From Alphaproteobacteria bacterium (GTDB lineage: Bacteria > Pseudomonadota > Alphaproteobacteria > Bin95), in the NCBI GenBank assembly GCA_965205265.1, contig CBDBGH010000003.1:4000001-4064000 (forward strand): 64,000 bases of DNA, written 5' to 3'. The position numbers and the translations under genes are program-made. The notes below the pieces were generated by a model. It was not told the origin of the DNA. It was given only the letters and a program-made list of their open reading frames with translations, and made no database searches. This document shows positions 1 through 64,000 of the stretch, one piece after another; within the stretch, counting starts at the first letter, position 1; each line of letters starts with the position of its first letter.

Positions 1-341
1 GCCATGCGCTCACCGAACTGGAGGCCCGCACGGACCGGATCGCGATCCTGCGCGAGGGCCGCATGGTCGCCTGCGACGCGCTTGCCCGCCTGAGGGACCA
101 GGCGGGGCTGCCGGTCCGGCTCCGGGTCACGGCCAGGGGAGAGCGCGCCGCCGATCTCCAGGCGCGCATCGGCGGCGCGCGGCTGAACGGCGCCTCGGTC
201 GAAATCCTGTGCCCGCCCTCGGAGAAGATGGCGCGGCTTGCCGAGATCGCCGGCCTTGGCGGGCTGGTTGCGGACCTGGACGTCGCGCCGCCGAGCCTGG
301 AGGACATTTACCGGCATTATTCCGAGGGGGCGTCGCCATGA
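1..341 (+). CDS. nosF: ABC transporter ATP-binding protein NosF (5' partial)
   Basis: Reads HALTELEARTDRIAILREGR (ABC H-loop region) and ends PPSLEDIYRHY; directly upstream of nosY/nosL. Confidence 0.8.
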   Translation, partial: HALTELEARTDRIAILREGRMVACDALARLRDQAGLPVRLRVTARGERAADLQARIGGARLNGASVEILCPPSEKMARLAEIAGLGGLVADLDVAPPSLEDIYRHYSEGASP

Positions 342-1162
342 TCGCCCGCATGCTCGCCGTCGCCGGGGCGGAGTTCCGCATCGCGCGGCGCAACCGCTGG
401 GCGCTGACAGCGGCGGTGCTGATGCTGCTGTTTGCGCTGGCCCTCACATTCGCCGGCTCCGCGCCGACGGGCACGCTCGGCGTCGATCTGCTCACCGTGT
501 CGGTCGCCTCGATGACGACGCTGGCCGTCTATCTGACGCCGCTGCTGGCGCTGCTGCTTTCCTTCGATGCGGTTGCCGGCGAGCGCGAGCGGGGCAGCCT
601 CGCGCTGCTGCTGAGCTACCGCCTGACGCGGGGGGAACTGCTGGCCGGCAAGCTGGCGGCGCATCTGGCGGTGCTGGCGCTCGCCATGGCGGCGGGGTTC
701 GGCGCGGCCGGGCTCGCCGCGGCGGCGGCAGGCGGGGCGGGGCCCGAGAGCCTTGCCGCGCTCCTCCGGCTGATCGGCTCCTCGGTCCTTCTCGGTGCCA
801 CCTTCCTCGCCCTTGGCTATGCGGTCTCCGCCCTTGCCGGCAGCACGGCCGGCAGCGCCGGGATGGCGGTCGGGATCTGGCTGGTGCTGGTCGTGCTCTA
901 CGATCTGGGCCTGCTCGGCGCCGTGGTCGCGGACGATGGCGGCTTCTTCACAGAGGCGCTGTTCCCCTGGCTGCTCGCGCTCAACCCGGCCGATGCGTTC
1001 CGGCTCTGGAACGTGGCCGGTTCCGGGCAGGTCGCGCTGGCGAGCGGCATGACCGGGGCCGCCACCGCGCTGCCGGGCGGCGCGCCGCTCGCCTCGCTCC
1101 TGCTCTGGCCGGTCGCGGCGTTCGCGCTCGCCCGGCTGGCCATTTCGAGGACCGCGCCGTGA
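338..1162 (+). CDS. nosY: ABC permease NosY
   Basis: Multi-TM protein with FDAVAGERERGSLALLLSY motif; ATGA overlap with nosF. Confidence 0.88.
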   Translation: MIARMLAVAGAEFRIARRNRWALTAAVLMLLFALALTFAGSAPTGTLGVDLLTVSVASMTTLAVYLTPLLALLLSFDAVAGERERGSLALLLSYRLTRGELLAGKLAAHLAVLALAMAAGFGAAGLAAAAAGGAGPESLAALLRLIGSSVLLGATFLALGYAVSALAGSTAGSAGMAVGIWLVLVVLYDLGLLGAVVADDGGFFTEALFPWLLALNPADAFRLWNVAGSGQVALASGMTGAATALPGGAPLASLLLWPVAAFALARLAISRTAP

Positions 1163-1671
1163 AGCGCCTGGCGCTCGTCCTCTTGCTTCTCGCAGGCTGC
1201 GGCGAGGAGGAAGCCGCCTTGCCGGGTCCCGTGCGCCTGACGGCCGAGGCGGTCGGCCACTATTGCATGATGACGGTCCTCGACCATGAGGGGCCGAAGG
1301 CCCAGATCCATCTCGAGGGCATTCCCGAGCCGATCTTCTTCACGCAGGTCCGAGACGCGCTCGCCTATGCAAAAGGCCCGGAACGGAGCGCGGAGCTGCG
1401 CGCCATCTATGTGTCCGACATGGGCGCGGCGCCGAGCTGGGCCGAGCCCGGCCCGGACAACTGGGTCCTGGCGCAAGGCGCCAGCTTCGTGGTCGGCGGC
1501 GATGTCCGGGGCGGCATGGGCGCGCCGGAGATCGTGCCCTTCTCCTCGGCCGAGGCCGCCGCCCGCTTCGCCGCCCGGCATGGCGGCGCGGTGCGCGCCT
1601 TCGCCGACATACCGGACAGCGCCGTTCTGGGGCCTGTCGAGGTCGAGCTTGCCGAGGAAGGCCGGCAATGA
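1159..1671 (+). CDS. nosL: Copper chaperone lipoprotein NosL
   Basis: GTG start, lipobox LAGC, GHYCMM, IYVSDM and GGMGAPEIVPF motifs. Confidence 0.9.
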   Translation: MKRLALVLLLLAGCGEEEAALPGPVRLTAEAVGHYCMMTVLDHEGPKAQIHLEGIPEPIFFTQVRDALAYAKGPERSAELRAIYVSDMGAAPSWAEPGPDNWVLAQGASFVVGGDVRGGMGAPEIVPFSSAEAAARFAARHGGAVRAFADIPDSAVLGPVEVELAEEGRQ

Positions 1672-2597
1672 AGATCACCCGCCGCCGTTTCCTGGCCGTT
1701 TCGGCTGCCGCCGGCCTCGCCTGGCACGCGCCCGTGCGGGCCGGGTCGTTCCGCTGGCAGGGCGTCGCGCTGGGAGCCCCGGCCTCGATTACGCTCGCTG
1801 GACTGGACCGCGCGGCGGCTGCCGGACTCGCCGGGCGGGTCGAGGCCGAGATTGCGCGGCTGGAAGGGATTTTCAGCCTCTACCGCGCCGATTCCGAACT
1901 CAGCCGGCTGAACCGCGCCGGGCGGCTCGAACACTCTTCGCACGAGATGCTGGAACTGCTCGACCTTGCGCGGCTCGTGAACGAGACCACCGGCGGCGCG
2001 TTCGACCCGACGGTGCAGCCTTTCTGGCGGCTGCACGCACAGGCGGCCGCCGAAAACCGGGCGCCGACGAGCGCCGAAATGCGCGCCGCGCTGTACGCCT
2101 CGGGCTGGCGCCATGTGCAGGTCGGGGCCGGCCTCATCCGCTTCGGCCGGCCCGGCATGGCGCTGACCCTGAACGGAATCGCGCAAGGCTATATCGCCGA
2201 CCGCGTGGCCGGCCTGCTGCGCGCCCGCGGGCTGGTCGATGTGCTGGTCGATACCGGCGAGATAAAGGCGCTCGGCAGGCGCGCGGACGGGACGCCCTGG
2301 CGCGCGGGAATCGTCCTGCCCGACGGAACGCCCGTCGCGCGCAGGACGCTGTCCGGGCGCGCGCTCGCCACCTCCGCCCCGCTCGCAACGCTTCTGGACG
2401 CCGCGAGGGGCGCGGGCCACATTCTCGATCCCCGGACCGGGGAGCCGGCCGCGCGCTGGCGCCTTGCATCGGTATCCGCGCCCCGCGCCGCGCTCGCGGA
2501 TGCGCTCTCGACCGCGTTCTGCCTCATGGACCGCCCCACCATCGACCGCGCGCTGGCGCAGCACCGCGACGCAACTCTGGAGGCTCTCGTCTCCTGA
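1668..2597 (+). CDS. nosX: FAD:protein FMN transferase NosX (ApbE family)
   Basis: Tat signal TRRRFL, GAFDPTVQP, TLNGIAQGY, HILDPRTG, ADALSTA. Confidence 0.9.
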   Translation: MKITRRRFLAVSAAAGLAWHAPVRAGSFRWQGVALGAPASITLAGLDRAAAAGLAGRVEAEIARLEGIFSLYRADSELSRLNRAGRLEHSSHEMLELLDLARLVNETTGGAFDPTVQPFWRLHAQAAAENRAPTSAEMRAALYASGWRHVQVGAGLIRFGRPGMALTLNGIAQGYIADRVAGLLRARGLVDVLVDTGEIKALGRRADGTPWRAGIVLPDGTPVARRTLSGRALATSAPLATLLDAARGAGHILDPRTGEPAARWRLASVSAPRAALADALSTAFCLMDRPTIDRALAQHRDATLEALVS

Positions 2598-2621
2598 ACC
2601 CGCCCGAAGGAGGACGAAACG

Positions 2622-3002
2622 ATGAAGATCGCCGGACTACTGATCGTCGCGCTCGGCCTGGGCCTTGCCGGCCCCGCCCTTGCCGATGGCGACCCCGTCA
2701 AGGGCAAGAAGGTCTTCCGCAAGTGCAAGGCCTGCCACACCGTCGGCGACAAGGCCAAGAACAAGATCGGCCCCATCCTGAACGGGATCATCGACAACGA
2801 GATCGCCTCCGTGGAAGGCTTCAAATATTCCAAGGCCTTCCTGGCGAAGAAGGAAGAAGGGTTCGTGTGGACCGTCGAGGTGCTCGATACCTACCTGGCC
2901 AAGCCGAGGAAGCTCATCAAGGGCAGCAAGATGAGCTTTGCGGGCCTGCGCAAGGAGAAGGACCGGGCGGACGTGATCGCCTACCTGCAAACCTTCGAAT
3001 AG
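2622..3002 (+). CDS. Class I cytochrome c (c2/c550-like)
   Basis: Signal peptide, CKACH heme motif, GPILNG, KMSFAGL; RBS GAAGGAGG. Confidence 0.92.
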   Translation: MKIAGLLIVALGLGLAGPALADGDPVKGKKVFRKCKACHTVGDKAKNKIGPILNGIIDNEIASVEGFKYSKAFLAKKEEGFVWTVEVLDTYLAKPRKLIKGSKMSFAGLRKEKDRADVIAYLQTFE

Positions 3003-3018
3003 GCCGGGCGTTCCGGGG

Positions 3019-5028
3019 TCAGCCTTTCCGGCCGGCCTTGTCCATCGCTTCCAGAACGGCGCCGTCCGTCAGCAGTTCCGGCAGCGCGATGCCGGCGGGC
3101 GCGCCCGGGCCGTAAACCGCGTTGAAGGGGATGCCGTAGCGGGCGAAGCGGGCGAGATAGGCCGAGATCGCCGGGTCGGGCCGGGTCCAGTCGGCGCGCA
3201 TCGCCACCACGCCGCCGGCCAGCCGGTCCGCGACCGGGCCCCGTTCCAGCACTGCCGCCTTGTTGAACCTGCAGGTGATGCACCAGTCGGCGGTCACATC
3301 GACGAAGACCGTGCGCCCCTCCGACACCAGCGGCCCGATCCGCGCTTCGTCGAACGCCTGCCAGCGGCCTTCGGGCACCGCCCGCTCCATCGCCGCCGGC
3401 AGGGCGATCACCGCCGCGAGGCCCGCCGCTGCCGCCGCCATGGCCCCGGCCCCGAGAAGGCGGGTGCGGCGCCGCGCCCATGCCGCCAGGAGCGCCGCCG
3501 GCAAGGCCGCCGCCAGGAGCGCCCCCAGGCCGGCCGCCCAGCCGAGCTGCGCGGCGAGCACCGTCAGCAGCCATACTGCCGTGCCCGCCAGCGCCAGGCC
3601 CAGGAGGAAGCGCAGCCGCGCCATCCAGCGGCCGGGCTTCGGCAGCGCCGCCGCCAGGCCCGGAAAGGCCGCGACGCCGAGATAGGGCAGCGCCAGGCCG
3701 AGGCCGAGCGCCGTGAAGATGAGCGCGATCTCCTGAGGCCCCCGCGTCAGCGCGAAGCCGACCGCCGTGCCGACGAAGGGGGCGGAGCAGGGCGTCGCCA
3801 GCAGGGTTGCGAACATGCCGGTGAGGAACGGGCCGCCGCGCAGTCCGCCCGCGAAGCGCGGCGCCGGAATCTCGAAGGCGCCCCAGAGATTGGCCGCGAA
3901 CAGCAGCAGCAGGAACAGCATCGCCGCCAGGAAGACCGGCTGCTGGAACTGGACGCCCCAACCAACCGCCATGCCGGCCTCCGCCGCCGCAACCGCCGCG
4001 CCGGCCAGCAGCCAGAACGAAAACACGATGCCCGCGGCGACGGCCAGGAACTCCGCCCGCGCCCGGCCCCGTCCGGCCCCGCCAAGCCCCGCGAAATGCA
4101 TGAGCTTGATACCGAGCACCGGCAGCACGCAGGGCATGAGGTTGAGGATGACACCGCCGGCCAGCGCGAGCGCCAGGATTATGGCGAGGCCGTATGAGGC
4201 CCGCGCGCCCGCCGGCGCCACATGAAGGCGCTGTTCCAGGGCTCCGCCGCCGCCGGTGACGGTCGCCACCAGCTCGCGGCCGAGCAGCGCTTCCGGTCCG
4301 CCCTTCGCCCAGGCCACCGGCACCGCCAGACCGCCTGCAACGGGTGTCGGCCGGCCGAAGGCGGCGAAGCCTTCCGCCTCGATGAAGATGTCCTCCGCCG
4401 CCATGCCGGGCAGCGCGACATGGAGGACCGCTCCCTCGCCGTCGCCGGCAAGCTCCGCCCGGCCTGCGGCCGGCTCCGGCCGCGGCGCGCGGCCGCGCCA
4501 GCGGTCTATGGCGAAGGCCTCCGCCGAGGGCCGGGCCGGGCCGGCGGGCAGGGCGAGCGCCAGATCCGCGCTTTGCGGCACGCAGATGTCGGAACAGGTG
4601 AGATAGTCCACCCGGAGCGCGACCCGCACCGGCTCGCCGGGCCGGGGGACCTGCACGTCCATCGGCAGCAACAGGCCGTCCTCATAGCCGACGCTGTCTA
4701 TGCCGAGAACGGTGAAGCGCGCCGGCGCCGGCCAGTAGAGGCCGGCCTCGCCCAGATTGCTGCTCCCGGTCCAGTCGAGCGCCGGCGGCAGGCCTCCCTC
4801 TCCGGGGCTGCGCCAATAGGTCTTCCATCCGGGCGCGAGCTCGAATTCGAGCCCGAGGCGCAGCCGGTCGAGACCGCCCACCGCCTCGCTCGCCGACACG
4901 AGCCGCACCGCGGCTTCCGGCGTGCGCGCCCAGGGCGAGGCGGCCGCGCGCGCCTCTCCGGCGACCGCCAGCACCGCCAGGGCCAGGGCGAGGAATCCGA
5001 GCGCCCGCCCGGCTGCCGTCATGCCCAT
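3019..5028 (-). CDS. Protein-disulfide reductase DsbD family protein
   Basis: GWKTYWRSPG N-domain, LNLMPCVLP and TPCSAPF membrane cysteines, C-terminal WCITC thioredoxin domain. Confidence 0.88.
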   Translation of the reverse strand: MGMTAAGRALGFLALALAVLAVAGEARAAASPWARTPEAAVRLVSASEAVGGLDRLRLGLEFELAPGWKTYWRSPGEGGLPPALDWTGSSNLGEAGLYWPAPARFTVLGIDSVGYEDGLLLPMDVQVPRPGEPVRVALRVDYLTCSDICVPQSADLALALPAGPARPSAEAFAIDRWRGRAPRPEPAAGRAELAGDGEGAVLHVALPGMAAEDIFIEAEGFAAFGRPTPVAGGLAVPVAWAKGGPEALLGRELVATVTGGGGALEQRLHVAPAGARASYGLAIILALALAGGVILNLMPCVLPVLGIKLMHFAGLGGAGRGRARAEFLAVAAGIVFSFWLLAGAAVAAAEAGMAVGWGVQFQQPVFLAAMLFLLLLFAANLWGAFEIPAPRFAGGLRGGPFLTGMFATLLATPCSAPFVGTAVGFALTRGPQEIALIFTALGLGLALPYLGVAAFPGLAAALPKPGRWMARLRFLLGLALAGTAVWLLTVLAAQLGWAAGLGALLAAALPAALLAAWARRRTRLLGAGAMAAAAAGLAAVIALPAAMERAVPEGRWQAFDEARIGPLVSEGRTVFVDVTADWCITCRFNKAAVLERGPVADRLAGGVVAMRADWTRPDPAISAYLARFARYGIPFNAVYGPGAPAGIALPELLTDGAVLEAMDKAGRKG

Positions 5029-5071
5029 GTCGCCGCTCCGTTCGCCGCCTGTCATCCGCGCACCGTCCGCC

Positions 5072-5099
5072 TTCACACCCGCCCGTGCTGTGCTACACT
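5072..5099 (+). promoter_or_regulatory. Putative sigma70 promoter for a leaderless yqgE transcript
   Basis: TTCACA-16 nt-TACACT with extended TG; ATG 7 nt downstream, no obvious RBS. Confidence 0.4.
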
Positions 5100-5106
5100 C
5101 GAAGCC

Positions 5107-5676
5107 ATGACGCAAGACCGCCCCGGGGAAGGCTGGCTGACCGGCCAGTTCCTGATCGCCATGCCCAGCATGAGCGACCCGCGCTTCGAGCGCACGGTGA
5201 TCTATATGTGCGCCCACGGCGAGGAGGGCGCAATGGGCCTCGTCATCAACAAATCGTTAGAATCGCTCTCCTTCACGGACCTGATGGAGCAGCTGGGCGT
5301 GGAGGACAGCGAGGCCGACATGTCCATCCTCTCGGGCGGGCCGGTGGAGACCGGGCGCGGCTTCGTGCTCCATTCCTCCGATTACGACCGGGACGGCTCG
5401 CTTGCCGTCTCGGACGATATCCGGCTGACCGCGACGATCGACGTGCTGAAGGCCATCGCCGTCGGCGACGGCCCGCAGAAGCGCCTGCTGGCGCTCGGCT
5501 ATGCCGGCTGGGCGCCGGGGCAGCTGGAGGGCGAGATCCAGGACAACGGCTGGCTGACGGCCCCGGCCGACGACGCCATCCTGTTCGACGACGCGCTCGA
5601 GTCCAAATGGTCGCGCGCCATCGCCAAGCTCGGCGTGGACGCCTCCATGCTCTCCTCCTTCGCCGGCCGCGCCTGA
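5107..5676 (+). CDS. YqgE/AlgH family protein
   Basis: LIAMPSMSDPRFERTVIY, GGPVETGRGFVLH, LGYAGWAPGQLEGE. Confidence 0.93.
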   Translation: MTQDRPGEGWLTGQFLIAMPSMSDPRFERTVIYMCAHGEEGAMGLVINKSLESLSFTDLMEQLGVEDSEADMSILSGGPVETGRGFVLHSSDYDRDGSLAVSDDIRLTATIDVLKAIAVGDGPQKRLLALGYAGWAPGQLEGEIQDNGWLTAPADDAILFDDALESKWSRAIAKLGVDASMLSSFAGRA

Positions 5677-5760
5677 TGCCGGCTCCCGCGGAGGGCTGAC
5701 GGCCCGCTGACGCCTGAGCGCGTCCGCCGGTCCGGAAGCCGAGGGGAGCGCGCCGCTCTC

Positions 5761-6993
5761 ATGCCCGACAGTTCCTCTTCCAGCGTCGAGGTGCGCTATG
5801 GCTGGGTGGTCGTCTGGGCGTCGCTCGTCCTGAACGCCATCGCGCTCGGCGCGCCGACATTCCTGTTCGTAGCGCTCAAGCCCATCGCCGCCGATCTCGG
5901 CGGCGAACGCTGGGTGCCCTCCTTCGCCTATTCGGTGCTGATGGTCGGCACCGGCATCGGCGGCGTCGCCATGGGCTGGTGGATGGACAGGCGCGGCATC
6001 CTCCAGCCGATCCTGTTCGGCTCCGTGATGATCTGCCTGGGCAGCGTCGTGGCGAGTCAGTCGGAGGGCCGGTGGGGGCTCTGGGTCGCCAACGGCCTCT
6101 TGATCGGCCTGCTCGGCAAGGCGGCGATGATCGCGCCGCTGGTCGCGAACGCGACCCGCTGGTTCGACCGGCGGCGCGGGCTCGCCATCGCCATCATCGC
6201 ATCGGGGCAGGGTCTGGCCGGCGCCGTCTGGCCGATGGTCTTCGGCCATCTGGAGCGCGCCGTCGGCTGGCGGGAAACCTATCTCTACTACGCCGTCTTC
6301 GCGGCGCTGACGATGCTGCCGCTTTGCTGGCTGATCCGCCCGAAGCCGCCGGCCCCGCCGCCGGGGCCGGTCCGCCTGGCGGCGTCGCGCGGCGGCAAGG
6401 TGCTCGACTGGCCGCCGGAACTGGTGCAGGGCGCGATGTGGCTCGCCGTGATCGGCTGCTGCGGGGCGATGGCCATGCCCATCGTCCATCTGGCGTCGCA
6501 CGCCTCCGACCTCGGCCATGCGGAGGAGCGCGGGGCGGAATTGCTGTCGGTGCTGATGGTGGCGGGCTTCTTCAGCCGGATCGCCTTCGGCATGCTGTCG
6601 GACCGCATCGGCGCGGCGCCGACCCTGCTGATCGGCTCCGTGTGCCAGCTTGTCATGATGATCGTGTTCGCGATGGTCGAGAGCCTGACGGGGCTTTACG
6701 TCGCCGCGCTCCTGTTCGGCCTCGGCTTCGCCGGCATCATGCCCTGCTACCCGCTGCTGCTCAGGCTCTGGTTCCCGGTCTCGGAGATCGGCTGGCGGGT
6801 CGGCGCGCAATACATGTTCGCGGGCGCCGGCATGGCCATCGGCGGCACGCTCGCCGGCTACATATTCGATGTGACCGGCTCCTATGCGCCGGCTTTCCTC
6901 TCGGGCGTCGCCTTCAACGCGATGAATTTCATGCTGATCGCCATGCTCCACCTCCGCTCCCGCAGCCTCGGCCTCAGCCCGCGGGCGGTTTGA
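5761..6993 (+). CDS. MFS transporter (monocarboxylate/OFA-like)
   Basis: About 12 TM segments; RYGWVVV, WFDRRRGLA, GMLSDRIG. Confidence 0.88.
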   Translation: MPDSSSSSVEVRYGWVVVWASLVLNAIALGAPTFLFVALKPIAADLGGERWVPSFAYSVLMVGTGIGGVAMGWWMDRRGILQPILFGSVMICLGSVVASQSEGRWGLWVANGLLIGLLGKAAMIAPLVANATRWFDRRRGLAIAIIASGQGLAGAVWPMVFGHLERAVGWRETYLYYAVFAALTMLPLCWLIRPKPPAPPPGPVRLAASRGGKVLDWPPELVQGAMWLAVIGCCGAMAMPIVHLASHASDLGHAEERGAELLSVLMVAGFFSRIAFGMLSDRIGAAPTLLIGSVCQLVMMIVFAMVESLTGLYVAALLFGLGFAGIMPCYPLLLRLWFPVSEIGWRVGAQYMFAGAGMAIGGTLAGYIFDVTGSYAPAFLSGVAFNAMNFMLIAMLHLRSRSLGLSPRAV

Positions 6994-7008
6994 GGAGGCG
7001 CCGCGCCG

Positions 7009-7761
7009 TCAGTCCTCCGCGAGCACCTCGGCGAGGCGGCCGAGCGCGTTGAGGGCGGGCGGGAAGCCGGCATAGGGCGCGGTCTGGGCGATGGCGGCGG
7101 CGATCTCGGCCGGCGCCAGGCCCATGGCGCGCGCGGAAGCGGCGAATTTCGCCAGCGTGTCGTGCAGGCCGAGCACCGCCATGCTCGCCAGCGCCACGAT
7201 CATGCGCCGGCGGTGCGAGAGGCCGGGCCTGTGCCATATGACTCCGTAGCCGTATTGGATCGCGATGCGGTAGAGGCCGGCCGAGCCCGCATTGCCGGGC
7301 GCCGCATAGCCGGTTTCGGCGCGCTCGCCGTGCAGTTCGTGCATCGTCGCACGCCCGTCCGCCTCCAGCGCCGCCAGGTCGCGCGCGTCTTCCTCCTCAC
7401 GGTCCGGGTAGCCCAGCTGGGCGTTCAGCGTGTTCAGCGCATGCGCCGCCATCGGCAGCCCGCCGTAAAGCCCGCACTGCACGAAGATCTCGCGGATTTC
7501 GCGCGCCTCCAGCCCGGCCTTCACCGCCGGGCGGATGTGGGTTGCGATATCGCCCTGCCGGTCCTTCTGGGCGAGCGCGGAGAGCACCGCCACCATGCGA
7601 TCGGCCGGCGGCAGCGCCGGGTCCGCCAGCAGCGAGCCGAAGCCCGCCTCCAGCGCAAAGGCGTCCAGCCCCGGCGCGCCCTTCGGCACCGGCAGCCCGA
7701 ATTCTTTCGCAAGCCGCGCCCCGGCCTCGCGCAGTTCCGTGCGGTCGTTCGGCTCGGTCAT
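7009..7761 (-). CDS. Tandem carboxymuconolactone decarboxylase (CMD/AhpD) family protein
   Basis: Two CMD repeats (EIREIFVQCGLYGGLP; EIAAAIAQTAPYAGFP); RBS GGAGGAG. Confidence 0.82.
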   Translation of the reverse strand: MTEPNDRTELREAGARLAKEFGLPVPKGAPGLDAFALEAGFGSLLADPALPPADRMVAVLSALAQKDRQGDIATHIRPAVKAGLEAREIREIFVQCGLYGGLPMAAHALNTLNAQLGYPDREEEDARDLAALEADGRATMHELHGERAETGYAAPGNAGSAGLYRIAIQYGYGVIWHRPGLSHRRRMIVALASMAVLGLHDTLAKFAASARAMGLAPAEIAAAIAQTAPYAGFPPALNALGRLAEVLAED

Positions 7762-7952
7762 GGCGGTATCTCCTCCGGGCGCTGCGGGCGGGTTATTCCG
7801 TCGGCGCTCTCTGCGGCTCGTCGGAAGGCGCATTGCGGCCTGATATGCTATCCCGGACGAACGTCACCCGGCTCTGAAGCCCGGCCAGACCGTCGGCCTC
7901 CGCCGACCGTCCAGCCCTTCGGTCCGCCCGCGAAGGCCCGAGCGTATGTCGT

Positions 7953-8144
7953 TCACCTTGAGCGCAGCCGATTTTCGATGCGGTTTATCTCGGAGCGCAA
8001 CCTGTTTTCGGTGGCCCGCATCTCGGAACGCAACCGTTCCTCCGTGCGGCGAATGTCCGAGCGCCACTTGTCCTCCACGAAAAGCCAGACGAACAGCCCA
8101 ACGAGCACAGCGGGCGTGATCCAAGGGGCGAGGTCTTCCATCAT
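7953..8144 (-). CDS. Small TM + coiled-coil protein with 11-aa repeats, probably frameshifted at the 3' end
   Basis: Hydrophobic N-terminus then RSDIRRTEERL/RSEMRATENRL/RSEINRIENRL; TGCTATACT -10 box just upstream. Confidence 0.6.
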   Translation of the reverse strand: MMEDLAPWITPAVLVGLFVWLFVEDKWRSDIRRTEERLRSEMRATENRLRSEINRIENRLRSR

Positions 8145-8196
8145 GGCAACTCAAGTATAGCACGGCGCTGCCCGCCGCAATCCCGCCGAAGGCGGC

Positions 8197-8424
8197 TTAT
8201 TCCGCCGGTGTCTCTACCGATCCGTCCGGGGCGTTGCGGCCCAGGATATAGTTTCCGATGAACCCCAGCTTGCCCTCCATTCGCGTCTGGCCCTTTTCGA
8301 CGGCGATCAGGCGGTCTTCGACCCGGTCCATGCGCTTGTCGGTCCGCTGCTGCCCGGCCAGCATCAGCCCGGCCAGAGCGACTCCGACGCCGAGGACTGC
8401 AACCAGTTCGGAACTGATATCCAT
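8197..8424 (-). CDS. Small TM + coiled-coil hypothetical protein
   Basis: MDISSELVAVLGVGVALAGLML followed by RMDRVEDRLIAVEKGQTRMEGKL. Confidence 0.65.
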   Translation of the reverse strand: MDISSELVAVLGVGVALAGLMLAGQQRTDKRMDRVEDRLIAVEKGQTRMEGKLGFIGNYILGRNAPDGSVETPAE

Positions 8425-9153
8425 GCCCGTTCCCCAAAGCGGCCCCGCACCGGGACCGGAACGCGATGCGGCTCGACGGTAGCAGGACCGCCATTCGCCG
8501 TCATCCGTTCCCCGGCGGGCTGCTGGATTGTACATCCGTCTCCCGTGGCTTGCACAGCATGTCGCCGATCCGCCGCCCCTGCCCCAACCGAGTCCGACCT
8601 CGGCTTTCGCAGCGACGACGACAGGGAAGCTGGAGTGCGAAACCGACAATGTTCGCTATATTTGAAATATTTCTCTTTTCTGCTTGACATCGATCCCGTT
8701 CACCTCCAGATAGAGCGGCGGCAGGCGCCATCAGGAGGCCGCCTGCTGCCGCGCCGGCGAGTAAAGACCCCCTCGGAGTGGACGGGAGATGTGCGCCCCG
8801 CGTCCGGCTCGCGCGCGGGGGCGCGCCCGGGCAATCAGGCGCGCAAACCGCGCCGGCGCGAAACGCCCGCCCGCGGGTACTGGCGCGGGCGGGCGCGATA
8901 CGCGCGAATCAGGGTCCCGCCGCCGGCAGGCGGGTGGAACGAAACGGGAGCGGAAAGGAGAAACGCCATGCCCCGAACCCGGAGAGGAACCGGAAGCCGG
9001 GCCGGAACCGACGGCGCTATGCCCGGAACGGCCGCAGCGCATGACTGCACGGCATGGAAAACATGACATCCCATGAGGGGCTTATATGGATAGGTTGACA
9101 ACAGGTTTGGGAGGCTTCGCGCCTTCTCTCCGGCGTCCAACCCGCCCCCATAT

Positions 9154-9241
9154 CGTCATACCCGGACTTGTTCCGGGTATCCATGCGGCCGTCCGGCGGA
9201 AGCGGTGGAAGGAGATACCCGGAACAAGTCCGGGTATGACG
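9154..9241. repeat. CGTC-type REP dimer
   Basis: Perfect 28-bp inverted repeat CGTCATACCCGGACTTGTTCCGGGTATC (9154-9181 / 9214-9241), each arm itself a hairpin. Confidence 0.85.
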
Positions 9242-9365
9242 GAGGGGACGTGACGGAGGGGACGTTGAGGTATGACGGAAGAAATGTCGTCGGTCTCCCC
9301 CGTCAACCTATCTTTGTAATCTCCAACATGACATATCCGCTGCCTCTCCCGCGCCCCGCGCCCGC

Positions 9366-12104
9366 CTACGCCCCGCCTTCCCCCACAAAGCCACCGACGA
9401 TCCGGCATGCCTCCGCCAGCCCAACGCGCTCCAGCGCGACGCCTTCCGGGAAGGCGCCGGCGAGGCGCGACGGCATCCTCGGGTCGAGCAGCACGAAGAC
9501 GCCCTTGTCGTCGCGGCGGCGGACGAGGCGGCCGAAAGCCTGCCTGAGCCGGAGCCGGGTCAGCATGTCGTCATAGCCGGCGCCGAAATGCGCGCGTCTG
9601 GCCTTGTGCAGGACGGTCGGGCGGGGCCAGGGCACGCGGTCGAACGCGATCAGGCGCAGCGCCCGGCCCGGCACGTCCACCCCGTCGCGCACGGCGTCCG
9701 TGCCGAGCAGGCAGGAATCGGGCTCGGCGCGGAAGATGTCGATCAGGGTCGCGACATCCATCCGGTCCACATGCTGGGCGATGAGCGGGATGCCCGCCGC
9801 GTCCAGCGGTTCCGCCAGAAGCCCGTGCACGGCGCGCAGCCGCGCAACGGCGGTGAACAGGCCGAGCGCGCCGCCGCCCGCCGCCAGGAACAGGCTGCGG
9901 CAGGCCGACGCCACCTGTGCGGCCGAGTCCCGGCGCACATCTGTCACCACCAGCGCGCGCGTCTGGGCCGGATAGTCGAAGGGGGAGGGCGCGGCGGCGC
10001 GTATGGCCGGCGCTGCCAGATGCTGCGCGCCGGTGCGCATCTCCGCCGCCTGCCAGGCCTCCTCCGGCTCGCGCGCGCTGTCGCGCAAGGTCGCGGAGGT
10101 GACGAGCAGCCCGTGGGCGGGCTCCGCCACCTCGGCGGCGAAGGGGGCCGTCGGGTCGATCCAGCGCCGGTGCATGCCGACATCGCGCTCGCGGCCCTGT
10201 GCGCGCTCCAGCCCGAACCAGTCCACGAAGGCGTCCGGCGGCTCGGCGTCGAGCGCCTCCAGCATGGCGGCCCAGGCCGCAAGCTGGGTTTCGGCGCGGC
10301 GGTGGAGGCTGCGCGCCAGCGCCTCGATGCGGATGCGCTCGCGGCTCTCGAGCTCTTCGGCCTCGTCCGCCAGCCGGGCCAGCAGCGCGCGGCGCAGCAC
10401 CCCGAGCGGCTTGCGCAGCGCTTCGAGGGCAATGCCGAGAGCGCGGGCGGCCTCGATCAGCCCCTCGACCGGAGGTCGGCACTCGCATTCGAGGCCGTAG
10501 GCGCCGTTTGCGCGCCCGGGCGCCCGCGCCAGCACCTGCCGGCGGACGATGGCGAGGAAGCGCTCCACCGCCCCCTGCGGCGCATCCCCGGCGAGGCGGC
10601 CGAGCCAGCCCTCCGCCGGGAGCACGGTCGCCGCCCGGCCGGCTTCGGCGAGTGCGTCGGCCGCCTCGCCCCCGGCCGGCACGAGGTCCTCGGCGCGGCG
10701 CTTCAGCCCTCTTGCGCGCGAACCGCCGCCCTCCGCCCCCAGCAGCCAGCGGCGCAGCTCCGCCGTCTCCAGCCCGGAAAGCTCGGCCGAGAAGGCGCTG
10801 TCGGCCGCGTCGAACAGGTGGTGGCCCTCGTCGAACACATAGCGCGTCGGCAGCCAGGCATCGTCGAGCCCGCCCAGCGCCGCCTGCACCATGACGAGCG
10901 CATGGTTGGCGATGACGAGGTCCGCCCGGCGCGCGCGCCTGATGCCGCGCTCGATGAAGCAGCGCTGGTAGTGGCCGCAGGCGGAATAGAGGCATTCGCC
11001 CCGCCGGTCGCCGAGCCCGCGTATGCGCGCCGCGCCTTCGAGGTCCGGCAGCCAGGAGGGGAAGTCGCCGCCGGTCATGTCGCCGTCGCGGGTCGCGTCC
11101 GCCCAGCGCGCGGCGAGCGCGAGCGGCACGGTCTCGTTCGGCGTGAGGCGCGCCGTCCGCACGGCTTCCTCCAGGTTGAGCAGGCAGAGATAGTTCTCCC
11201 GGCCCTTGCGCAGCACGACCCGGCGGCGCTTGGCGGCCGGGTCGGGGATCAGCCGGTCGAGCTCGCCGTCGATCTGGTGCTGGAGGTTGCGGGTATAGGT
11301 AGATATCCAGACGGGCGCCTCGTTCGCCTCCGCCCAGAGGCTCGCCGGAGCGAGATAGCCGAGCGTCTTGCCGACCCCGGTGCCGGCCTCGGCCACCACC
11401 ATATGCGGCGCGCCGGCCCGCTCTCGCGGCTGGAAAGCGCCCGCGGCGGCCGAGGCGTAGTCCGCCTGGCCCGGCCGGTCCTCGGCGTCCGGACCCAGCA
11501 TGTCCGCGAGCCGGCGGCGGGCCTCTTCGGGCTCGACCGGGCGGTTGGAGGGCTGCGGCTCCGGCGCGAATTCGGCCCAGAGCGGCAGCCGGTCCCAGAC
11601 CGCGAAGCCGGCCCCGCCGGCCGGGCGCGGCGCCGATACGCCGAGCGCCGCCAGCACGAACGGCCCCCAGAGCCAGCCCGCCTCCGCCGCATCGCTCGCA
11701 AGGTCGGCCGCAGTACCGCCCGGGTCCTCCATGCGGGCGAGCTCGGCGAGCAGCGCGCGCGCCGCGCCGAACAGCGTCTCCGCCGCGCGCTCCAGGGTCG
11801 CCGGGCGGGGCAGGCCGGCGGCGTCGGCAAGCCCGTTCGGCGTCGGCAGGCAGAACTCGGCCGGGCGCACGAAGGCGAACAGCTCCAGCAGGTCGTAGGA
11901 ACGGAACGGCCGCGCCTCCGTGTCCAGCCGCCGGGAGGTCGCCGGCCCGTGAACGGCAAGCGGCGGGCGGCCCCGCGCGCGCACCGCCGCCTCGACGGGC
12001 GCGAGCCTCTCCGGCGCGCCCTCCGGCTCCAGCCAGACGGCCCGCGCCGGGCTCGCCACCAGGGCGGGCGCGCGCGGCATGACGATGCTTCTCTCCGACG
12101 CCAT
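9366..12104 (-). CDS. DinG/YoaA-family ATP-dependent DNA helicase
   Basis: EAGTGVGKT, KGRENYLC, Fe-S cysteines (ECLYSAC...RC), DEGH, QAFGRLVR; start 12104 or 12080. Confidence 0.92.
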   Translation of the reverse strand: MASERSIVMPRAPALVASPARAVWLEPEGAPERLAPVEAAVRARGRPPLAVHGPATSRRLDTEARPFRSYDLLELFAFVRPAEFCLPTPNGLADAAGLPRPATLERAAETLFGAARALLAELARMEDPGGTAADLASDAAEAGWLWGPFVLAALGVSAPRPAGGAGFAVWDRLPLWAEFAPEPQPSNRPVEPEEARRRLADMLGPDAEDRPGQADYASAAAGAFQPRERAGAPHMVVAEAGTGVGKTLGYLAPASLWAEANEAPVWISTYTRNLQHQIDGELDRLIPDPAAKRRRVVLRKGRENYLCLLNLEEAVRTARLTPNETVPLALAARWADATRDGDMTGGDFPSWLPDLEGAARIRGLGDRRGECLYSACGHYQRCFIERGIRRARRADLVIANHALVMVQAALGGLDDAWLPTRYVFDEGHHLFDAADSAFSAELSGLETAELRRWLLGAEGGGSRARGLKRRAEDLVPAGGEAADALAEAGRAATVLPAEGWLGRLAGDAPQGAVERFLAIVRRQVLARAPGRANGAYGLECECRPPVEGLIEAARALGIALEALRKPLGVLRRALLARLADEAEELESRERIRIEALARSLHRRAETQLAAWAAMLEALDAEPPDAFVDWFGLERAQGRERDVGMHRRWIDPTAPFAAEVAEPAHGLLVTSATLRDSAREPEEAWQAAEMRTGAQHLAAPAIRAAAPSPFDYPAQTRALVVTDVRRDSAAQVASACRSLFLAAGGGALGLFTAVARLRAVHGLLAEPLDAAGIPLIAQHVDRMDVATLIDIFRAEPDSCLLGTDAVRDGVDVPGRALRLIAFDRVPWPRPTVLHKARRAHFGAGYDDMLTRLRLRQAFGRLVRRRDDKGVFVLLDPRMPSRLAGAFPEGVALERVGLAEACRIVGGFVGEGGA

Positions 12105-12281
12105 GCCGGGTTTGTAGAGCGGTTCCGCGAAAGAGCGAAACGGGTTCGGTATCCAGGTACGGCTCAGCAGCCCGGGGCGGCGTGGCAGCCCGCTTGAGAT
12201 ATGCCCGGGATAGTTTGTAAAGCCTCGTTGTTCTCTGCCAAATTGCAGGCGCGCTGGAATGGCGGCGACCGGAGGAGATTC

Positions 12282-12753
12282 ATGCGTTTCACGGCAGCAG
12301 CGGCGCTTCTGTTTCTTGCTGCGTGTGTCACCATCGAAGACCCGCCCCGGCCTGCTACCGTGACCGCTCTTCTCAAGACAGATACCGATAGCGGCATTCC
12401 TCGACGCAAGCTGAGCCGCGAGAGAACGAACAAAACAGATCAGCATGGAAATCATCAACGAAGGGGCCCCCACTCTTCTTTCGCGACTTCTCCCTACGGT
12501 CGAATCCTGCGAAACTGAAATCGAAGTGACCACGCGCGATGAACTGAACCGCCGAGACCGGCGCTACAAATCGCCCACCGAAGTCGAGGCGATAGTCCGA
12601 TCGCGCCGGAACCCCAACCTGCTACAACCGAAAGACCTTCCATACCGCCAGAAACCGGGACTCAGCGCCGACCTCAAAGCACTGATGGAGCGCAACAGAC
12701 TGATAGACCTCGAACGACGCAAACAGCGCACCCGGCGCACGACAGAGACATAA
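12282..12753 (+). pseudogene. Putative frameshifted lipoprotein
   Basis: RBS GGAGGAG, lipobox LAAC; frame appears to continue into ORF 12445-12753 after the AACAAAAC run; lower GC than flanks. Confidence 0.4.
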
Positions 12754-13248
12754 AATGGGCCCTCGTCGCGAAGGCTGTCGGTGTCGATCCGCCGGCCGGT
12801 CCGGTGCGGTTCGTACATCCTTCCGAGGTTTTCGTCATCGGAAAGAAGGCGCCAGAGGACGGCCGGGACGTAGAGAAGGCAGTTTCGATCCTGAATGCGG
12901 TTCTGCCGCTGTCACATCGCATCCATTTCGACCGAACAGCGTCCAAAGGCGCAGAACCGGGCGCGCCTCGCGAGGGCGTTGTGCTTGTCGGCTTCCTTCC
13001 ACGGGAGGAGTGGTCTCCTGAATTACAGAAACGCCCCCTTCTCGCGCCGGGTCCGGATTCCGTCGGACTCGCACTGCCCTTCCAGCCGCTCGGCAAGCCC
13101 ATTCATCGCATCGAGGGCGGCATCATACTGGCCGATTCCGCTCATATCAGAGGCAATCCAGGGACGTGCGGAACGTCGTTGGCCTGCTTTGCAGCCGGGC
13201 CGGCAACCTGTAGGTTGCGCCCGCCCCCGCTCCGGAGCCGCCTGTCCC

Positions 13249-14820
13249 ATGTCCGTCGAAGCTGCAAGCTCTGCCCGCGCCTGGCCGTTCGAGGAAGCGC
13301 GCAAGCTGCTGGCGCGGCTGGACGGACACGCGCCGGACAAGGGCTATGCGCTGTTCGAGACCGGCTACGGCCCCTCCGGCCTGCCGCATATCGGCACCTT
13401 CGGCGAGGTGGCGCGCACGGCCATGGTGCGCCGCGCCTTTGCGGAGCTCTCGGATATCCCGACGCGGCTGTTCGCCTTCTCGGACGACATGGACGGCCTG
13501 CGCCGCGTGCCGGACAATGTGCCGAACGCCGGGGCGCTGGAAGTCCATCTCGGCAAGCCGCTGACCTCGGTGCCGGACCCCTTCGGAACGCATGAGAACT
13601 TCGGCGCGCACAACAATGCCCGGCTCCGCGCCTTCCTCGACCGTTTCGGCTTCGACTACGAATTCGTGAGCGCGACCGAATGCTACCGCTCCGGCCGGTT
13701 CGACGAGGCGCTGCTCGGCGTGCTCAGGGCTTATGAGAAGGTGATGGAAATCGTGCTGCCGACCTTGGGGCCGGAGCGCCGGGAGACCTACAGTCCCTTC
13801 CTGCCGGTATGCCCGGAAACGGGCGTCGTGCTGCAGGTGCCCATCCTCCACCGCGACCCGGACGCGGGCACCGTCGTCTATGAGGACGGGAACGGCCGGC
13901 GGGTCGAGCAGCCGGTCACGGGCGGGCAGTGCAAGCTGCAATGGAAGGCCGACTGGGCGATGCGCTGGCGCGCGCTCGACGTGGACTACGAGATGGCGGG
14001 CAAGGACCTGATCGATTCTGTCCGCCTCTCCGGGCGCATCTGCCGCGCGCTCGGCGGCCGGCCGCCGGAGGGCTTCATCTACGAGCTTTTCCTCGACGAA
14101 CGCGGCGAGAAGATCTCCAAGTCCCGGGGCAACGGCCTCTCCATCGAGGAATGGCTGACCTATGCGCCGGAGGAGAGCCTGGCGCTCTTCATGTTCCAGA
14201 AGCCGAAGGCGGCGAAGCGGCTCTATTTCGACGTCATCCCGCGCGCCGTGGACGATTACCGCGCTTTCCTGGAGCGCGCCGCCGGCGAGGCAGAAGACAA
14301 GCGGCTGGAAAACCCGGCCTGGCATATCCACGGCGGCGCCCCGCCGGCCCCGGAGGAGGGCATTTCCTTCTCGCTGCTGCTCAACCTGGCGGCGGCCAGC
14401 GATGCGCGGGACAAAGACGCGCTCTGGGGCTTCATCTCGCGCTACGACCCGGAGGCCTCGCCGGAGACGCGGCCCGAGCTGGACCGGCTGGCGGACTTCG
14501 CCATTGCCTATTGCCGCGATTTCGTGGCCCCCGAGAAGGTCTGGCGCGACCCGGACGCAAAGGAAGCGGCGGCGCTGGCGGAGCTCGCCGACCGGCTGGC
14601 GGCGCTCCCGCGCGATGCCGACGGCGAGACCGTGCAGGCGGAAGTCTATGCGGTCGGCAAGGCACACGGTTTCGAGCCGCTGCGGGCCTGGTTCGCCGCC
14701 CTCTACGAAGTCCTGCTCGGGCGCAAGCAGGGGCCGCGCTTCGGCTCCTTCGCCGCGCTTTACGGGCTGGCCGAGACCGAGACGATGATCCGCAGCGCGC
14801 TCGCCCGGAACGCCGCGTGA
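13249..14820 (+). CDS. lysS: Class I lysyl-tRNA synthetase
   Basis: [40 protein letters not shown]. Confidence 0.95.
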
Positions 14821-15701
14821 CACCCGCTCTGCCGGCGGGTTTCCGCATCGGTGCGGGCCCGCGCATCCCGCTCGGCAGGGGCCATGCGGTCTCGCGCGGC
14901 TGGACGAAGGCGACCGGCGGGCGGCCGATGGGCGTCACCTGGCACTGGACGGCGACGCGCGACCTCGCGGCCTGCGACCGGCTGCTCGGCGGCGCGGCGC
15001 CCGAACGCAAGGGGCAGGCCTCGGCGCATTACGCCGTCGGGCGCAGCTTCGCCGAGGGCGTGTCGCGCTATGTCTCGCTCTCCGACCGCTCCTGGCATGC
15101 GGGCGTCGAGCAGAAATTGCGCTGGGACGGCCGGCCCTCGACGACCCGCACCAAGGGCGCGCGCGCCTGCATCGGCGTCGAGACGGTGAATATCGGCTAT
15201 GCGCGCGAGGGCGTGCCGGCGGGCCCCGACTGGATCGAGGCCGCGACGCCGGACGGGCGCCATGTGTACCGGGTCCAGCCCTGGACGGAGGAGCAGATCG
15301 CCATGATGGCGGCGGTGGGCCGGGAGATCGCCGCCCGCTGGCCGGGGATCGGACCGCGCGACCATCACGGCCATCACGACCTCTGCCCCGCATACAAGCA
15401 GGACGTGCTGGGCTTCCCCTTCGCCCGCCTGCTGCGCGCCATCTACGGCGACCCGGACATTCCGGATGTGTGGTCGGAGGTCTGGATGCCGGAGGGCCGC
15501 CAGCGCGCGCTCGCCCGGCTCGGTTTCGCGCCGGGCCCCGTGGACGGCGTCTGGGGCCCGCGCTCCGACGCCGCGCTCCGCGCCCTGCAAGCCGCCGCCG
15601 GCCTCGTGGTCAACGGCTGGTGGACCACATGGGTCTGCTGGGCCGTCCATGACATGGGAGCGGGCGGCCGAGCGGCGGTCAGTCCCCCACGAGCGGTGTG
15701 A
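14817..15701 (+). CDS. N-acetylmuramoyl-L-alanine amidase (Amidase_2) with C-terminal peptidoglycan-binding domain
   Basis: HWTA, ASAHY, SWHAG, IGVETVN, GHHDL; [22 protein letters not shown]-binding motif; GTGA overlap with lysS. Confidence 0.85.
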
Positions 15702-16428
15702 AATCGCCGCCGGTCATCGGTTCGTGCGTTTCCCAGCGCCCGTTCATCTCGACCAAGATGCGCTGGTTCGCCGGGTCGGGCGGTCTGTTGACCCGTACGA
15801 TCCTCGCCCTGTATTCGCCCGAAGACTCGGCCATCGCCGCAGCCAAGTCCCGAATCAGGTAACGCGGAGCCCAGCCGATCATGTGGTACTCGGCTGTCTG
15901 AATCTGGATAGCGAGCCGTCCTACCGGATTGTTCAGCTCAAGCGCGATCTGTAGCTCCTCGTCAGCCTCGAGGCTGTCGATACGACGGCGCGCCGCCTCG
16001 GATACGTATCGCCAGCCATGGACGAAGAAGCGGCATGAGAACCGGCCGTCGAGGCCTTTGTCGAGCTTTGGGAAAACCTCATAGCGGTCCGTGGCCCGTT
16101 GTCCGCCGCTGACGGAAAGCAGCTCTACCGGGTCGGCGGATTTGTCCAATGCGAGCATGCGAACATAGTCGGGAAAATCGGGCCGCCGCGGCGACATGAC
16201 ACGGTTCCGGAAGGTGGGGAAGAGATCGTCGCCGCGATAATCGCCCTCAATATCGGGAAACTCGGCGGCCAACGGCCAGGCGGCTTCTTCCTGCGCCCGC
16301 CGTGCGCCCTCGATATACCGGAACCGGTAGCTGGGAGCGTCGGTGTCCGCATCCAGACGGCCGACCGGAAACCAGCGCCGGGTCTCGCCGGCGTCTTGCC
16401 ATGCCAAAAAGAGGGTTCTCTCGCTCAT
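15679..16428 (-). CDS. HIRAN-domain protein with HipA-N/HipS-like N-terminus (putative antitoxin)
   Basis: VGRLD..YRFRY, LFPTFRNRV, GGQRATDRYE; C-terminal FFVHGWRY...LELNNP..AIQI...IGWAPRY HIRAN pattern. Confidence 0.75.
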   Translation of the reverse strand: MSERTLFLAWQDAGETRRWFPVGRLDADTDAPSYRFRYIEGARRAQEEAAWPLAAEFPDIEGDYRGDDLFPTFRNRVMSPRRPDFPDYVRMLALDKSADPVELLSVSGGQRATDRYEVFPKLDKGLDGRFSCRFFVHGWRYVSEAARRRIDSLEADEELQIALELNNPVGRLAIQIQTAEYHMIGWAPRYLIRDLAAAMAESSGEYRARIVRVNRPPDPANQRILVEMNGRWETHEPMTGGDFTPLVGD

Positions 16429-17321
16429 CGGACAAGTTTCCTCAGTTCGTCGAGATTGTAACCCATAAGCGCGACGGCGAAATCCCGGGCGGTTCGTGAC
16501 ATCCAGCCGTCGGGAATGCGACTGACAATCCGTTGGACGTCATCGGCGCTCGTTTCGGCCGCCCTCTTCAGCGCCGGCGCAAACAGGGTCGGGCGGTCCC
16601 CGACACAGCGACGAACCAGCGCAAGAGGGCTCGGCGCGCGCTTGTCGGTGTGCGACGAGTAGATGCCCCCGCGTCCCCTTTCCGAATAGTCCCCGAAGCG
16701 GTCTTCCTTCAGCAGACGCAGCCGCCTTTCGTCCGAAAGCTCCCGCCCCAAGGAAGAGGCGTGATCGAAGGATGGAGCCAGGTAGCCCAGATAGCTCTGC
16801 CCGACGCGCCTGACGAGGATCCCCCAATTTTCGTGATGCCGGTCGGTATTCCCGATAATGGCGTCCAGAACCAGATATCCTGCGAAATCCCGGCTTGCCC
16901 GCGAAGCTGCTGTCGCTCCAACGAAAATGCGTTCCAATGTCTGCAGTATATTGCCAAGCGTGTGCTGCGACTGCCCGAACCTTTGTTCTTGATCGTAGCC
17001 GGAGACCGTTTTTGCAAGCAATTCGTTGCCATGGCGCAGTTCTCGCCGGTTGCGGGCAAAGGTTTCCGTTGCCGAACCCCGTTCCCCGTCAAGCTCCGCC
17101 AGTTCGACCCTGCCATGGGACACATTCAAAAGTGCCGCGATCTCCGCTGCAATCTTTTCCGACCAGTGTTCTCCGGTATCCTTGCGAGGAAACTTGAACA
17201 ACCACCGATGGTTGTCTTCGGGCATCCGGTACCAGAATTTGACTTTCGTGCCCATCGCCTCGCTGTCCAGCTTCCACCCGGCATCGACTGTTACGACAGG
17301 ATAGGGACAGGAAGACGACAT
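16425..17321 (-). CDS. HipA/CtkA-like Ser/Thr kinase
   Basis: GTKVKFW, WLFKF, EHWSEKIA, LDAIIGNTDRHHENWG, LAPSFDHASSLG; ATGA-coupled to the HIRAN gene. Confidence 0.85.
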   Translation of the reverse strand: MSSSCPYPVVTVDAGWKLDSEAMGTKVKFWYRMPEDNHRWLFKFPRKDTGEHWSEKIAAEIAALLNVSHGRVELAELDGERGSATETFARNRRELRHGNELLAKTVSGYDQEQRFGQSQHTLGNILQTLERIFVGATAASRASRDFAGYLVLDAIIGNTDRHHENWGILVRRVGQSYLGYLAPSFDHASSLGRELSDERRLRLLKEDRFGDYSERGRGGIYSSHTDKRAPSPLALVRRCVGDRPTLFAPALKRAAETSADDVQRIVSRIPDGWMSRTARDFAVALMGYNLDELRKLVR

Positions 17322-17348
17322 GCTGCGGTTCAGGCTTTGCGATAGCTT

Positions 17349-18032
17349 TCAGAACGGGACGCCGAGGGCTTCGGAGAGGAAACGGACGAAGGGGCCGCCT
17401 GAGCGCGCGATGCCGGCGAAGCGGTCGAGGAAATCCGGTTCGACGGCTTCCGCCTCCGAAATCTCGGCCCGGGCGATGAAGTCCTTGCGCTTCAGGTCCC
17501 CGATAAGCGGATGGCCGACGTCGTAGCCGCGCGGCGGGCGCTTGAGGGACTCGCCCATCAGCGCGAAGGTCTCGCCGAAGGAGGTGCCGGTGACCCGCCT
17601 CCACAGCCGGGGCTTGCCGGCTATGGCCTCGCGGATGGCGCCCACCGCCTCGCCGCCGGGACGCCAGATGCCGCAGCCCGCGAAGCAGCGGCCGGGCTCC
17701 AGATGCAGGTAGAAGCCGGGCGCATGCGCGTCCCTGCCGGCCACATGGCGGAAATGCGCGCCGACATTGGTCTTGTAGGGCGTCTTGTCGCGCGAGAAGC
17801 GCGTGTCGCGGTAGATGCGGAACAGCGAGCCTCCGTTCGCCCTCGGATCGGCGCGGAAATGCGGGCTGATCTCCGCCAGCGGCTCGCCGAAGGCGGCGAT
17901 GAAGTCCAGCATCGGGTCGCGGACTTGCCCGATATAGCGCTCCCGGTTCGCCTCGAACCACGCCCGGTCGTTGTTCTCCTTCAACTCGCGCAGGAAGTCG
18001 AACAGCGCGGGCGGAATCGCGGGTGCCGTCAC
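17349..18032 (-). CDS. DUF2461 family protein
   Basis: FLRELKENNDRAWF, FRIYRDTRFSRDKTPYKT, LKRPPRGY. Confidence 0.92.
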   Translation of the reverse strand: MTAPAIPPALFDFLRELKENNDRAWFEANRERYIGQVRDPMLDFIAAFGEPLAEISPHFRADPRANGGSLFRIYRDTRFSRDKTPYKTNVGAHFRHVAGRDAHAPGFYLHLEPGRCFAGCGIWRPGGEAVGAIREAIAGKPRLWRRVTGTSFGETFALMGESLKRPPRGYDVGHPLIGDLKRKDFIARAEISEAEAVEPDFLDRFAGIARSGGPFVRFLSEALGVPF

Positions 18033-18048
18033 CGTTGCGCCCCCGCCC

Positions 18049-18969
18049 CTACCCGTCCGCCTTGAGCACGGCGTCGATGGCGGCCTTGTCCACCTCGATC
18101 TCGACGCCGGCGCGCTCCTGCTGGAGGAGGAGGAAGGCGCGCGAGTCGCGGTCGCCCCAGCCGCGGCCGAGCGCCTCGCTCATCTCGGCGCGGGTCATGT
18201 CGATGAGCCGCATCGGCACGCCCATGTCGCGGCCGAGTTCGGCCGCGAGCGAGATGTCCTTGTGCGCGAGCCGGAGCGCGAAGTCCGGCGGGTCGTAGTC
18301 ATTGGGCAGGAAATGGTCGGCCAGGCTGTCGAAGCCGCGCTGGCGGCCGCGCACGCCCTGGCGGATCGCCTCCCAGAGCGCGAGCGGCTCCACCCCGGCC
18401 TTGACACCGACGGTGAACATCTCGACCACCGCGGCCTGCATCGCATAGGCGGAGGCATTGTGGACGAGCTTGGTGACCGCGCCCGCGCCGAGCGGGCCGA
18501 CATGGCGCACCTGGTCGCCCATCGCGTCGAGGGGCGCGCGGTTCGCCTCGAACACCGCCTTGTCGCCGCCGACCAGCACGGCGAGCTTGCCCGACTGCGC
18601 GCCGCGCGGGCCTCCGCTCACCGGCGCGTCGAACAGCTCCGCGCCGATCTCCGCGAAGGCCGGATGCAGGCGGCGGATCGTCACCGGGGAGTTGGTGGTG
18701 AGATCGAACCAGACCTTGCCCTTGGCGAAGCCTGCCAGAAGCTCCGGCGCGACCGCCTCCACCTCGGGCGGGCCGGGCAGCGAGGTCAGCACCACGTCCG
18801 AGGCTTCGGCGACTGCGCGCGCGCTTTCTGCCCATGCAGCCCCGGCCGCTTCCAATGCGCTCGCCGCCTGGCGGTTCAGGTCGTGGACGGTCATCTCGAA
18901 ACCCGCCTTGCGGATATTGAGCGCCATGGGCCCGCCCATGGTGCCGAGGCCGATAAATCCGATATGCAC
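18049..18969 (-). CDS. 3-hydroxyisobutyrate dehydrogenase-family NAD(P) oxidoreductase
   Basis: IGFIGLGTMGGPMA, DAPVSGG, KLVHN, FALRLAHKD. Confidence 0.9.
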   Translation of the reverse strand: MHIGFIGLGTMGGPMALNIRKAGFEMTVHDLNRQAASALEAAGAAWAESARAVAEASDVVLTSLPGPPEVEAVAPELLAGFAKGKVWFDLTTNSPVTIRRLHPAFAEIGAELFDAPVSGGPRGAQSGKLAVLVGGDKAVFEANRAPLDAMGDQVRHVGPLGAGAVTKLVHNASAYAMQAAVVEMFTVGVKAGVEPLALWEAIRQGVRGRQRGFDSLADHFLPNDYDPPDFALRLAHKDISLAAELGRDMGVPMRLIDMTRAEMSEALGRGWGDRDSRAFLLLQQERAGVEIEVDKAAIDAVLKADG

Positions 18970-19038
18970 GGTTTCCCCTCCCGTCGGGCGGCCCCACCGG
19001 CCGGCCTGTCTCAATGCGGCCGTCGGCGGCCGCCGGTC

Positions 19039-19386
19039 TCAATCGTGGTCGCTGCGGTGCAGGATAGAGCCGGCGATGCCGGTTTCGTAGTCCCTGCCGG
19101 CGACCGTCAGCACGGTGCGCCCGCCGGCTTGGCGCACCAGCCCCCGCCGGGTCAACGCAACGAATACGGAGCGGTTGGCGAGCCCAGTGGTGTCGCGCGC
19201 GAACACGACATAGGGCCCGAGATGGAAGTGGTTGCCATGGGCGGGCGGCATGGAGGCGATCGCGGTTTCGCCTTCCTCGGGCCCGGGCGTCGCGTAACGC
19301 GGCAGTTCGGCGAGCGCCTGCAACAGCGCGAGCGTCTTGCATTGCAGGCGGTTGAGCTTGAGCGGATTGGGGCGGGCTGCGGACAT
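19039..19386 (-). CDS. Conserved alphaproteobacterial hypothetical protein
   Basis: NPLKLNRLQCKTL...HGNHFHLG...ILHRSDH; host-like codon usage, in operon. Confidence 0.7.
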   Translation of the reverse strand: MSAARPNPLKLNRLQCKTLALLQALAELPRYATPGPEEGETAIASMPPAHGNHFHLGPYVVFARDTTGLANRSVFVALTRRGLVRQAGGRTVLTVAGRDYETGIAGSILHRSDHD

Positions 19387-19394
19387 GGGCTGTC

Positions 19395-20783
19395 TCAGAT
19401 CTCCGGCGGTTCGACGCCCGAGGCCCGCAGTTCGGCGGCGAGCGCGGCCTTGAGCCGTTCCAGCCCGGCCTCTCCCGCCGCCGCATGCGCCTCGCAGCGC
19501 GCGACGAGCGCGTCCTGGGTGTTGGAGGCGCGCAGCAGCCACCAGCCGTCTTCGGTGGCGACGCGCACGCCGTCCGTTGCATTCACATCGGCGCCGGCCT
19601 CGGCAAGCCGCCCGGCGACCTCGCCCGGCACCGCGAACTTGCGCGCTTCCGGGCAGGGAAAGCGCAGCTCCGGCGTGTTGATCCACACGGGCAGCGAGCT
19701 GCGGAATTCCGCGAGCGAGGCGCCCGAACGCTCCAGGGCCCCCAGCAGCCGGAGCGCGGCATAGAGCCCGTCGTCGAAGCCGTACCAGCGGTCGGCGAAG
19801 AAGATGTGTCCGCTCATCTCGCCGGCAAGCGGCGTTCCGGTCTCGGCCATGCGGCTCTTGATGAGGGTGTGGCCGGTCTTCCACATCTCGGGCCGGCCGC
19901 CCGCTGCGGCCACGGCGTCGAACAGCGCCTGGCTCGCCTTCACATCGGCGATGACGCGCGCGCCCGGCCGTTCGGCCAGCAGGTCGCGCGCGAGCAGGAT
20001 CAGCAGCTGGTCCGCCCAGAGCACCTCGCCCTCGCCGTCCACCGCGCCCAGCCGGTCGCCGTCGCCGTCGAGCGCGATGCCCAAGTCGAGGCCCTCGCGG
20101 CGCACCAGATCGACAAGCTGGGCGAGGTTCTCCGGCACGGTCGGGTCGGGATGGTGGGCGGGGAAGGTCCCGTCTATGGTCTCGTTCAGCAGCATGTGCT
20201 GGCCCGGCAGCCGCGCCGTGAGCCGCGCCATGACGCGCCCGGCCGAACCGTTGCCGGCGTCCCAGCCGACGCGGAGCCCCGGCCCTTCGCCGGCCTCCTC
20301 TGCCAACCGCGAAACGTAAGCGTCCTCGACCGCCACTTCGGCAACCCCGCCCCGCCCCCCGGCGAAGCCGCCGGCGGCGGCGAGCGGCCCGAGCGCCCGG
20401 ATGCGTTCGCCGAAAAAGGCTTCGCCCGCCAGCACCATCTTGAAGCCGTTATAGTCCGGCGGGTTGTGCGAGCCGGTGACCATGACGCCCGCGTCGAGGC
20501 CCAGATGGTACATCGCGAAATAGAGCATCGGCGTCGGCCCGAGGCCGATGCGGGTCACGTCGATGCCGGCGGCGGCAAGCCCTTCCACCAGCGCCGTCTC
20601 GAGGCCGGGGGAGCTCAGCCGGCCGTCACGGCCCACCGCCGCGCTCCGCCGGCCGCCCCGCGCCAGAACGGTGCCGAAGGCGCGGCCGAGGGCGCGCGCA
20701 TCCGCCTCCGACAGGGTTTCGCCGACAATGCCGCGCGCGTCGTATTCCCGGAGGAAGGTCGGGTGGAAGTTGTGCCCCGTCAC
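19395..20783 (-). CDS. Phosphomannomutase/phosphoglucomutase (AlgC-like)
   Basis: LREYDARG, TGSHNP, DGDGDR, GEMSGH, RASNT. Confidence 0.95.
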   Translation of the reverse strand: MTGHNFHPTFLREYDARGIVGETLSEADARALGRAFGTVLARGGRRSAAVGRDGRLSSPGLETALVEGLAAAGIDVTRIGLGPTPMLYFAMYHLGLDAGVMVTGSHNPPDYNGFKMVLAGEAFFGERIRALGPLAAAGGFAGGRGGVAEVAVEDAYVSRLAEEAGEGPGLRVGWDAGNGSAGRVMARLTARLPGQHMLLNETIDGTFPAHHPDPTVPENLAQLVDLVRREGLDLGIALDGDGDRLGAVDGEGEVLWADQLLILLARDLLAERPGARVIADVKASQALFDAVAAAGGRPEMWKTGHTLIKSRMAETGTPLAGEMSGHIFFADRWYGFDDGLYAALRLLGALERSGASLAEFRSSLPVWINTPELRFPCPEARKFAVPGEVAGRLAEAGADVNATDGVRVATEDGWWLLRASNTQDALVARCEAHAAAGEAGLERLKAALAAELRASGVEPPEI

Positions 20784-22093
20784 AGTGCCCGCCCCTTGCC
20801 GACGCCGCGATAGGCGAAACCCGCGGCCTCCACTTCGGCCGGCTTGTAGACATTGCGCAGGTCCACCAGCACGGGCGCGGCCATGACGCTGCCAAGGCGC
20901 TCCATGTCCACCGCGCGGAACTCGTTCCATTCCGTCACCAGCACGGCGCAGTCGGCGCCCTCGGCGGCGTCATAGACATCGCGGCACCAGGCGACATCCG
21001 CCAGCAGCGACCGGGCCGTTTCCATCGCCTGCGGATCGTAGGCGCGCACCTTCGCCCCGGCCGCCTGCAGCGCCGGCACCAGTTCCAGGCTCGGCGCTTC
21101 GCGCATGTCGTCCGTATTGGGCTTGAAGGCGAGGCCGAGCACGGCGACGGTCCTGCCCGCCGCATCGCCGCCGAGCGCCTCCAGCACGCGCCCGGCCATG
21201 GCGCGCTTGCGATCCTCGTTGACGGCGGCGGCCGTTTCCACCAGCCGCACCGGCGAGCCCGCATCGCTGGCCGTCCGGGTCAGCGCCAGCGTGTCCTTCG
21301 GGAAGCAGGAGCCGCCATAGCCGGGGCCCGGATGCAGGAACTTGTCGCCGATGCGCCGGTCGAGACCCATGCCGCGCGCCACGTTCTGCACATCCGCGCC
21401 CACGCGCTCGCAGAGGTCGGCGATCTCGTTGATGAAGGTGATCTTGACCGCGAGGAAGGCATTGGCGGCGTATTTGGTGAGCTCTGCCGTCTCGCGGTCG
21501 GTGAACAGGATCGGCGTCTCGCGCAGGAAGAGCGGGCGGTAAAGCTCCCGCATCGCGTCCCGGGCGCGGTCGGTCTCGGCGCCGATAACGATCCGGTCGG
21601 GATGCATGAAGTCCTCGATCGCCGCGCCCTCGCGCAGGAATTCCGGGTTGGAGACGACATCGATCTCGGCGTCCGGGCGCAGTTCGGCGGCGATCCCGGC
21701 GACGCGGGCGCCCGTGCCCACCGGCACCGTCGATTTCGTCACCAGCACGGTGTAGCCCCGGGCCGCCGCCACGACCTCGCGCGCCGCCTCGAAGACGAAG
21801 CTGAGGTCCGCATGGCCGTCGCCGCGCCGGCTGGGCGTGCCGACGGCGATGAACACGATATCCGCCCCGGCGACGGCAGCCGCAAGGTCGGTGGAGAAGG
21901 CAAGCCGCCCGGCCTCGACATTGCGCGCCACCAGGTCCGCAAGGCCCGGCTCGTAGATCGGCATCTCGCCGCGGCGAAGCCTTTCGATCCGCTCTGCATC
22001 CCTGTCCACGCAGACCGCATCCGTGCCGAACTCGGTCAAACAGGCGCCCGTCACCAGGCCGACATAGCCCGCGCCCACCATCGCAATGCGCAT
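20780..22093 (-). CDS. ugd: UDP-glucose 6-dehydrogenase
   Basis: GAGYVG, SNPEFLREG, GGSCFPKD, FKPNTDDMRE. Confidence 0.95.
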   Translation of the reverse strand: MRIAMVGAGYVGLVTGACLTEFGTDAVCVDRDAERIERLRRGEMPIYEPGLADLVARNVEAGRLAFSTDLAAAVAGADIVFIAVGTPSRRGDGHADLSFVFEAAREVVAAARGYTVLVTKSTVPVGTGARVAGIAAELRPDAEIDVVSNPEFLREGAAIEDFMHPDRIVIGAETDRARDAMRELYRPLFLRETPILFTDRETAELTKYAANAFLAVKITFINEIADLCERVGADVQNVARGMGLDRRIGDKFLHPGPGYGGSCFPKDTLALTRTASDAGSPVRLVETAAAVNEDRKRAMAGRVLEALGGDAAGRTVAVLGLAFKPNTDDMREAPSLELVPALQAAGAKVRAYDPQAMETARSLLADVAWCRDVYDAAEGADCAVLVTEWNEFRAVDMERLGSVMAAPVLVDLRNVYKPAEVEAAGFAYRGVGKGRAL

Positions 22094-22133
22094 GTCCCTT
22101 ACTCCGCCGCCCTGTCCCCCGCCGGCCCCTGCT

Positions 22134-23003
22134 TCAGGCGAAGCGGGCCAGGATTTCCCTTGCCGCCGGCGCGAGTTCGGGCCTTGCGAGCGCGCAGGCG
22201 ATATTGGCTTCGAGGAAGCCCATCCTGTCGCCGCAGTCGAACCGCCGGCCTTCGAAGCGCAGGCCGTGGAAGGGCACGGCGCCGACCGTCCGCGCCATGG
22301 CGTCGGTCAGCTGGATTTCGCCGCCGGCGCCCGTCTCCTGCGTGTCGAGCGCCGTCATCACCGAGGGGTCCAGCACATAGCGCCCCACGATGGCGAGCGT
22401 CGAGGGCGCATCCGCCGGCGCCGGCTTCTCGACCAGGCCCCGGACGGAGGCGAGCCGCCCGTCGTCCGCCGCCACGTCCAGCACGCCGTAGCGCCCGGTC
22501 TCCTCGCGCGCCACGTCCATGACCGCGACGACATTGCCGCCATGCTGGCGGTGGACGTCGAGAAGCTGGCCGAGGCAGGGCCGTTCGGAGAGCACGAGGT
22601 CGTCCGGCAGCAGCACGGCGAAGGGCGCATCGCCCACGACATGGCGTGCGCACCGGACCGCATGGCCGAGGCCGAGCGGCGCCTGCTGGCGCACATGCAC
22701 GATTGCGCCCGCCGCCGGCACCATTTCCGACGCGGCGGCGCGCAAATCCTCCTTGCCGCCCGCCGCCAGCGCCCCGTCGAGCTCCGCCGCGAGGTCGAAA
22801 TGGTCCTCCATGGCCCCTTTGCCGCGCGCGGTCACGAACACGAAGGTCTCGATGCCGGCCGCCCGGGCTTCCTCCACCGCATACTGGATCAGCGGCTTGT
22901 CCACCACCGGCAGCATTTCCTTCGGCACCGCCTTCGTCGCAGGCAGGAAGCGCGTTCCGAGCCCCCCGGCAGGGATGACCGCCGTCTTGACAGGGTTGCT
23001 CAT
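22134..23003 (-). CDS. galU: UTP-glucose-1-phosphate uridylyltransferase
   Basis: GGLGTRFLPATKAVPKEML, VEKP, GGEIQLTDA. Confidence 0.95.
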   Translation of the reverse strand: MSNPVKTAVIPAGGLGTRFLPATKAVPKEMLPVVDKPLIQYAVEEARAAGIETFVFVTARGKGAMEDHFDLAAELDGALAAGGKEDLRAAASEMVPAAGAIVHVRQQAPLGLGHAVRCARHVVGDAPFAVLLPDDLVLSERPCLGQLLDVHRQHGGNVVAVMDVAREETGRYGVLDVAADDGRLASVRGLVEKPAPADAPSTLAIVGRYVLDPSVMTALDTQETGAGGEIQLTDAMARTVGAVPFHGLRFEGRRFDCGDRMGFLEANIACALARPELAPAAREILARFA

Positions 23004-23059
23004 GCCGGCAACCGCCGATCAGGGCCTGAGCCGATTGCCGCCGCGAAGGCGAGGGGCAT

Positions 23060-23143
23060 CCCCGGCGCTTCCTTCGCCGCCCCCGGCGCTTCCTTCGCCG
23101 CCCCCGGCGCTTCCTTCGCCGCCCCCGGCGCTTCTTTCGCCCC
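23060..23143. repeat. 21-bp tandem repeat, 4 copies
   Basis: CCCCGGCGCTTCCTTCGCCGC x3 plus one variant copy. Confidence 0.9.
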
Positions 23144-23158
23144 CCCCGGACCTCTCTT

Positions 23159-23286
23159 CGTCACCCCCGCGAAGGCGGGGGTCCATCCATGGTCCGCGAT
23201 GCTGCCGCAGCCGGTGTTAAGCAGGCCGAACCGTCCGAGGGTGCCGGGAAATCCGAAGCTGGACCCCCGCCTTCGCGGGGGTGACG
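23159..23286. repeat. CGTC-type REP dimer
   Basis: Perfect 27-bp inverted repeat CGTCACCCCCGCGAAGGCGGGGGTCCA (23159-23185 / 23260-23286). Confidence 0.88.
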
Positions 23287-23357
23287 GTTGAGGTTCGCGC
23301 AGCGCGAAACCACCTGAGGGAGATATGCGGCCCTCCATCCGGCGTAAGCAGCCCGTA

Positions 23358-23387
23358 GAGATGCCCGGAACGAGTCCGGGCATGACG
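23358..23387. repeat. Solo REP arm
   Basis: GAGATGCCCGGAACGAGTCCGGGCATGACG, nearly identical to 9212-9241. Confidence 0.75.
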
Positions 23388-23463
23388 GAGGGGGCCTGTA
23401 TCGAGCGACCCGGTAGCATGAACGAACGCCCCTTTCTTTCCCCGCATGCGCGAATCCTGCGCC

Positions 23464-24162
23464 TCAGGACCCGAGCAATATATCCTTGGCCTGGTTTATT
23501 TGCGCGGCGAAGAATGTCGAGCCGCCCCGGTCCGGGTGGTATTCCCGCATCAGCCGGCGGTGCGCCGCGCGGATTTCGGCGGCAGCCGCGCCGGGCGCCA
23601 GGCCAAGCACCTTGTAGGCCTCGTTGCGGCTCATGCCCGCGCCGCCCGCGGCCGGCGCCTCATGGGCTGCCCTGTCGCGCCAGCTCTCCGGTCCCTCGCG
23701 GTCCAGCCAGCTTTCCAGCAGCTGGGCCGAGCGCGGGTCGTTGCCGGTATAGAAGCGCAAGAGGTCGAACAGCTGGTCCTCGGCGAGGTCGGAGAGGCTC
23801 GCGCCGGTATGCGGGCCGTCGATCACCCGTCCGTGCATGGCGCCCGAATCGTGGTCGAGGCGCATGGAAAGAAAGCGGGTCTGGACCTCCGAGCCCTTGC
23901 CGGGCGTGGGGCCTCTCGCGGTCTTCGCCATGTTGCGCGCGCGCCGCCACTGCATGAACAGGCCGAACAGCAGCGGCGCCAGCAGGCCCAGTACGAGCCC
24001 GCGCCCGAACACCAGCAGCAGGAGCACGGCCGCGCCCATGACCAGCACGGCCGCCAGCCTGAGCACGCGCAGGAGCACCCTGGGGTCGGCGTTGGCGGCC
24101 CAGCGCGCCAGCAGCGGCAGGCAGACCAGCAACGCCAGGACCAGAACGACGACGCCGATCAC
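23464..24162 (-). CDS. Membrane protein with C-terminal J-domain (DnaJ-like)
   Basis: N-terminal TMs, LDHDSGAMHGRV, EAYKVLGL...YHPDRGGS; GTGA overlap with the VWA gene. Confidence 0.88.
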   Translation of the reverse strand: MIGVVVLVLALLVCLPLLARWAANADPRVLLRVLRLAAVLVMGAAVLLLLVFGRGLVLGLLAPLLFGLFMQWRRARNMAKTARGPTPGKGSEVQTRFLSMRLDHDSGAMHGRVIDGPHTGASLSDLAEDQLFDLLRFYTGNDPRSAQLLESWLDREGPESWRDRAAHEAPAAGGAGMSRNEAYKVLGLAPGAAAAEIRAAHRRLMREYHPDRGGSTFFAAQINQAKDILLGS

Positions 24163-24872
24163 CGCCGCCGGCTCCTCCCGCCGCCCGGCAGGGCCTTCAT
24201 CTGGCCGGCCAATTGCTTCGCCGCGCTGCCGGGAAGCGAAGTCAGCGCGGCCCGCCCGCCGGCCGCGAACGCCGCCACGGCCCGCAGCAGCGCACGCAAC
24301 TGCTCGGCGCTGCCCGTATCGAACCGGCAGCAGGCGCCGCCGGTGAGGCGCGCGACCTCGTTGAAGCCGCGCGTTGCCAGCGGGTCGCCGCCCTCCTGGA
24401 ACAGGAAGGCCGGCGTGCCGAGCATGCCGAGCTTCCCGGCCTCGTGGCTGACGCGGTCGATATCCTCCTCGAACGCATCGCCCACGAATACGAGCGCATC
24501 GACCTTGCGCTTGTTCGTCTCCTTGGCGGCATGGGCCAGCACCCGCCCGATCTGCGTCAGGCCTCCGTAGCAGCGGATCTGCAGCATGCGCTTCAGCAGG
24601 TCGTTGGCATTGCGTACCCAGCCGCTCGCCTTGCATTCGCGGAAGCCGCGATAGAAGACGAGCTGCACTTCGAGCCCGCCCAGCGCCGCCGCGGTCTGGA
24701 ACATCTCGGCCTGCAGGTGGCTCGCGCGGTCCCAGGTCGGCTCGCGGCTGGCGGTGGCGTCGAGGGCGAAGATCAGCCGCCCGCCGCCTCCCGGGCGCGG
24801 CGTCCGGGCGGCCTTCTTGAGGAAGGCGTCGATATCGCCCTCGGGCGAGAAGCGTGTCGGCGTTCCGGCCAT
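24159..24872 (-). CDS. VWA-domain protein
   Basis: LIFALDATASR MIDAS-like motif, GGLTQI, FVGDAFEE. Confidence 0.85.
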   Translation of the reverse strand: MAGTPTRFSPEGDIDAFLKKAARTPRPGGGGRLIFALDATASREPTWDRASHLQAEMFQTAAALGGLEVQLVFYRGFRECKASGWVRNANDLLKRMLQIRCYGGLTQIGRVLAHAAKETNKRKVDALVFVGDAFEEDIDRVSHEAGKLGMLGTPAFLFQEGGDPLATRGFNEVARLTGGACCRFDTGSAEQLRALLRAVAAFAAGGRAALTSLPGSAAKQLAGQMKALPGGGRSRRR

Positions 24873-25086
24873 GGCTGGACGGGACCATACACTATCGCAG
24901 CCCCGCTGTGTGCCCGCCGGCCACGCGGTGCCGGTGCCGGGAGCGGAGCAACGCCCTGCGGCGTTGCGACTCCGGTCCGGTCAGGCAACTCAACGGTTGC
25001 CAAAGGACCGGCGCTTCACCATCATGGAGGATGGTGGTCACCACTCACCGGATGCAACCTAGGAAACAGACCTTCGGAGAACGCCA

Positions 25087-25290
25087 ATGGCTGAACGAAA
25101 GGCAGCTTTCAAACGAGCACCGGTGCGGCCTCATCTGCAGAAGCTCCTCGAAGACGCCAAGAAAGTCACCATGACGGAAGAACAACTGCGCGAACAGAAG
25201 GCGAGCTTCGTATATGGCAACGCGCCGCAGGGATCGCGGATAACCAAGGAATCCGCACGAGAGTCTGTGGATCGAATTCGACTCTTCTAG
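25087..25290 (+). CDS. Small protein, putative Fic antitoxin
   Basis: 67 aa, MTEEQLREQKASFVYGN; RBS GGAGA; immediately upstream of fic. Confidence 0.6.
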   Translation: MAERKAAFKRAPVRPHLQKLLEDAKKVTMTEEQLREQKASFVYGNAPQGSRITKESARESVDRIRLF

Positions 25291-25336
25291 GATTGCTCGT
25301 AAAGTTCACGCTTGGACGCCTCTGAGTTCGCCTGCA

Positions 25337-25933
25337 ATGTTCATTCTGGAGCAGGAGGATCCGGACCTTTTCAGCCGTATTCAGGAACATAATCTGAATC
25401 GCCAATATGACCTTATGGCGAATTGCATAGAGATAGGGCTTTTGAAAGGACCAGCATCGTTTGACAAATACCTACTCTGGTCATTGAACCACGTAGCAGT
25501 AGCAAATATCTCGCAATTCGGCGGACGGTTTAGGCGAGAACCGATCTATGTCGGGAACCACATTCCGCCGCACTTCAACGACGTTTCGGATTGGATGGAC
25601 CGGTTCATCTCGACAGTTCAGGAAAATTGGTACATTTGGACTCCAACCGAATTGGCTGCTTACGGACTTTGGCGTCTGAATTGGATTCACCCGTTCATCG
25701 AGGGTAATGGAAGAACCGCCAGAGCGGCATCGTACTTTCTCCTCTGTGTTAGGTCTGGGGCCCTTTTGCCGGGAAGAAAAATTGTCCCGGAAAGAATTAG
25801 GCAAAACAGAGAGGGGTACAACGCGGCTTTGACAGCGGCCGACCGCGCTTGGGATTTAGGTCATTTGGACTTTGGTGAAATGGAAAATTACCTCGCCAGT
25901 CTTCTTGCGGAGCAATTACAAGACATCGATTAA
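25337..25933 (+). CDS. Fic-domain protein
   Basis: Canonical HPFIEGNGRTAR motif; GRFRREPIYVG flap; markedly lower GC. Confidence 0.92.
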   Translation: MFILEQEDPDLFSRIQEHNLNRQYDLMANCIEIGLLKGPASFDKYLLWSLNHVAVANISQFGGRFRREPIYVGNHIPPHFNDVSDWMDRFISTVQENWYIWTPTELAAYGLWRLNWIHPFIEGNGRTARAASYFLLCVRSGALLPGRKIVPERIRQNREGYNAALTAADRAWDLGHLDFGEMENYLASLLAEQLQDID

Positions 25934-25945
25934 CGCGCCTCGGCC

Positions 25946-26047
25946 TGCGGATGCCGCACCCGGAGTTCTCCTCGCGGCACGGAGCTGTCCGGGATGGGGG
26001 CCATGCGGCGGTCCCGGTCCGTCGGTTCGCCCGCGACTCGAACACCG
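25946..26047 (-). repeat. Diverged duplicate of the 3' end of the neighbouring GNAT gene
   Basis: Ungapped 102-bp alignment to 26740-26841 with 17 mismatches by manual count. Confidence 0.85.
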
Positions 26048-26105
26048 GGCGGAGCGCAGGCGATCGATGCGCCGAAGAGTGGTGTGGCCCCGGCAGGGGC
26101 GTCGT

Positions 26106-26705
26106 TCAGAACCACACGGTGGCCACCGACACGACGGTGACGATGGCGAGGACGAGATTGACTGTGGACCATTGCGCGTCCGTTCTGAGCATCCGTCCGA
26201 GCACTGCCCCACCCAGGCACCACAGGACCATCGCCCCCATTGCAGAGCAGCCGAAGGTCGCCGCCAGCAACAGGGCCAGCTCCAGCGAGCTGCTGGTGAA
26301 CCCGGCATAGGTGCCCGCGGCTGCCAGCCCCATCATCCAGGCCTTCGGAGCGAGAAACAGGACGGCCAGCCCCGTCGCGAACCCCATGGCCCGTTCTCCG
26401 CCGGCATCCTCCGACGCGCTGGGCGCACCGCTTCGGAAGATCCGCCAGGAAAGCCATACGAGATAGCCGGATCCCAGTATCTTGATCGCGAGTTGCAGCG
26501 ATGGCGCCGTCTGCAACAGGGCGGAGAGGCCGAAGGCTCCGGTTGCCGCGATCGACGCCAGGCCAACGGCGACCCCGGACGCCAGAGGCAGGCTTCCGAC
26601 GAGACCGTGGCGGACCCCGGACGCCGCCGCCAACAGTGTGCTCGGCCCCGGCGTGATGGTCGTCGCGACAGCCAGCACCGCCAGCGATATCAAGAACTCC
26701 GGCAT
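26106..26705 (-). CDS. LysE/RhtB family transporter
   Basis: ITPGPS motif, LGSGYLVWLSWRI, several TM segments. Confidence 0.88.
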   Translation of the reverse strand: MPEFLISLAVLAVATTITPGPSTLLAAASGVRHGLVGSLPLASGVAVGLASIAATGAFGLSALLQTAPSLQLAIKILGSGYLVWLSWRIFRSGAPSASEDAGGERAMGFATGLAVLFLAPKAWMMGLAAAGTYAGFTSSSLELALLLAATFGCSAMGAMVLWCLGGAVLGRMLRTDAQWSTVNLVLAIVTVVSVATVWF

Positions 26706-26735
26706 TGATCGTCTGCCTCCCGGAACGGCGCTGTC

Positions 26736-27236
26736 CTATTGCGGATGCCACGCCCGGAGTTCTCCCCGCGGTGCGGGGCTGTCCGGGATGAGGGGCATAT
26801 GGTGGACCCGGTCCGCCGGTTCGCCCGCTACCCGGACGCCGACCGCCGCCGCCGGGCTGAAGCCGAGCGGCTCGTAATAGGCGCGCTCGCCGACAAGGAA
26901 GACATGGGGCCAGCCGGCGGCGCGCGCCGCATCGAGAGTGCGGCGGAGCAGCGCCCGGCCGATTCCCCGGCCGCGAAGTTCCGGCTCCACCGCGAGCGGG
27001 CCGAGCAGCAAAGCGCGGGCGCCCGCATCCCCGACCGCGATCTGTGTCTGCTGCACGCTGCCGACCGGGCGCCCGTCCATCCACGCGGCGAAGGCAAGCG
27101 CCGGGCAGGGCGGGTTGCCGGCGCGGAGCCGGTAGGAGGATTTGCTCCTGCGGTCCCGCCCGAACACACGGTCGAGCAGCGCTTCCACTGCGGGCCGGTC
27201 GGCGGATTCGAGCGGGGAAATCTGGAAAGGGGACAT
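26736..27236 (-). CDS. GNAT N-acetyltransferase (YhbS-like)
   Basis: LLGPLAVEPELRGRGIGRAL, LVGERAYYEPLGF. Confidence 0.9.
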   Translation of the reverse strand: MSPFQISPLESADRPAVEALLDRVFGRDRRSKSSYRLRAGNPPCPALAFAAWMDGRPVGSVQQTQIAVGDAGARALLLGPLAVEPELRGRGIGRALLRRTLDAARAAGWPHVFLVGERAYYEPLGFSPAAAVGVRVAGEPADRVHHMPLIPDSPAPRGELRAWHPQ

Positions 27237-27407
27237 GGTCGGACAGCTCCCGGACGGACAGGACGGCGTCGATGCCGGCCGGAGCCGTGTCCGGCCGGTT
27301 CAGCCGCGTCGTCGTCGGAGCCAGCGAACCATGGGAATGAAATTAGCCGCTTTCGCCTGTCGTCGGCAAGGGCAGGTCGCCGGCCCGCGATGTCGGCCGC
27401 GGCGCCA

Positions 27408-28088
27408 TCAATCCAGCCAAACGGGGTCCTTCAGGCCGGCGATGAACGCCTTGTGGGCGGCCAGTTCCTCCGGCGTCGGCGCATGGGGCCGGGGCGGACG
27501 GAAGGGATTGCCGGCTCGCGTTTTCTCCACGGTTCCGGTATCGCCGCCGGCGCCGGCCTGGAACGCAAGGCCCGGCTGGCGGCCTCCGGTCAGGTGCAGA
27601 TAGACCTCCGCCAGCAGGCGGCAGTCGATGAGCGCGCCGTGCAGCGTGCGAACCGAGAGGTCGATCTCGAACCGCTTGCAAAGCGCGTCCAGGCTGTTCG
27701 GCGCCCCGGCAAAGCGGCTGCGCGCCATCTGCAGCGTATCGACCAGCCGCTCCCCGGCGAGCGGCGGCAGGCCGAGCCGGGCGAATTCGGCATTGAGGAA
27801 GCCGGCGTCGAAGGGCGCGTTGTGGATCACCAGCGGCGCATCGCCGACATATTCCAGGAACCCTCCCGCAATCTCGGCGAAGCGCGGCTTGCCGCGGAGG
27901 AAGTCTTCCGACAACTCGTGGATGCGATAGGCTTCCTCCGGCATGTCCCGTTCGGGATCGATATAGCTGTGCCAGTGCGAGCCGGTCGGAACGCGGTTCA
28001 CCAGCTCCAGAGCGCCGATTTCCACGACGCGGTGCCCGTCAGCCGGGTCGAGCCCGGTGGTCTCGGTGTCGAGGACAATCTCACGCAT
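27408..28088 (-). CDS. dnaQ: DNA polymerase III epsilon subunit
   Basis: LDTETTG, HNAPFD, HGALID. Confidence 0.96.
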   Translation of the reverse strand: MREIVLDTETTGLDPADGHRVVEIGALELVNRVPTGSHWHSYIDPERDMPEEAYRIHELSEDFLRGKPRFAEIAGGFLEYVGDAPLVIHNAPFDAGFLNAEFARLGLPPLAGERLVDTLQMARSRFAGAPNSLDALCKRFEIDLSVRTLHGALIDCRLLAEVYLHLTGGRQPGLAFQAGAGGDTGTVEKTRAGNPFRPPRPHAPTPEELAAHKAFIAGLKDPVWLD

Positions 28089-28749
28089 CCCGTTTTCCTC
28101 CCTTGCCGAACCGCCGCCGCGTTATGCGCCGCAAACGCTTCGAATGGCGCCGCCGGCGCAGCATGGCCCGCAGCCGGTCGCGGGTCAGCCGTCGGCCGGC
28201 GCCCGTCGGCACCACAATATCGGCGCGCTTGCACTTTTCCGCATCCGCCATCTGTTTCGCCCGCACGGATTCGAGCAGCTCCCTCGTGACGCCGGGGCGG
28301 GCCAGCACCCGGGCCGCCTGGATATGCGCCGGCGCGGAGACGACGACAGTCCAGTCGCAGCGCCTCTCGCCGCCCGTCTCGAACAGGAGCGGCACATCGC
28401 GCACCACCGCCCGCCGGCGCTCGCGCGCGGCCCGGCGCAGAAAGGCGCGCTCGGCCCGCCCGACCAGCGGATGCACGATGCGCTCCAGCCGCCGGAGCGC
28501 ATCCGTATCCGCGAACACGAGGTCTCCGAGCGCGCGCCGGTTGACCGCGCCGTCGCAGACCGTGCCCGGAAAGGCCGCATCGATGGGCGCCACGGCCGCC
28601 CCGTCGGCCGCCATCATGCGGTGCACGGCGGCATCGGCGTCGAACACGGGGCACCCCGCCTCGCGCAGCATGGCGGCGGCGGTGCTCTTGCCCATGCCGA
28701 TGGAGCCGGTGAGGCCGATCACGCGAGGAACGGTGCGCCGGCGTTTCAC
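28081..28749 (-). CDS. coaE: Dephospho-CoA kinase
   Basis: IGLTGSIGMGKST, DVPLLFE. Confidence 0.95.
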   Translation of the reverse strand: MKRRRTVPRVIGLTGSIGMGKSTAAAMLREAGCPVFDADAAVHRMMAADGAAVAPIDAAFPGTVCDGAVNRRALGDLVFADTDALRRLERIVHPLVGRAERAFLRRAARERRRAVVRDVPLLFETGGERRCDWTVVVSAPAHIQAARVLARPGVTRELLESVRAKQMADAEKCKRADIVVPTGAGRRLTRDRLRAMLRRRRHSKRLRRITRRRFGKGGKRDA

Positions 28750-29585
28750 AGTGTGGCCAGCACGCTCTTGCGGAGCGCATCGTCCACTTCCGGGTCGGTG
28801 CCGAACCAGACTGCAAAGCCGGGCCGGGCCTGGTGCAGCAGCATGCCGAACCCGTCCACCGCGGCGAGGCCGCGCCGGCGCGCGACGGCCAGCAGCGGCG
28901 TTTCGAGCGGGACATAGACGATGTCGTTCACGACCGCGCCTTCCGGCAGCGCGTCGAGGGTAATTTCCAGCGGCGGGCCGCCGGTCATGCCGAGGCTGGT
29001 CGTGTTGACGAGAAGGCCCGCGCCGTCGAGCGCCGCATCCCGCTCCTCCCAGGCGACCGTCGTCATCGGCCCGCCGATCTCTTCCACGACTTTTTCGGCC
29101 CGCGCCGCCGTGCGGTTGGCGAGCCGCACTTCCGACGCGCCCGCATCGACGAGCGCCGCCGCCACCGCCCGCGCCGAGCCGCCCGCGCCCAGCACGACCG
29201 CCACGCCCGGCCGCCAGTCCGGCGCGGACGCACGCAGGTGCTCCAGGAAGCCGTAAGCATCCGTGTTGCTGCCATGCAGCGAGCCGTCCTCGCGCGCCAC
29301 CACCGTGTTGACCGCGCCGATCCGCCGCGCGACCGGGTCCGTCTCGTCCACCGCCCGGAGCGCGGTCTCCTTGTGCGGCAGGGTGACATTGGTGCCGGAG
29401 AAGCCCAGCCGCGGCAGCATGCGGATGGCGTCGTAGCCGTGCTCGGGGCGCACGGAATAGGGGATATAGGCGCCGTCTATGCCGTAGCGCGCGAGCCAGT
29501 GGCCGTGAATCGCGGGCGAGCGCGAATGAGAGACCGGCCAGCCCATGATGCCGGCCACCTTCGCCGCCCCCGTCAACACGGCCAT
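28746..29585 (-). CDS. aroE: Shikimate dehydrogenase
   Basis: HSRSP, NVTLPHK, NTDAYG, GAGGSAR; start 29585 or 29600. Confidence 0.95.
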   Translation of the reverse strand: MAVLTGAAKVAGIMGWPVSHSRSPAIHGHWLARYGIDGAYIPYSVRPEHGYDAIRMLPRLGFSGTNVTLPHKETALRAVDETDPVARRIGAVNTVVAREDGSLHGSNTDAYGFLEHLRASAPDWRPGVAVVLGAGGSARAVAAALVDAGASEVRLANRTAARAEKVVEEIGGPMTTVAWEERDAALDGAGLLVNTTSLGMTGGPPLEITLDALPEGAVVNDIVYVPLETPLLAVARRRGLAAVDGFGMLLHQARPGFAVWFGTDPEVDDALRKSVLATL

Positions 29586-29601
29586 TTCAGCATGCCCCAT
29601 T

Positions 29602-30213
29602 TCAGCACGCCCATGCCGGCACCCCCTCGCCGCGCAGGAATTCCAGCAGCGCCAGCAGCGGCAGTCCCAGCACGGTGAAGAAGTTCCCCTCCACGCGCTC
29701 GAACAACTGCGCCCCCGGCCCCTCCAATTGGTAGGCGCCGACCGATGCGAGCGCCGCAGGCCCGACAACCGTCAGATAGGCGTCGATGGCCGCCGGGGTC
29801 AGGGACCGCACGGCGAGCCGGGCGCGTTCCGTCCGCTTCCAGAGGACGATCCCGTCCCTGAGCGCAACGGCCGCCGTCACCAGTTCATGCTCGCGGCCCG
29901 CAAAGGCGGCGAGATGGGCGGCCGCTTCGCCCAGATTCCGCGGCTTGTCGAAACGCCGGTCGCCCATGACGAGCAATTGGTCCGCGCCAAGCACCAGCCG
30001 GCCGGGATGCGTCGCCGCGACGGCCGCCGCCTTGGCTTCCGCCAGCGCCAGCGCAAGGGCGTCGTGGTCGAGCCCGCCGAACTCTGCCTTTACCCGGTCT
30101 TCGTCAACGCCGGAGGCGATCTGCTCGACCGGCACCCCGGCGGCGGCGAGCAGGCGCGCCCGCACGGCGCTGGCAGAGGCCAGGATCGGCGGTTCAACCC
30201 GCCGCGCTGCCAT
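29602..30213 (-). CDS. maf: Maf family nucleoside triphosphate pyrophosphatase
   Basis: ILASASAVR, LGADQ, VGAYQLEG, LGLPL. Confidence 0.92.
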   Translation of the reverse strand: MAARRVEPPILASASAVRARLLAAAGVPVEQIASGVDEDRVKAEFGGLDHDALALALAEAKAAAVAATHPGRLVLGADQLLVMGDRRFDKPRNLGEAAAHLAAFAGREHELVTAAVALRDGIVLWKRTERARLAVRSLTPAAIDAYLTVVGPAALASVGAYQLEGPGAQLFERVEGNFFTVLGLPLLALLEFLRGEGVPAWAC

Positions 30214-31024
30214 GGGCGCGCTCCTCCAGCAGGCGGATGATGCCGGCAGCCGTTTCCTCGATGGACCGCCGGGTGACGTCTATGGACGGCCAGCCTTTTT
30301 CGGAAAAGAGACGGCGCGAGGCTGCCACCTCGGTCCGCACCCGGTCGAGGTCCACATAGTCGGTCTCGCGCTGCTCATGCAATGTGCGCAAGCGATTGCG
30401 GCGCACCTGCACCAGCCGGTCCGGATCGACTGTGAGGCCCACCACCAGCGGACGCGTCAATTGCATCACCTGCTCCGGCAGCGGCACTTCCGGCACGAAG
30501 GGCACATTCGCGGCCTTGTAGCCGAGATTGGCGAGATAGATGCAGGTCGGCGTCTTGGAGCTGCGGGAGACGCCGATCACGACGATATCCGCGTTGTCCA
30601 GGTCGTCGCTCATCTGGCCGTCGTCATGCACCATGGTGAACTGCATGGCGTCGATGCGGTCGAAATACCTGTCATCGAGCTTCTGGCGCCGGCCGGGGCG
30701 GTGATGCGCCGGCCGGCCGGCCCATTCGCTGATGGCCGTCACCGGTTCGTCGAGCAGCGAGACGAAGGGCGCCCCGGCCTCCCGGCAGGCAACCTCAAGC
30801 CTATGGCGGAGCTCATCGTTGACCACGGTTGCAAGCACCACGCCCGGCGTTGCACGTATGCCCTCGATCACACCGAGAAGCTGGTCCGTATTTCGAACGA
30901 GGACCCAGAAATGCTCCCAGACCGCTATGCCGTCGAACTGGCTGACGCAGGCCCGGCCGAGCGTGCGCACGGTCTCGCCGGTCGCATCGGAGACCAGATG
31001 CAGGTGAACGACCGGATTATCCAC
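30194..31024 (-). CDS. ppsR: Pyruvate phosphate dikinase/PEP synthase regulatory kinase-pyrophosphorylase (DUF299)
   Basis: HLHLVSDATGET, HDDGQ, GVSRSSKTP, RSIEETA. Confidence 0.93.
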   Translation of the reverse strand: MDNPVVHLHLVSDATGETVRTLGRACVSQFDGIAVWEHFWVLVRNTDQLLGVIEGIRATPGVVLATVVNDELRHRLEVACREAGAPFVSLLDEPVTAISEWAGRPAHHRPGRRQKLDDRYFDRIDAMQFTMVHDDGQMSDDLDNADIVVIGVSRSSKTPTCIYLANLGYKAANVPFVPEVPLPEQVMQLTRPLVVGLTVDPDRLVQVRRNRLRTLHEQRETDYVDLDRVRTEVAASRRLFSEKGWPSIDVTRRSIEETAAGIIRLLEERAHGSAAG

Positions 31025-31282
31025 GCAACCTCCGGGGAAAAGCAGTGAAGAACCGGAAGCCACTGATAACACACCCGACTCTCCCCCCGCGCCCCCAAAC
31101 CTTCCCCAGCCTGAAAAGAACAACTTCAATCCCGTGGATAACGGGAGCAGGCATATCCCGATGCAGCTTCCCGGAATGACGGGCAAGGGATAATGCCTGT
31201 TTCCACAGCCGGGAGCGGCTATATAGAAAAAACAAGAATTCGGAATCTCTTCTATCCGGTTAAGGAAGCGCTGCCGGCCGGC
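31017..31282. promoter_or_regulatory. Putative chromosomal replication origin (oriC)
   Basis: DnaA-box-like TTATCCACG (31017-25), its reverse complement CGTGGATAA (31133-41), GTTTCCACA (31199-207), AT-rich tract 31220-40; DUF299/hemE divergent context as in Caulobacter Cori. Confidence 0.78.
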
Positions 31283-32287
31283 ATGGTCAAACCCCTCCTG
31301 AGAGCCCTTGCAGGCGAGGCCGTGCGCCCGGCGCCGTTCTGGCTGATGCGCCAGGCCGGGCGCTACCTGCCGGAATACCGGAAGCTGCGCGCCTCGGCGG
31401 ACGGCTTCCTCGACCTTTGCTTCTCCCCGGCGCTCGCATCCGAGATCACGCTGCAGCCGGTGCGCCGCTTCGAACCCGATGCCGCGATCCTGTTCTCGGA
31501 CATCCTGACGATTCCCTACGCCATGGGCCAGGAGGTGCGTTTCGTGGAAGGAAGGGGACCCGTCCTCGGCCCTCTCGATCCTGCCGCCTTGCGTCCCGTC
31601 GGGGAGCGGTTGAAGCCGGTTTACGAGACGGTGAGCCTGGTGCGCGCCGGTCTGCCCCGCGAAACGGCGCTGATCGGGTTTGCAGGCGCTCCCTGGACGG
31701 TGGCGGCCTATATGGTCGAAGGAGGCTCCAGCCGCGACTGGCTCAAGGTGCGGCGGATGGCGTTCGGCGAGGCGGAGCGCTTCGCGGCGCTGATCGACCG
31801 GCTCGTGGACGCCACCATCGATCATCTGGCAGCGCAGGCAGCGGCCGGGGCGGAGGCGCTGCAGCTTTTCGAAAGCTGGGCGGGCCTGTTGCCGCCTTCC
31901 GGCATGAGGCGCTGGTGCCTGGAGCCGACGCGGCGAATTGCGGCGGCCCTGAAGGAACGCCATCCCTCCGTGCCGCTGATCCTCTTTCCGCGCGGCGCAG
32001 GAACGCTACTGCCGGCGTTCGCGGAAATTGGCGATTGCGTCGGCCTCGACACGACCGTGGACCCAGACTGGGCGGCGCGCAGCATTCAGAATGCCGCGGC
32101 GGTGCAGGGCAATCTCGACCCCGCGCTGCTGGTTGTGGGCGGGGAAGCCATGGAACGGGCCGCCGGCGGGATCCTGTCGGCACTCCGGCAGGGCCCGCAT
32201 GTCTTCAATCTCGGTCACGGCGTCCTGCCGGTCACGCCGCCGGAGCATGTTGCCGCCTTGCGCCGGTTCGTGCGGGAGACGCCGTGA
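31283..32287 (+). CDS. hemE: Uroporphyrinogen decarboxylase
   Basis: WLMRQAGRYLPEY, AAILFSDIL, FNLGHGV. Confidence 0.96.
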   Translation: MVKPLLRALAGEAVRPAPFWLMRQAGRYLPEYRKLRASADGFLDLCFSPALASEITLQPVRRFEPDAAILFSDILTIPYAMGQEVRFVEGRGPVLGPLDPAALRPVGERLKPVYETVSLVRAGLPRETALIGFAGAPWTVAAYMVEGGSSRDWLKVRRMAFGEAERFAALIDRLVDATIDHLAAQAAAGAEALQLFESWAGLLPPSGMRRWCLEPTRRIAAALKERHPSVPLILFPRGAGTLLPAFAEIGDCVGLDTTVDPDWAARSIQNAAAVQGNLDPALLVVGGEAMERAAGGILSALRQGPHVFNLGHGVLPVTPPEHVAALRRFVRETP

Positions 32288-33300
32288 GCCGGCTCGCCAT
32301 CATCCTCTTCAACCTGGGCGGGCCCGACAGCCCGGAGGCCGTCAGGCCGTTCCTGCGCAACCTGTTTTCCGATCCCGCCATCCTGACGGTCCCGGCTCCC
32401 GTCCGCTTTTTCCTGTCGCGCTTTATCGCCGGGCGGCGGGAAGCCCCGGCGCGCGCGGCCTATGAGCGGCTGGGCGGGGCCTCGCCGCTGCTGGCGCAGA
32501 CCGAGGCGCAGGCCCGGGCGCTCGAAGCCGCATTGGAGGTGCGGGGACAGGAGGCGCGCTGCTTCATCGCGATGCGCTACTGGCATCCGCGCGCAGCGGC
32601 GGCGCTTCCGGCGGTTCGCGACTACCGGCCGGACGAGATCGTGGCGCTGCCGCTCTATCCGCAGTTCTCGACCACCACTTCGGGCTCGTCGCTTGCCGAA
32701 TGGCGGAAACTGGCCGGCGCGGACGAGACGTTGCGGGTCCTCTGCTGCCATCCCCTGCTGGAGGGCCTGGTGGAAGCCTGGGCGGGTCCTCTGGCCGAAG
32801 CGATCCGCCGCGCGCGCGCCGCCGGCCCGGTCCGCGTGCTGTTCACCGCGCACGGCCTGCCGGAGCGGGTGATTGCGAAGGGCGACCCCTATGCGTGGCA
32901 GGTGGAGCGGACGGCCGAAGCGATTCGCGCTGCGGCCGAGGCAAGGCTGGACTCCCTCGACGGCGTAGACTGGCGCGTGACCTGGCAGAGCCGGGCCACG
33001 CCGGAGAAATGGCTCGAGCCCGACACGGAGGCCGAGGTCGAGGCGGGCGCAAGGGAGGGTCTGGCGCTGGTGCTGGCGCCGATCGCATTCGTCTCCGAAC
33101 ACTCCGAGACGCTGGTGGAACTCGACATCGAATACAAGACCGTGGCGGAGCGCGCCGGCGCTGCCGCCTGGGAGCGTGTGGCGACGCCGGGCGCGGCCCC
33201 CTCCTATATCGAGGGCCTCGCAGATCTGGTACTCGACCGCCGGCCGCGAAAGCGCCTCTGTCCCGCGTCCTGCACAGGCTGCCCGGTCGCTGCCCGATGA
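32284..33300 (+). CDS. hemH: Ferrochelatase
   Basis: LFNLGGP, AMRYWHP, LPLYPQFS, FVSEHSETLVELD. Confidence 0.96.
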   Translation: MSRLAIILFNLGGPDSPEAVRPFLRNLFSDPAILTVPAPVRFFLSRFIAGRREAPARAAYERLGGASPLLAQTEAQARALEAALEVRGQEARCFIAMRYWHPRAAAALPAVRDYRPDEIVALPLYPQFSTTTSGSSLAEWRKLAGADETLRVLCCHPLLEGLVEAWAGPLAEAIRRARAAGPVRVLFTAHGLPERVIAKGDPYAWQVERTAEAIRAAAEARLDSLDGVDWRVTWQSRATPEKWLEPDTEAEVEAGAREGLALVLAPIAFVSEHSETLVELDIEYKTVAERAGAAAWERVATPGAAPSYIEGLADLVLDRRPRKRLCPASCTGCPVAAR

Positions 33301-33743
33301 GTTGGCTCTTCGCGCTCTACCCCTGGATCAAGGCGCTGCATATCGCGGCTGTCGTCTTCTGGATGGCCGGAATGCTCTATCTGCCGCGCCTCTTCGTCTA
33401 TCATCTGGAGACCGAGCCGGGCGCGGCGGACAGCGAGCGCTTCAAGGTGATGGAACGGCGCCTGCTCAGGGTCATCGTCAACCCGGCGATGATCGCGGCC
33501 TTCCTGTTCGGCGGTCTCCTGCTCTGGGTCTCGCCGAACATGGAGTGGGACTCCGGCTGGCTCTGGGGCAAGCTCGCCGGCGTGGCCGTATTGTCCTGGC
33601 TGCACCACGTCTTCGCACGCTGGCGCAAGCATCTCGACGAGGATGGCCGGAGCCTTTCCGCGCGCCGCTGCCGCCTCGCCAACGAAGCCCCGGCGCTGCT
33701 GACGCTCGCCATCGTCATCCTGGTCGTCGTCAAGCCGTTCTGA
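33297..33743 (+). CDS. hemJ: Protoporphyrinogen oxidase HemJ
   Basis: WIKALHI, YLPRLFVYH, MERRL, NEAP...VVVKPF. Confidence 0.93.
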   Translation: MSWLFALYPWIKALHIAAVVFWMAGMLYLPRLFVYHLETEPGAADSERFKVMERRLLRVIVNPAMIAAFLFGGLLLWVSPNMEWDSGWLWGKLAGVAVLSWLHHVFARWRKHLDEDGRSLSARRCRLANEAPALLTLAIVILVVVKPF

Positions 33744-33786
33744 ATGTGGAAATCGGCAGTAGTATGGAGCCGCAGGAGGGTTCCGC

Positions 33787-35232
33787 ATGGCCGCTGACGA
33801 ACCGCGTTTCCTGATCGTGGCGATGGACGGGCTCCGGCCCGACATGATCTCGGAGGAAGCCTGCCCGGCGGTGGCGCGCTTCATCGCGGAGGGCTGCGTG
33901 TGGCCGCGGGCGCGGACCGTCTTCCCGAGCGAAACCCGCGTCGTCACGCCGACCGTCGCCACGGGCGCCTGGCCCGCCCGGCACGGACAGATCGCCAACA
34001 CCTTCCCGACGCCCGGCAACGGGCCGCTCATCAATACCGCACCGGTCGAGGGTCTGCTGGCGGCGGTCGAGCATTTCGGCGATGCGCTGATCGCCGCGCC
34101 CTCGCTCGGCGACCGGCTGGCAGCGGCGGGCAGGCGCTATGCCGTGGTCTCGTCCGGCACGGCCGGCAACGCCTATTGCCTCAACCCCCGCGCGCGGGGG
34201 CGGGAGCAGGCGGTCTTCTCGGTGCAGGGGCCCGAGATCAGCACGCCCGCGGCCGACCATGCCGGGATCGAGGAGCGACTGGGTCCGGTGCCCGCGCAGG
34301 CGCTTCCGAACAGCGAACGCTGCCGCTATGCGACCCGCGTGCTTCTGGAGGAAATGCTGCCGAAGCACGACCCGCATGTCGCCGTCATCTGGTATTCCGA
34401 GCCCGACATCGCCATGCACTATGCCGGCATCGGTTCGGACGCCTGCCGGGATGCGCTCGCCTGCGTGGATGCGGAATTCGCGCAATTGCTGGCGGTGCTG
34501 GAAGCCAGGCCCGACGCCGCCGATTGGAATGTCGTCCTGCTCTCCGACCACGGCCAGGTCACAATCCGCGAGAAGATCGACGTGGCGGCGGAAATGCGCG
34601 CCGCGGGCTTCCGCGCCGGGCCCCGCATCGACGCCGACACCGACTATGCGGTGGTCTCGTCCTCCTGCGGCAATGTCATGAGCCGCGACGGCCGGATCGC
34701 GAAGCTGGCGGACTGGATGCGCGAGCAGCCCTGGGCGGGGCTGCTGTTCGCGCGCGGCATGAACGAGGTCGAGGGCCATGTCGCCGGCAGCTTCTCGCTG
34801 GGGCTGGTGGGCCTCGACCATGAGCGCACGCCGCATCTCGTCTATACGCTCGGCCAGGACGACGAGCCCAACCGGTGGGGGTTCGCCGGCGGCGCGATCG
34901 CGGGGACGGGCGACTCGCCGCCGGTTGCCTTCGGCGGCATCCATGGCGGGCTGCATACGAAGGAGCTGTCCTGCTTGCTGGCGGCGCAGGGCCCGCATTT
35001 TCCCGCGGCCGCATGCGCGGAGGCCCCGGTGGGCCCCATCGACATTGCGCCGACCGTGCTCGCGGCCTTCGGCATCGCGCCGGCGGAGACGGTCGCCGGC
35101 GGGCCGCTGGTCCGGCCCGGCCTGCCGCAAAGCCGCGTCTTCGAGGCCGTCGCGGGCGGCTATGCGGCGCGCATCGAGATGCTGGAGATCGGCGCCCGGC
35201 GCTATCTGGACTCGGGCCGGCGGGCGAGCTGA
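33787..35232 (+). CDS. Alkaline phosphatase superfamily (NPP/phosphodiesterase-like) protein
   Basis: DGLRPD, FPSETRV, EPDIAMH, SDHGQ, HGGL, DIAPT. Confidence 0.87.
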   Translation: MAADEPRFLIVAMDGLRPDMISEEACPAVARFIAEGCVWPRARTVFPSETRVVTPTVATGAWPARHGQIANTFPTPGNGPLINTAPVEGLLAAVEHFGDALIAAPSLGDRLAAAGRRYAVVSSGTAGNAYCLNPRARGREQAVFSVQGPEISTPAADHAGIEERLGPVPAQALPNSERCRYATRVLLEEMLPKHDPHVAVIWYSEPDIAMHYAGIGSDACRDALACVDAEFAQLLAVLEARPDAADWNVVLLSDHGQVTIREKIDVAAEMRAAGFRAGPRIDADTDYAVVSSSCGNVMSRDGRIAKLADWMREQPWAGLLFARGMNEVEGHVAGSFSLGLVGLDHERTPHLVYTLGQDDEPNRWGFAGGAIAGTGDSPPVAFGGIHGGLHTKELSCLLAAQGPHFPAAACAEAPVGPIDIAPTVLAAFGIAPAETVAGGPLVRPGLPQSRVFEAVAGGYAARIEMLEIGARRYLDSGRRAS

Positions 35233-36044
35233 GCCTCGCGCCGGACGATGTAGAAGGTGGAGGCGAAAATCACCGCGCCGCCCGCCAGCGCCCAGACCGA
35301 GGGCGCCTCGTCGAAGATCAGCATGGCGACCAACACCATCATCGGCAGCCGGGTGAACTCCCAGGGCATCACCACGGTAAGGTCGGCGAGGGAAAGCGCG
35401 CGGACGAACGCCATGTGCCCGAGCGAGGCGACGCCGGCGAGCGCGAACAGCACGATCCAGGTCTCCCAGCCGGGCCACCGCCAGACGAACAGCGCCGGCG
35501 GCAGCGACAGCACGGCGATGATGGCGGAGGCCAGGAAAACGATGCGCTCCACCGGCTCCCGGTGCGCCAGCCGCTTGATGACCAGCGTCGAGGCGGCGAT
35601 CATCAAGGCGTTGGCGAAGGCGAGGCCGGCGCCGGCATTGAGGCCCGAGAAATCCGGGCGCAGCACCAGCATGGAGCCGAGGAAGCCGACCACGATGGCG
35701 GTCCAGCGCCGTGCGCGCACGGTCTCCCCCAGCACGAGCGCCGCGCCCGCAGTCGCGAAGAGCGGCATGGTGAAGGAGAGCGCGGTGACATCGGCGAGCG
35801 GCATGACGATGACCGCCCAGAAGCCGCAGATCATGCCGACCGTGCCGAAGGCGCCGCGCATCGCGTAGAGGCGCCAGGGGAAGCCCGGCCGCCGGAGCGC
35901 CGAGAGGTTCAGCCGGCGGAAGAACGGGGCCATGAAGGCCAGCACCAGCAGGTTGCGGAAGAAGACGATCTGGAACGGGTGCAGCTCGGTCGAAGCGAAG
36001 CGGATGCACACGCTCATGGCCGTAAACGCGGCCATCGCCGCCAT
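35202..36044 (-). CDS. DMT/EamA family transporter
   Basis: IVFFRNL, LGETVRARRW; about 10 TM segments; start may lie slightly upstream. Confidence 0.87.
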   Translation of the reverse strand: MAAMAAFTAMSVCIRFASTELHPFQIVFFRNLLVLAFMAPFFRRLNLSALRRPGFPWRLYAMRGAFGTVGMICGFWAVIVMPLADVTALSFTMPLFATAGAALVLGETVRARRWTAIVVGFLGSMLVLRPDFSGLNAGAGLAFANALMIAASTLVIKRLAHREPVERIVFLASAIIAVLSLPPALFVWRWPGWETWIVLFALAGVASLGHMAFVRALSLADLTVVMPWEFTRLPMMVLVAMLIFDEAPSVWALAGGAVIFASTFYIVRREAQLARRPESR

Positions 36045-36094
36045 GGCCAGAATGCCGGCCCTGGCGATGGCCGGCAGATGGTTCCAGGCCGGGA

Positions 36095-36706
36095 TCAGCC
36101 GAATAGCGGGGACTCGTCCTCGACGGGTTCGGGGTCGAACTGGGGCCGCTCCGCAGCTTCGAGCGCCTCGCGCTCCTCGGCCGGCAGCTTGGCGCGCGCC
36201 TTGGCCGTTTCCTCGGCCAGGTCGATATAGGTGCAGAGCCCGAGATCGACCGGGTGCTGCGGTCGGATATTGCTGGTGTTCCAGTGCGTGCGCTCGCGCA
36301 CGGCCGTGATCGTGTTCTTGGTGGTGCCGATCAGCTTGCCGATCTGGGCGTCCGAGAGTTCCGCCCGGTTGCGGAGCAGCCAGGCGATCCCGTCCGGCTT
36401 GTCCTGGCGCTTGGAGACGGGCGTGTAGCGCGGGCCGCCGCTCCGCGCCGTGGCGCGCGGCGAATCCCGTTTCGCCATGACGAGCCGGCTGTCGGGCAGG
36501 GCTTCGCAGCGGGCGATCTCCTCGCGGGTGAGTTCATCGTGCGCAATCGGGTCGCGGCCGTTGATGCCGGCCCCGATATCGCCGTCCGCCAGCGCCTGCA
36601 CTTCCAGCGTGTGGAGGCTGCAAAACGCGCCGATCTGCTCGAAGGTCAGGCGCGTATTGTCGATCAGCCAGACCGCTGTCGCCTTCGGCATAAGGGGCAT
36701 GTCCAT
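36095..36706 (-). CDS. DUF1013 family protein (TrcR-like)
   Basis: PLMPKATAVWLIDNT, RYTPVSKRQDKPD, IGTTK, RTHWN. Confidence 0.9.
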   Translation of the reverse strand: MDMPLMPKATAVWLIDNTRLTFEQIGAFCSLHTLEVQALADGDIGAGINGRDPIAHDELTREEIARCEALPDSRLVMAKRDSPRATARSGGPRYTPVSKRQDKPDGIAWLLRNRAELSDAQIGKLIGTTKNTITAVRERTHWNTSNIRPQHPVDLGLCTYIDLAEETAKARAKLPAEEREALEAAERPQFDPEPVEDESPLFG

Positions 36707-36758
36707 GGGAGAGGCGCTTTCGGTTTCAGGGAAGATAACGAGTCAGAAATAGGATGTT

Positions 36759-37631
36759 TTACTTCGGTTGCAAAGGCCGGGACGGCAGGATCGGGCCGGG
36801 CGCCGCCTCGTCGAATTGCGGCAGATCGTCGGTAATCCTGTGCCAGGGGGCCATGGAGCCGGTGTAGATATGGCGGTCCACATCCCGCCCCGGATCGTCG
36901 TCCAGCGCCGCCATCGGCGTGACGGCGAGGCCGCGCTCCGGGGAACGCCGGGGAACGCCGGAGCCGCAGACGCGGCAGAAGGACACCGCGAAATGCCGGG
37001 CTTCCGGCAGTTTCCATTCCACCGCGAGTTCCTCGCCCCGGACAAAACGCAGGCCGTCGATCGGGGTGAAGCCGTTGGTGGCATGGGCCGCGGCGCGCGC
37101 CCTCTGGCAGCGCGAGCAATGGCAGTTGTGGACGCGCCCGAAGGGCTCCAGCACCTCCCAGACGATACCGCCGCAAAGGCAGCTTCCGGCCAGCCCCTCC
37201 ATGCCCTCCGGCCGGGCGCGCTCGATCTCGGGCAGCCCCTTGTTCGGCGGCCAGCCGTCGAAGCGGATGAGGTCGTCGGAAATCCTGTCCCAGGCCGGCG
37301 CCGAAGCGGCGAAGATATGGGCGTTCGGGCGCTTTCCGGGATCGTCGGCGAAGAGGCCGGCCGGCACGAACCAGCCCTCGGCCGGCGAGCGCCCCGGCAG
37401 GGAAGACCCGCAGGCGGCGCAGAAGGAGCGGTGGAAGCCCGGCGAGGACTCGTAGCGCCGGACCGCGCCTTCCCCGGCGGTCCAGCGGAAAGCCTCCTCG
37501 CGGACCCGCGCCATGGTCGCGAAGGCGGCGCCGTGATGCTTGCGGCACATCGAGCAGTGGCAATGGGAGAGGTCGCGCACAACGTCCACGGCGAAGCGCA
37601 CGGTCCCGCAAAGGCAGCGTCCCTCGATCAT
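36759..37631 (-). CDS. Tandem GFA/CENP-V family protein
   Basis: Two GxCLCG...CHCSxC...FCxxCGS repeats. Confidence 0.9.
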   Translation of the reverse strand: MIEGRCLCGTVRFAVDVVRDLSHCHCSMCRKHHGAAFATMARVREEAFRWTAGEGAVRRYESSPGFHRSFCAACGSSLPGRSPAEGWFVPAGLFADDPGKRPNAHIFAASAPAWDRISDDLIRFDGWPPNKGLPEIERARPEGMEGLAGSCLCGGIVWEVLEPFGRVHNCHCSRCQRARAAAHATNGFTPIDGLRFVRGEELAVEWKLPEARHFAVSFCRVCGSGVPRRSPERGLAVTPMAALDDDPGRDVDRHIYTGSMAPWHRITDDLPQFDEAAPGPILPSRPLQPK

Positions 37632-37688
37632 ATCGGCCCTCCCGGCAAATCGGCGGCGAGCATAGCGCAAAACCGGGCGGGATTATTC

Positions 37689-37719
37689 CTTGCCAATACT
37701 TGCCAATTGGCGATAGCAT
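37689..37719 (+). promoter_or_regulatory. Putative autoregulated leaderless promoter/operator of parDE
   Basis: TTGCCA-18 nt-TAGCAT, ATG a few nt downstream; direct repeat CTTGCCAAT x2 and palindrome GCCAATTGGC. Confidence 0.55.
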
Positions 37720-37725
37720 TGGGTC

Positions 37726-37965
37726 ATGACAACGATGAACATATCGCTTCCGGACACTCTGAAGGCGTTCGTGGACGATCAGGTCGGCGTGCGCGGCTAC
37801 AGCAGTTCGAGCGAATATGTCCGCGAATTGATCCGCAGGGAACAAGATCGCCAGAGCCTGCGTAACATGCTCCTCGAAGGAGCGACATCGCCGCTGGCGG
37901 TTACGGCCGATGCGGACTACTTCGACGGGGTGCGTCAGCGGATTCGCCGAGCAGCCCCCAGGTGA
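37726..37965 (+). CDS. parD: ParD-like RHH antitoxin
   Basis: MTTMNISLPDTLKAFVD...GYSSSSEYVRELIR. Confidence 0.9.
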   Translation: MTTMNISLPDTLKAFVDDQVGVRGYSSSSEYVRELIRREQDRQSLRNMLLEGATSPLAVTADADYFDGVRQRIRRAAPR

Positions 37966-38291
37966 GCGTCAGGCCGGTCGTCCTGCGCGGGCGTGCACGG
38001 CGCGATTTCGACGATGCCGTAGAGTACTATCTAGAAGAGGCGGGGCCCGCGCTTGCGGAGGATTTCACAGACGCAGTCGAGCAAACGCTACGCCATATTG
38101 GCGAATCGCCGGCGACTGGTTCTCCTCGCTATGCGCACGAACTCGATATTCCCGGCTTGCGCTTCAGAATGGCTGGGAAGTTTCCGCATCTGGTGTTTTA
38201 CGTCGATAGAGATTCGGTCGTTGAAGTCTGGCGCATCCTGCATGGCTCAAGGGATATTCCGGCGCGGATGCAGGAGCCGGGCGAAGACTGA
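37962..38291 (+). CDS. parE: RelE/ParE family toxin
   Basis: ARRDFDDAVEYY, PATGSPRY, FPHLVFY, RILHGSRD; GTGA overlap. Confidence 0.9.
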   Translation: MSVRPVVLRGRARRDFDDAVEYYLEEAGPALAEDFTDAVEQTLRHIGESPATGSPRYAHELDIPGLRFRMAGKFPHLVFYVDRDSVVEVWRILHGSRDIPARMQEPGED

Positions 38292-38341
38292 TTCGCAGTT
38301 CCCGCCATGCACAGCATGAGCGCGGCCCGGAGGGCGAGAGC

Positions 38342-39772
38342 ATGAGCAGCGAGACCACCGTCATCCGCAATGCGGCCTGGATCGCCGCCTGGGACGGCAG
38401 CGGGCACCGCTATCTGCGGGACGGGGACATCGCCTTTGCGGGCGACAGCATCGTCCAGGTGGGCGGGCGCTACGAAGGCGCGGCCGACCGGGTCGTGGAC
38501 GGTTCGCGCCGCTTCGCCATGCCGGGCCTCGTCAACCTGCATTCGCACCCCCACACCGAGCCCGCCTACAAGGGCGTGCGCGAGGACCACGGCGTGCCCG
38601 AGATGTACGACACCGGGCTCTATGAGCGCATGTGCGCCTTCACCCTCGATGCGGCCGGCCGCCGGGCGGGGATGGAGATGGCCTATGCCGAACTGCTGCT
38701 CTCCGGCGTCACCACCGCGGTCGATCTTTCGGGCCCGGTGGAAGGGTGGCTCGATTGCGCGGGACGGAGCGGGCTGCGGTTCTATATCGGCCCCTATTTC
38801 GCCGACGCCCGCTGGAAGATAGACGACCGCCGCCGCCTTCGCTTCGAGTGGGACGAGGCCGCGGGGCGGCGGTCCTTCGAGGCGGCGGTCCGCGTCATGG
38901 AGGAGGCGGAGCGGCATCCGGGCGGCCGGCTTCGCGGCATGGTCTTCCCGGGCCAGATCGAGACCTGCACCGAATCGACCCTGCGCGACGCGGCCGCCTT
39001 TGCGCGCCAGACCGGGCGTCCGCTCACCACCCACATTTCGCAGTCGAAGGTGGAGTTCCACGAGATCGTGCGCCGGCACGGCAAGACGCCGCTCGAATAT
39101 GCCGCCGACATCGGCTTCCTCGGCCCCGACGCCATTCTGGGACACGCCATCTTCATCGACGAGCATCCGGACATCCGCTGGCGCGGCGGTGCCGATCTCG
39201 GCCGCCTCGCCGATTCAGGGGCGTCGGTGGCGCATTGCCCCTCGCCCTTCGCGCGCTACGGCCAGGCGATGGACCATTTCGGGCGCTACCGGGCGTGCGG
39301 GGTCAATGTCGGGCTCGGCACCGACGTCGCCCCGCACAATCTCGCCGAGGAGATGCGGCTCGCCATCCTGCTGGCCCGCGTGATGGCGGCCGACTACCGC
39401 GCGGTGGATACGGCGGAGATGTTCCGCGCCGCCACGGTGGGCGGGGCGGATGCGCTCGGGCGCGCCGATCTCGGCAGGCTCGCGCCGGGTGCGAAGGCGG
39501 ACATCGTGCTGCTCGATCTCGACCATCCCGCCATGCGCCCGGCGCGCGACCCGCTGCGCACCTTCCTGTTCGAGGCGGCGGACCGGGCGGTCCGCGAGGT
39601 CTTCGTGGACGGCCGGCCCGCGGTCGAGGACGGCAAGCCGCTCCATCTCGACCCGGAAGGCGCCGCGGCGCAGCTCGAGGAGTCGCAGGCGCGGATGCTC
39701 GCGGAGGCGCCCGCGCGCGACTTCCTGGGCCGCGCGGGTGACGACATCGCGCCCCATTCGCTTCCCCTCTGA
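38342..39772 (+). CDS. Amidohydrolase (chlorohydrolase/deaminase-like)
   Basis: PGLVNLHSH, ILGHAI, VAHCP, GLGTD, GAKADIVL. Confidence 0.9.
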   Translation: MSSETTVIRNAAWIAAWDGSGHRYLRDGDIAFAGDSIVQVGGRYEGAADRVVDGSRRFAMPGLVNLHSHPHTEPAYKGVREDHGVPEMYDTGLYERMCAFTLDAAGRRAGMEMAYAELLLSGVTTAVDLSGPVEGWLDCAGRSGLRFYIGPYFADARWKIDDRRRLRFEWDEAAGRRSFEAAVRVMEEAERHPGGRLRGMVFPGQIETCTESTLRDAAAFARQTGRPLTTHISQSKVEFHEIVRRHGKTPLEYAADIGFLGPDAILGHAIFIDEHPDIRWRGGADLGRLADSGASVAHCPSPFARYGQAMDHFGRYRACGVNVGLGTDVAPHNLAEEMRLAILLARVMAADYRAVDTAEMFRAATVGGADALGRADLGRLAPGAKADIVLLDLDHPAMRPARDPLRTFLFEAADRAVREVFVDGRPAVEDGKPLHLDPEGAAAQLEESQARMLAEAPARDFLGRAGDDIAPHSLPL

Positions 39773-39796
39773 GCCGCTAGCAGCAGGACCGCCGCC

Positions 39797-40894
39797 ATGC
39801 CGACACCGCGCCCCAACCTCTCCATCGACGCCGAACGCCTCCGGGCCGCGCTCGACCGCTCCTCCGAGATCGGCGCCGGTCCCCGGGGCGGGCTGCGGCG
39901 CCTCGCGCTCTCCGACAGCGACGGGGAGATGCGCGACCAATTCGTGGATTGGTGCAAGGCCGCCGGCTGCCGGGTGACGGTGGACGCCGCGGGCAGCATC
40001 TTCGCCCGGCGCGCGGGCCGGGAGGACGGCCTGCCGCCGGTCATGATCGGCAGCCATCTCGACAGCCAGGCGTCGGGCGGACGCTTCGACGGGGTGCTGG
40101 GCGTGCTCGCCGGGCTGGAGGTCCTGCGCACGCTCGAGGACAACGGCATCGTCACGAAGCGGCCCGTCGAGGTCGTCAACTGGACCAATGAGGAGGGCGC
40201 GCGCTTCGCCCCGCCCATGGCCGCATCGCGGGTCTTCGCGGGCCTCGCGACCGTGGAGTGGCTGCACGACCTGACCGACGATGACGGCATGCGCTATGGC
40301 GACGAGCTCCGGCGGATCGGCTATCTGGGCGAAGCGCCGGTCGGGGGCCGCGAACTCGATTCCTATTTCGAGCTGCATATCGAGCAGGACTCCCTGCTGG
40401 AGGAAGCGGGCGTGTCGGTCGGCGTGGTGACTGGCGGCTATGCGAGCCATGCGCTCAACTGCGTCTTCCGCGGCGAGTGCGCCCATACCGGGCCGACAGA
40501 GATGAAGAAACGCCGGAATGCGATGATGGGCGCGGCCTATTTCCTCGCCGCCGTCAACGACATCGGCTGGGAGTACGAACCCGTGGGGCGCACCTCCGCC
40601 TCGCGGATGCAGATCTGGCCGAACCGCTTCGGCATCCTGCCGGAATACGCCGAGGTGACCGTGGACATGCGCCACACGGACCGCGCGGTGACCGACGAGA
40701 TGGTGGAGAAGACGCGCGCGGCGCTGGCGCGAGCCGCCGGGAGGGCGCAGGTCGAGGCTGAGGTCACCGCCGAGTGGACCTTCGGCGACGAGGCGTTCGA
40801 CCCCGAATGCACCGGCCTCGTGCGGCGGGCGGCCGAAGCGCGCGGCACCGCCTGCATGGACATGCGCAGCATCGCCGGCCACGACGCCTATTAC
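39797..40894 (+). pseudogene. N-carbamoyl-amino acid amidohydrolase (M20/hydantoinase-carbamoylase family), 5' part, interrupted
   Basis: GSHLDS, GRFDG, NEEGARF, ELHIEQ, AGHDAYY then abrupt junction at ATTAC. Confidence 0.92.
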
Positions 40895-41286
40895 CCGAAA
40901 TACGACAGAAGCTGGTTGCGGAGGTAGCACCGGTTCACATTGAGCGTTCCGGGTTTCCAGACATGCGCGTATCGCTCGAACACGGCCTCGGCTACGACCT
41001 CGAAGAGCATCTCCTCCGGCCGCACGGGTGCAGTCTCGCCCTTTCGGATTGCAGCGAGCGTCTCGATTGCATGGGACTTCGCCTCGGCGACGTTCGTGTT
41101 GGCGGCGTTGCCGATGAGTTTCCAGATGCGCTCGCCGCGATGCTGGCTCTGGATGAAAAAGCGTTTCCCGCCTGCGGGCAGGATGCGCACACCGAAGCCC
41201 CTGAGCCTGGCGTCCCGAACGTCATAGGCGGTCTTGCGCGGCCGCAACGCCTTGACGAGCGCGTCGGTTAGAGCGATCTTGGGCAT
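40891..41286 (-). pseudogene. Truncated tyrosine integrase (arm-DNA-binding N-terminal domain)
   Basis: LTDALVKALRP...VRDARLRGFGVRILPAGGKRF; stop codon is supplied by the unit/host junction; no catalytic domain. Confidence 0.82.
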
Positions 41287-41457
41287 GGTCTTCTCCCGGT
41301 TCCAGTGGCAATCGGGGAGCCGGAAGCTTCAACTCTGGCTCCGTGATCGCTACGTTTTCGGGAGATAAAACGACGCTATTTCAAATAGTTAGCACCGAAG
41401 GTGCGCTGTTGCGGTGTGACGATTTGGAATAGAGTCTCCCCAATCTACGGAGAGAAT

Positions 41458-43716
41458 TTGCCCCACTACGCACATAGCAGCGATCGGGACGAGTCGGAGT
41501 GGCATTCGCTGCGCGAGCATCTGATCGAAACCGGCGCACGAGCGTCCGGATTTCTCGAACCTGTGGGCTGTGGAGAGCTGGCGCAAACAGCCGGGCTCTT
41601 GCACGACCTCGGGAAATACAGCCGAGAATTTCAAGCACGACTGCGCGGCGGCCCTCCTTGCGACCATTCGACCGCGGGCGCCAGGGTTGCAATCGAAAGA
41701 TACGGAAATAGCGACGCGCGCAGAGCATCGCCCGGAAAGATGCTCGCCTTTGCAATTGCGGGTCACCATGCAGGCTTAGCCGATGGCGTAAACGGAACGG
41801 AGCCTCGGGCGCTGGCCGACCGACTGCAAGCCGTCATTCCGGAAATAGCCCCGGTATGGCAGCAGGACCTGAGCCTTCCCCAGCTTGCGCCGCCTCCGTT
41901 GAAACCGCGCGACAGGGAAATGGCCGGTTTCTGTGCGGCTTTCGCGACCCGCATGCTCTTCTCGGCGCTCGTGGACGCCGACTTTCTCGACACCGAAGCC
42001 TGGTATGCCGGTTGCGAAGGCCATCCGGCTTTACGTGGACATCATCCTCCGCTTGCCGGGCTTCTGGATCGTCTGGATGCCTATCTCAATGCGTTGATGG
42101 CGAGTGCTGACGATACCGAAGTTAACCGGGTGCGCTGTAGGGTTCTGGAGCGGGCCCGTGCGAAGGCGGCCGAAGCGCCGGGACTGTTCACCTTCACTGT
42201 GCCCACGGGCGGAGGAAAGACGCTTTCGTCGCTGGCCTTCGCCCTTGAGCATGCTGTGCGCCATGATCTGGCGCGTGTGATCTACGTCATTCCCTATACG
42301 AGCATCATCGACCAGACAACCCGCGTGTTCCGAGAAGCACTCGGAGCGGGAGACGGGGACCTGGCCGATTTTGTCGTCGAACATCACAGTGCTTTCGACG
42401 AAGAACGGGCCCGGAACCGGGAGGCCCGGGACAAGCTGCGGCTCGCCATGGAAAATTGGGATGCGCCGATAGTTGTCACCACCGCAGTCCAGTTCTTCGA
42501 GAGCCTGTTCTCCAACAGACCTTCCCGCTGCCGCAAGCTGCACAACATTGCGAACAGCATCGTCATCCTCGACGAAGCGCAGACTCTGCCCTTGGCATTG
42601 CTGCGGCCTTGCGTTGCCGCGCTCGATGAGCTTGTCCGGAACTGGAAGGCGAGCATCGTGCTGTGTACGGCCACCCAGCCGGCGCTCGCGGCGACGGACG
42701 GTTTCGTTGGTGGATTGACGGGATTGAGGGAGATTGCACCTGAACCGGCCGATCTGCATCGGCGTCTGCAACGCACCCGGATACGCCAGGAGGGAATGGT
42801 AACGGACGTGGAACTGGGCGAAAGGTTGTGCGCCGTGCCGCAATCGCTTTGCATCCTGAACACGCGCCGGCATGCGCGCGAACTCTTCGAAATGATCCGT
42901 CAGGCAACCGGAAGTGTTCATCTGAGCACCTTGATGTGCGCGGCGCACCGGGGCGAGGTGCTGCAAACAGTCCGCCACCGCCTTGCCGAAGGCGAAGCGG
43001 TGCGCCTGGTCGCCACGTCCCTGATCGAGGCGGGCGTCGATGTGGATTTTCCGGTTGTCTGGCGTGCAGAAGCCGGCCTCGAATCGATCGTGCAGGCTGC
43101 GGGTCGATGCAATCGGGAAGGCAAGGCGGCGCTGGGCGATGTCTTCGTGTTCGAGCCTGCAGAATCCGAGGGGCGGCGGCCTCCCGGCGACGTGTCCAAG
43201 CGAGCCGATGCCGCACGCCGTGTCATGCGGCATCGCGACGACCCGGCGATGCCGGAGGCGGTCCGCTCGTATTTTCAGGACGTGTACTGGATCGAAGGCG
43301 GTGGACTGGATCGGAAAGACATTCTCCGCGCTTTTCGTGAGCGCGCGAGGAGTTTCGATTTTCCCTTCGCAACCGTGGCCAGGGACTTCCGCATGATCGA
43401 AACGGGTATGGTCCCGATCATCGTTCCTTGCCGTTATGGCGCGCAATCACCGCCTAGGCTTCGAAGAGGAGACTGCCCCAGTGAGCCTGAATCCCGAGGA
43501 GAGAAACCCGGCCTACCGGCTCGGGCGCTTGTTTGCCGTTTACGAAGGGCTGCAGCGCTCAGCCCTCGGGAGCATCAACGCGACAATCAAGGATCGTTAT
43601 TTCGGGGCGGCATCGGCGACGCCGGCATCGGTTTTTCCCTTGCTGGAGCGGAATTCCGCTCATCATCTGTCCTCGTTGCGCAAGGGCGGCAAGGGCGGTC
43701 TTGCACATTGGTTTGA
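41458..43716 (+). pseudogene. cas3: Type I-C Cas3 (HD nuclease-helicase); native sequence ends at about 43430, followed by an out-of-frame tail
   Basis: HYAHS, LLHDLGK, GHHAGL, DADFLD, PTGGGKT, DEAQ, QAAGRCNR; TTG start after GGAGAG. Confidence 0.88.
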
Positions 43717-43891
43717 CGCCGAGATCGACGCCATTCTCTCGGGAGTCGATACGGCGTTCCCGCGCAGCTTCGGGATTGAAGACCAGGGACGGTTCGCTCT
43801 CGGCTACCACCATCAACGAGCGCAGAAGCAGCGCAATGCCGATCCTCAGGACGATTACCCCGAAAACCGCACCGAAGCGGAGGACCGATAA
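43481..43891 (+). CDS. cas8c: C-terminal remnant of cas8c, equal to the Cas11 small-subunit reading frame
   Basis: VSLNPEERNPAYRLGRLFAVYE...IKDRYFGAASATP...QGRFALGYHHQ; internal RBS GAGGAG 43466-71 and GTG 43481. Confidence 0.8.
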   Translation: MSLNPEERNPAYRLGRLFAVYEGLQRSALGSINATIKDRYFGAASATPASVFPLLERNSAHHLSSLRKGGKGGLAHWFDAEIDAILSGVDTAFPRSFGIEDQGRFALGYHHQRAQKQRNADPQDDYPENRTEAEDR

Positions 43892-44827
43892 GTGACTGCC
43901 ATCGAGAACCGTTACGATTTCGTCTATCTGTTCGACGTCGCCAACGGCAATCCGAACGGCGATCCGGATGCCGGCAATCTGCCTCGCCTCGATCCGGAGA
44001 CCAATCAGGGACTGGTCTCCGACGTTTCGCTGAAACGCAAGGTGCGCAACTACGTCGCTCTGGCGAAAGGGAACGAGGCAGGGCACGAAATTTTCGTCTC
44101 GGAGCGCGCCATCCTCGAACTCAAGCAAAAGCGCGCCTGGGACGCGGTGATTCCAGAAGCGACCGACAAGGACCGCGAGCGGCTGCCCAAGGACGAACGG
44201 AAGGCGCGCGAATTGACTCGCTGGATGTGCGCCAATTTCTTCGATATCCGGGCATTCGGGGCGGTCATGTCGACGAAGGGTGCCAATTGCGGCCAGGTCC
44301 GCGGCCCGGTGCAGTTCGCCTTTGCCCGTTCGATCGAACCGATCCTGCCCCTGGAGATATCCATCACCCGGATGGCGACCACCACGGCTGCCGATGCCGA
44401 CCGGCAAGGCGATATCCGCACGATGGGCCGCAAGCATATCGTGCCCTACGGCCTCTTTCGCGCTCATGGTTATGTTTCCGCCTGTCTGGCCGGAGACGGC
44501 GGCAAGGGTACCGGGTTCTCCGAGGACGATCTCGAACTGCTTTGGGAAGCGCTGGAGCGGATGTTCGACCACGACCGGTCGGCAGCCCGCGGCGAAATGG
44601 CGGCGCGGCGCCTGATTATCTTCCGCCACGAGAGCAAGCTCGGTAACGCGCCGGCTCACAGGCTGTTCGACCGGGTATCGGTGAAACGCGTTCATGACGG
44701 CGAAGAATACGAGCCGGGAGATCGGAGGACGCATAACCTGCCGCCCGCGCGGGCCTGGAGCGACTATGCCGTGCAGGTCGACGCTGGTGACATGCCTGCA
44801 GGAGTGGAGATCGTCGAGAGAATTTGA
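43892..44827 (+). CDS. cas7: Cas7c (Csd2)
   Basis: NRYDFVYLFDVANGNPNGDPDAGNLPR, VRGPVQF, HDRSAARG. Confidence 0.96.
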   Translation: MTAIENRYDFVYLFDVANGNPNGDPDAGNLPRLDPETNQGLVSDVSLKRKVRNYVALAKGNEAGHEIFVSERAILELKQKRAWDAVIPEATDKDRERLPKDERKARELTRWMCANFFDIRAFGAVMSTKGANCGQVRGPVQFAFARSIEPILPLEISITRMATTTAADADRQGDIRTMGRKHIVPYGLFRAHGYVSACLAGDGGKGTGFSEDDLELLWEALERMFDHDRSAARGEMAARRLIIFRHESKLGNAPAHRLFDRVSVKRVHDGEEYEPGDRRTHNLPPARAWSDYAVQVDAGDMPAGVEIVERI

Positions 44828-44830
44828 TCG

Positions 44831-45475
44831 ATGATGACGTCCCTCGATTTACCGATGGTTGCCGAGGACGACCTTGTTCCGATCTCGGCGCTCCAGCATA
44901 TGCTCTACTGTCCCAGGCAGTGCGCACTGATCCATGTCGAACGACATTGGCAAGAGAATGCCTATACAGCCGAAGGGCGCGTCCTGCATCGGCGGGTCGA
45001 TACCGGCGGCGGCGAGCAACGCAAGAGCATTCGGATAGAGCGCAGCGTGGCGCTGCGCTCGTTGCGCCTTGGCCTGTTCGGCATCGCCGATATTGTCGAG
45101 ATACATGCTGGTGGTACGCCTTATCCGATCGAATACAAGCGCGGGCGCCCGAAGGCGCACCGGGCCGACGAGGCGCAACTGTGCGCCCAGGCCCTCTGTC
45201 TGGAGGAGATGCTGGAAAGGTCGGTTGCGGAGGGCGCCCTGTTCTACGGCGCGGAGCGACGGCGAACGACAGTCTGCTTCAACGGCGAATTGCGGGCGCT
45301 TACCGAACGACTGGCCTCCGACACGCGCCGCATGATCGCGGCAAGCGAATTGCCCGATGCGGAATACAGTCTCAAGAAATGCACCGCATGTTCGCTGCAG
45401 GACGTGTGCCAGCCCCTACGCCCCCGCAAGCCGGGCAACGTGGATCTATGGCTGGCCCGGGCACTGGAAGAGTAG
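44831..45475 (+). CDS. cas4: Cas4
   Basis: ISALQHMLYCPRQ, GIADIVE, PIEYKRG, QLCAQALCLEEM, C-terminal CxxCS...C. Confidence 0.95.
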   Translation: MMTSLDLPMVAEDDLVPISALQHMLYCPRQCALIHVERHWQENAYTAEGRVLHRRVDTGGGEQRKSIRIERSVALRSLRLGLFGIADIVEIHAGGTPYPIEYKRGRPKAHRADEAQLCAQALCLEEMLERSVAEGALFYGAERRRTTVCFNGELRALTERLASDTRRMIAASELPDAEYSLKKCTACSLQDVCQPLRPRKPGNVDLWLARALEE

Positions 45476-45479
45476 TCCG

Positions 45480-46526
45480 CTGACCGTACGCCGTCACCTG
45501 AATACGCTCTACGTCTCTACCGAGAACGCCTGGCTCCGAAAGGACGGCGAGAATGTCGTCATCAGCATCGAAGACGCCGAACGCGGTCGTGCGCCCCTGC
45601 ACCTGTTGGGCGGCATCGTCTGCTTCGGAGCCGTCGGAGTGTCTCCGGCGTTGATGGGGCATTGCGCCGAACTGGGCGTGAAAATCTCGTTCATGGGCCG
45701 TAACGGCCGGTTCCTCGCCCGGGTCGAAGGACCCGTTTCCGGCAATGTGCTGTTGAGGCGGGCCCAGTATCGCATTGCGGACGACCCCGAAGCTGTCCTC
45801 GCCCTGGCGCGCAATCTGGTTGTCGGTAAGGTCTCGAACCAGCGCACCGTGCTTCACCGTGCGCTCCGGGACCATGCGGCGCGAATGACTCAAGAAGCGC
45901 AAAGCCGTCTGGAAGAGACCGCGCGCCGCCTGAAGGACGTTGTCCGCCGCGCCGTCCGCCCGGACTCGGCAGACGGTCTGCGCGGCCTCGAAGGAGAAGC
46001 TGCCCGTCTGTACTACGGGACTTTCGAATACCTCGTCAGGCGCGATGACACTGTGTTTGCTTTCCCGCGACGGTCCCGCCGTCCGCCGCTCGACCCCATG
46101 AACGCGCTGCTCTCGTTTCTGTATGCCCTTTTGGCGAACGACTGCCGCTCGACGCTGGAAACTACGGGATTGGACCCCGCGGTAGGATTTCTGCATCGGG
46201 AACGTCCCGGCCGTCCGAGCCTGGCTCTCGATCTCATGGAGGAGTTGCGTCCCGTCCTGGCGGACAGGGTAGCCCTGTCTCTGGTTAACCGTCGTCAACT
46301 GGGCTCGGCCGATTTCGAAACGGCGGTGAGTGGCGCTGTCTCCCTGTCGGATGACGCGCGCAAGGCTGTACTGACCGCCTACCAGGAGCGCAAGAGAACC
46401 GAACTGACGCACCCCTTCCTCAAGGAGAAGACAACCTTGGGTCTGACACCATTTATCCAGGCAACCCTGCTTGCCCGGCGATTGAGAGGCGATCTGGATG
46501 GCTATCCGCCGTTCGTCTGGAGGTAG
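45480..46526 (+). CDS. cas1: Type I-C Cas1 (non-canonical start)
   Basis: RRHLNTLYV, GNVLLRRAQY, LRGLEGEAA, RPPLDPMNALLSF, SLALDLMEELR, YPPFVWR. Confidence 0.93.
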   Translation: MTVRRHLNTLYVSTENAWLRKDGENVVISIEDAERGRAPLHLLGGIVCFGAVGVSPALMGHCAELGVKISFMGRNGRFLARVEGPVSGNVLLRRAQYRIADDPEAVLALARNLVVGKVSNQRTVLHRALRDHAARMTQEAQSRLEETARRLKDVVRRAVRPDSADGLRGLEGEAARLYYGTFEYLVRRDDTVFAFPRRSRRPPLDPMNALLSFLYALLANDCRSTLETTGLDPAVGFLHRERPGRPSLALDLMEELRPVLADRVALSLVNRRQLGSADFETAVSGAVSLSDDARKAVLTAYQERKRTELTHPFLKEKTTLGLTPFIQATLLARRLRGDLDGYPPFVWR

Positions 46527-46534
46527 GAACAGCA

Positions 46535-46825
46535 ATGCTGATGCTGGTCACCTATGATGTCGCGACCGGCGACGCGGCCGGCCGCCGCCGCCTCCGGCGT
46601 GTGGCGCGGCTCTGTCAGGACTTTGGACAACGGGTGCAGTATTCCGTGTTCGAGTGCCAGGTCGATGCCGCGCAGTGGACGGCGCTTCGGGCCCGGTTAC
46701 TCTCGGAGATAGACGAAAAAGCGGATAGTCTGCGCTTCTATCGGCTGGGCGCCAACTGGCGCGGGCGCGTCGAGCATATCGGCGCAAAGAACTCGTACGA
46801 TCCAGACGGCCCGATGATTTTCTGA
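46535..46825 (+). CDS. cas2: Cas2
   Basis: MLMLVTYDV, GQRVQYSVFEC, DSLRFY. Confidence 0.96.
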   Translation: MLMLVTYDVATGDAAGRRRLRRVARLCQDFGQRVQYSVFECQVDAAQWTALRARLLSEIDEKADSLRFYRLGANWRGRVEHIGAKNSYDPDGPMIF

Positions 46826-47012
46826 CACCATGCAGCGCGAACCCCAAGCGAGCGTGAATTCCTCGGCGGGTTCGCGTTCGCCGCAACGTGTTGATTTCAT
46901 GCTACAGTTAGAAGCAGGCTTCAAGTGGAATCCAACCGTGCCCAGCCTTGGAACTCAGGTTCGCGGAAATGCTCGAATTCCGTGTTGTTTGACAACAGTA
47001 TAGATTGGCGAG
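46826..47012 (+). promoter_or_regulatory. CRISPR leader
   Basis: Between cas2 and repeat 1; CGCGAACC...GGTTCGCG inverted motifs typical of I-C leaders; AT-rich patches. Confidence 0.8.
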
Positions 47013-47572
47013 GTCGCCCCCCGCGCGGGGGGCGCGGATTGAAACGGGTCCGACCCGCCCCTTGACCGGCGGGGCCTGGTCGCCCCCCGCGCGGGGGGCG
47101 CGGATTGAAACAGAAAACAGGACGGGCGGGACGCCCATCGCCGCCGTCGCCCCCCGCGCGGGGGGCGCGGATTGAAACGCGTAGCGCATGACATCGGCGG
47201 AAATCGTGCCGGTCGCCCCCCGCGCGGGGGGCGCGGATTGAAACCGTACACCGCTGAATTCGTGGCGAGCGCGATCTCGTCGCCCCCCGCGCGGGGGGCG
47301 CGGATTGAAACTCGCGGTATGACTCTCGAATTCGCGATGCAGATAGTCGCCCCCCGCGCGGGGGGCGCGGATTGAAACTGAAAGCATTCGGGATCGCTGA
47401 CGGCTTTGTGACGTCGCCCCCCGCGCGGGGGGCGCGGATTGAAACCCTTATTCAATCAGTGCGCACCGAGGGCGTCAAGTCGCCCCCCGCGCGGGGGTGC
47501 ACGTCCTGATTTTGCGAGGTTGAGAAATGCCATGGTTTCGCCACGATATCTGTTTCTTATATTTGGGGACAG

Positions 47573-48004
47573 ATGGAGGCGGACATGGCCAGGACCGATC
47601 ACGACGGCCTCGTCGAACAGCGTGGCGAGCTGCTGCGGGAGATTGCGGGCATCGGCGACCTCCGTCAGGGTTCGCTCAGGGCACAGTACCGCAAGTGCGG
47701 CAAACCGAACTGCCATTGCGCGGTCGAGGGGGCGCAGGGGCATGGCCCCTACTGGTTGTTGACTTGGCCGGACAGGGAGACAGGGAAGTCCCGCGGCCGC
47801 ACCGTTCCCGCCGACGCCATTGAGGGAACGCGGGCGCAGATCGCGGAATACCAGCGGCTTCGCGGTCTGGTGCGCGCGCTTGTCGAGGTCAGCGGCCGGA
47901 TATGCGATGCCAGGCTGGACGCGGACAAGCCGGCCGCGCCGGGAAAAAGGGGGGTCTCGACGCAGCGATCGCGGAGGAGGTCGAGGCCGAGGTCGAGTGG
48001 CTGA
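47573..48004 (+). CDS. IS ORF1 (DUF6788-like Zn-binding protein)
   Basis: GSLRAQYRKCGKPNCHC...HGPYW. Confidence 0.8.
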   Translation: MEADMARTDHDGLVEQRGELLREIAGIGDLRQGSLRAQYRKCGKPNCHCAVEGAQGHGPYWLLTWPDRETGKSRGRTVPADAIEGTRAQIAEYQRLRGLVRALVEVSGRICDARLDADKPAAPGKRGVSTQRSRRRSRPRSSG

Positions 48005-49284
48005 TCGGCGCGGGCGTCGTCGATGACTTCCAGGCGATCGAGATCGAAGCGCGGCGGGTTGCGTTGCAGATCATGGGGCAGGCCGTCGCCCACAGGCTCA
48101 ATGCCGACCGTTCCGACAACCGGGGACCGTGGCTGTCGTGTGCGTGCGGCGGCGAGGCGCGCTTCGCCGGCCGCCGGCCCAAGACCTTCACCACCGCTCT
48201 CGGCCCTCTGACGCTGGAGCGCGCCTGGTATCACTGCGACCGTTGCCACCGCGGCTTCAGCCCGCGTGATCGAACCCTCGGCATGCAAGATACTTTCCTC
48301 TCACCGGCGGCGCTGCGCATGATCGGCGTTGCTGCTGCCCGTACCAGCTTCGAGGGCTCCAGCGCCCTGTTGCGCGAACTGGCAGGCCTGGCTGTCGCGC
48401 CGAAGACGGTCGAACGCCATGCCGAGGCGCTCGGGCGAGAGATCGCAGGCGACGAATGCCGCGTGATCGAACCCGAGCCGTCCGACGCCCCCACCCTCTA
48501 TCTCGGCCTCGACGGCACCGGCGTGCCGGCGCGCAAGACCGAGGTCGAGGGCCGCGCGGGCAAGCAGCCCGACGGCTCCGCCAGCACCCGCGAGGCCAAG
48601 CTCGCCGTCGTGTGGTCGGCGGAGACCGTCGACAGGGAGGGGCGTCCGGTGCGCGACCCCGGCTCCGCCACCTACAACGCCGCCATCGAATCCATCGCCA
48701 CCCGCGAGTTCGACCCCGAGCCCGCGCCCTTCGCCCGGCGTGTCATCCGCGAGGCCGAACGCCGCGGCTTCGACACGGCCGAGCGCCGGGTCATCCTCGG
48801 CGACGGCGCGCCGTGGATCTGGAACTTCGCCGATGAGCACTTCCCCGACGCCATCCAGATCGTCGACATCTTCCATGCCAAGGGCCACCTGTTCGACGCA
48901 GCCAAGGCGATCTACGGGACCGGCAGCGAGATCGGTGAGCGATGGGCCGGGAAGCGGCGCGAGGAACTCGACGAGGGCCGCGTCGACGAGGTGATCGCCG
49001 CCCTCAAGGGCCATGCCGAAACTTGCGAGAACGCCCGCAAGAACGCCGAGTATTTCACCAACAACCGCGAGCGCATGAACTACCCGAAGTTCCGCGCGAT
49101 GGGCTTGTGCGTGGCCAGCGGCGTGGTCGAGGGCGGCTGCAAGAACATCGTCGGCGCCCGCCTCAAGCAGGGAGGCATGCGCTGGACCGTCAACGGCGCC
49201 AACGCCATCATCGCCCTGCGCTGCGCCGTCGAGAGCAATCGCTTCGACGACTTCTGGGAACGACGAGCCGGCGCAATACCATGA
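47941..49284 (+). CDS. ISKra4-family DDE transposase, probably expressed by -1 frameshift from ORF1
   Basis: LDGTGVP, LGDGAPWIW, VDIFHAKGHL, SGVVEGGCK, RLKQGGMRW. Confidence 0.88.
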   Translation, partial: GKKGGLDAAIAEEVEAEVEWLIGAGVVDDFQAIEIEARRVALQIMGQAVAHRLNADRSDNRGPWLSCACGGEARFAGRRPKTFTTALGPLTLERAWYHCDRCHRGFSPRDRTLGMQDTFLSPAALRMIGVAAARTSFEGSSALLRELAGLAVAPKTVERHAEALGREIAGDECRVIEPEPSDAPTLYLGLDGTGVPARKTEVEGRAGKQPDGSASTREAKLAVVWSAETVDREGRPVRDPGSATYNAAIESIATREFDPEPAPFARRVIREAERRGFDTAERRVILGDGAPWIWNFADEHFPDAIQIVDIFHAKGHLFDAAKAIYGTGSEIGERWAGKRREELDEGRVDEVIAALKGHAETCENARKNAEYFTNNRERMNYPKFRAMGLCVASGVVEGGCKNIVGARLKQGGMRWTVNGANAIIALRCAVESNRFDDFWERRAGAIP

Positions 49285-50138
49285 ATCTCACAAATGCGAC
49301 GTGCACCCCCCGCGCGGGGGGCGCGGATTGAAACGCCGATGACGATCACGGCGACATTGACGGCGGAAGGTCGCCCCCCGCGCGGGGGGCGCGGATTGAA
49401 ACGGGCGCGCCGCCCGGACAGCCGGTGCTGGCCATGTCGCCCCCCGCGCGGGGGGCGCGGATTGAAACCCCATGGCCAAGCGGCAGGAAACCCTCCTCAT
49501 GAGGTCGCCCCCCGCGCGGGGGGCGCGGATTGAAACATTTATACGCGCGATGGCGGGCGGTCGTGGAACCGGTCGCCCCCCGCGCGGGGGGCGCGGATTG
49601 AAACAGCCTCGATCAGCGCCGGGTGCTGGCGCAGGGGGTCGCCCCCCGCGCGGGGGGCGCGGATTGAAACATTGCCCAGCAGTGATCGGTGTGCGGAAAA
49701 CACCGGTCGCCCCCCGCGCGGGGGGCGCGGATTGAAACTGGTGCTGGAAACCGGCATCGATCCTGAGGCGCGTCGCCCCCCGCGCGGGGGGCGCGGATTG
49801 AAACGCTTTGCGTCCGGCGACGAATGCGGCGAATGGGAAAGTCGCCCCCCGCGCGGGGGGCGCGGATTGAAACGACACGACCATCTACGCCCGCCATCCG
49901 CTGTTTGGTCGCCCCCCGCGCGGGGGGCGCGGATTGAAACAGCCTCGATCAGCGCCGGGTGCTGGCGCAGGGGGTCGCCCCCCGCGCGGGGGGCGCGGAT
50001 TGAAACCTCCTTCCACGGGATATCCTCCCTGGAAGCTTTCGTCGCCCCCCGCGCGGGGGGCGCGGATTGAAACATGGGCCCCGGCGAGAAAATGGTGCTG
50101 CGGACTGGTCGCCCCCCGCGCGGGGGGCGCGGATTGAA

Positions 50139-51833
50139 CCTAAATCCGGCGGTTGGAGGGCGTGATCGCCCTCTCGGCGCGGTTGGAATGGTCGATTTCG
50201 GGTTCGATTTCAGCACGCTGGCGCGGCCCGAGGGGGCGGCAGCCAGGGCTGACGGCCCGGCTCGCGGCCGTGGAGGTATTTTTTGAGCGCTTCGGCGAGG
50301 ATCCGGCGCCAGCGATCCTCGGCGCTCAACTGCTCCGCACTTTGCCTCACGGTCCGGAAGAAGCCGGCGATCCGCCGCAGGGCAGCAGCCACCGCCTCGC
50401 GCCGCCCGTGGTGGGAGGTCACCGTCAGCCGGGGCTGGCCGGCGTGCCAGGTCTGGCGGGCGACGCCGTGCAGCAGCAGCGGCCGGCTGGTGATCGCCTC
50501 GCGGTGGCGCTCGGGACCGGCGAGGCGGACGAAGAGGCTCCACCAGTCGTAGATGAGCGCGATCAGCCGGGCCATGTGGCGGCAGCGCGTCAGGTCGTGC
50601 GTGGTGAAGCCTCCCCAGCCCCACTGGTTCTTCAACTCGTCGAAGCCGTTCTCCGCGTCGGCCCGGTCGCGGTAGAGCTGGGCCACAGAGCGCACCTCCA
50701 GATCGAGCGAGGTGGCCAGCACCGCGAACTCCCATACCCCGGTGCCGGGCTGCGCCTCGGTCCAGAACAGCTCGCCCTGGGCGGTGTCGCCGCGCGTCAG
50801 CGCCAGTGTCGCCGGAAGCCGGCGGCGCAGAACCACGGCCCGGCGCAACCGGCTCCAGCCCTGCAAGCGCAGATCGGCCCCGATCCCCTGCCAGCCCTGG
50901 CCCGCATCCTCCCAGCCGTCCCGCGCCATCTGCCGCTCGGCAAGCCGGCGCGCGCCCCTGGTCAGGCGCAGCTTGAACAGATAGTCCAGACCCGCCGCCT
51001 CGCACGACGCCATGTTGCCCTCGCTGCCCCAGTCCTTGTCCCCCCGCACCAGGCGCGGCCAGCGGTCCCGGCCGAGACGGTCCAGCAAAGCCCACAAGGA
51101 CGGCGCCGCCCGGTTCGAGCGGTGATGATTGCCCGGCGCAACCTCGACATCCAGAACCAGCCGCGTGCCCGCCATCAGGAACGCATGGCAGGCGTGCGAG
51201 GGACGGCCCGGCTTCTTCGGGTTGTAGCTCACCACCGCCCCCTCCTGGCGGCCGTAGAGCGGCTTGATCGTCGTGTCGCAGTCCAGAACCCAAGGCTCGC
51301 TCAGCAGCGGGCGGACCGTGTCGTCGAGATGGCCCTGAAGCCACGTTGTGCCCTCATCCGCCCCGGTCCGCTCCAGACCGCGCCGGACCGAATCCTCGCT
51401 CGCGACCTTGCCCATCCCCAACAGCGCCGGGTTCACCCCGTCCCCGCGCAGCGCCGTGATGTGCGCATGGCGAGACTGGCCCGCCAGAACCGAAAGCAGC
51501 ACCGTCCCCAGAACGTCCCGCTTCGAAGGCGCGTTCGGGCTCGTGTAGACGAGCGGGCAGTCCGCCACCAGCGCCTCGAAGCGACCGCTCACCTTCAGAT
51601 ATTCCGCGAAGAACGCCAGATGGCCAAGCGGCGTCACCGCCGCATCCGGGTCCCATTCGACGTGAACCGTGCCGCCGAAGGTGTCCACCTTCACAGCCTC
51701 GCAGGCGAGGTCCCGCACAGCGCCAGAACCCTCACCCGCAGGGTGACCCTCTCGGCCCCATCCAAATCCGCTCATACCCGCAGTCTACAAGGGCCACGGC
51801 GAATCCAGACCCCGATCAACTGCCGGATTTAGG
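50139..51833 (-). mobile_element. IS1380-family insertion sequence (1695 bp)
   Basis: 17-bp IRs CCTAAATCCGGCGGTTG (50139-55) and CCTAAATCCGGCAGTTG (reverse complement, 51817-33), 1 mismatch. Confidence 0.92.
50210..51775 (-). CDS. IS1380-family DDE transposase
   Basis: LDCDTTIKPLYGRQEGA, VRGDKDWG, YRDRADAENGFDELK. Confidence 0.9.
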   Translation of the reverse strand: MSGFGWGREGHPAGEGSGAVRDLACEAVKVDTFGGTVHVEWDPDAAVTPLGHLAFFAEYLKVSGRFEALVADCPLVYTSPNAPSKRDVLGTVLLSVLAGQSRHAHITALRGDGVNPALLGMGKVASEDSVRRGLERTGADEGTTWLQGHLDDTVRPLLSEPWVLDCDTTIKPLYGRQEGAVVSYNPKKPGRPSHACHAFLMAGTRLVLDVEVAPGNHHRSNRAAPSLWALLDRLGRDRWPRLVRGDKDWGSEGNMASCEAAGLDYLFKLRLTRGARRLAERQMARDGWEDAGQGWQGIGADLRLQGWSRLRRAVVLRRRLPATLALTRGDTAQGELFWTEAQPGTGVWEFAVLATSLDLEVRSVAQLYRDRADAENGFDELKNQWGWGGFTTHDLTRCRHMARLIALIYDWWSLFVRLAGPERHREAITSRPLLLHGVARQTWHAGQPRLTVTSHHGRREAVAAALRRIAGFFRTVRQSAEQLSAEDRWRRILAEALKKYLHGREPGRQPWLPPPRAAPAC

Positions 51834-51838
51834 ATTAC

Positions 51839-51985
51839 ATCTCGCGCATCGCGCCGACGGCGCTCATATTCAGCCCCTGCATCGGCGGCATCACCCACAA
51901 CGAGGCCGAAGACATCCCCTGGGAGCCGACCGTCGAGGCGGTCAATGTGCTGCTCGACGCCGTGCTTGCCCGCGCGGACCGGTAG
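51839..51985 (+). pseudogene. Carbamoylase 3' part (48 codons plus stop)
   Basis: ISRIAPTALIFSPCIGGITHNEAEDIPW...ARADR*, the conserved C-terminus continuing AGHDAYY. Confidence 0.92.
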
Positions 51986-51996
51986 GGCGCCCGGGC

Positions 51997-52401
51997 CTAC
52001 AGGTAGTTCGAGACCTCGACGAGATTGCCGTCCGGGTCGCGGAAATAGACCGAGCGGATGGGGCCGAGCGCGCCGCTGCGCTCCGAGGGCGGGGTTTCGA
52101 TTTCGACGCCGCAGGCTTCCAGATGCGCGATGACCTCCTCCAGCGGCGTTTCCGCGATGAGGCAGAAATCCTCGCCGCCGCAGCGCGGATCGCGGGCGCG
52201 GTACCAGTCCGTATTGTCGGGATGCAGGTTGATCTTCTGCCGGCCGAAGCGGAGCGCCTTGCGCACGATGCCGTCTTGGCCGATGCCGTCCCGTCCGAAG
52301 CTGACGACCTCCATGCCGAGCGCCTTCGCGTAGAAGTCGCATGTGGCCTCGACATCCTTCACCCGCATCACGAAATGGTCCAGCCGCTCTATCCGTATCA
52401 T
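51997..52401 (-). CDS. VOC/glyoxalase family protein
   Basis: RLDHFV, QKINLH, SVYFRDPDGNLVE. Confidence 0.92.
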   Translation of the reverse strand: MIRIERLDHFVMRVKDVEATCDFYAKALGMEVVSFGRDGIGQDGIVRKALRFGRQKINLHPDNTDWYRARDPRCGGEDFCLIAETPLEEVIAHLEACGVEIETPPSERSGALGPIRSVYFRDPDGNLVEVSNYL

Positions 52402-52414
52402 CGCCGCCTCCGCT

Positions 52415-54049
52415 CTACTCCGGATTGCTTTCGAACCCGTCCAGCCGGTCGCGCTCGGCCAGTTCGGCGTTGCGCTCGGCGACCGGGCCGTAACCGCCCC
52501 CGCCGCCGGTGCGGACGATGAGCCGGTCGCCGCGGCTGAGCGGGAATTGCTGCTTCGAGCGGAGCGGAATCCGCTGTCCGCCGCGCTCGACGAGGGTTTC
52601 CGCCTTCGCGCCGGGGCCGCCGCCGAACAGGCCTTGCGCGGCGAAGCGGAACCGGTCTCCGTAAGTCGCGAAGGTCACGCCGTCGTCGAGAATCCGGTAG
52701 ATGCGCTGGAAGCCCATGCCGCCGCGCTGGCGCCCGCCGCCGCCCGAGGCAGCGCGCAGGCTGTAATCCTCGACCCGGAAGAACGGATAGTCGCTCTCCA
52801 TCGCCTCGATCGGGATATTCGAGCAGTTGGACAGCATCGAGTCCACCGCGTCGCAGCCGTCATTGCCGGGGCCCGCCCCGTAGCCGCCGCCGAAGATTTC
52901 CAGATAGATGTTGTAGCCGCGATCATGCTTGTGGCTGATGCAGCTCACCGTGGTCGTGTCGAAGCCGGGCGCGATCACCCTCTCCGGCACCGCGCCGGCA
53001 AGCGCATTCATCACCGCATTCACCACCCGGTAGCTCGGCAGCAGGCGGGCCCGCACCGGCGCGGGCGGGCGCGGATTGACGAGGCAGCCATAGGGCGCGG
53101 TCACCGAAATCGCGCGTTCCGCGCCCTCGTTGAACGGGATGTCGGGGTCCGTCAGCACCGCCTTGATGCAGGCGATGGCCGAGGAGACGGTGGAGGCGAA
53201 GGGGCTGTTCATGTTGGTGGCGACCTGCGGGGCGGTGCCCTCGAAATCCACCGCGATCGAATCCCCTTCGATGGTGAGCAGGGCCCGGACCGGCACGGGG
53301 TCCTCGCCCCGGCCGTCATCGTCGAGCCACGCCTCGCCCCGGTAGCTGCCGTCGGGCGCGGCCGCAATCGCGGCCCGGATGCGCCGCTCGGAATAGTCGA
53401 GCATTTCGTCCATGGCCGCGAACACCGTGTCCCGCCCGAATTTGCGGCAGAGGCCCTTCAGCCGTTCGCCGCCCACGGCATTGGCGGCGAATTGCGCGTT
53501 GATGTCGCCGATGGTGGCCTCCGGCATGCGCACATTGGCGCGCACCAGCCGCTCGAACGGGCCACCGTTCCAGTCCCGCTTGACCGACCAGCGGCTCGGC
53601 GGGAAGGTGATGCCCTCCTCGTGCACGTCGCCGGCATCCGGATTGAGGCCGGGCGCGCCGCCGCCGAGGTCTATGTGGTGGACCACCGTGGCCGTCACCC
53701 CGACCAGCGCGCCCTCCAGGAAGATCGGCGAGAACAGGAAGATGTCCGGCAGGTGCTGGCCGCCGGCATAGGGGTCGTTGTTGACGAGGAAATCCCCCTC
53801 CCGGAGCGTTTCCAGCGGGTGGTGCTCCAGGCAGGCGCGGAAGGTGTGCGTGACGGAGCCGAGCTGGATGGGGATGAGGTCGGCCTGGGCCACGACCCGC
53901 CCCTTGCGGTCGAGAATGGCGGCCGAGCAGTCCTGGGCCTCGCGCACCACCGGGGAATGGGCCGAGCGGATGAGCTTGATCCCCATCTCGTCGGCGGCCG
54001 CGACCAGCGCCTGGGTGATGACGGCCTGATCGACCGGCGAAACCTTCAT
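52415..54049 (-). CDS. Hydantoinase B/oxoprolinase family protein
   Basis: RSAHSPVVRE, NDPYAGGQHLPD, HHIDLGG, GGGGGYG. Confidence 0.92.
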   Translation of the reverse strand: MKVSPVDQAVITQALVAAADEMGIKLIRSAHSPVVREAQDCSAAILDRKGRVVAQADLIPIQLGSVTHTFRACLEHHPLETLREGDFLVNNDPYAGGQHLPDIFLFSPIFLEGALVGVTATVVHHIDLGGGAPGLNPDAGDVHEEGITFPPSRWSVKRDWNGGPFERLVRANVRMPEATIGDINAQFAANAVGGERLKGLCRKFGRDTVFAAMDEMLDYSERRIRAAIAAAPDGSYRGEAWLDDDGRGEDPVPVRALLTIEGDSIAVDFEGTAPQVATNMNSPFASTVSSAIACIKAVLTDPDIPFNEGAERAISVTAPYGCLVNPRPPAPVRARLLPSYRVVNAVMNALAGAVPERVIAPGFDTTTVSCISHKHDRGYNIYLEIFGGGYGAGPGNDGCDAVDSMLSNCSNIPIEAMESDYPFFRVEDYSLRAASGGGGRQRGGMGFQRIYRILDDGVTFATYGDRFRFAAQGLFGGGPGAKAETLVERGGQRIPLRSKQQFPLSRGDRLIVRTGGGGGYGPVAERNAELAERDRLDGFESNPE

Positions 54050-56067
54050 GGGCCTGCCCCTTTCCTCAGGATGGCATTGCCGTGCCCGTCCGCGGCGGCC
54101 GTCCAGCCCGGCGGCGCGTAGATCGTCGCGCTGCCGTCGTCGATCAGCAGCGGCCCCGTCATGGCGTCCGGGCCGAGTTCGGAGCGGGTGAGCAGCCCGG
54201 CCTCGAGCGCCGCGCCGCGTTCGGTCAGCGCGGCCGTGCGGAGCGCGGCGCGGCCGTTCGCCGGCGCCCGGCCCATCGCCGGCATGGGCGGCGGCGGCGC
54301 CCGCACGCCCACCCGGAAGGACACCACCTCGACCGGGTCCCCATGCGGCTTCGCGAACTCGAACACGCGCCTGTGCGCTTCGGCGAACGACGCGGCGAGC
54401 TCCTCGGCCAGCAAACAGCCGAGGTCCATGCCGGAGAGTGAAACCGGGACTTCGAAGGCCTGACCCAGATAGCGCATCTCCAGCACCCGGTCGAAATCCG
54501 CCGCCGCCTCGATCCCCAATCCGGCCAGATAGTCCCGCGCTTCCGCCTGCAGAGCCTCCACGGTCTCGCGGATGGCGCCCATATTGGCCTCCGAGACCGC
54601 GAGCCGCCGGGTCCGGGTGCGGTAATGCACATGGTCCGAGAGCAGCAGGCCGGAGGCGGAGAGCACGCCGGCATGGGGCGGCACGACGACGGTGCCGATG
54701 GCGAGGTCTTCGGCCACTCTTGCCGCATGCAGCGGCCCCGCGCCGCCATAGGGCACCAGCACATAGTCGCGCGGGTCGCGCCCGCGTTCGGTGGAGACCC
54801 GCTGGATGGCGCGCACGATACTCACTTCCGCGAGCCGGACCACGCTGTCGGCGACCTCCTCGACCGCGAGGCCGAACCGGGCGGCCAGCGGCTCCAGCGC
54901 CCGGCGGGCCGCCTCCGGGTCCACCGCCATGCGCCCGCCGAGAAAGGCGTCCGCCCGGAGCGTGCCGCGCACGAGATGGGCGTCCGTCACCGTCGGCCGG
55001 TCGCCGCCGCGCCCGTAGCAGGCCGGCCCCGGCGCCGCCCCGGCGGAGTGCGGGCCGACGCGCAGCAGGCCGCCGTCATCGACCCAGGCGATGGAGCCGC
55101 CGCCGGCCCCGACCGTCACGATGTCGATCACCGGCGTCTTCACCGGCAGGCCGTCGATCCGGGTCATGGAGGCAAGCTCGGGCCGGCCGTCGGCGATCAG
55201 CGCCACATCGGTGCTGGTGCCGCCCATGTCGAGCGTAATCAGGTCGCGGAAGCCTGCGCCGGCCACGCTGCGCACTGCGCCGACCGCGCCTGCCGCAGGA
55301 CCGGAGAACAGCGCGGAGATGGCGTTGCGCTCCATGGCCTCGGCCGGCATCCGCCCGCCATTGGACTGCATGATCGAAAACCGCCCGGCGAAGCCCCGCC
55401 CGGCGAGCGCGGCCGAGAACCGGCTGACATATCCCGCCATGACCGGCTGCACATAGGCAGCCAGCGCTGCCGTCGAGGCGCGCTCATATTCCCGGAATTC
55501 CCGCGTGACATCGCTCGAGCAGGTGACCGGCAGCGCCGGCGCCGCCTCGCGGACGATCGCCGCGACCGCCCGTTCGTGGTCCGGATTGGCGTAGGCATGC
55601 AGGAAGCAGACCGCCGCCGCTTCGTATCCGCCCCCCGCCAGCGCCTGCCGGACGAGGCGGGCCGTGGCGGCGCGGTCCGGCGCCTTGAGCACCTTGCCGT
55701 CGGCTGCAATGCGCTCGTCGATCTCGAACACGTCGCGCCGCGCCACGACAGGCTCGGGCTTGCGGTAGCGCAGGTCGTAGATCGCGTCCTTGTCGTGGCG
55801 CTGGAGCAGCAGCAGGTCGCGGGTTCCCCTGGTCACGAACAGGCAGACCGCGGCGCCCTTGCGTTCGAGCACGGCATTGGTCGCCACGGTCGAGCCGTGA
55901 ACGAGCTCTTCGATGTCCGCCGGGTCGAGGCCGGCCGCGTCGAGCGCGTGCATGGCGCCGAGATCGGGGCTGGCCGGCGTGCTCGGCACCTTCGCCGTCA
56001 GCACGGTCCCGCCCCCGACCGCCACCAGGTCGGTGAAGGTTCCGCCTGTTTCAATGCCGACGCGCAT
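54046..56067 (-). CDS. Hydantoinase A/oxoprolinase family protein
   Basis: GGTFTD, HGSTVATNA, DMGGTSTD, PGPACYGRGG. Confidence 0.92.
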   Translation of the reverse strand: MRVGIETGGTFTDLVAVGGGTVLTAKVPSTPASPDLGAMHALDAAGLDPADIEELVHGSTVATNAVLERKGAAVCLFVTRGTRDLLLLQRHDKDAIYDLRYRKPEPVVARRDVFEIDERIAADGKVLKAPDRAATARLVRQALAGGGYEAAAVCFLHAYANPDHERAVAAIVREAAPALPVTCSSDVTREFREYERASTAALAAYVQPVMAGYVSRFSAALAGRGFAGRFSIMQSNGGRMPAEAMERNAISALFSGPAAGAVGAVRSVAGAGFRDLITLDMGGTSTDVALIADGRPELASMTRIDGLPVKTPVIDIVTVGAGGGSIAWVDDGGLLRVGPHSAGAAPGPACYGRGGDRPTVTDAHLVRGTLRADAFLGGRMAVDPEAARRALEPLAARFGLAVEEVADSVVRLAEVSIVRAIQRVSTERGRDPRDYVLVPYGGAGPLHAARVAEDLAIGTVVVPPHAGVLSASGLLLSDHVHYRTRTRRLAVSEANMGAIRETVEALQAEARDYLAGLGIEAAADFDRVLEMRYLGQAFEVPVSLSGMDLGCLLAEELAASFAEAHRRVFEFAKPHGDPVEVVSFRVGVRAPPPPMPAMGRAPANGRAALRTAALTERGAALEAGLLTRSELGPDAMTGPLLIDDGSATIYAPPGWTAAADGHGNAILRKGAGP

Positions 56068-56141
56068 GCCCGCTCCCGGTTTTCGCCGTCCCCTCTGACG
56101 GGCTAGAGTGCATCCGCGCACGCGGGAAGGGAAGGCAGGGA

Positions 56142-57002
56142 GTGAAGGCGCCGCGCTTCTGCTATGTCCGGCCGGACAGCCTCGACGGCGTCCTGCAGCT
56201 TCTTGCGGAGCATGGGGACGAGGCCCGCATCCTCGCCGGCGGCCAGAGCCTGGTGCCGGCGCTGAACATGCGGCTCTCCGAGCCCGGCCTCCTGATCGAC
56301 ATCAACCGCATCGACGCGCTGAAGGGCATCTCGCTGGAGGACGGGACGGTGAGGATCGGCGCGCTGGCCCGCCATGCCGAGGTGCTGGCGTCGCCGCTTG
56401 TAGCCCGGCATCTGCCGCTGATTGCGAACGCCATGCCCCATGTCGCCCATGCCGCGGTCCGCAACCGCGGCACCTTCGGCGGCAGCATCGCGCTCGCCGA
56501 CCCCGCCGCCGAACTGCCGGCCTGCGCGGTGGCGCTCGACGCCGCTTTCGTGCTGGCGAGCCGGCGCGGGCGGCGGACGGTCCCCGCGCGGTCCTTCTTC
56601 CACGGGCTCTACGAGACCGCGCTCGCCGAGGACGAGCTTCTGGTGGAGGCCCGCATCCCGGTCCTCGCCCCCGGCTACCGGTCGTCGTTTCTGGAATTCG
56701 CCCGGCGCCACGGCGACTTTGCGCTCGCCGGCGTCTGCTGCCACGCCCGTGTCGAAGGCGGCGTGCTGAGCGATGTCAGCCTGGCCTGTTTCGGCGGCGA
56801 GGACCGGCCCCGGCTCGCCGCCGCCGCCTCGGCCGCCGCGGAAGGCAAGGCATGGTCGGAGGAGGTGAAGGACGCGGTGAAAGACGCGCTCGGCGGCGAG
56901 CTCGACCCCGCAGGCAGCTTCCATGCCTCGGCTGAAACCCGTGTACATCTGGCGCAGGTGCTGGCGGCGCGCGCGATGGACCGCATGGTCGCGGCAGGCT
57001 GA
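56142..57002 (+). CDS. CoxM/xanthine dehydrogenase-family FAD-binding subunit
   Basis: ILAGGQSL, RNRGTFGGS, ARRHGDFA. Confidence 0.92.
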   Translation: MKAPRFCYVRPDSLDGVLQLLAEHGDEARILAGGQSLVPALNMRLSEPGLLIDINRIDALKGISLEDGTVRIGALARHAEVLASPLVARHLPLIANAMPHVAHAAVRNRGTFGGSIALADPAAELPACAVALDAAFVLASRRGRRTVPARSFFHGLYETALAEDELLVEARIPVLAPGYRSSFLEFARRHGDFALAGVCCHARVEGGVLSDVSLACFGGEDRPRLAAAASAAAEGKAWSEEVKDAVKDALGGELDPAGSFHASAETRVHLAQVLAARAMDRMVAAG

Positions 57003-57055
57003 GAGGGCGTTCGATACTGGCGGTCGTCGGTCGGAACCGATAGCGACGGGGGCCC

Positions 57056-57439
57056 CTATTGTCGCCCCGGCCCTTCGCTCGTCGAGCCGCCGGAACCGCC
57101 GCCTCCGCCGTCGTTTTCCAGAAAAGCGAGTCGGTCCACCAAAAGCGGCAAATCGTTCTGGACGGTATCCCAAAGAATATCCAGGTCGATATTGAAGTAT
57201 CCATGGACCAACCGATGCCGCATGCCGGTAATGGCCTCGAAGTCCACAGGCAATTGCGCTTGTCGTCTCCTGCTTACGTTGTAGGCGGCCTCGCCGATAA
57301 TTTCGACGAGCTTCACCAGCGCCAGCTCCAGCTGACGATTCTCTTCGAGAGTCCGGCGCTCGACGCCCCGGCACATTTCCATGGCCTCAAGCGCGGCATC
57401 GCGCATATGCCTCAGTCTTGTCTCATCGTCGATATGCAA
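57056..57439 (-). CDS. HepT-like HEPN RNase toxin (DUF86)
   Basis: EIIGEAA, RHRLVHGY (RX4HXY motif). Confidence 0.88.
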   Translation of the reverse strand: MHIDDETRLRHMRDAALEAMEMCRGVERRTLEENRQLELALVKLVEIIGEAAYNVSRRRQAQLPVDFEAITGMRHRLVHGYFNIDLDILWDTVQNDLPLLVDRLAFLENDGGGGGSGGSTSEGPGRQ

Positions 57440-57464
57440 GAGCGAACAGGCCCCGTGTCCGCCG

Positions 57465-57818
57465 TCAATTCGGCGTGGGAGACGAAACCGCCTCGTCCTT
57501 CAGGTCGACCAGGAGGCGAGCTTCTCTCTCCACCCTGGCCCGGATATAGGGGCTAAGGTCGCCCCTGGTCCTCAGGTCCACCTTCCGGCCGCCGAAAAGC
57601 GGGGACAGGTCCAATTCGAGGCGGGCCACACCGATCAGGCCGATCCTGGTTTCCGGGCGAAACTCGACCAGCAGGTCGATGTCGCTGGCGGCATGGAAGT
57701 CGCTGCGCAGCGCCGACCCGAACAGCGCCAGCGTCGCGATTCCACGGTCCCGGCAAAAGGCGGAAAGATCGCCCGGGCCGGGGACATGCGGGTGCTGACG
57801 AGGCGGCGCCGGCTCCAT
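57465..57818 (-). CDS. MntA-like minimal nucleotidyltransferase antitoxin
   Basis: LFGSALRSDFHAASDIDL (GSX10DXD), GRKVDL. Confidence 0.87.
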   Translation of the reverse strand: MEPAPPRQHPHVPGPGDLSAFCRDRGIATLALFGSALRSDFHAASDIDLLVEFRPETRIGLIGVARLELDLSPLFGGRKVDLRTRGDLSPYIRARVEREARLLVDLKDEAVSSPTPN

Positions 57819-57983
57819 GGCTTTGTCCTGCCTCCTGCAAGAGTTCCCCATTATACCGTTGGGGAGCGGAAGCTGTGAAGGCCGTCCCCCCGACTGCCGG
57901 CGGACAATACAAGGGCCGTAATTGCGGAGCATCGGCCATGCCTCAATGCTATTCTCAAACGGAAGCTGAGAGGGGGCGGAGGG

Positions 57984-58463
57984 ATGGACGAGGCCGCCGA
58001 CATTGCGCTTACCGTCAACGGCGAAGCGGTTTCCGGGCGCGTCGAGGCGCGGCGGCACCTGGTGGACTTCCTGCGGCTCGATCTCGGCCTCACCGGGTCC
58101 CATCTCGGCTGCGAGCACGGCGTCTGTGGGGCTTGCACGGTCCGGGTGGACGGCGCCATCGTCCGCGGCTGCCTGATGCTGGCCGTCCAGGCCGACGGGG
58201 CGGATGTGTGGACGATCGAGGGCCTGTCGGACACGGGTGGGATCGCCGACCTCCAGGACGCCTTCGTGGCGCGCAATGCGCTCCAGTGCGGCTATTGCAC
58301 GCCCGGCATGCTGCTGACCGCGGCGGAGATGCTGAAGGCCGGCCGCAGGATGACGCGGCGGGAAATCCGGGAGTTCCTTTCCGGCAATTTCTGCCGCTGC
58401 ACCGGCTATCACGCCATTGTCGATGCCATAGAGGCGGTCATGGCGGAGCGTTTCCGTGACTGA
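57984..58463 (+). CDS. CoxS-like [2Fe-2S] subunit
   Basis: GCEHGVCGACT, QCGYCTPG, GNFCRCTGY. Confidence 0.94.
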   Translation: MDEAADIALTVNGEAVSGRVEARRHLVDFLRLDLGLTGSHLGCEHGVCGACTVRVDGAIVRGCLMLAVQADGADVWTIEGLSDTGGIADLQDAFVARNALQCGYCTPGMLLTAAEMLKAGRRMTRREIREFLSGNFCRCTGYHAIVDAIEAVMAERFRD

Positions 58464-60812
58464 CCGGCCGGAAGCCGTCGGGCGGCCCCTGCCGCGCAGC
58501 GGCGCAAGGCGGCTTGCCGCCGGGCGCGGCAGATATGCCGACGACCTCCGCTTCCCCGGATTGCTCCACCTCGCCTTCGTCAGGAGCCCGCACGCGCATG
58601 CCCGGATCGTGAAGATCGATCCCGCGCCGGCGCTCGCCGCGGTGCCGGGCGCAAGGGTGTTCACCGGGGCCGACATCGCGGCGGTCTGCACGCCCTGGCA
58701 GGGGAAAATGGACCATCTGCCGACCCTGGTCTCGCCGCCGCAGCACGCCGTCGCGGTGGACCGCGCCGTGTGGCAGGGCGAGCCCGTCGCCGCGGTCGCC
58801 GCCGCCAGCCGCGCGCTCGCCGAAGACGCCGCAGCCGCCGTCGCGGTCGAGTGGGAGCCGCTGCCGGCTGCCGCAGTCCGCGACCGCACGCTGGACGAGG
58901 ACGCCGCGCCGGCCCATCCCGAGCTCGGCGGCAATCTCGCCTATGCCGCCGCGATCCGGGCCGGCGACCCGGAAGCCGCGCTTGCCGGGGCGGCGCATGT
59001 CGTAGAGGGCCGCTTCTCCTTCGCGCGCCATACCGGCGTGCCGCTCGAACCGAGGACCGTGATCGCCGACTACGACCCGGGCGAAGGCCGGCTCACCGTC
59101 CATGGCAGCCACCAGGCGCCCTGGCACCAGCAGGACACGCTGTCGCGCCATCTCGGCATCCCCGAACACCTCGTCCGCGTGGTGACGCCCGATATCGGCG
59201 GCGGGTTCGGCATCAAGCTGCATATCTACGGAGAGGAGATCGCGGTCTCGGCCGTCAGCCGGATCCTCGGCCGGCCGGTCAAATATGCCGCCGACCGGCT
59301 GGAATCCTTCGTCAGCGACATCCAGGCCCGCGACCAGAGGGTGGAGGCGCGGCTCGGCGTGGACGCGGACGGGGGCATCAAGGGGCTTACGGTGGATGCG
59401 CTCTCCTCCTTCGGCGCTTTCGCTTCCTACGGCCGGGCGCCCGTCAATGAAGGCATGATGACGATCTCGATGGCCGGCGGCCCCTATGCCAACGAACATT
59501 ATGAGGGCCGGCTGCGCATCGCCTTCCAGAACAAGCCGCCGTCCGGCATGTACCGCGCGGTCGGCCAGCCGATCGCCTGCGCGGTGACCGAGCAGCTTGT
59601 CGATTGGGCGGCCCACGCCGCCGGCATCGACCCGGTGGAGATGCGCCGGCGCAACTACTGGGCCGGGGACGCCTTTCCGCTGAGGACGCCCGGCGGCATC
59701 GCCATGGACCGCCTGAGCCTCGGGCAATGCCTCACAGGCTGGTCTCCATGATGCGCTACGACGCGCTGCGGGCCGAGCAGGCGGCGCTGCGCCGGAACGG
59801 GGTCTATCGCGGCATCGGAGTTGCCACCTTCCTCGAAATGACCGCCATCGGCGCGGAGCGCTACGGCCCGGCCGGCGCCCGCATCAGCACCCAGGACGGC
59901 GCGACGGTACGGCTCGAACCGTCGGGCCGGGTGCGCTGCGTCACCTCCGTCATCGAGATCGGGCAGGGAACCCTGAGCGCGCTCGCGCAGATCGTCGCCG
60001 ACCGGCTGGGCGTCGCCCCGGAGGATGTCGGCGTGGTGGGCGGCGACACGGCGCTCGCCCCCTATGGCGGCGGCGCCTGGGCTTCGCGCGGGCTGACCAT
60101 AGGCGGCGAGGCGGCCTGGCGCGCGGCGGAGGGCCTGCGCCGGAACGTCCTCGAACTCGCCGGCTCGATACTCCAGGCCGATCCGGCCACGCTCGACCTT
60201 GCCGGCGGCGCGGTCTCGGACCGGGCGACGGGAGAGGCCCGGATGACGCTCGCCGAAATCGGGCGCATCGGCCATTTCCGCCAGGACACCCTGCCGCCGG
60301 GCGTGCAGCCGGAGCTCGCCGTCACCCGCCACTACGCGCCCGACGACGTGCCCTTCGCGCTCGCCAACGGCGTGCAGGGCTCGTCGCTGGAGGTCGATAT
60401 CGAGACCGGCGCGGTCAGGCTGCTGGACCACTGGGTGGTCGAGGATTGCGGGCGGATCGTCAATCCGCTGCTGGTCGAGGAGCAGATCAGGGGCGGTGTC
60501 GTGCAGGGCATCGGCGGGGCGCTGTTCGAGGAATGCCGCTATGACGAGCACGGCCAGTTGCTGAACGGCAGCCTCGCCGACTACCTGGTTCCGATGGCGG
60601 CGGAACTGCCCGACATCCATGTCGGCCATGTCGAAACGCCGCTGAGCGGCACCCTGCTCGGCGCCAAGGGGGCGGGCGAGGCCGGGACGGTCGGCGCGCC
60701 GGCGGCCGTCCTGCTCGCGGTGAACGACGCTCTGAGGCCGCTCGGCGCGCAGGTCTCGAGCCTGCCGATCACGCCCGAGGCCGTGCTGAACGCCATCGCG
60801 GCGGCGGCCTGA
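58456..60812 (+). pseudogene. CoxL/xanthine dehydrogenase-family molybdopterin subunit, frameshifted near 59733
   Basis: RSPHAHA, GGGFGIK, YRAVG in one frame; GAWASRG, GAKGAGE in another; CTC-AC-AGG suggests a single-base loss. Confidence 0.85.
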
Positions 60813-60832
60813 CGGGCGGGCGGGGCAATCGG

Positions 60833-61825
60833 GTGGCGGAAGAGGCCCGCAGGTCCGTTCGCTTCCTTTCCGGGTCCGACCTCGACAGGCTCGGCCTTGG
60901 CATGGGCGAACTGGTGGACATTCTGGAGGCGGCGTTCTGGGCGAAAGCGGCCGGCGGGGTTGCGATGCCGCCCAAGATCTTCTTCCACCGGGACGGGCCG
61001 CGCTTCTACAGCGCGATGGTCTCGGCCAGCCCGGCGCTCGGCTATGCCGGATGCAAGTGGCAGAGCGGCGACCCGGACAATCCGGCGAGCGGCCTGCCCT
61101 ATATCCAGGGCCTCTACATCCTGACCGAGGACGCCACGGGGCGCATGCGCGCCGTGATGGACGCGGAATGGATCACCGGCCGGCGCACAGCCGCCGCCTC
61201 CGCGCTGGTCATCCGGCATCTGGCGAAGGCGGGCGCCCGCACCCTCGGCATTCTCGGCTGCGGCCTGCAGGCGCGGGCCCATCTGGAGGCTGTCCATGCC
61301 GTCCGGCCCGGGATCGACCGCTGTGTGTGCTACGACACCGTCCCCGAACGCCGGCAACGCTTCGTCGCGGAGATGACGGGGCAGTTCGGCTTCGCCTCCG
61401 TCGAGGGCATGGACGGGCCCGAGGAGGTCGCACGCCGCGCCGATGTGCTGGTGACCGGCGGGCCGATCGAGAAGGACCGCCGGCCCGTCATCCGGCCGGA
61501 CTGGATCGGGGCCGGCGCGCTGGTCGTCACCATCGACTATGACAGCTATGTCACCGACGAGGCGATCCGGGCGATGGACCTGCTGCTGACCGACGATTTC
61601 GGCCAGATCGAGGATGCGCGGCGGCACGAGGGGAAGTTCCCGGCGGTGGACCGGGTGGATGCGACGCTCGCGGAACTGGTGGCGCATGGCAGGGGCGCGC
61701 GGGCCTCCGATACGCAGCGGATTCTCGTCTTCAATCTCGGCATCGCGCTGGAGGACCTGGCCGTGGCGGTCGAGCTCCTGAAGCGGGCCGAACGGAGCGG
61801 CGCCGGGACGATGCTGCCCCTTTAG
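60833..61825 (+). CDS. Ornithine cyclodeaminase/mu-crystallin family protein
   Basis: ITGRRTAAAS, ILGCGLQA, GIALEDLA. Confidence 0.9.
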   Translation: MAEEARRSVRFLSGSDLDRLGLGMGELVDILEAAFWAKAAGGVAMPPKIFFHRDGPRFYSAMVSASPALGYAGCKWQSGDPDNPASGLPYIQGLYILTEDATGRMRAVMDAEWITGRRTAAASALVIRHLAKAGARTLGILGCGLQARAHLEAVHAVRPGIDRCVCYDTVPERRQRFVAEMTGQFGFASVEGMDGPEEVARRADVLVTGGPIEKDRRPVIRPDWIGAGALVVTIDYDSYVTDEAIRAMDLLLTDDFGQIEDARRHEGKFPAVDRVDATLAELVAHGRGARASDTQRILVFNLGIALEDLAVAVELLKRAERSGAGTMLPL

Positions 61826-61833
61826 CCGCCGTG

Positions 61834-62829
61834 TCAGGGCAGGAGCAGGATCTTGCCGATATGCGCGCTCGATTCCATCAGCCGGTGGGCCTCCGCGGCC
61901 TGCTCGAGCGGGAAGCGCGCATGGGTCACGGCGCGGAACTCGCCCGAGGCGAAACGCGGCCAGGCATAGTCCGAAACCTCCTTGCAGATGCGGCCCTTCT
62001 CCTCGACGGAGCGCGGCCGCAGCATCGAGCCGGTCACGACCAGCTGCTTGCGCTGGACGAGGCCGAAATTCACGAGCGCCTCCGAGCCCTGCATGAAAGC
62101 CACGAAGCAGAGCCGCCCGCCATGGTTCAGCAGTTCGAGCTGGCGCGCGATGTAGTCTCCGCCCACCATGTCGAGAATGACATCGGCCCCGCCCGCCGCC
62201 TCGCGCGCGGCCGCGACGAAATCCTCCTCGCGGTAGTCGATCGCCCGGTCGGCGCCGAGCGCCTCGCAGGCCGCCACCTTCTCCGCGCTGCCCGCGGTCG
62301 CCAGCACGGTGCAGCCCCAGGCCTTCGCGAGCTGGATCGCGGTCGTGCCGATGCCGCTGGAGCCGCCCTGCACCAGGAAGGTCTCGCCCGGCTTGAGGGC
62401 GCAGGCCTGGAAGACATTGGCCCAGACGGTGGCGTAGGTCTCCGGCAGGCCGCCCGCGTCGATGAGGTCCACGCCGTCGGGCACGGGCATGCACTGAACG
62501 GCCGGCACGGCGGTGTATTCGCAATAGCCGTCGCCGGAGAGCAGCGCGCAGACCGGCTCGCCCACCGCCCGGCCCTCGACGCCCTCGCCGATGCCGGCCA
62601 CGGTGCCCGAGCATTCGAGCCCGATGATGTCGGAGGCGCCCGGCGGCAGCGGGTAGCTGCCCGCGCGCTGCATGCAGTCCGCCCGGTTGACGCCGGCGGC
62701 CGCGATGCGGATGAGCACCTCCCCGGGGCCGGGCCGGGGCACCGGGCGGCGTCCGGGCACCAGCGCCTCCGGGCCGCCGGGGACGGGGGTTTCGACAACG
62801 GTCATTTCGGCGGGCAATGCGTTGGCCAT
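61834..62829 (-). CDS. NAD(P)H-quinone oxidoreductase (PIG3 family)
   Basis: AAGVNRAD, GGSSGIGT, HIGKILL. Confidence 0.92.
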   Translation of the reverse strand: MANALPAEMTVVETPVPGGPEALVPGRRPVPRPGPGEVLIRIAAAGVNRADCMQRAGSYPLPPGASDIIGLECSGTVAGIGEGVEGRAVGEPVCALLSGDGYCEYTAVPAVQCMPVPDGVDLIDAGGLPETYATVWANVFQACALKPGETFLVQGGSSGIGTTAIQLAKAWGCTVLATAGSAEKVAACEALGADRAIDYREEDFVAAAREAAGGADVILDMVGGDYIARQLELLNHGGRLCFVAFMQGSEALVNFGLVQRKQLVVTGSMLRPRSVEEKGRICKEVSDYAWPRFASGEFRAVTHARFPLEQAAEAHRLMESSAHIGKILLLP

Positions 62830-62887
62830 CTCGGTCCATTCCGGGTAAAGGGCAGGGGCCGGCGACATTCGCAAGCGGAGGCCCGCC

Positions 62888-63073
62888 ATGCAAGACGAAG
62901 ACGAGAAACCCCGCCCGCCGGACTACACCCTCGGCGACGACCTCTCCCGGCTCTCGGTGGGGGACCTGGAGGAACTCGCCGCCCGGCTCCGCGCCGAAGC
63001 CGACCGCGTCGATGAGGAGCGGGAGCGCAAGAAAAGCGCCATCGGCGGCGCTGCGGCCCTGTTCAGGAACTGA
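62888..63073 (+). CDS. DUF1192 family protein
   Basis: LGDDLSRLSVGDLEE...AAALF. Confidence 0.85.
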   Translation: MQDEDEKPRPPDYTLGDDLSRLSVGDLEELAARLRAEADRVDEERERKKSAIGGAAALFRN

Positions 63074-63087
63074 GGCGGGCCCCGCAT

Positions 63088-63192
63088 CGTCACCCCGGAC
63101 TACGATCCGGGGTCCATCCTGCACCGGTTCCGCCCGGCGTGACGGTCCGGAGATGGGTCCCGGCTCTCCGCTGCGCTCCGGCCGGGACGACG
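63088..63192. repeat. CGTC-type REP heterodimer
   Basis: CGTCACCCCGGACTACGATCCGGGGTCCA and inverted TGGGTCCCGGC...GCCGGGACGACG. Confidence 0.7.
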
Positions 63193-63282
63193 AAGGGGGA
63201 AGGGCCGCAGCCTTGTTCAAGAAGCGGGCCGGGCGTGCTAGCATCGGCAGCGAAACCGAACGCAAGCGGAGGGCCGCGGGCC

Positions 63283-63483
63283 GTGAGAATCAAGGTCGAT
63301 CCCGATCTCTGCGAAGGGCACAACCGCTGTTTCGCGCTGGCGCCGGACCTGTTCGAGGTCGATGACTACGGGCTGTCCAGCGCGCTGAACGACGGCGCGG
63401 TGCCGCCCGGCCGCGAAGAGCAGGCCCGGCTCGCCATCGACAATTGTCCCGAATTCGCGATTTCGGTCGTGGACGAGGACTGA
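63283..63483 (+). CDS. Small [3Fe-4S]-type ferredoxin
   Basis: CEGHNRC...NCPEFAI; upstream of the P450. Confidence 0.88.
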   Translation: MRIKVDPDLCEGHNRCFALAPDLFEVDDYGLSSALNDGAVPPGREEQARLAIDNCPEFAISVVDED

Positions 63484-63497
63484 CGGGGGACAAGCTT

Positions 63498-64000
63498 ATG
63501 ACCGACGCGCCGGAAACCTGTCCGGTCCACGACTGGGCGACCGACTACGACATTTTCGACCCCGGCTATGTGCGCGACCCGGCGCCGGTCTGGGACGAGT
63601 TGCGCGAGCGCTGCCCGATTGCGCACACGACGCGCTGGGGCGGCTCCTGGCTGCCGACCCGCTACGAGGACCTGCAGGCGATGGTCAAGATGGTGCCGGC
63701 GCTCTCCTCGCGCTCGACCGTGGTGGTGCCGCCGCCGCCCGAGCTGCGCGAGGTGCTGGTGGCGGAGGCGAAGAAATACGGCAGCGAGAGCCCGCCGATC
63801 ACCGCCGATCCGCCGGAGCACAGGCCCTTCCGGCGGCTGGTCCTGCCCTTCTTCTCGCCGCGCGCGGTGGAGGCGCAGATCCCCTACACGCGCGAACTCT
63901 GCAACAGCCTGATCGACGGCTTCGCGGGCAGGGGCGAGGCGGATGCGGCCGCGGACTATGCGCAGCAGATCACGCCGCGCGTCATCGCGCACATCCTCGG
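63498..64000 (+). CDS. Cytochrome P450 (3' partial)
   Basis: MTDAPETCPVHDW...ELRERCP..., TRYED, DPPEHRPFRRLV, FSPRAV. Confidence 0.88.
   Translation, partial: MTDAPETCPVHDWATDYDIFDPGYVRDPAPVWDELRERCPIAHTTRWGGSWLPTRYEDLQAMVKMVPALSSRSTVVVPPPPELREVLVAEAKKYGSESPPITADPPEHRPFRRLVLPFFSPRAVEAQIPYTRELCNSLIDGFAGRGEADAAADYAQQITPRVIAHIL

Follow-up and report, generated by a model that had tools for sequence, protein, structure and literature searches.

How did a CRISPR-Cas locus come to split an M20 amidohydrolase gene? In the window, by which we mean the whole 64,000-nucleotide stretch analysed here, a 10,939-bp unit (40895-51833) interrupts this gene and is bounded on both sides by a 5-bp duplication, ATTAC, which can be extended on neither side. 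The sequence suggests, with a probability of roughly 0.9, that the unit is a transposable module, or transposition unit, which a single copy of an IS1380-like element created. It has the parts of such a unit, namely a single IS whose IRL abuts the target duplication (TSD), cargo beyond the IRR, an IRR-like far end and an empty site of one pentamer.

The interrupted gene and the two ends of the unit

The gene, the duplicated pentamers and the elements that bound the unit are as follows.

39797-40894, plus strand: M20 amidohydrolase gene (hydantoinase/carbamoylase family), 5' part, 366 codons; Pfam Peptidase_M20, TIGR01879 and gapless orthologue alignment
40890-40894, no strand: TSD ATTAC, left copy; a single pentamer here in 13/13 orthologous loci
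40895-40908, plus strand: IRR-like surrogate for the right end, CCGAAATACGACAG, with which the unit starts on the left; 10/14 against IRR and 11/14 against IRL, terminal CC kept
50139-51833, minus strand: IS1380-like IS, 1,695 bp, with IRR at 50139-50152, transposase gene at 50210-51775 and IRL at 51820-51833
51834-51838, no strand: TSD ATTAC, right copy; a single pentamer at the empty site in 13/13 orthologous loci
51839-51985, plus strand: M20 amidohydrolase gene, 3' part, 48 codons and stop; conceptual join with the 5' part

Joining 39797-40894 to 51839 onward, which the earlier note had already seen to restore an in-frame protein, gives an open 414-aa frame (...IAGHDAYY|ISRIAPTA...) that aligns over all 414 residues, in one gapless block, with 13 of 13 orthologues at 86-95% identity. 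The amidohydrolase scores 285 bits against NCBIfam TIGR01879 (cut-off 204), with allantoate amidohydrolase as the best subfamily. Among the genus's 16 other genomes, 13 supply these orthologues and the remaining three yielded paralogue-level matches only. In every one of the 13 loci the gene is uninterrupted and one pentamer lies between the flanks (ATTAC in nine, ACTAC in three, ACTAT in one), which is the empty site that the note had proposed to look for after seeing ATTAC on both sides of the insert. Four more distant loci (L021-L024) are also continuous, with 3-11 nt left between the flanks by local alignment.

The right boundary is the last base of the IRL (...CCGGATTTAGG|ATTAC at 51833/51834). 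The IS has one 521-codon frame, and its size and its IRs, which match at 13/14, 16/20 and 20/25 positions, are those of the IS1380 family. The transposase matches Pfam PF13701 (DDE_Tnp_1_4) at 60.6 bits, above the cut-off of 34.7, and NCBIfam NF033539 over positions 8-418 of 419 at 142.6 bits (E 1.3e-41), below the curated IS1380 cut-off of 180; its identity to IS1380-family transposases annotated on plasmids is just 22-26%. Judging from these matches, it is a distant IS1380-family relative, which counts against the reading of the unit as a transposable module. The earlier identification of the right end as the IRL of an intact IS1380 stands for the end and has to be qualified for the family.

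Five copies of the IS occur in the genome (G000). The other four all have perfect 5-bp TSDs (TTGAA, TTCAC, TTGAT and TTTAT), and an 88%-identical relative in genome G005 has a 5-bp TSD at eight of nine copies, so that the AT-rich 5-bp duplications that the earlier note had suggested seeking are found; the TSDs average 28% G+C (genome, 68%). The 5-bp length in both genomes falls within the 4-5 bp given for the IS1380 family in the available part of PMC12116815. As had been claimed, the IRR of the window copy has no matching TSD: TTGAA lies at its IRR side and ATTAC at its IRL side, and it is the sole such copy in G000. No second IS1380-like copy is present within 40000-53000. The cargo, 40895-50138, lies beyond the IRR and downstream of the transposase gene (51775 to 50210, minus strand), which is the geometry of ISEcp1 units and of transposable modules (TMos).

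At the left boundary (ATTAC|CCGAAATACGACAG), the terminal 14-mer matches the IRR, CCTAAATCCGGCGG (50139-50152), at 10 of 14 positions and the IRL (reverse complement of 51820-51833) at 11 of 14; recomputation returned the figures first reported for a degenerate IR. Across the genome, 6.8e-4 of positions reach 10/14 against the IRR and 5.8e-5 reach 11/14 against the IRL, and such low frequencies make a chance match at a single fixed boundary position unlikely. Counting against the surrogate end, three other sites in the cargo equal or beat it in matching the IRR, at 43486 (11/14), 43987 and 48297 (10/14 each).

The cargo and a second type I-C locus

The cargo comprises the following features.

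40895-41286, minus strand: tyrosine integrase gene, 5' fragment, 131 codons counting a stop that the TSD provides; Pfam Arm-DNA-bind_3, catalytic domain missing
41287-41417, no strand: integrase-side arm and core (TTGCGGTGT) running straight into the cas3-side arm; putative attP-type junction, from homology of the arm to the attR arm of G005 and G006
41458-43430, plus strand: cas3, truncated after codon 657 of 751; Pfam HD, DEAD and Cas3 C-terminal domains
43430-43431, no strand: point at which 2,342 bp present in locus 2 are deleted, namely the cas3 3' end, cas5 and the 5' four fifths of cas8c
43436-43891, plus strand: cas8c 3' fragment, 151-codon frame; Pfam Cas_Csd1 433-557 of 559, TIGR01863 453-580 of 588, PADLOC Cas8c
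43892-44827, plus strand: cas7 (Csd2); Pfam Cas_Cas7 334.6 bits, TIGR02589 363.6 bits
44831-45475, plus strand: cas4; Pfam Cas_Cas4 80.1 bits
45357-46526, plus strand: cas1; Pfam Cas_Cas1 343.3 bits, profile match from codon 51
46535-46825, plus strand: cas2; Pfam CRISPR_Cas2 91.2 bits
46826-47012, plus strand: predicted leader region, 54% G+C, judged by composition and by lying between cas2 and the first repeat
47013-50138, plus strand: CRISPR array, 20 repeats of 33 bp and 19 spacers, of which spacers 10-18 represent 8 types common to locus 2
47495-49308, plus strand: ISKra4-family IS in repeat 8; NCBIfam NF033572 294.6 bits, 9-bp TSD CCCGCGCGG

The earlier description of some 9.2 kb of array and cas genes as cargo holds, with corrections to its content. 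The cas set is incomplete: cas3 is truncated, its frame running out of register beyond codon 657 to 43716, cas5 is missing, and only the last ~130 codons of cas8c, which correspond to the small subunit Cas11c, precede cas7, cas4, cas1, cas2 and the array. One contig of run X24 spans the deletion junction. The array also holds the ISKra4-family IS, which splits repeat 8, has its TSD at 47486-47494 and 49309-49317 and is present ten more times elsewhere in the genome; the IS1380-like element interrupts repeat 20 after ...GGATTGAA. Finally, the leftmost 392 bp of the unit are the 5' part of an integrase gene. An overlapping frame at 44824-45483 has no profile match; 44831-45475 is cas4.

A second locus (locus 2) lies 0.8 Mb from the window, and by their profile matches the cas genes of both loci are type I-C. 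Neither holds the complete set of cas3, cas5c, cas8c, cas7, cas4, cas1, cas2 and array. Locus 2 has a full-length cas3, cas5c, a cas8c truncated at position 494 of 588, with an IS1634-family element at this gene, and an array, and profile searches and PADLOC found no cas7, cas4, cas1 or cas2 there. The genome has its sole full-length cas3 and its sole cas5 and cas8c (the last without its C-terminal part) in locus 2, and its sole cas11c-like frame, cas7, cas4, cas1 and cas2 in the window. Positions 41413-43430 are 100% identical to C3:3244630-3246647, and these 2,018 bp with a further 136 bp make 2,154 bp of identical cas3/cas8c DNA, or 3.85 kb with the IS.

The IS copy of locus 2 (C3:3252560-3254254), 100% identical to that of the window over 1,695 bp, sits in a repeat of the same sequence and at the same position as the window's repeat 20. 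It is flanked by TTGAA at both ends, and beyond it the array continues for 10 more repeats and a degenerate terminal one, so that the first step predicted by the earlier note, the landing of the IS in a donor array, is visible here. This TTGAA-flanked copy, the identical cas DNA and the 8 common spacer types mark locus 2 as a donor-type locus in the same genome. Directly beside the IS, only the cut repeat is common to both loci; the adjoining spacer is private in the window and a triplicated common one in locus 2, which counts against locus 2 as direct donor and would require later array rearrangements. The present locus 2 also has no integrase beside cas3, which counts against a simple donor role and suggests a donor with a different left context (an island in circular or tandem form, or one that lay next to it and has since been lost).

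The integrase fragment is identical to the integrase frames of G005 and G006 at 102 of its first 130 residues, and these frames continue for 244 residues past it, giving about 374 aa counted from where the alignment begins; G000 has no complete copy of this integrase. Its arm is homologous to the attR arm beside the G005 and G006 integrases (79% identical at the nucleotide level). In six relatives attB reads ...GGTGGAAGGTGT|AGGTCATC; attR in G005 and G006 joins the integrase arm to AGGTCATC; attL in locus 2 has its left side as in attB, joined to GACGATTTGG-cas3; and the window joins the integrase arm to GACGATTTGG-cas3, the attP type. Identity between window and locus 2 begins at GGTGT (41413), the crossover point, which in the relatives lies within a polysaccharide-deacetylase gene. 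On these alignments, the unit appears to carry an attP-type junction of an integrase island. G000 lacks the attR of the window's integrase; at C3:3188248 the remaining half of the target gene is found in inverted orientation, next to unrelated DNA.

Proposed origin of the unit and its alternatives

Under the transposable-module reading, the IS would first have entered the AT-rich 3' end of a type I-C repeat, duplicating TTGAA, the state preserved in locus 2. In a later transposition, the transposase would have paired the true IRL with the IRR-like 14-mer about 9.2 kb past the true IRR, in the integrase gene. The whole stretch, comprising the IS, the leader-side array, cas2-cas1-cas4-cas7-cas8c-cas5-cas3, the att junction and the first 130 integrase codons, would then have been inserted into the ATTAC pentamer of the amidohydrolase gene, duplicating ATTAC, while the donor retained a copy. 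Complementary decay of both loci would then have followed. The window would have lost 2,342 bp (the cas3 end, cas5 and most of cas8c) and gained the ISKra4-family IS; locus 2 would have lost everything from the cas8c end through cas2, the leader and the leader-proximal spacers, beside the IS1634-family element; and both arrays would have been reshuffled, each now having private spacers. The TSD, the empty site, the surrogate end, the geometry, the donor-type locus and the deletions can be read directly from the sequences, whereas we infer this order of events, a donor in locus 2's own lineage and a cas operon that was whole when it moved. With regard to the earlier proposal of a route for horizontal transfer of CRISPR-Cas, the one-ended move is supported, and each of the note's checks that was run favoured it; what the evidence shows is copying inside a single genome or lineage and not transfer between cells, and the moved locus is now defective.

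The same mechanism acting from another cell or replicon, with a plasmid- or island-borne int-attP-cas-array-IS donor and locus 2 as sibling and not parent, is unlikely, though it deserves serious consideration. The window has an integrase fragment and an attP-type junction where locus 2 has neither, and both the missing full-length integrase and the differing IS-adjacent spacers favour an outside source, as do the composition of the cas DNA (62% G+C, genome 68%) and the absence of a I-C locus from 35 of the 36 other genomes searched of the order, which suggests that the system itself was imported. Against this, 3.85 kb are completely identical between the two loci, and the identical IS-repeat junction and common spacers are most simply explained by a copy made inside the lineage; moreover, no similar DNA was found among 72,556 plasmid records, and in species representatives no Cas3 comes nearer than 62-66% identity.

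A two-step origin, in which the IS alone entered the amidohydrolase gene and recombination later brought 9.2 kb between TSD and IRR, is very improbable. Five near-identical IS copies and two arrays of the same repeat offer ample homology, and other rearrangements are present in the region, but homologous recombination at IS or array has no means of setting an integrase fragment, which lacks such homology, flush with the left TSD copy, where the end is IRR-like at the exact boundary and the junction contains neither a second IS nor a scar.

As for the assembly, the earlier note had asked whether long reads span both junctions. The left junction, which lies in unique sequence, is crossed with 0 differences by contigs of 10,196, 1,127 and 3,234 letters from X19, X22 and X23 (three public runs from three studies; the assembly itself may derive from one of the runs). 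Across the right junction, at least 31 letters on both sides are covered in X22 only, X19 and X23 having 28 and 30 letters, respectively, on the IS side. In X19 and X23, loose ends at 41413 continue into the flank of locus 2, indicating that both loci coexist in those runs. Five IS copies, repetitive arrays and a duplicated cas3 do invite misjoining, but that the CRISPR-Cas segment was misjoined into the amidohydrolase gene through such repeats is hardly credible, given these contigs and an exact 5-bp duplication beside an IR-like end, which a misjoin would not produce.

Relation to known mobile elements

The available parts of PMC12589106 and PMC12116815 describe one-ended transposition by ISEcp1, with 14-bp IRs, 5-bp duplications, units of variable size and imperfect IRRs having 3-12 matches to the true IRR. 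The IRL found here agrees with the ISEcp1 IRL printed in PMC12116815 at 8/14 positions (CCTA.AT.C..C..). ISEcp1 (ISEc9) units carry blaCTX-M, blaCMY and genes next to them; the present unit has another host, other cargo and a transposase of another lineage. TMos formed by ISPme1 and IS1247a, both of the IS1380 family, are known from Paracoccus (Alphaproteobacteria), as presented in PMC9330008 (section 7.3) and PMC3281130. IS1247 has 1,672 bp and a 5-bp direct repeat (PMC3281130, Table 2); size (1,695 bp here), TSD and geometry are alike. Those modules were caught experimentally on trap plasmids from plasmid DNA, whereas the present one is read from a chromosome in which donor-type locus and product are both present; its cargo is a CRISPR-Cas locus, and its transposase is distant from the family profile. 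TMos are difficult to identify where a conserved insertion context is lacking, as PMC3281130 points out. The present case offers a clean in-silico example, with target site, surrogate end and donor-type locus all legible in one genome.

The earlier note knew of no described case of this route for CRISPR-Cas. We likewise found no description of CRISPR-Cas as cargo of such a unit in the literature searched, although the mechanism outside resistance genes has already been described (PMC9330008 and PMC3281130, in the parts cited). If our reading is correct, bacterial immune loci too can be moved by a known mechanism of gene capture, and a defence system joins resistance and plasmid genes in the known cargo of IS1380-type one-ended transposition. 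Movement of CRISPR-Cas is usually credited to plasmids, islands and phages; here a plain IS would have accomplished it. The outward promoter of ISEcp1 drives its cargo, whereas the cas genes here point towards the IS, which therefore cannot be their promoter. CRISPR-Cas genes are also carried within transposons in the Tn7-like CASTs, in which a nuclease-deficient CRISPR effector selects the target. The present locus differs in being passive cargo, with an AT-rich pentamer as target, chosen by a DDE transposase, and with no Tn7-type genes.

An IS hit in a CRISPR repeat may, beyond damaging the array, render a neighbouring cas operon mobile, and the complementary decay of the two copies makes it possible to test whether a type I-C system has been split between them. 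More speculatively, IS1380-like elements might home to the AT-rich end of CRISPR repeats and so generate single-IS mobile CRISPR-Cas modules, with selection perhaps keeping a I-C system of two half-loci working in trans; we regard this combined reading as doubtful. Were it true, immune loci would be duplicated within genomes and, after a hop to plasmids or excised islands, spread between cells. The available part of PMC10359306 describes ISs that insert in cas genes and arrays and inactivate CRISPR-Cas, with loss of immunity; that part does not describe mobilisation of a locus by an IS, and the terms 'IS1380' and 'one-ended' have 0 occurrences in it. Like the cases reported there, the two loci have taken three IS hits, by the IS1380-like and ISKra4-family elements in repeats and by the IS1634-family element at cas8c.

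Ends of the insert

The insert at 40895-51833 interrupts an M20 amidohydrolase gene of the hydantoinase/carbamoylase family (frame 39797-40894; Pfam; TIGR01879, 285 bits), the top-scoring subfamily being allantoate amidohydrolase. The left junction (40880-40908) reads ...CACGACGCCT ATTAC / CCGAAATACGACAG... and the right junction (51820-51847) ...CTGCCGGATTTAGG / ATTAC ATCTCGCGC..., and the ATTAC duplication cannot be extended at either side. A scripted join of 39797-40894 to the sequence from 51839 onward restores the open 414-residue frame claimed in an earlier note on this DNA, which aligns as a single gapless block with the orthologue in 13 of 13 same-genus genomes that have one (86-95% identity). 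At the DNA level, the gene is intact in all of these orthologous loci, with one pentamer between the flanks (ATTAC in nine, ACTAC in three, ACTAT in one); the count leaves out three other same-genus genomes, where matches are at paralogue level only. The empty site anticipated in that note thus reduces to a single pentamer at every orthologous locus, with no exception of the kind it had named as a refutation.

Features of the insert (window coordinates)
Left end of cargo, minus strand: first 130 codons of a tyrosine integrase (Arm-DNA-bind_3)
Between integrase fragment and cas3: integrase upstream region, 126 bp
cas3, cut after codon 657 of 751
cas8c remnant, final ~130 codons
After the cas8c remnant: cas7, cas4 (44831-45475), cas1 and cas2
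Between cas2 and array: leader, 187 bp
CRISPR array: 20 repeats, 19 spacers
47486-49317 (including duplications), inside repeat 8: ISKra4-family IS with a 9-bp duplication
50139-51833, transposase frame on the minus strand: IS1380-like element, 1,695 bp, single 521-codon frame
IRR, array side of the IS1380-like element: CCTAAATCCGGCGG
IRL, amidohydrolase-gene side of the IS1380-like element: CCTAAATCCGGCAG

The frame at 44824-45483 was rejected as cas4 for lack of a family match, the overlapping 44831-45475 being cas4. The final repeat of the array ends ...GGATTGAA and runs directly into IRR, which matches IRL at 13 of 14 positions. The transposase scores over the gathering score for DDE_Tnp_1_4 (Pfam), and the NCBIfam IS1380 model spans it end to end (E 1.3e-41) at 142.6 bits, below the curated cut-off of 180; identity to annotated IS1380-family transposases on plasmids is only 22-26%. 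On this mixed evidence the element is a distant relative of IS1380, hence IS1380-like, and by sequence a borderline member of that family. What had been called an intact IS1380 is therefore an intact 1,695-bp element with both inverted repeats, but not a plain member of the family.

The genome (G000) holds five copies of this IS, all chromosomal. The four others are bounded by perfect 5-bp duplications (TTGAA, TTCAC, TTGAT and TTTAT), as are eight copies of a relative with 88% identity in the related genome G005, which has nine or more of them. Mean G+C over the 13 distinct pentamers is 28%, against 68% for the genome. Only the window copy in G000 has no repeat at its own ends, with TTGAA on the IRR side and ATTAC on the IRL side. 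The earlier note had reported the missing duplication at IRR and proposed the 5-bp length as a check on other copies, and both hold. So do its counts for a degenerate left repeat: the 14 bases abutting the left ATTAC retain the terminal CC and match IRR at 10 and IRL at 11 of 14 positions, levels reached by 6.8e-4 and 5.8e-5, respectively, of positions genome-wide. Since the duplication fixes the position of the left end, this resemblance is not due to chance. Equal or better IRR-like sites occur inside the cargo at 43486 (11/14), 43987 (10/14) and 48297 (10/14), so the choice of end did not simply follow the best or nearest match. This agrees with ISEcp1, for which the passages on surrogate ends in PMC12116815 and PMC12589106 give 3-12 shared bases of 14 and a variable distance.

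Five public sequencing runs from three studies contain every sampled word from 400 bases over the left junction; since the assembly may derive from one of them, the runs are not fully independent. Four runs were compared with the window by contigs, with 31 letters required for a crossing and stretches lacking contig cover not counted as evidence. At the left junction, X19, X22 and X23 each have contigs that run across with no difference, and a contig of X22 crosses the right junction, where X19 and X23 fall below the 31-letter threshold, with 28 and 30 letters on the IS side. X24, which holds 0.45 of the words, is thin over 40000-41250 and thus uninformative on the left junction; one of its contigs crosses the deletion junction at 43430. 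Loose ends of X19 and X23 contigs at 41413 read into the flank of a second type I-C locus of the genome (locus 2).

In every structural feature that could be tested, the insert is a transposition unit, or transposable module. In CRISPR-associated Tn7-like transposons, CRISPR has a targeting role; the window unit, in contrast, carries CRISPR-Cas passively. Its mechanism is not new, and the unit represents a known class of element with unusual cargo. One-ended transposition with 5-bp duplications, imperfect IRRs and variable unit size is described for ISEcp1 in the relevant passages of PMC12589106 and PMC12116815, and section 7.3 of PMC9330008, together with the relevant part of PMC3281130, describes it, under the term transposable modules, for ISPme1 and IS1247a of Paracoccus (IS1247, 1,672 bp with a 5-bp repeat; PMC3281130). 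The window unit belongs to the same class, known before in Alphaproteobacteria, from which its CRISPR-Cas cargo sets it apart. IS insertions that inactivate CRISPR-Cas have also been described (passage in PMC10359306); the literature searched yielded no described case of CRISPR-Cas as cargo of a one-ended IS1380-type unit. No transposase relative was found by tblastn in 80 related I-C loci (1.39 Mb), a small test of generality, and neither the IS-repeat junction nor the IS end had a match in metagenome scans.

A second one-ended unit was considered in G005 and rejected: the IS copy there that lacks a duplication is one arm of a 10.4-kb composite of two IS copies, present twice, and not a single-IS module. 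In both places (L149, G005:C1:843428-853833; L150, G005:C1:570608-581031) an inverted pair of the 88%-identical IS encloses ~7 kb, and the two composites are 99.8% identical. Outside them stand ATCAC/ATGAC and ATGAC/ATAAC, which agree with a 5-bp duplication of ATGAC only on the assumption of an inversion between the two composites.

The second type I-C locus

Locus 2 lies 0.8 Mb away on the same contig (C3). Its IS copy (C3:3252560-3254254), with 100% identity to the one in the window, interrupts a repeat identical in sequence to the one cut there, at the equivalent position (...GGATTGAA / IS / TTGAAAC...), which gives a TTGAA duplication. The landing of the IS in a donor array, postulated in the earlier note as the first step, is seen here as a simple insertion.

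Features of locus 2
cas genes: full-length cas3; cas5; cas8c cut at profile position 494 of 588
Upstream of the IS: 23 repeats; IS1634-family element without target duplication
Array beyond the IRL side: ten more repeats and a degenerate terminal one
Right of the array: another multi-copy element, found in the search for the island's extent

Window positions 41413-43430 (2,018 bp) are 100% identical to locus 2, as are 43430-43565 (136 bp), and the window lacks 2,342 bp between these two stretches. The deletion endpoints of the two loci overlap by 136 bp. The window's cas7-cas2 stretch and leader are the sole copy in the genome. Eight spacer types are common to both arrays, all on the IS side of each, in differing order and some of them duplicated; private to the window are spacers 1-9 and 19, and to locus 2 spacers 1-9, 13, 14 and 24-32.

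The simplest history is copying from an ancestral locus that bore the IS, followed by separate decay. The IS would have lain in its array, and everything from IRL to the surrogate end would have been copied as a single unit; each copy would then have undergone its own deletion, with overlapping endpoints, and both arrays would have been reshuffled through repeat recombination, with private spacers gained or kept. The finding is real and the one-ended mechanism proposed in the earlier note is supported, for a copy made within one genome or lineage. We put the probability of a donor within this genome at about 0.7 and no higher because the spacer adjoining the IS differs between the two loci and locus 2 has no integrase, both of which need later change. 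These same two differences speak for derivation of the unit from another replicon or cell, which we nevertheless consider unlikely. The moved CRISPR-Cas locus is now defective. Self-targeting was rejected as the cause of decay, as none of the 49 spacers has a good genomic match outside the arrays (nothing beyond 24-26 nt with 2-3 mismatches). On the boldest reading, which has a low probability, IS modules might be a general route by which CRISPR-Cas spreads, and the two half-loci here might form a working split system.

The losses are complementary. Full-length cas3, cas5 and the C-terminally truncated cas8c occur in locus 2 only (L006, the region holding it, 6630-13046 = G000:C3:3244630-3251046), and the cas8c 3' frame (the Cas11c-equivalent part), cas7, cas4, cas1, cas2 and the leader in the window only (compared region 41413-46825). 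A GTG preceded by GAGGAG lies at 43467-43483, ~50 nt after the end of the window deletion, and we take it to be a candidate internal start of the type I-C small subunit. In locus 2, two inverted IS1634-family elements ~9 kb apart (L006 337-1992, plus strand; 11228-12883, minus strand), with 551-residue transposase frames and the same Pfam match, bracket metabolic genes and cas3-cas5-cas8c'; the copy beside cas8c lacks a target duplication, which would fit the loss of cas7-cas2 and the leader in an IS-associated deletion. One spacer is present twice in the window (49572-49973), and one twice and one three times in locus 2 (L006 14192-14527). These duplications show repeat-mediated recombination; the adaptation genes are gone from locus 2 and still present in the window.

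The ISKra4-family IS (ends GGGTGCACGTCC...CGACGTGCACCC) makes 9-bp duplications and occurs in the window and at ten other places in G000:C3. A (T)CAAG motif ~15 nt upstream of the insertion point in 7-8 of the 11 copies, including the one in the CRISPR repeat, suggests sequence-guided target choice. About 200 bp from another copy, 82 bp (G000:C3:2788287-2788368) are 90% identical to part of the integrase upstream region (41291-41372).

The integrase junction and the island hotspot

The identity between window and locus 2 starts exactly at GGTGT (41413), the bases with which a truncated chromosomal gene breaks off in locus 2. The gene is of the polysaccharide-deacetylase family, and in six relatives it continues as ...GGTGGAAGGTGT/AGGTCATC.... 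At this point, other islands are present in the related genomes G005 and G006. Each has at its right end an integrase with 79% identity to the window fragment, next to it the same upstream arm, and after that ...GAAGGTGT/AGGTCATC. The 130-residue fragment shares 102 residues with the N-termini of these integrase frames, which continue for 244 residues further (~374 residues from the aligned start). Four putative junction types can thus be distinguished.

Putative junction types at the GGTGT point
Empty relatives (attB): left part of the gene, core, right part of the gene
Locus 2 (attL): left part of the gene, core, cas3 arm
G005 and G006 (attR): integrase arm, core, right part of the gene
Window (attP type): integrase arm, core, cas3 arm

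An integrase island with CRISPR-Cas at its edge, in excised or tandem form, may have been the source from which the module was copied; alternatively, an integrase-bearing island may formerly have adjoined cas3 and since been excised. A full-length copy of the window's integrase was not found in G000, and no native island with an integrase beside cas3 was found in searches of genus, order, family, plasmids and species representatives. Integrase relatives in the genomes, plasmids and species representatives searched are paralogues of at most 79% identity, and the closest Cas3 among species representatives is 62-66% identical. ARAGORN and Rfam (at gathering threshold) found no tRNA or RNA gene at the integrase/cas3 junction.

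At a distance of 56 kb (G000:C3:3186749-3188248), the remaining half of the deacetylase gene stands in inverted orientation; there the same core connects it to unrelated coding DNA, an arrangement that implies an inversion (~56 kb) or a second island at the site. The region is dense in IS copies. The 3' end of the deacetylase gene is an island hotspot in the genus, with different DNA at GGTGT(A) in each of G000, G005 and G006 (window 41287-41417; L006 6560-6640; loci L028, L029 and L049-L056), and the window unit keeps the attP-type junction and the genome's only remnant of the matching integrase. In 36 genomes of the order, the sole other trace of the I-C system is a set of remnants in the related genome G015 (L042), namely a cas1-cas2 stretch (G015:C1:498296-499675; 84% identity) and, distant from it, a 174-bp cas3 fragment (G015:C1:4472035-4472208; 89% identity).
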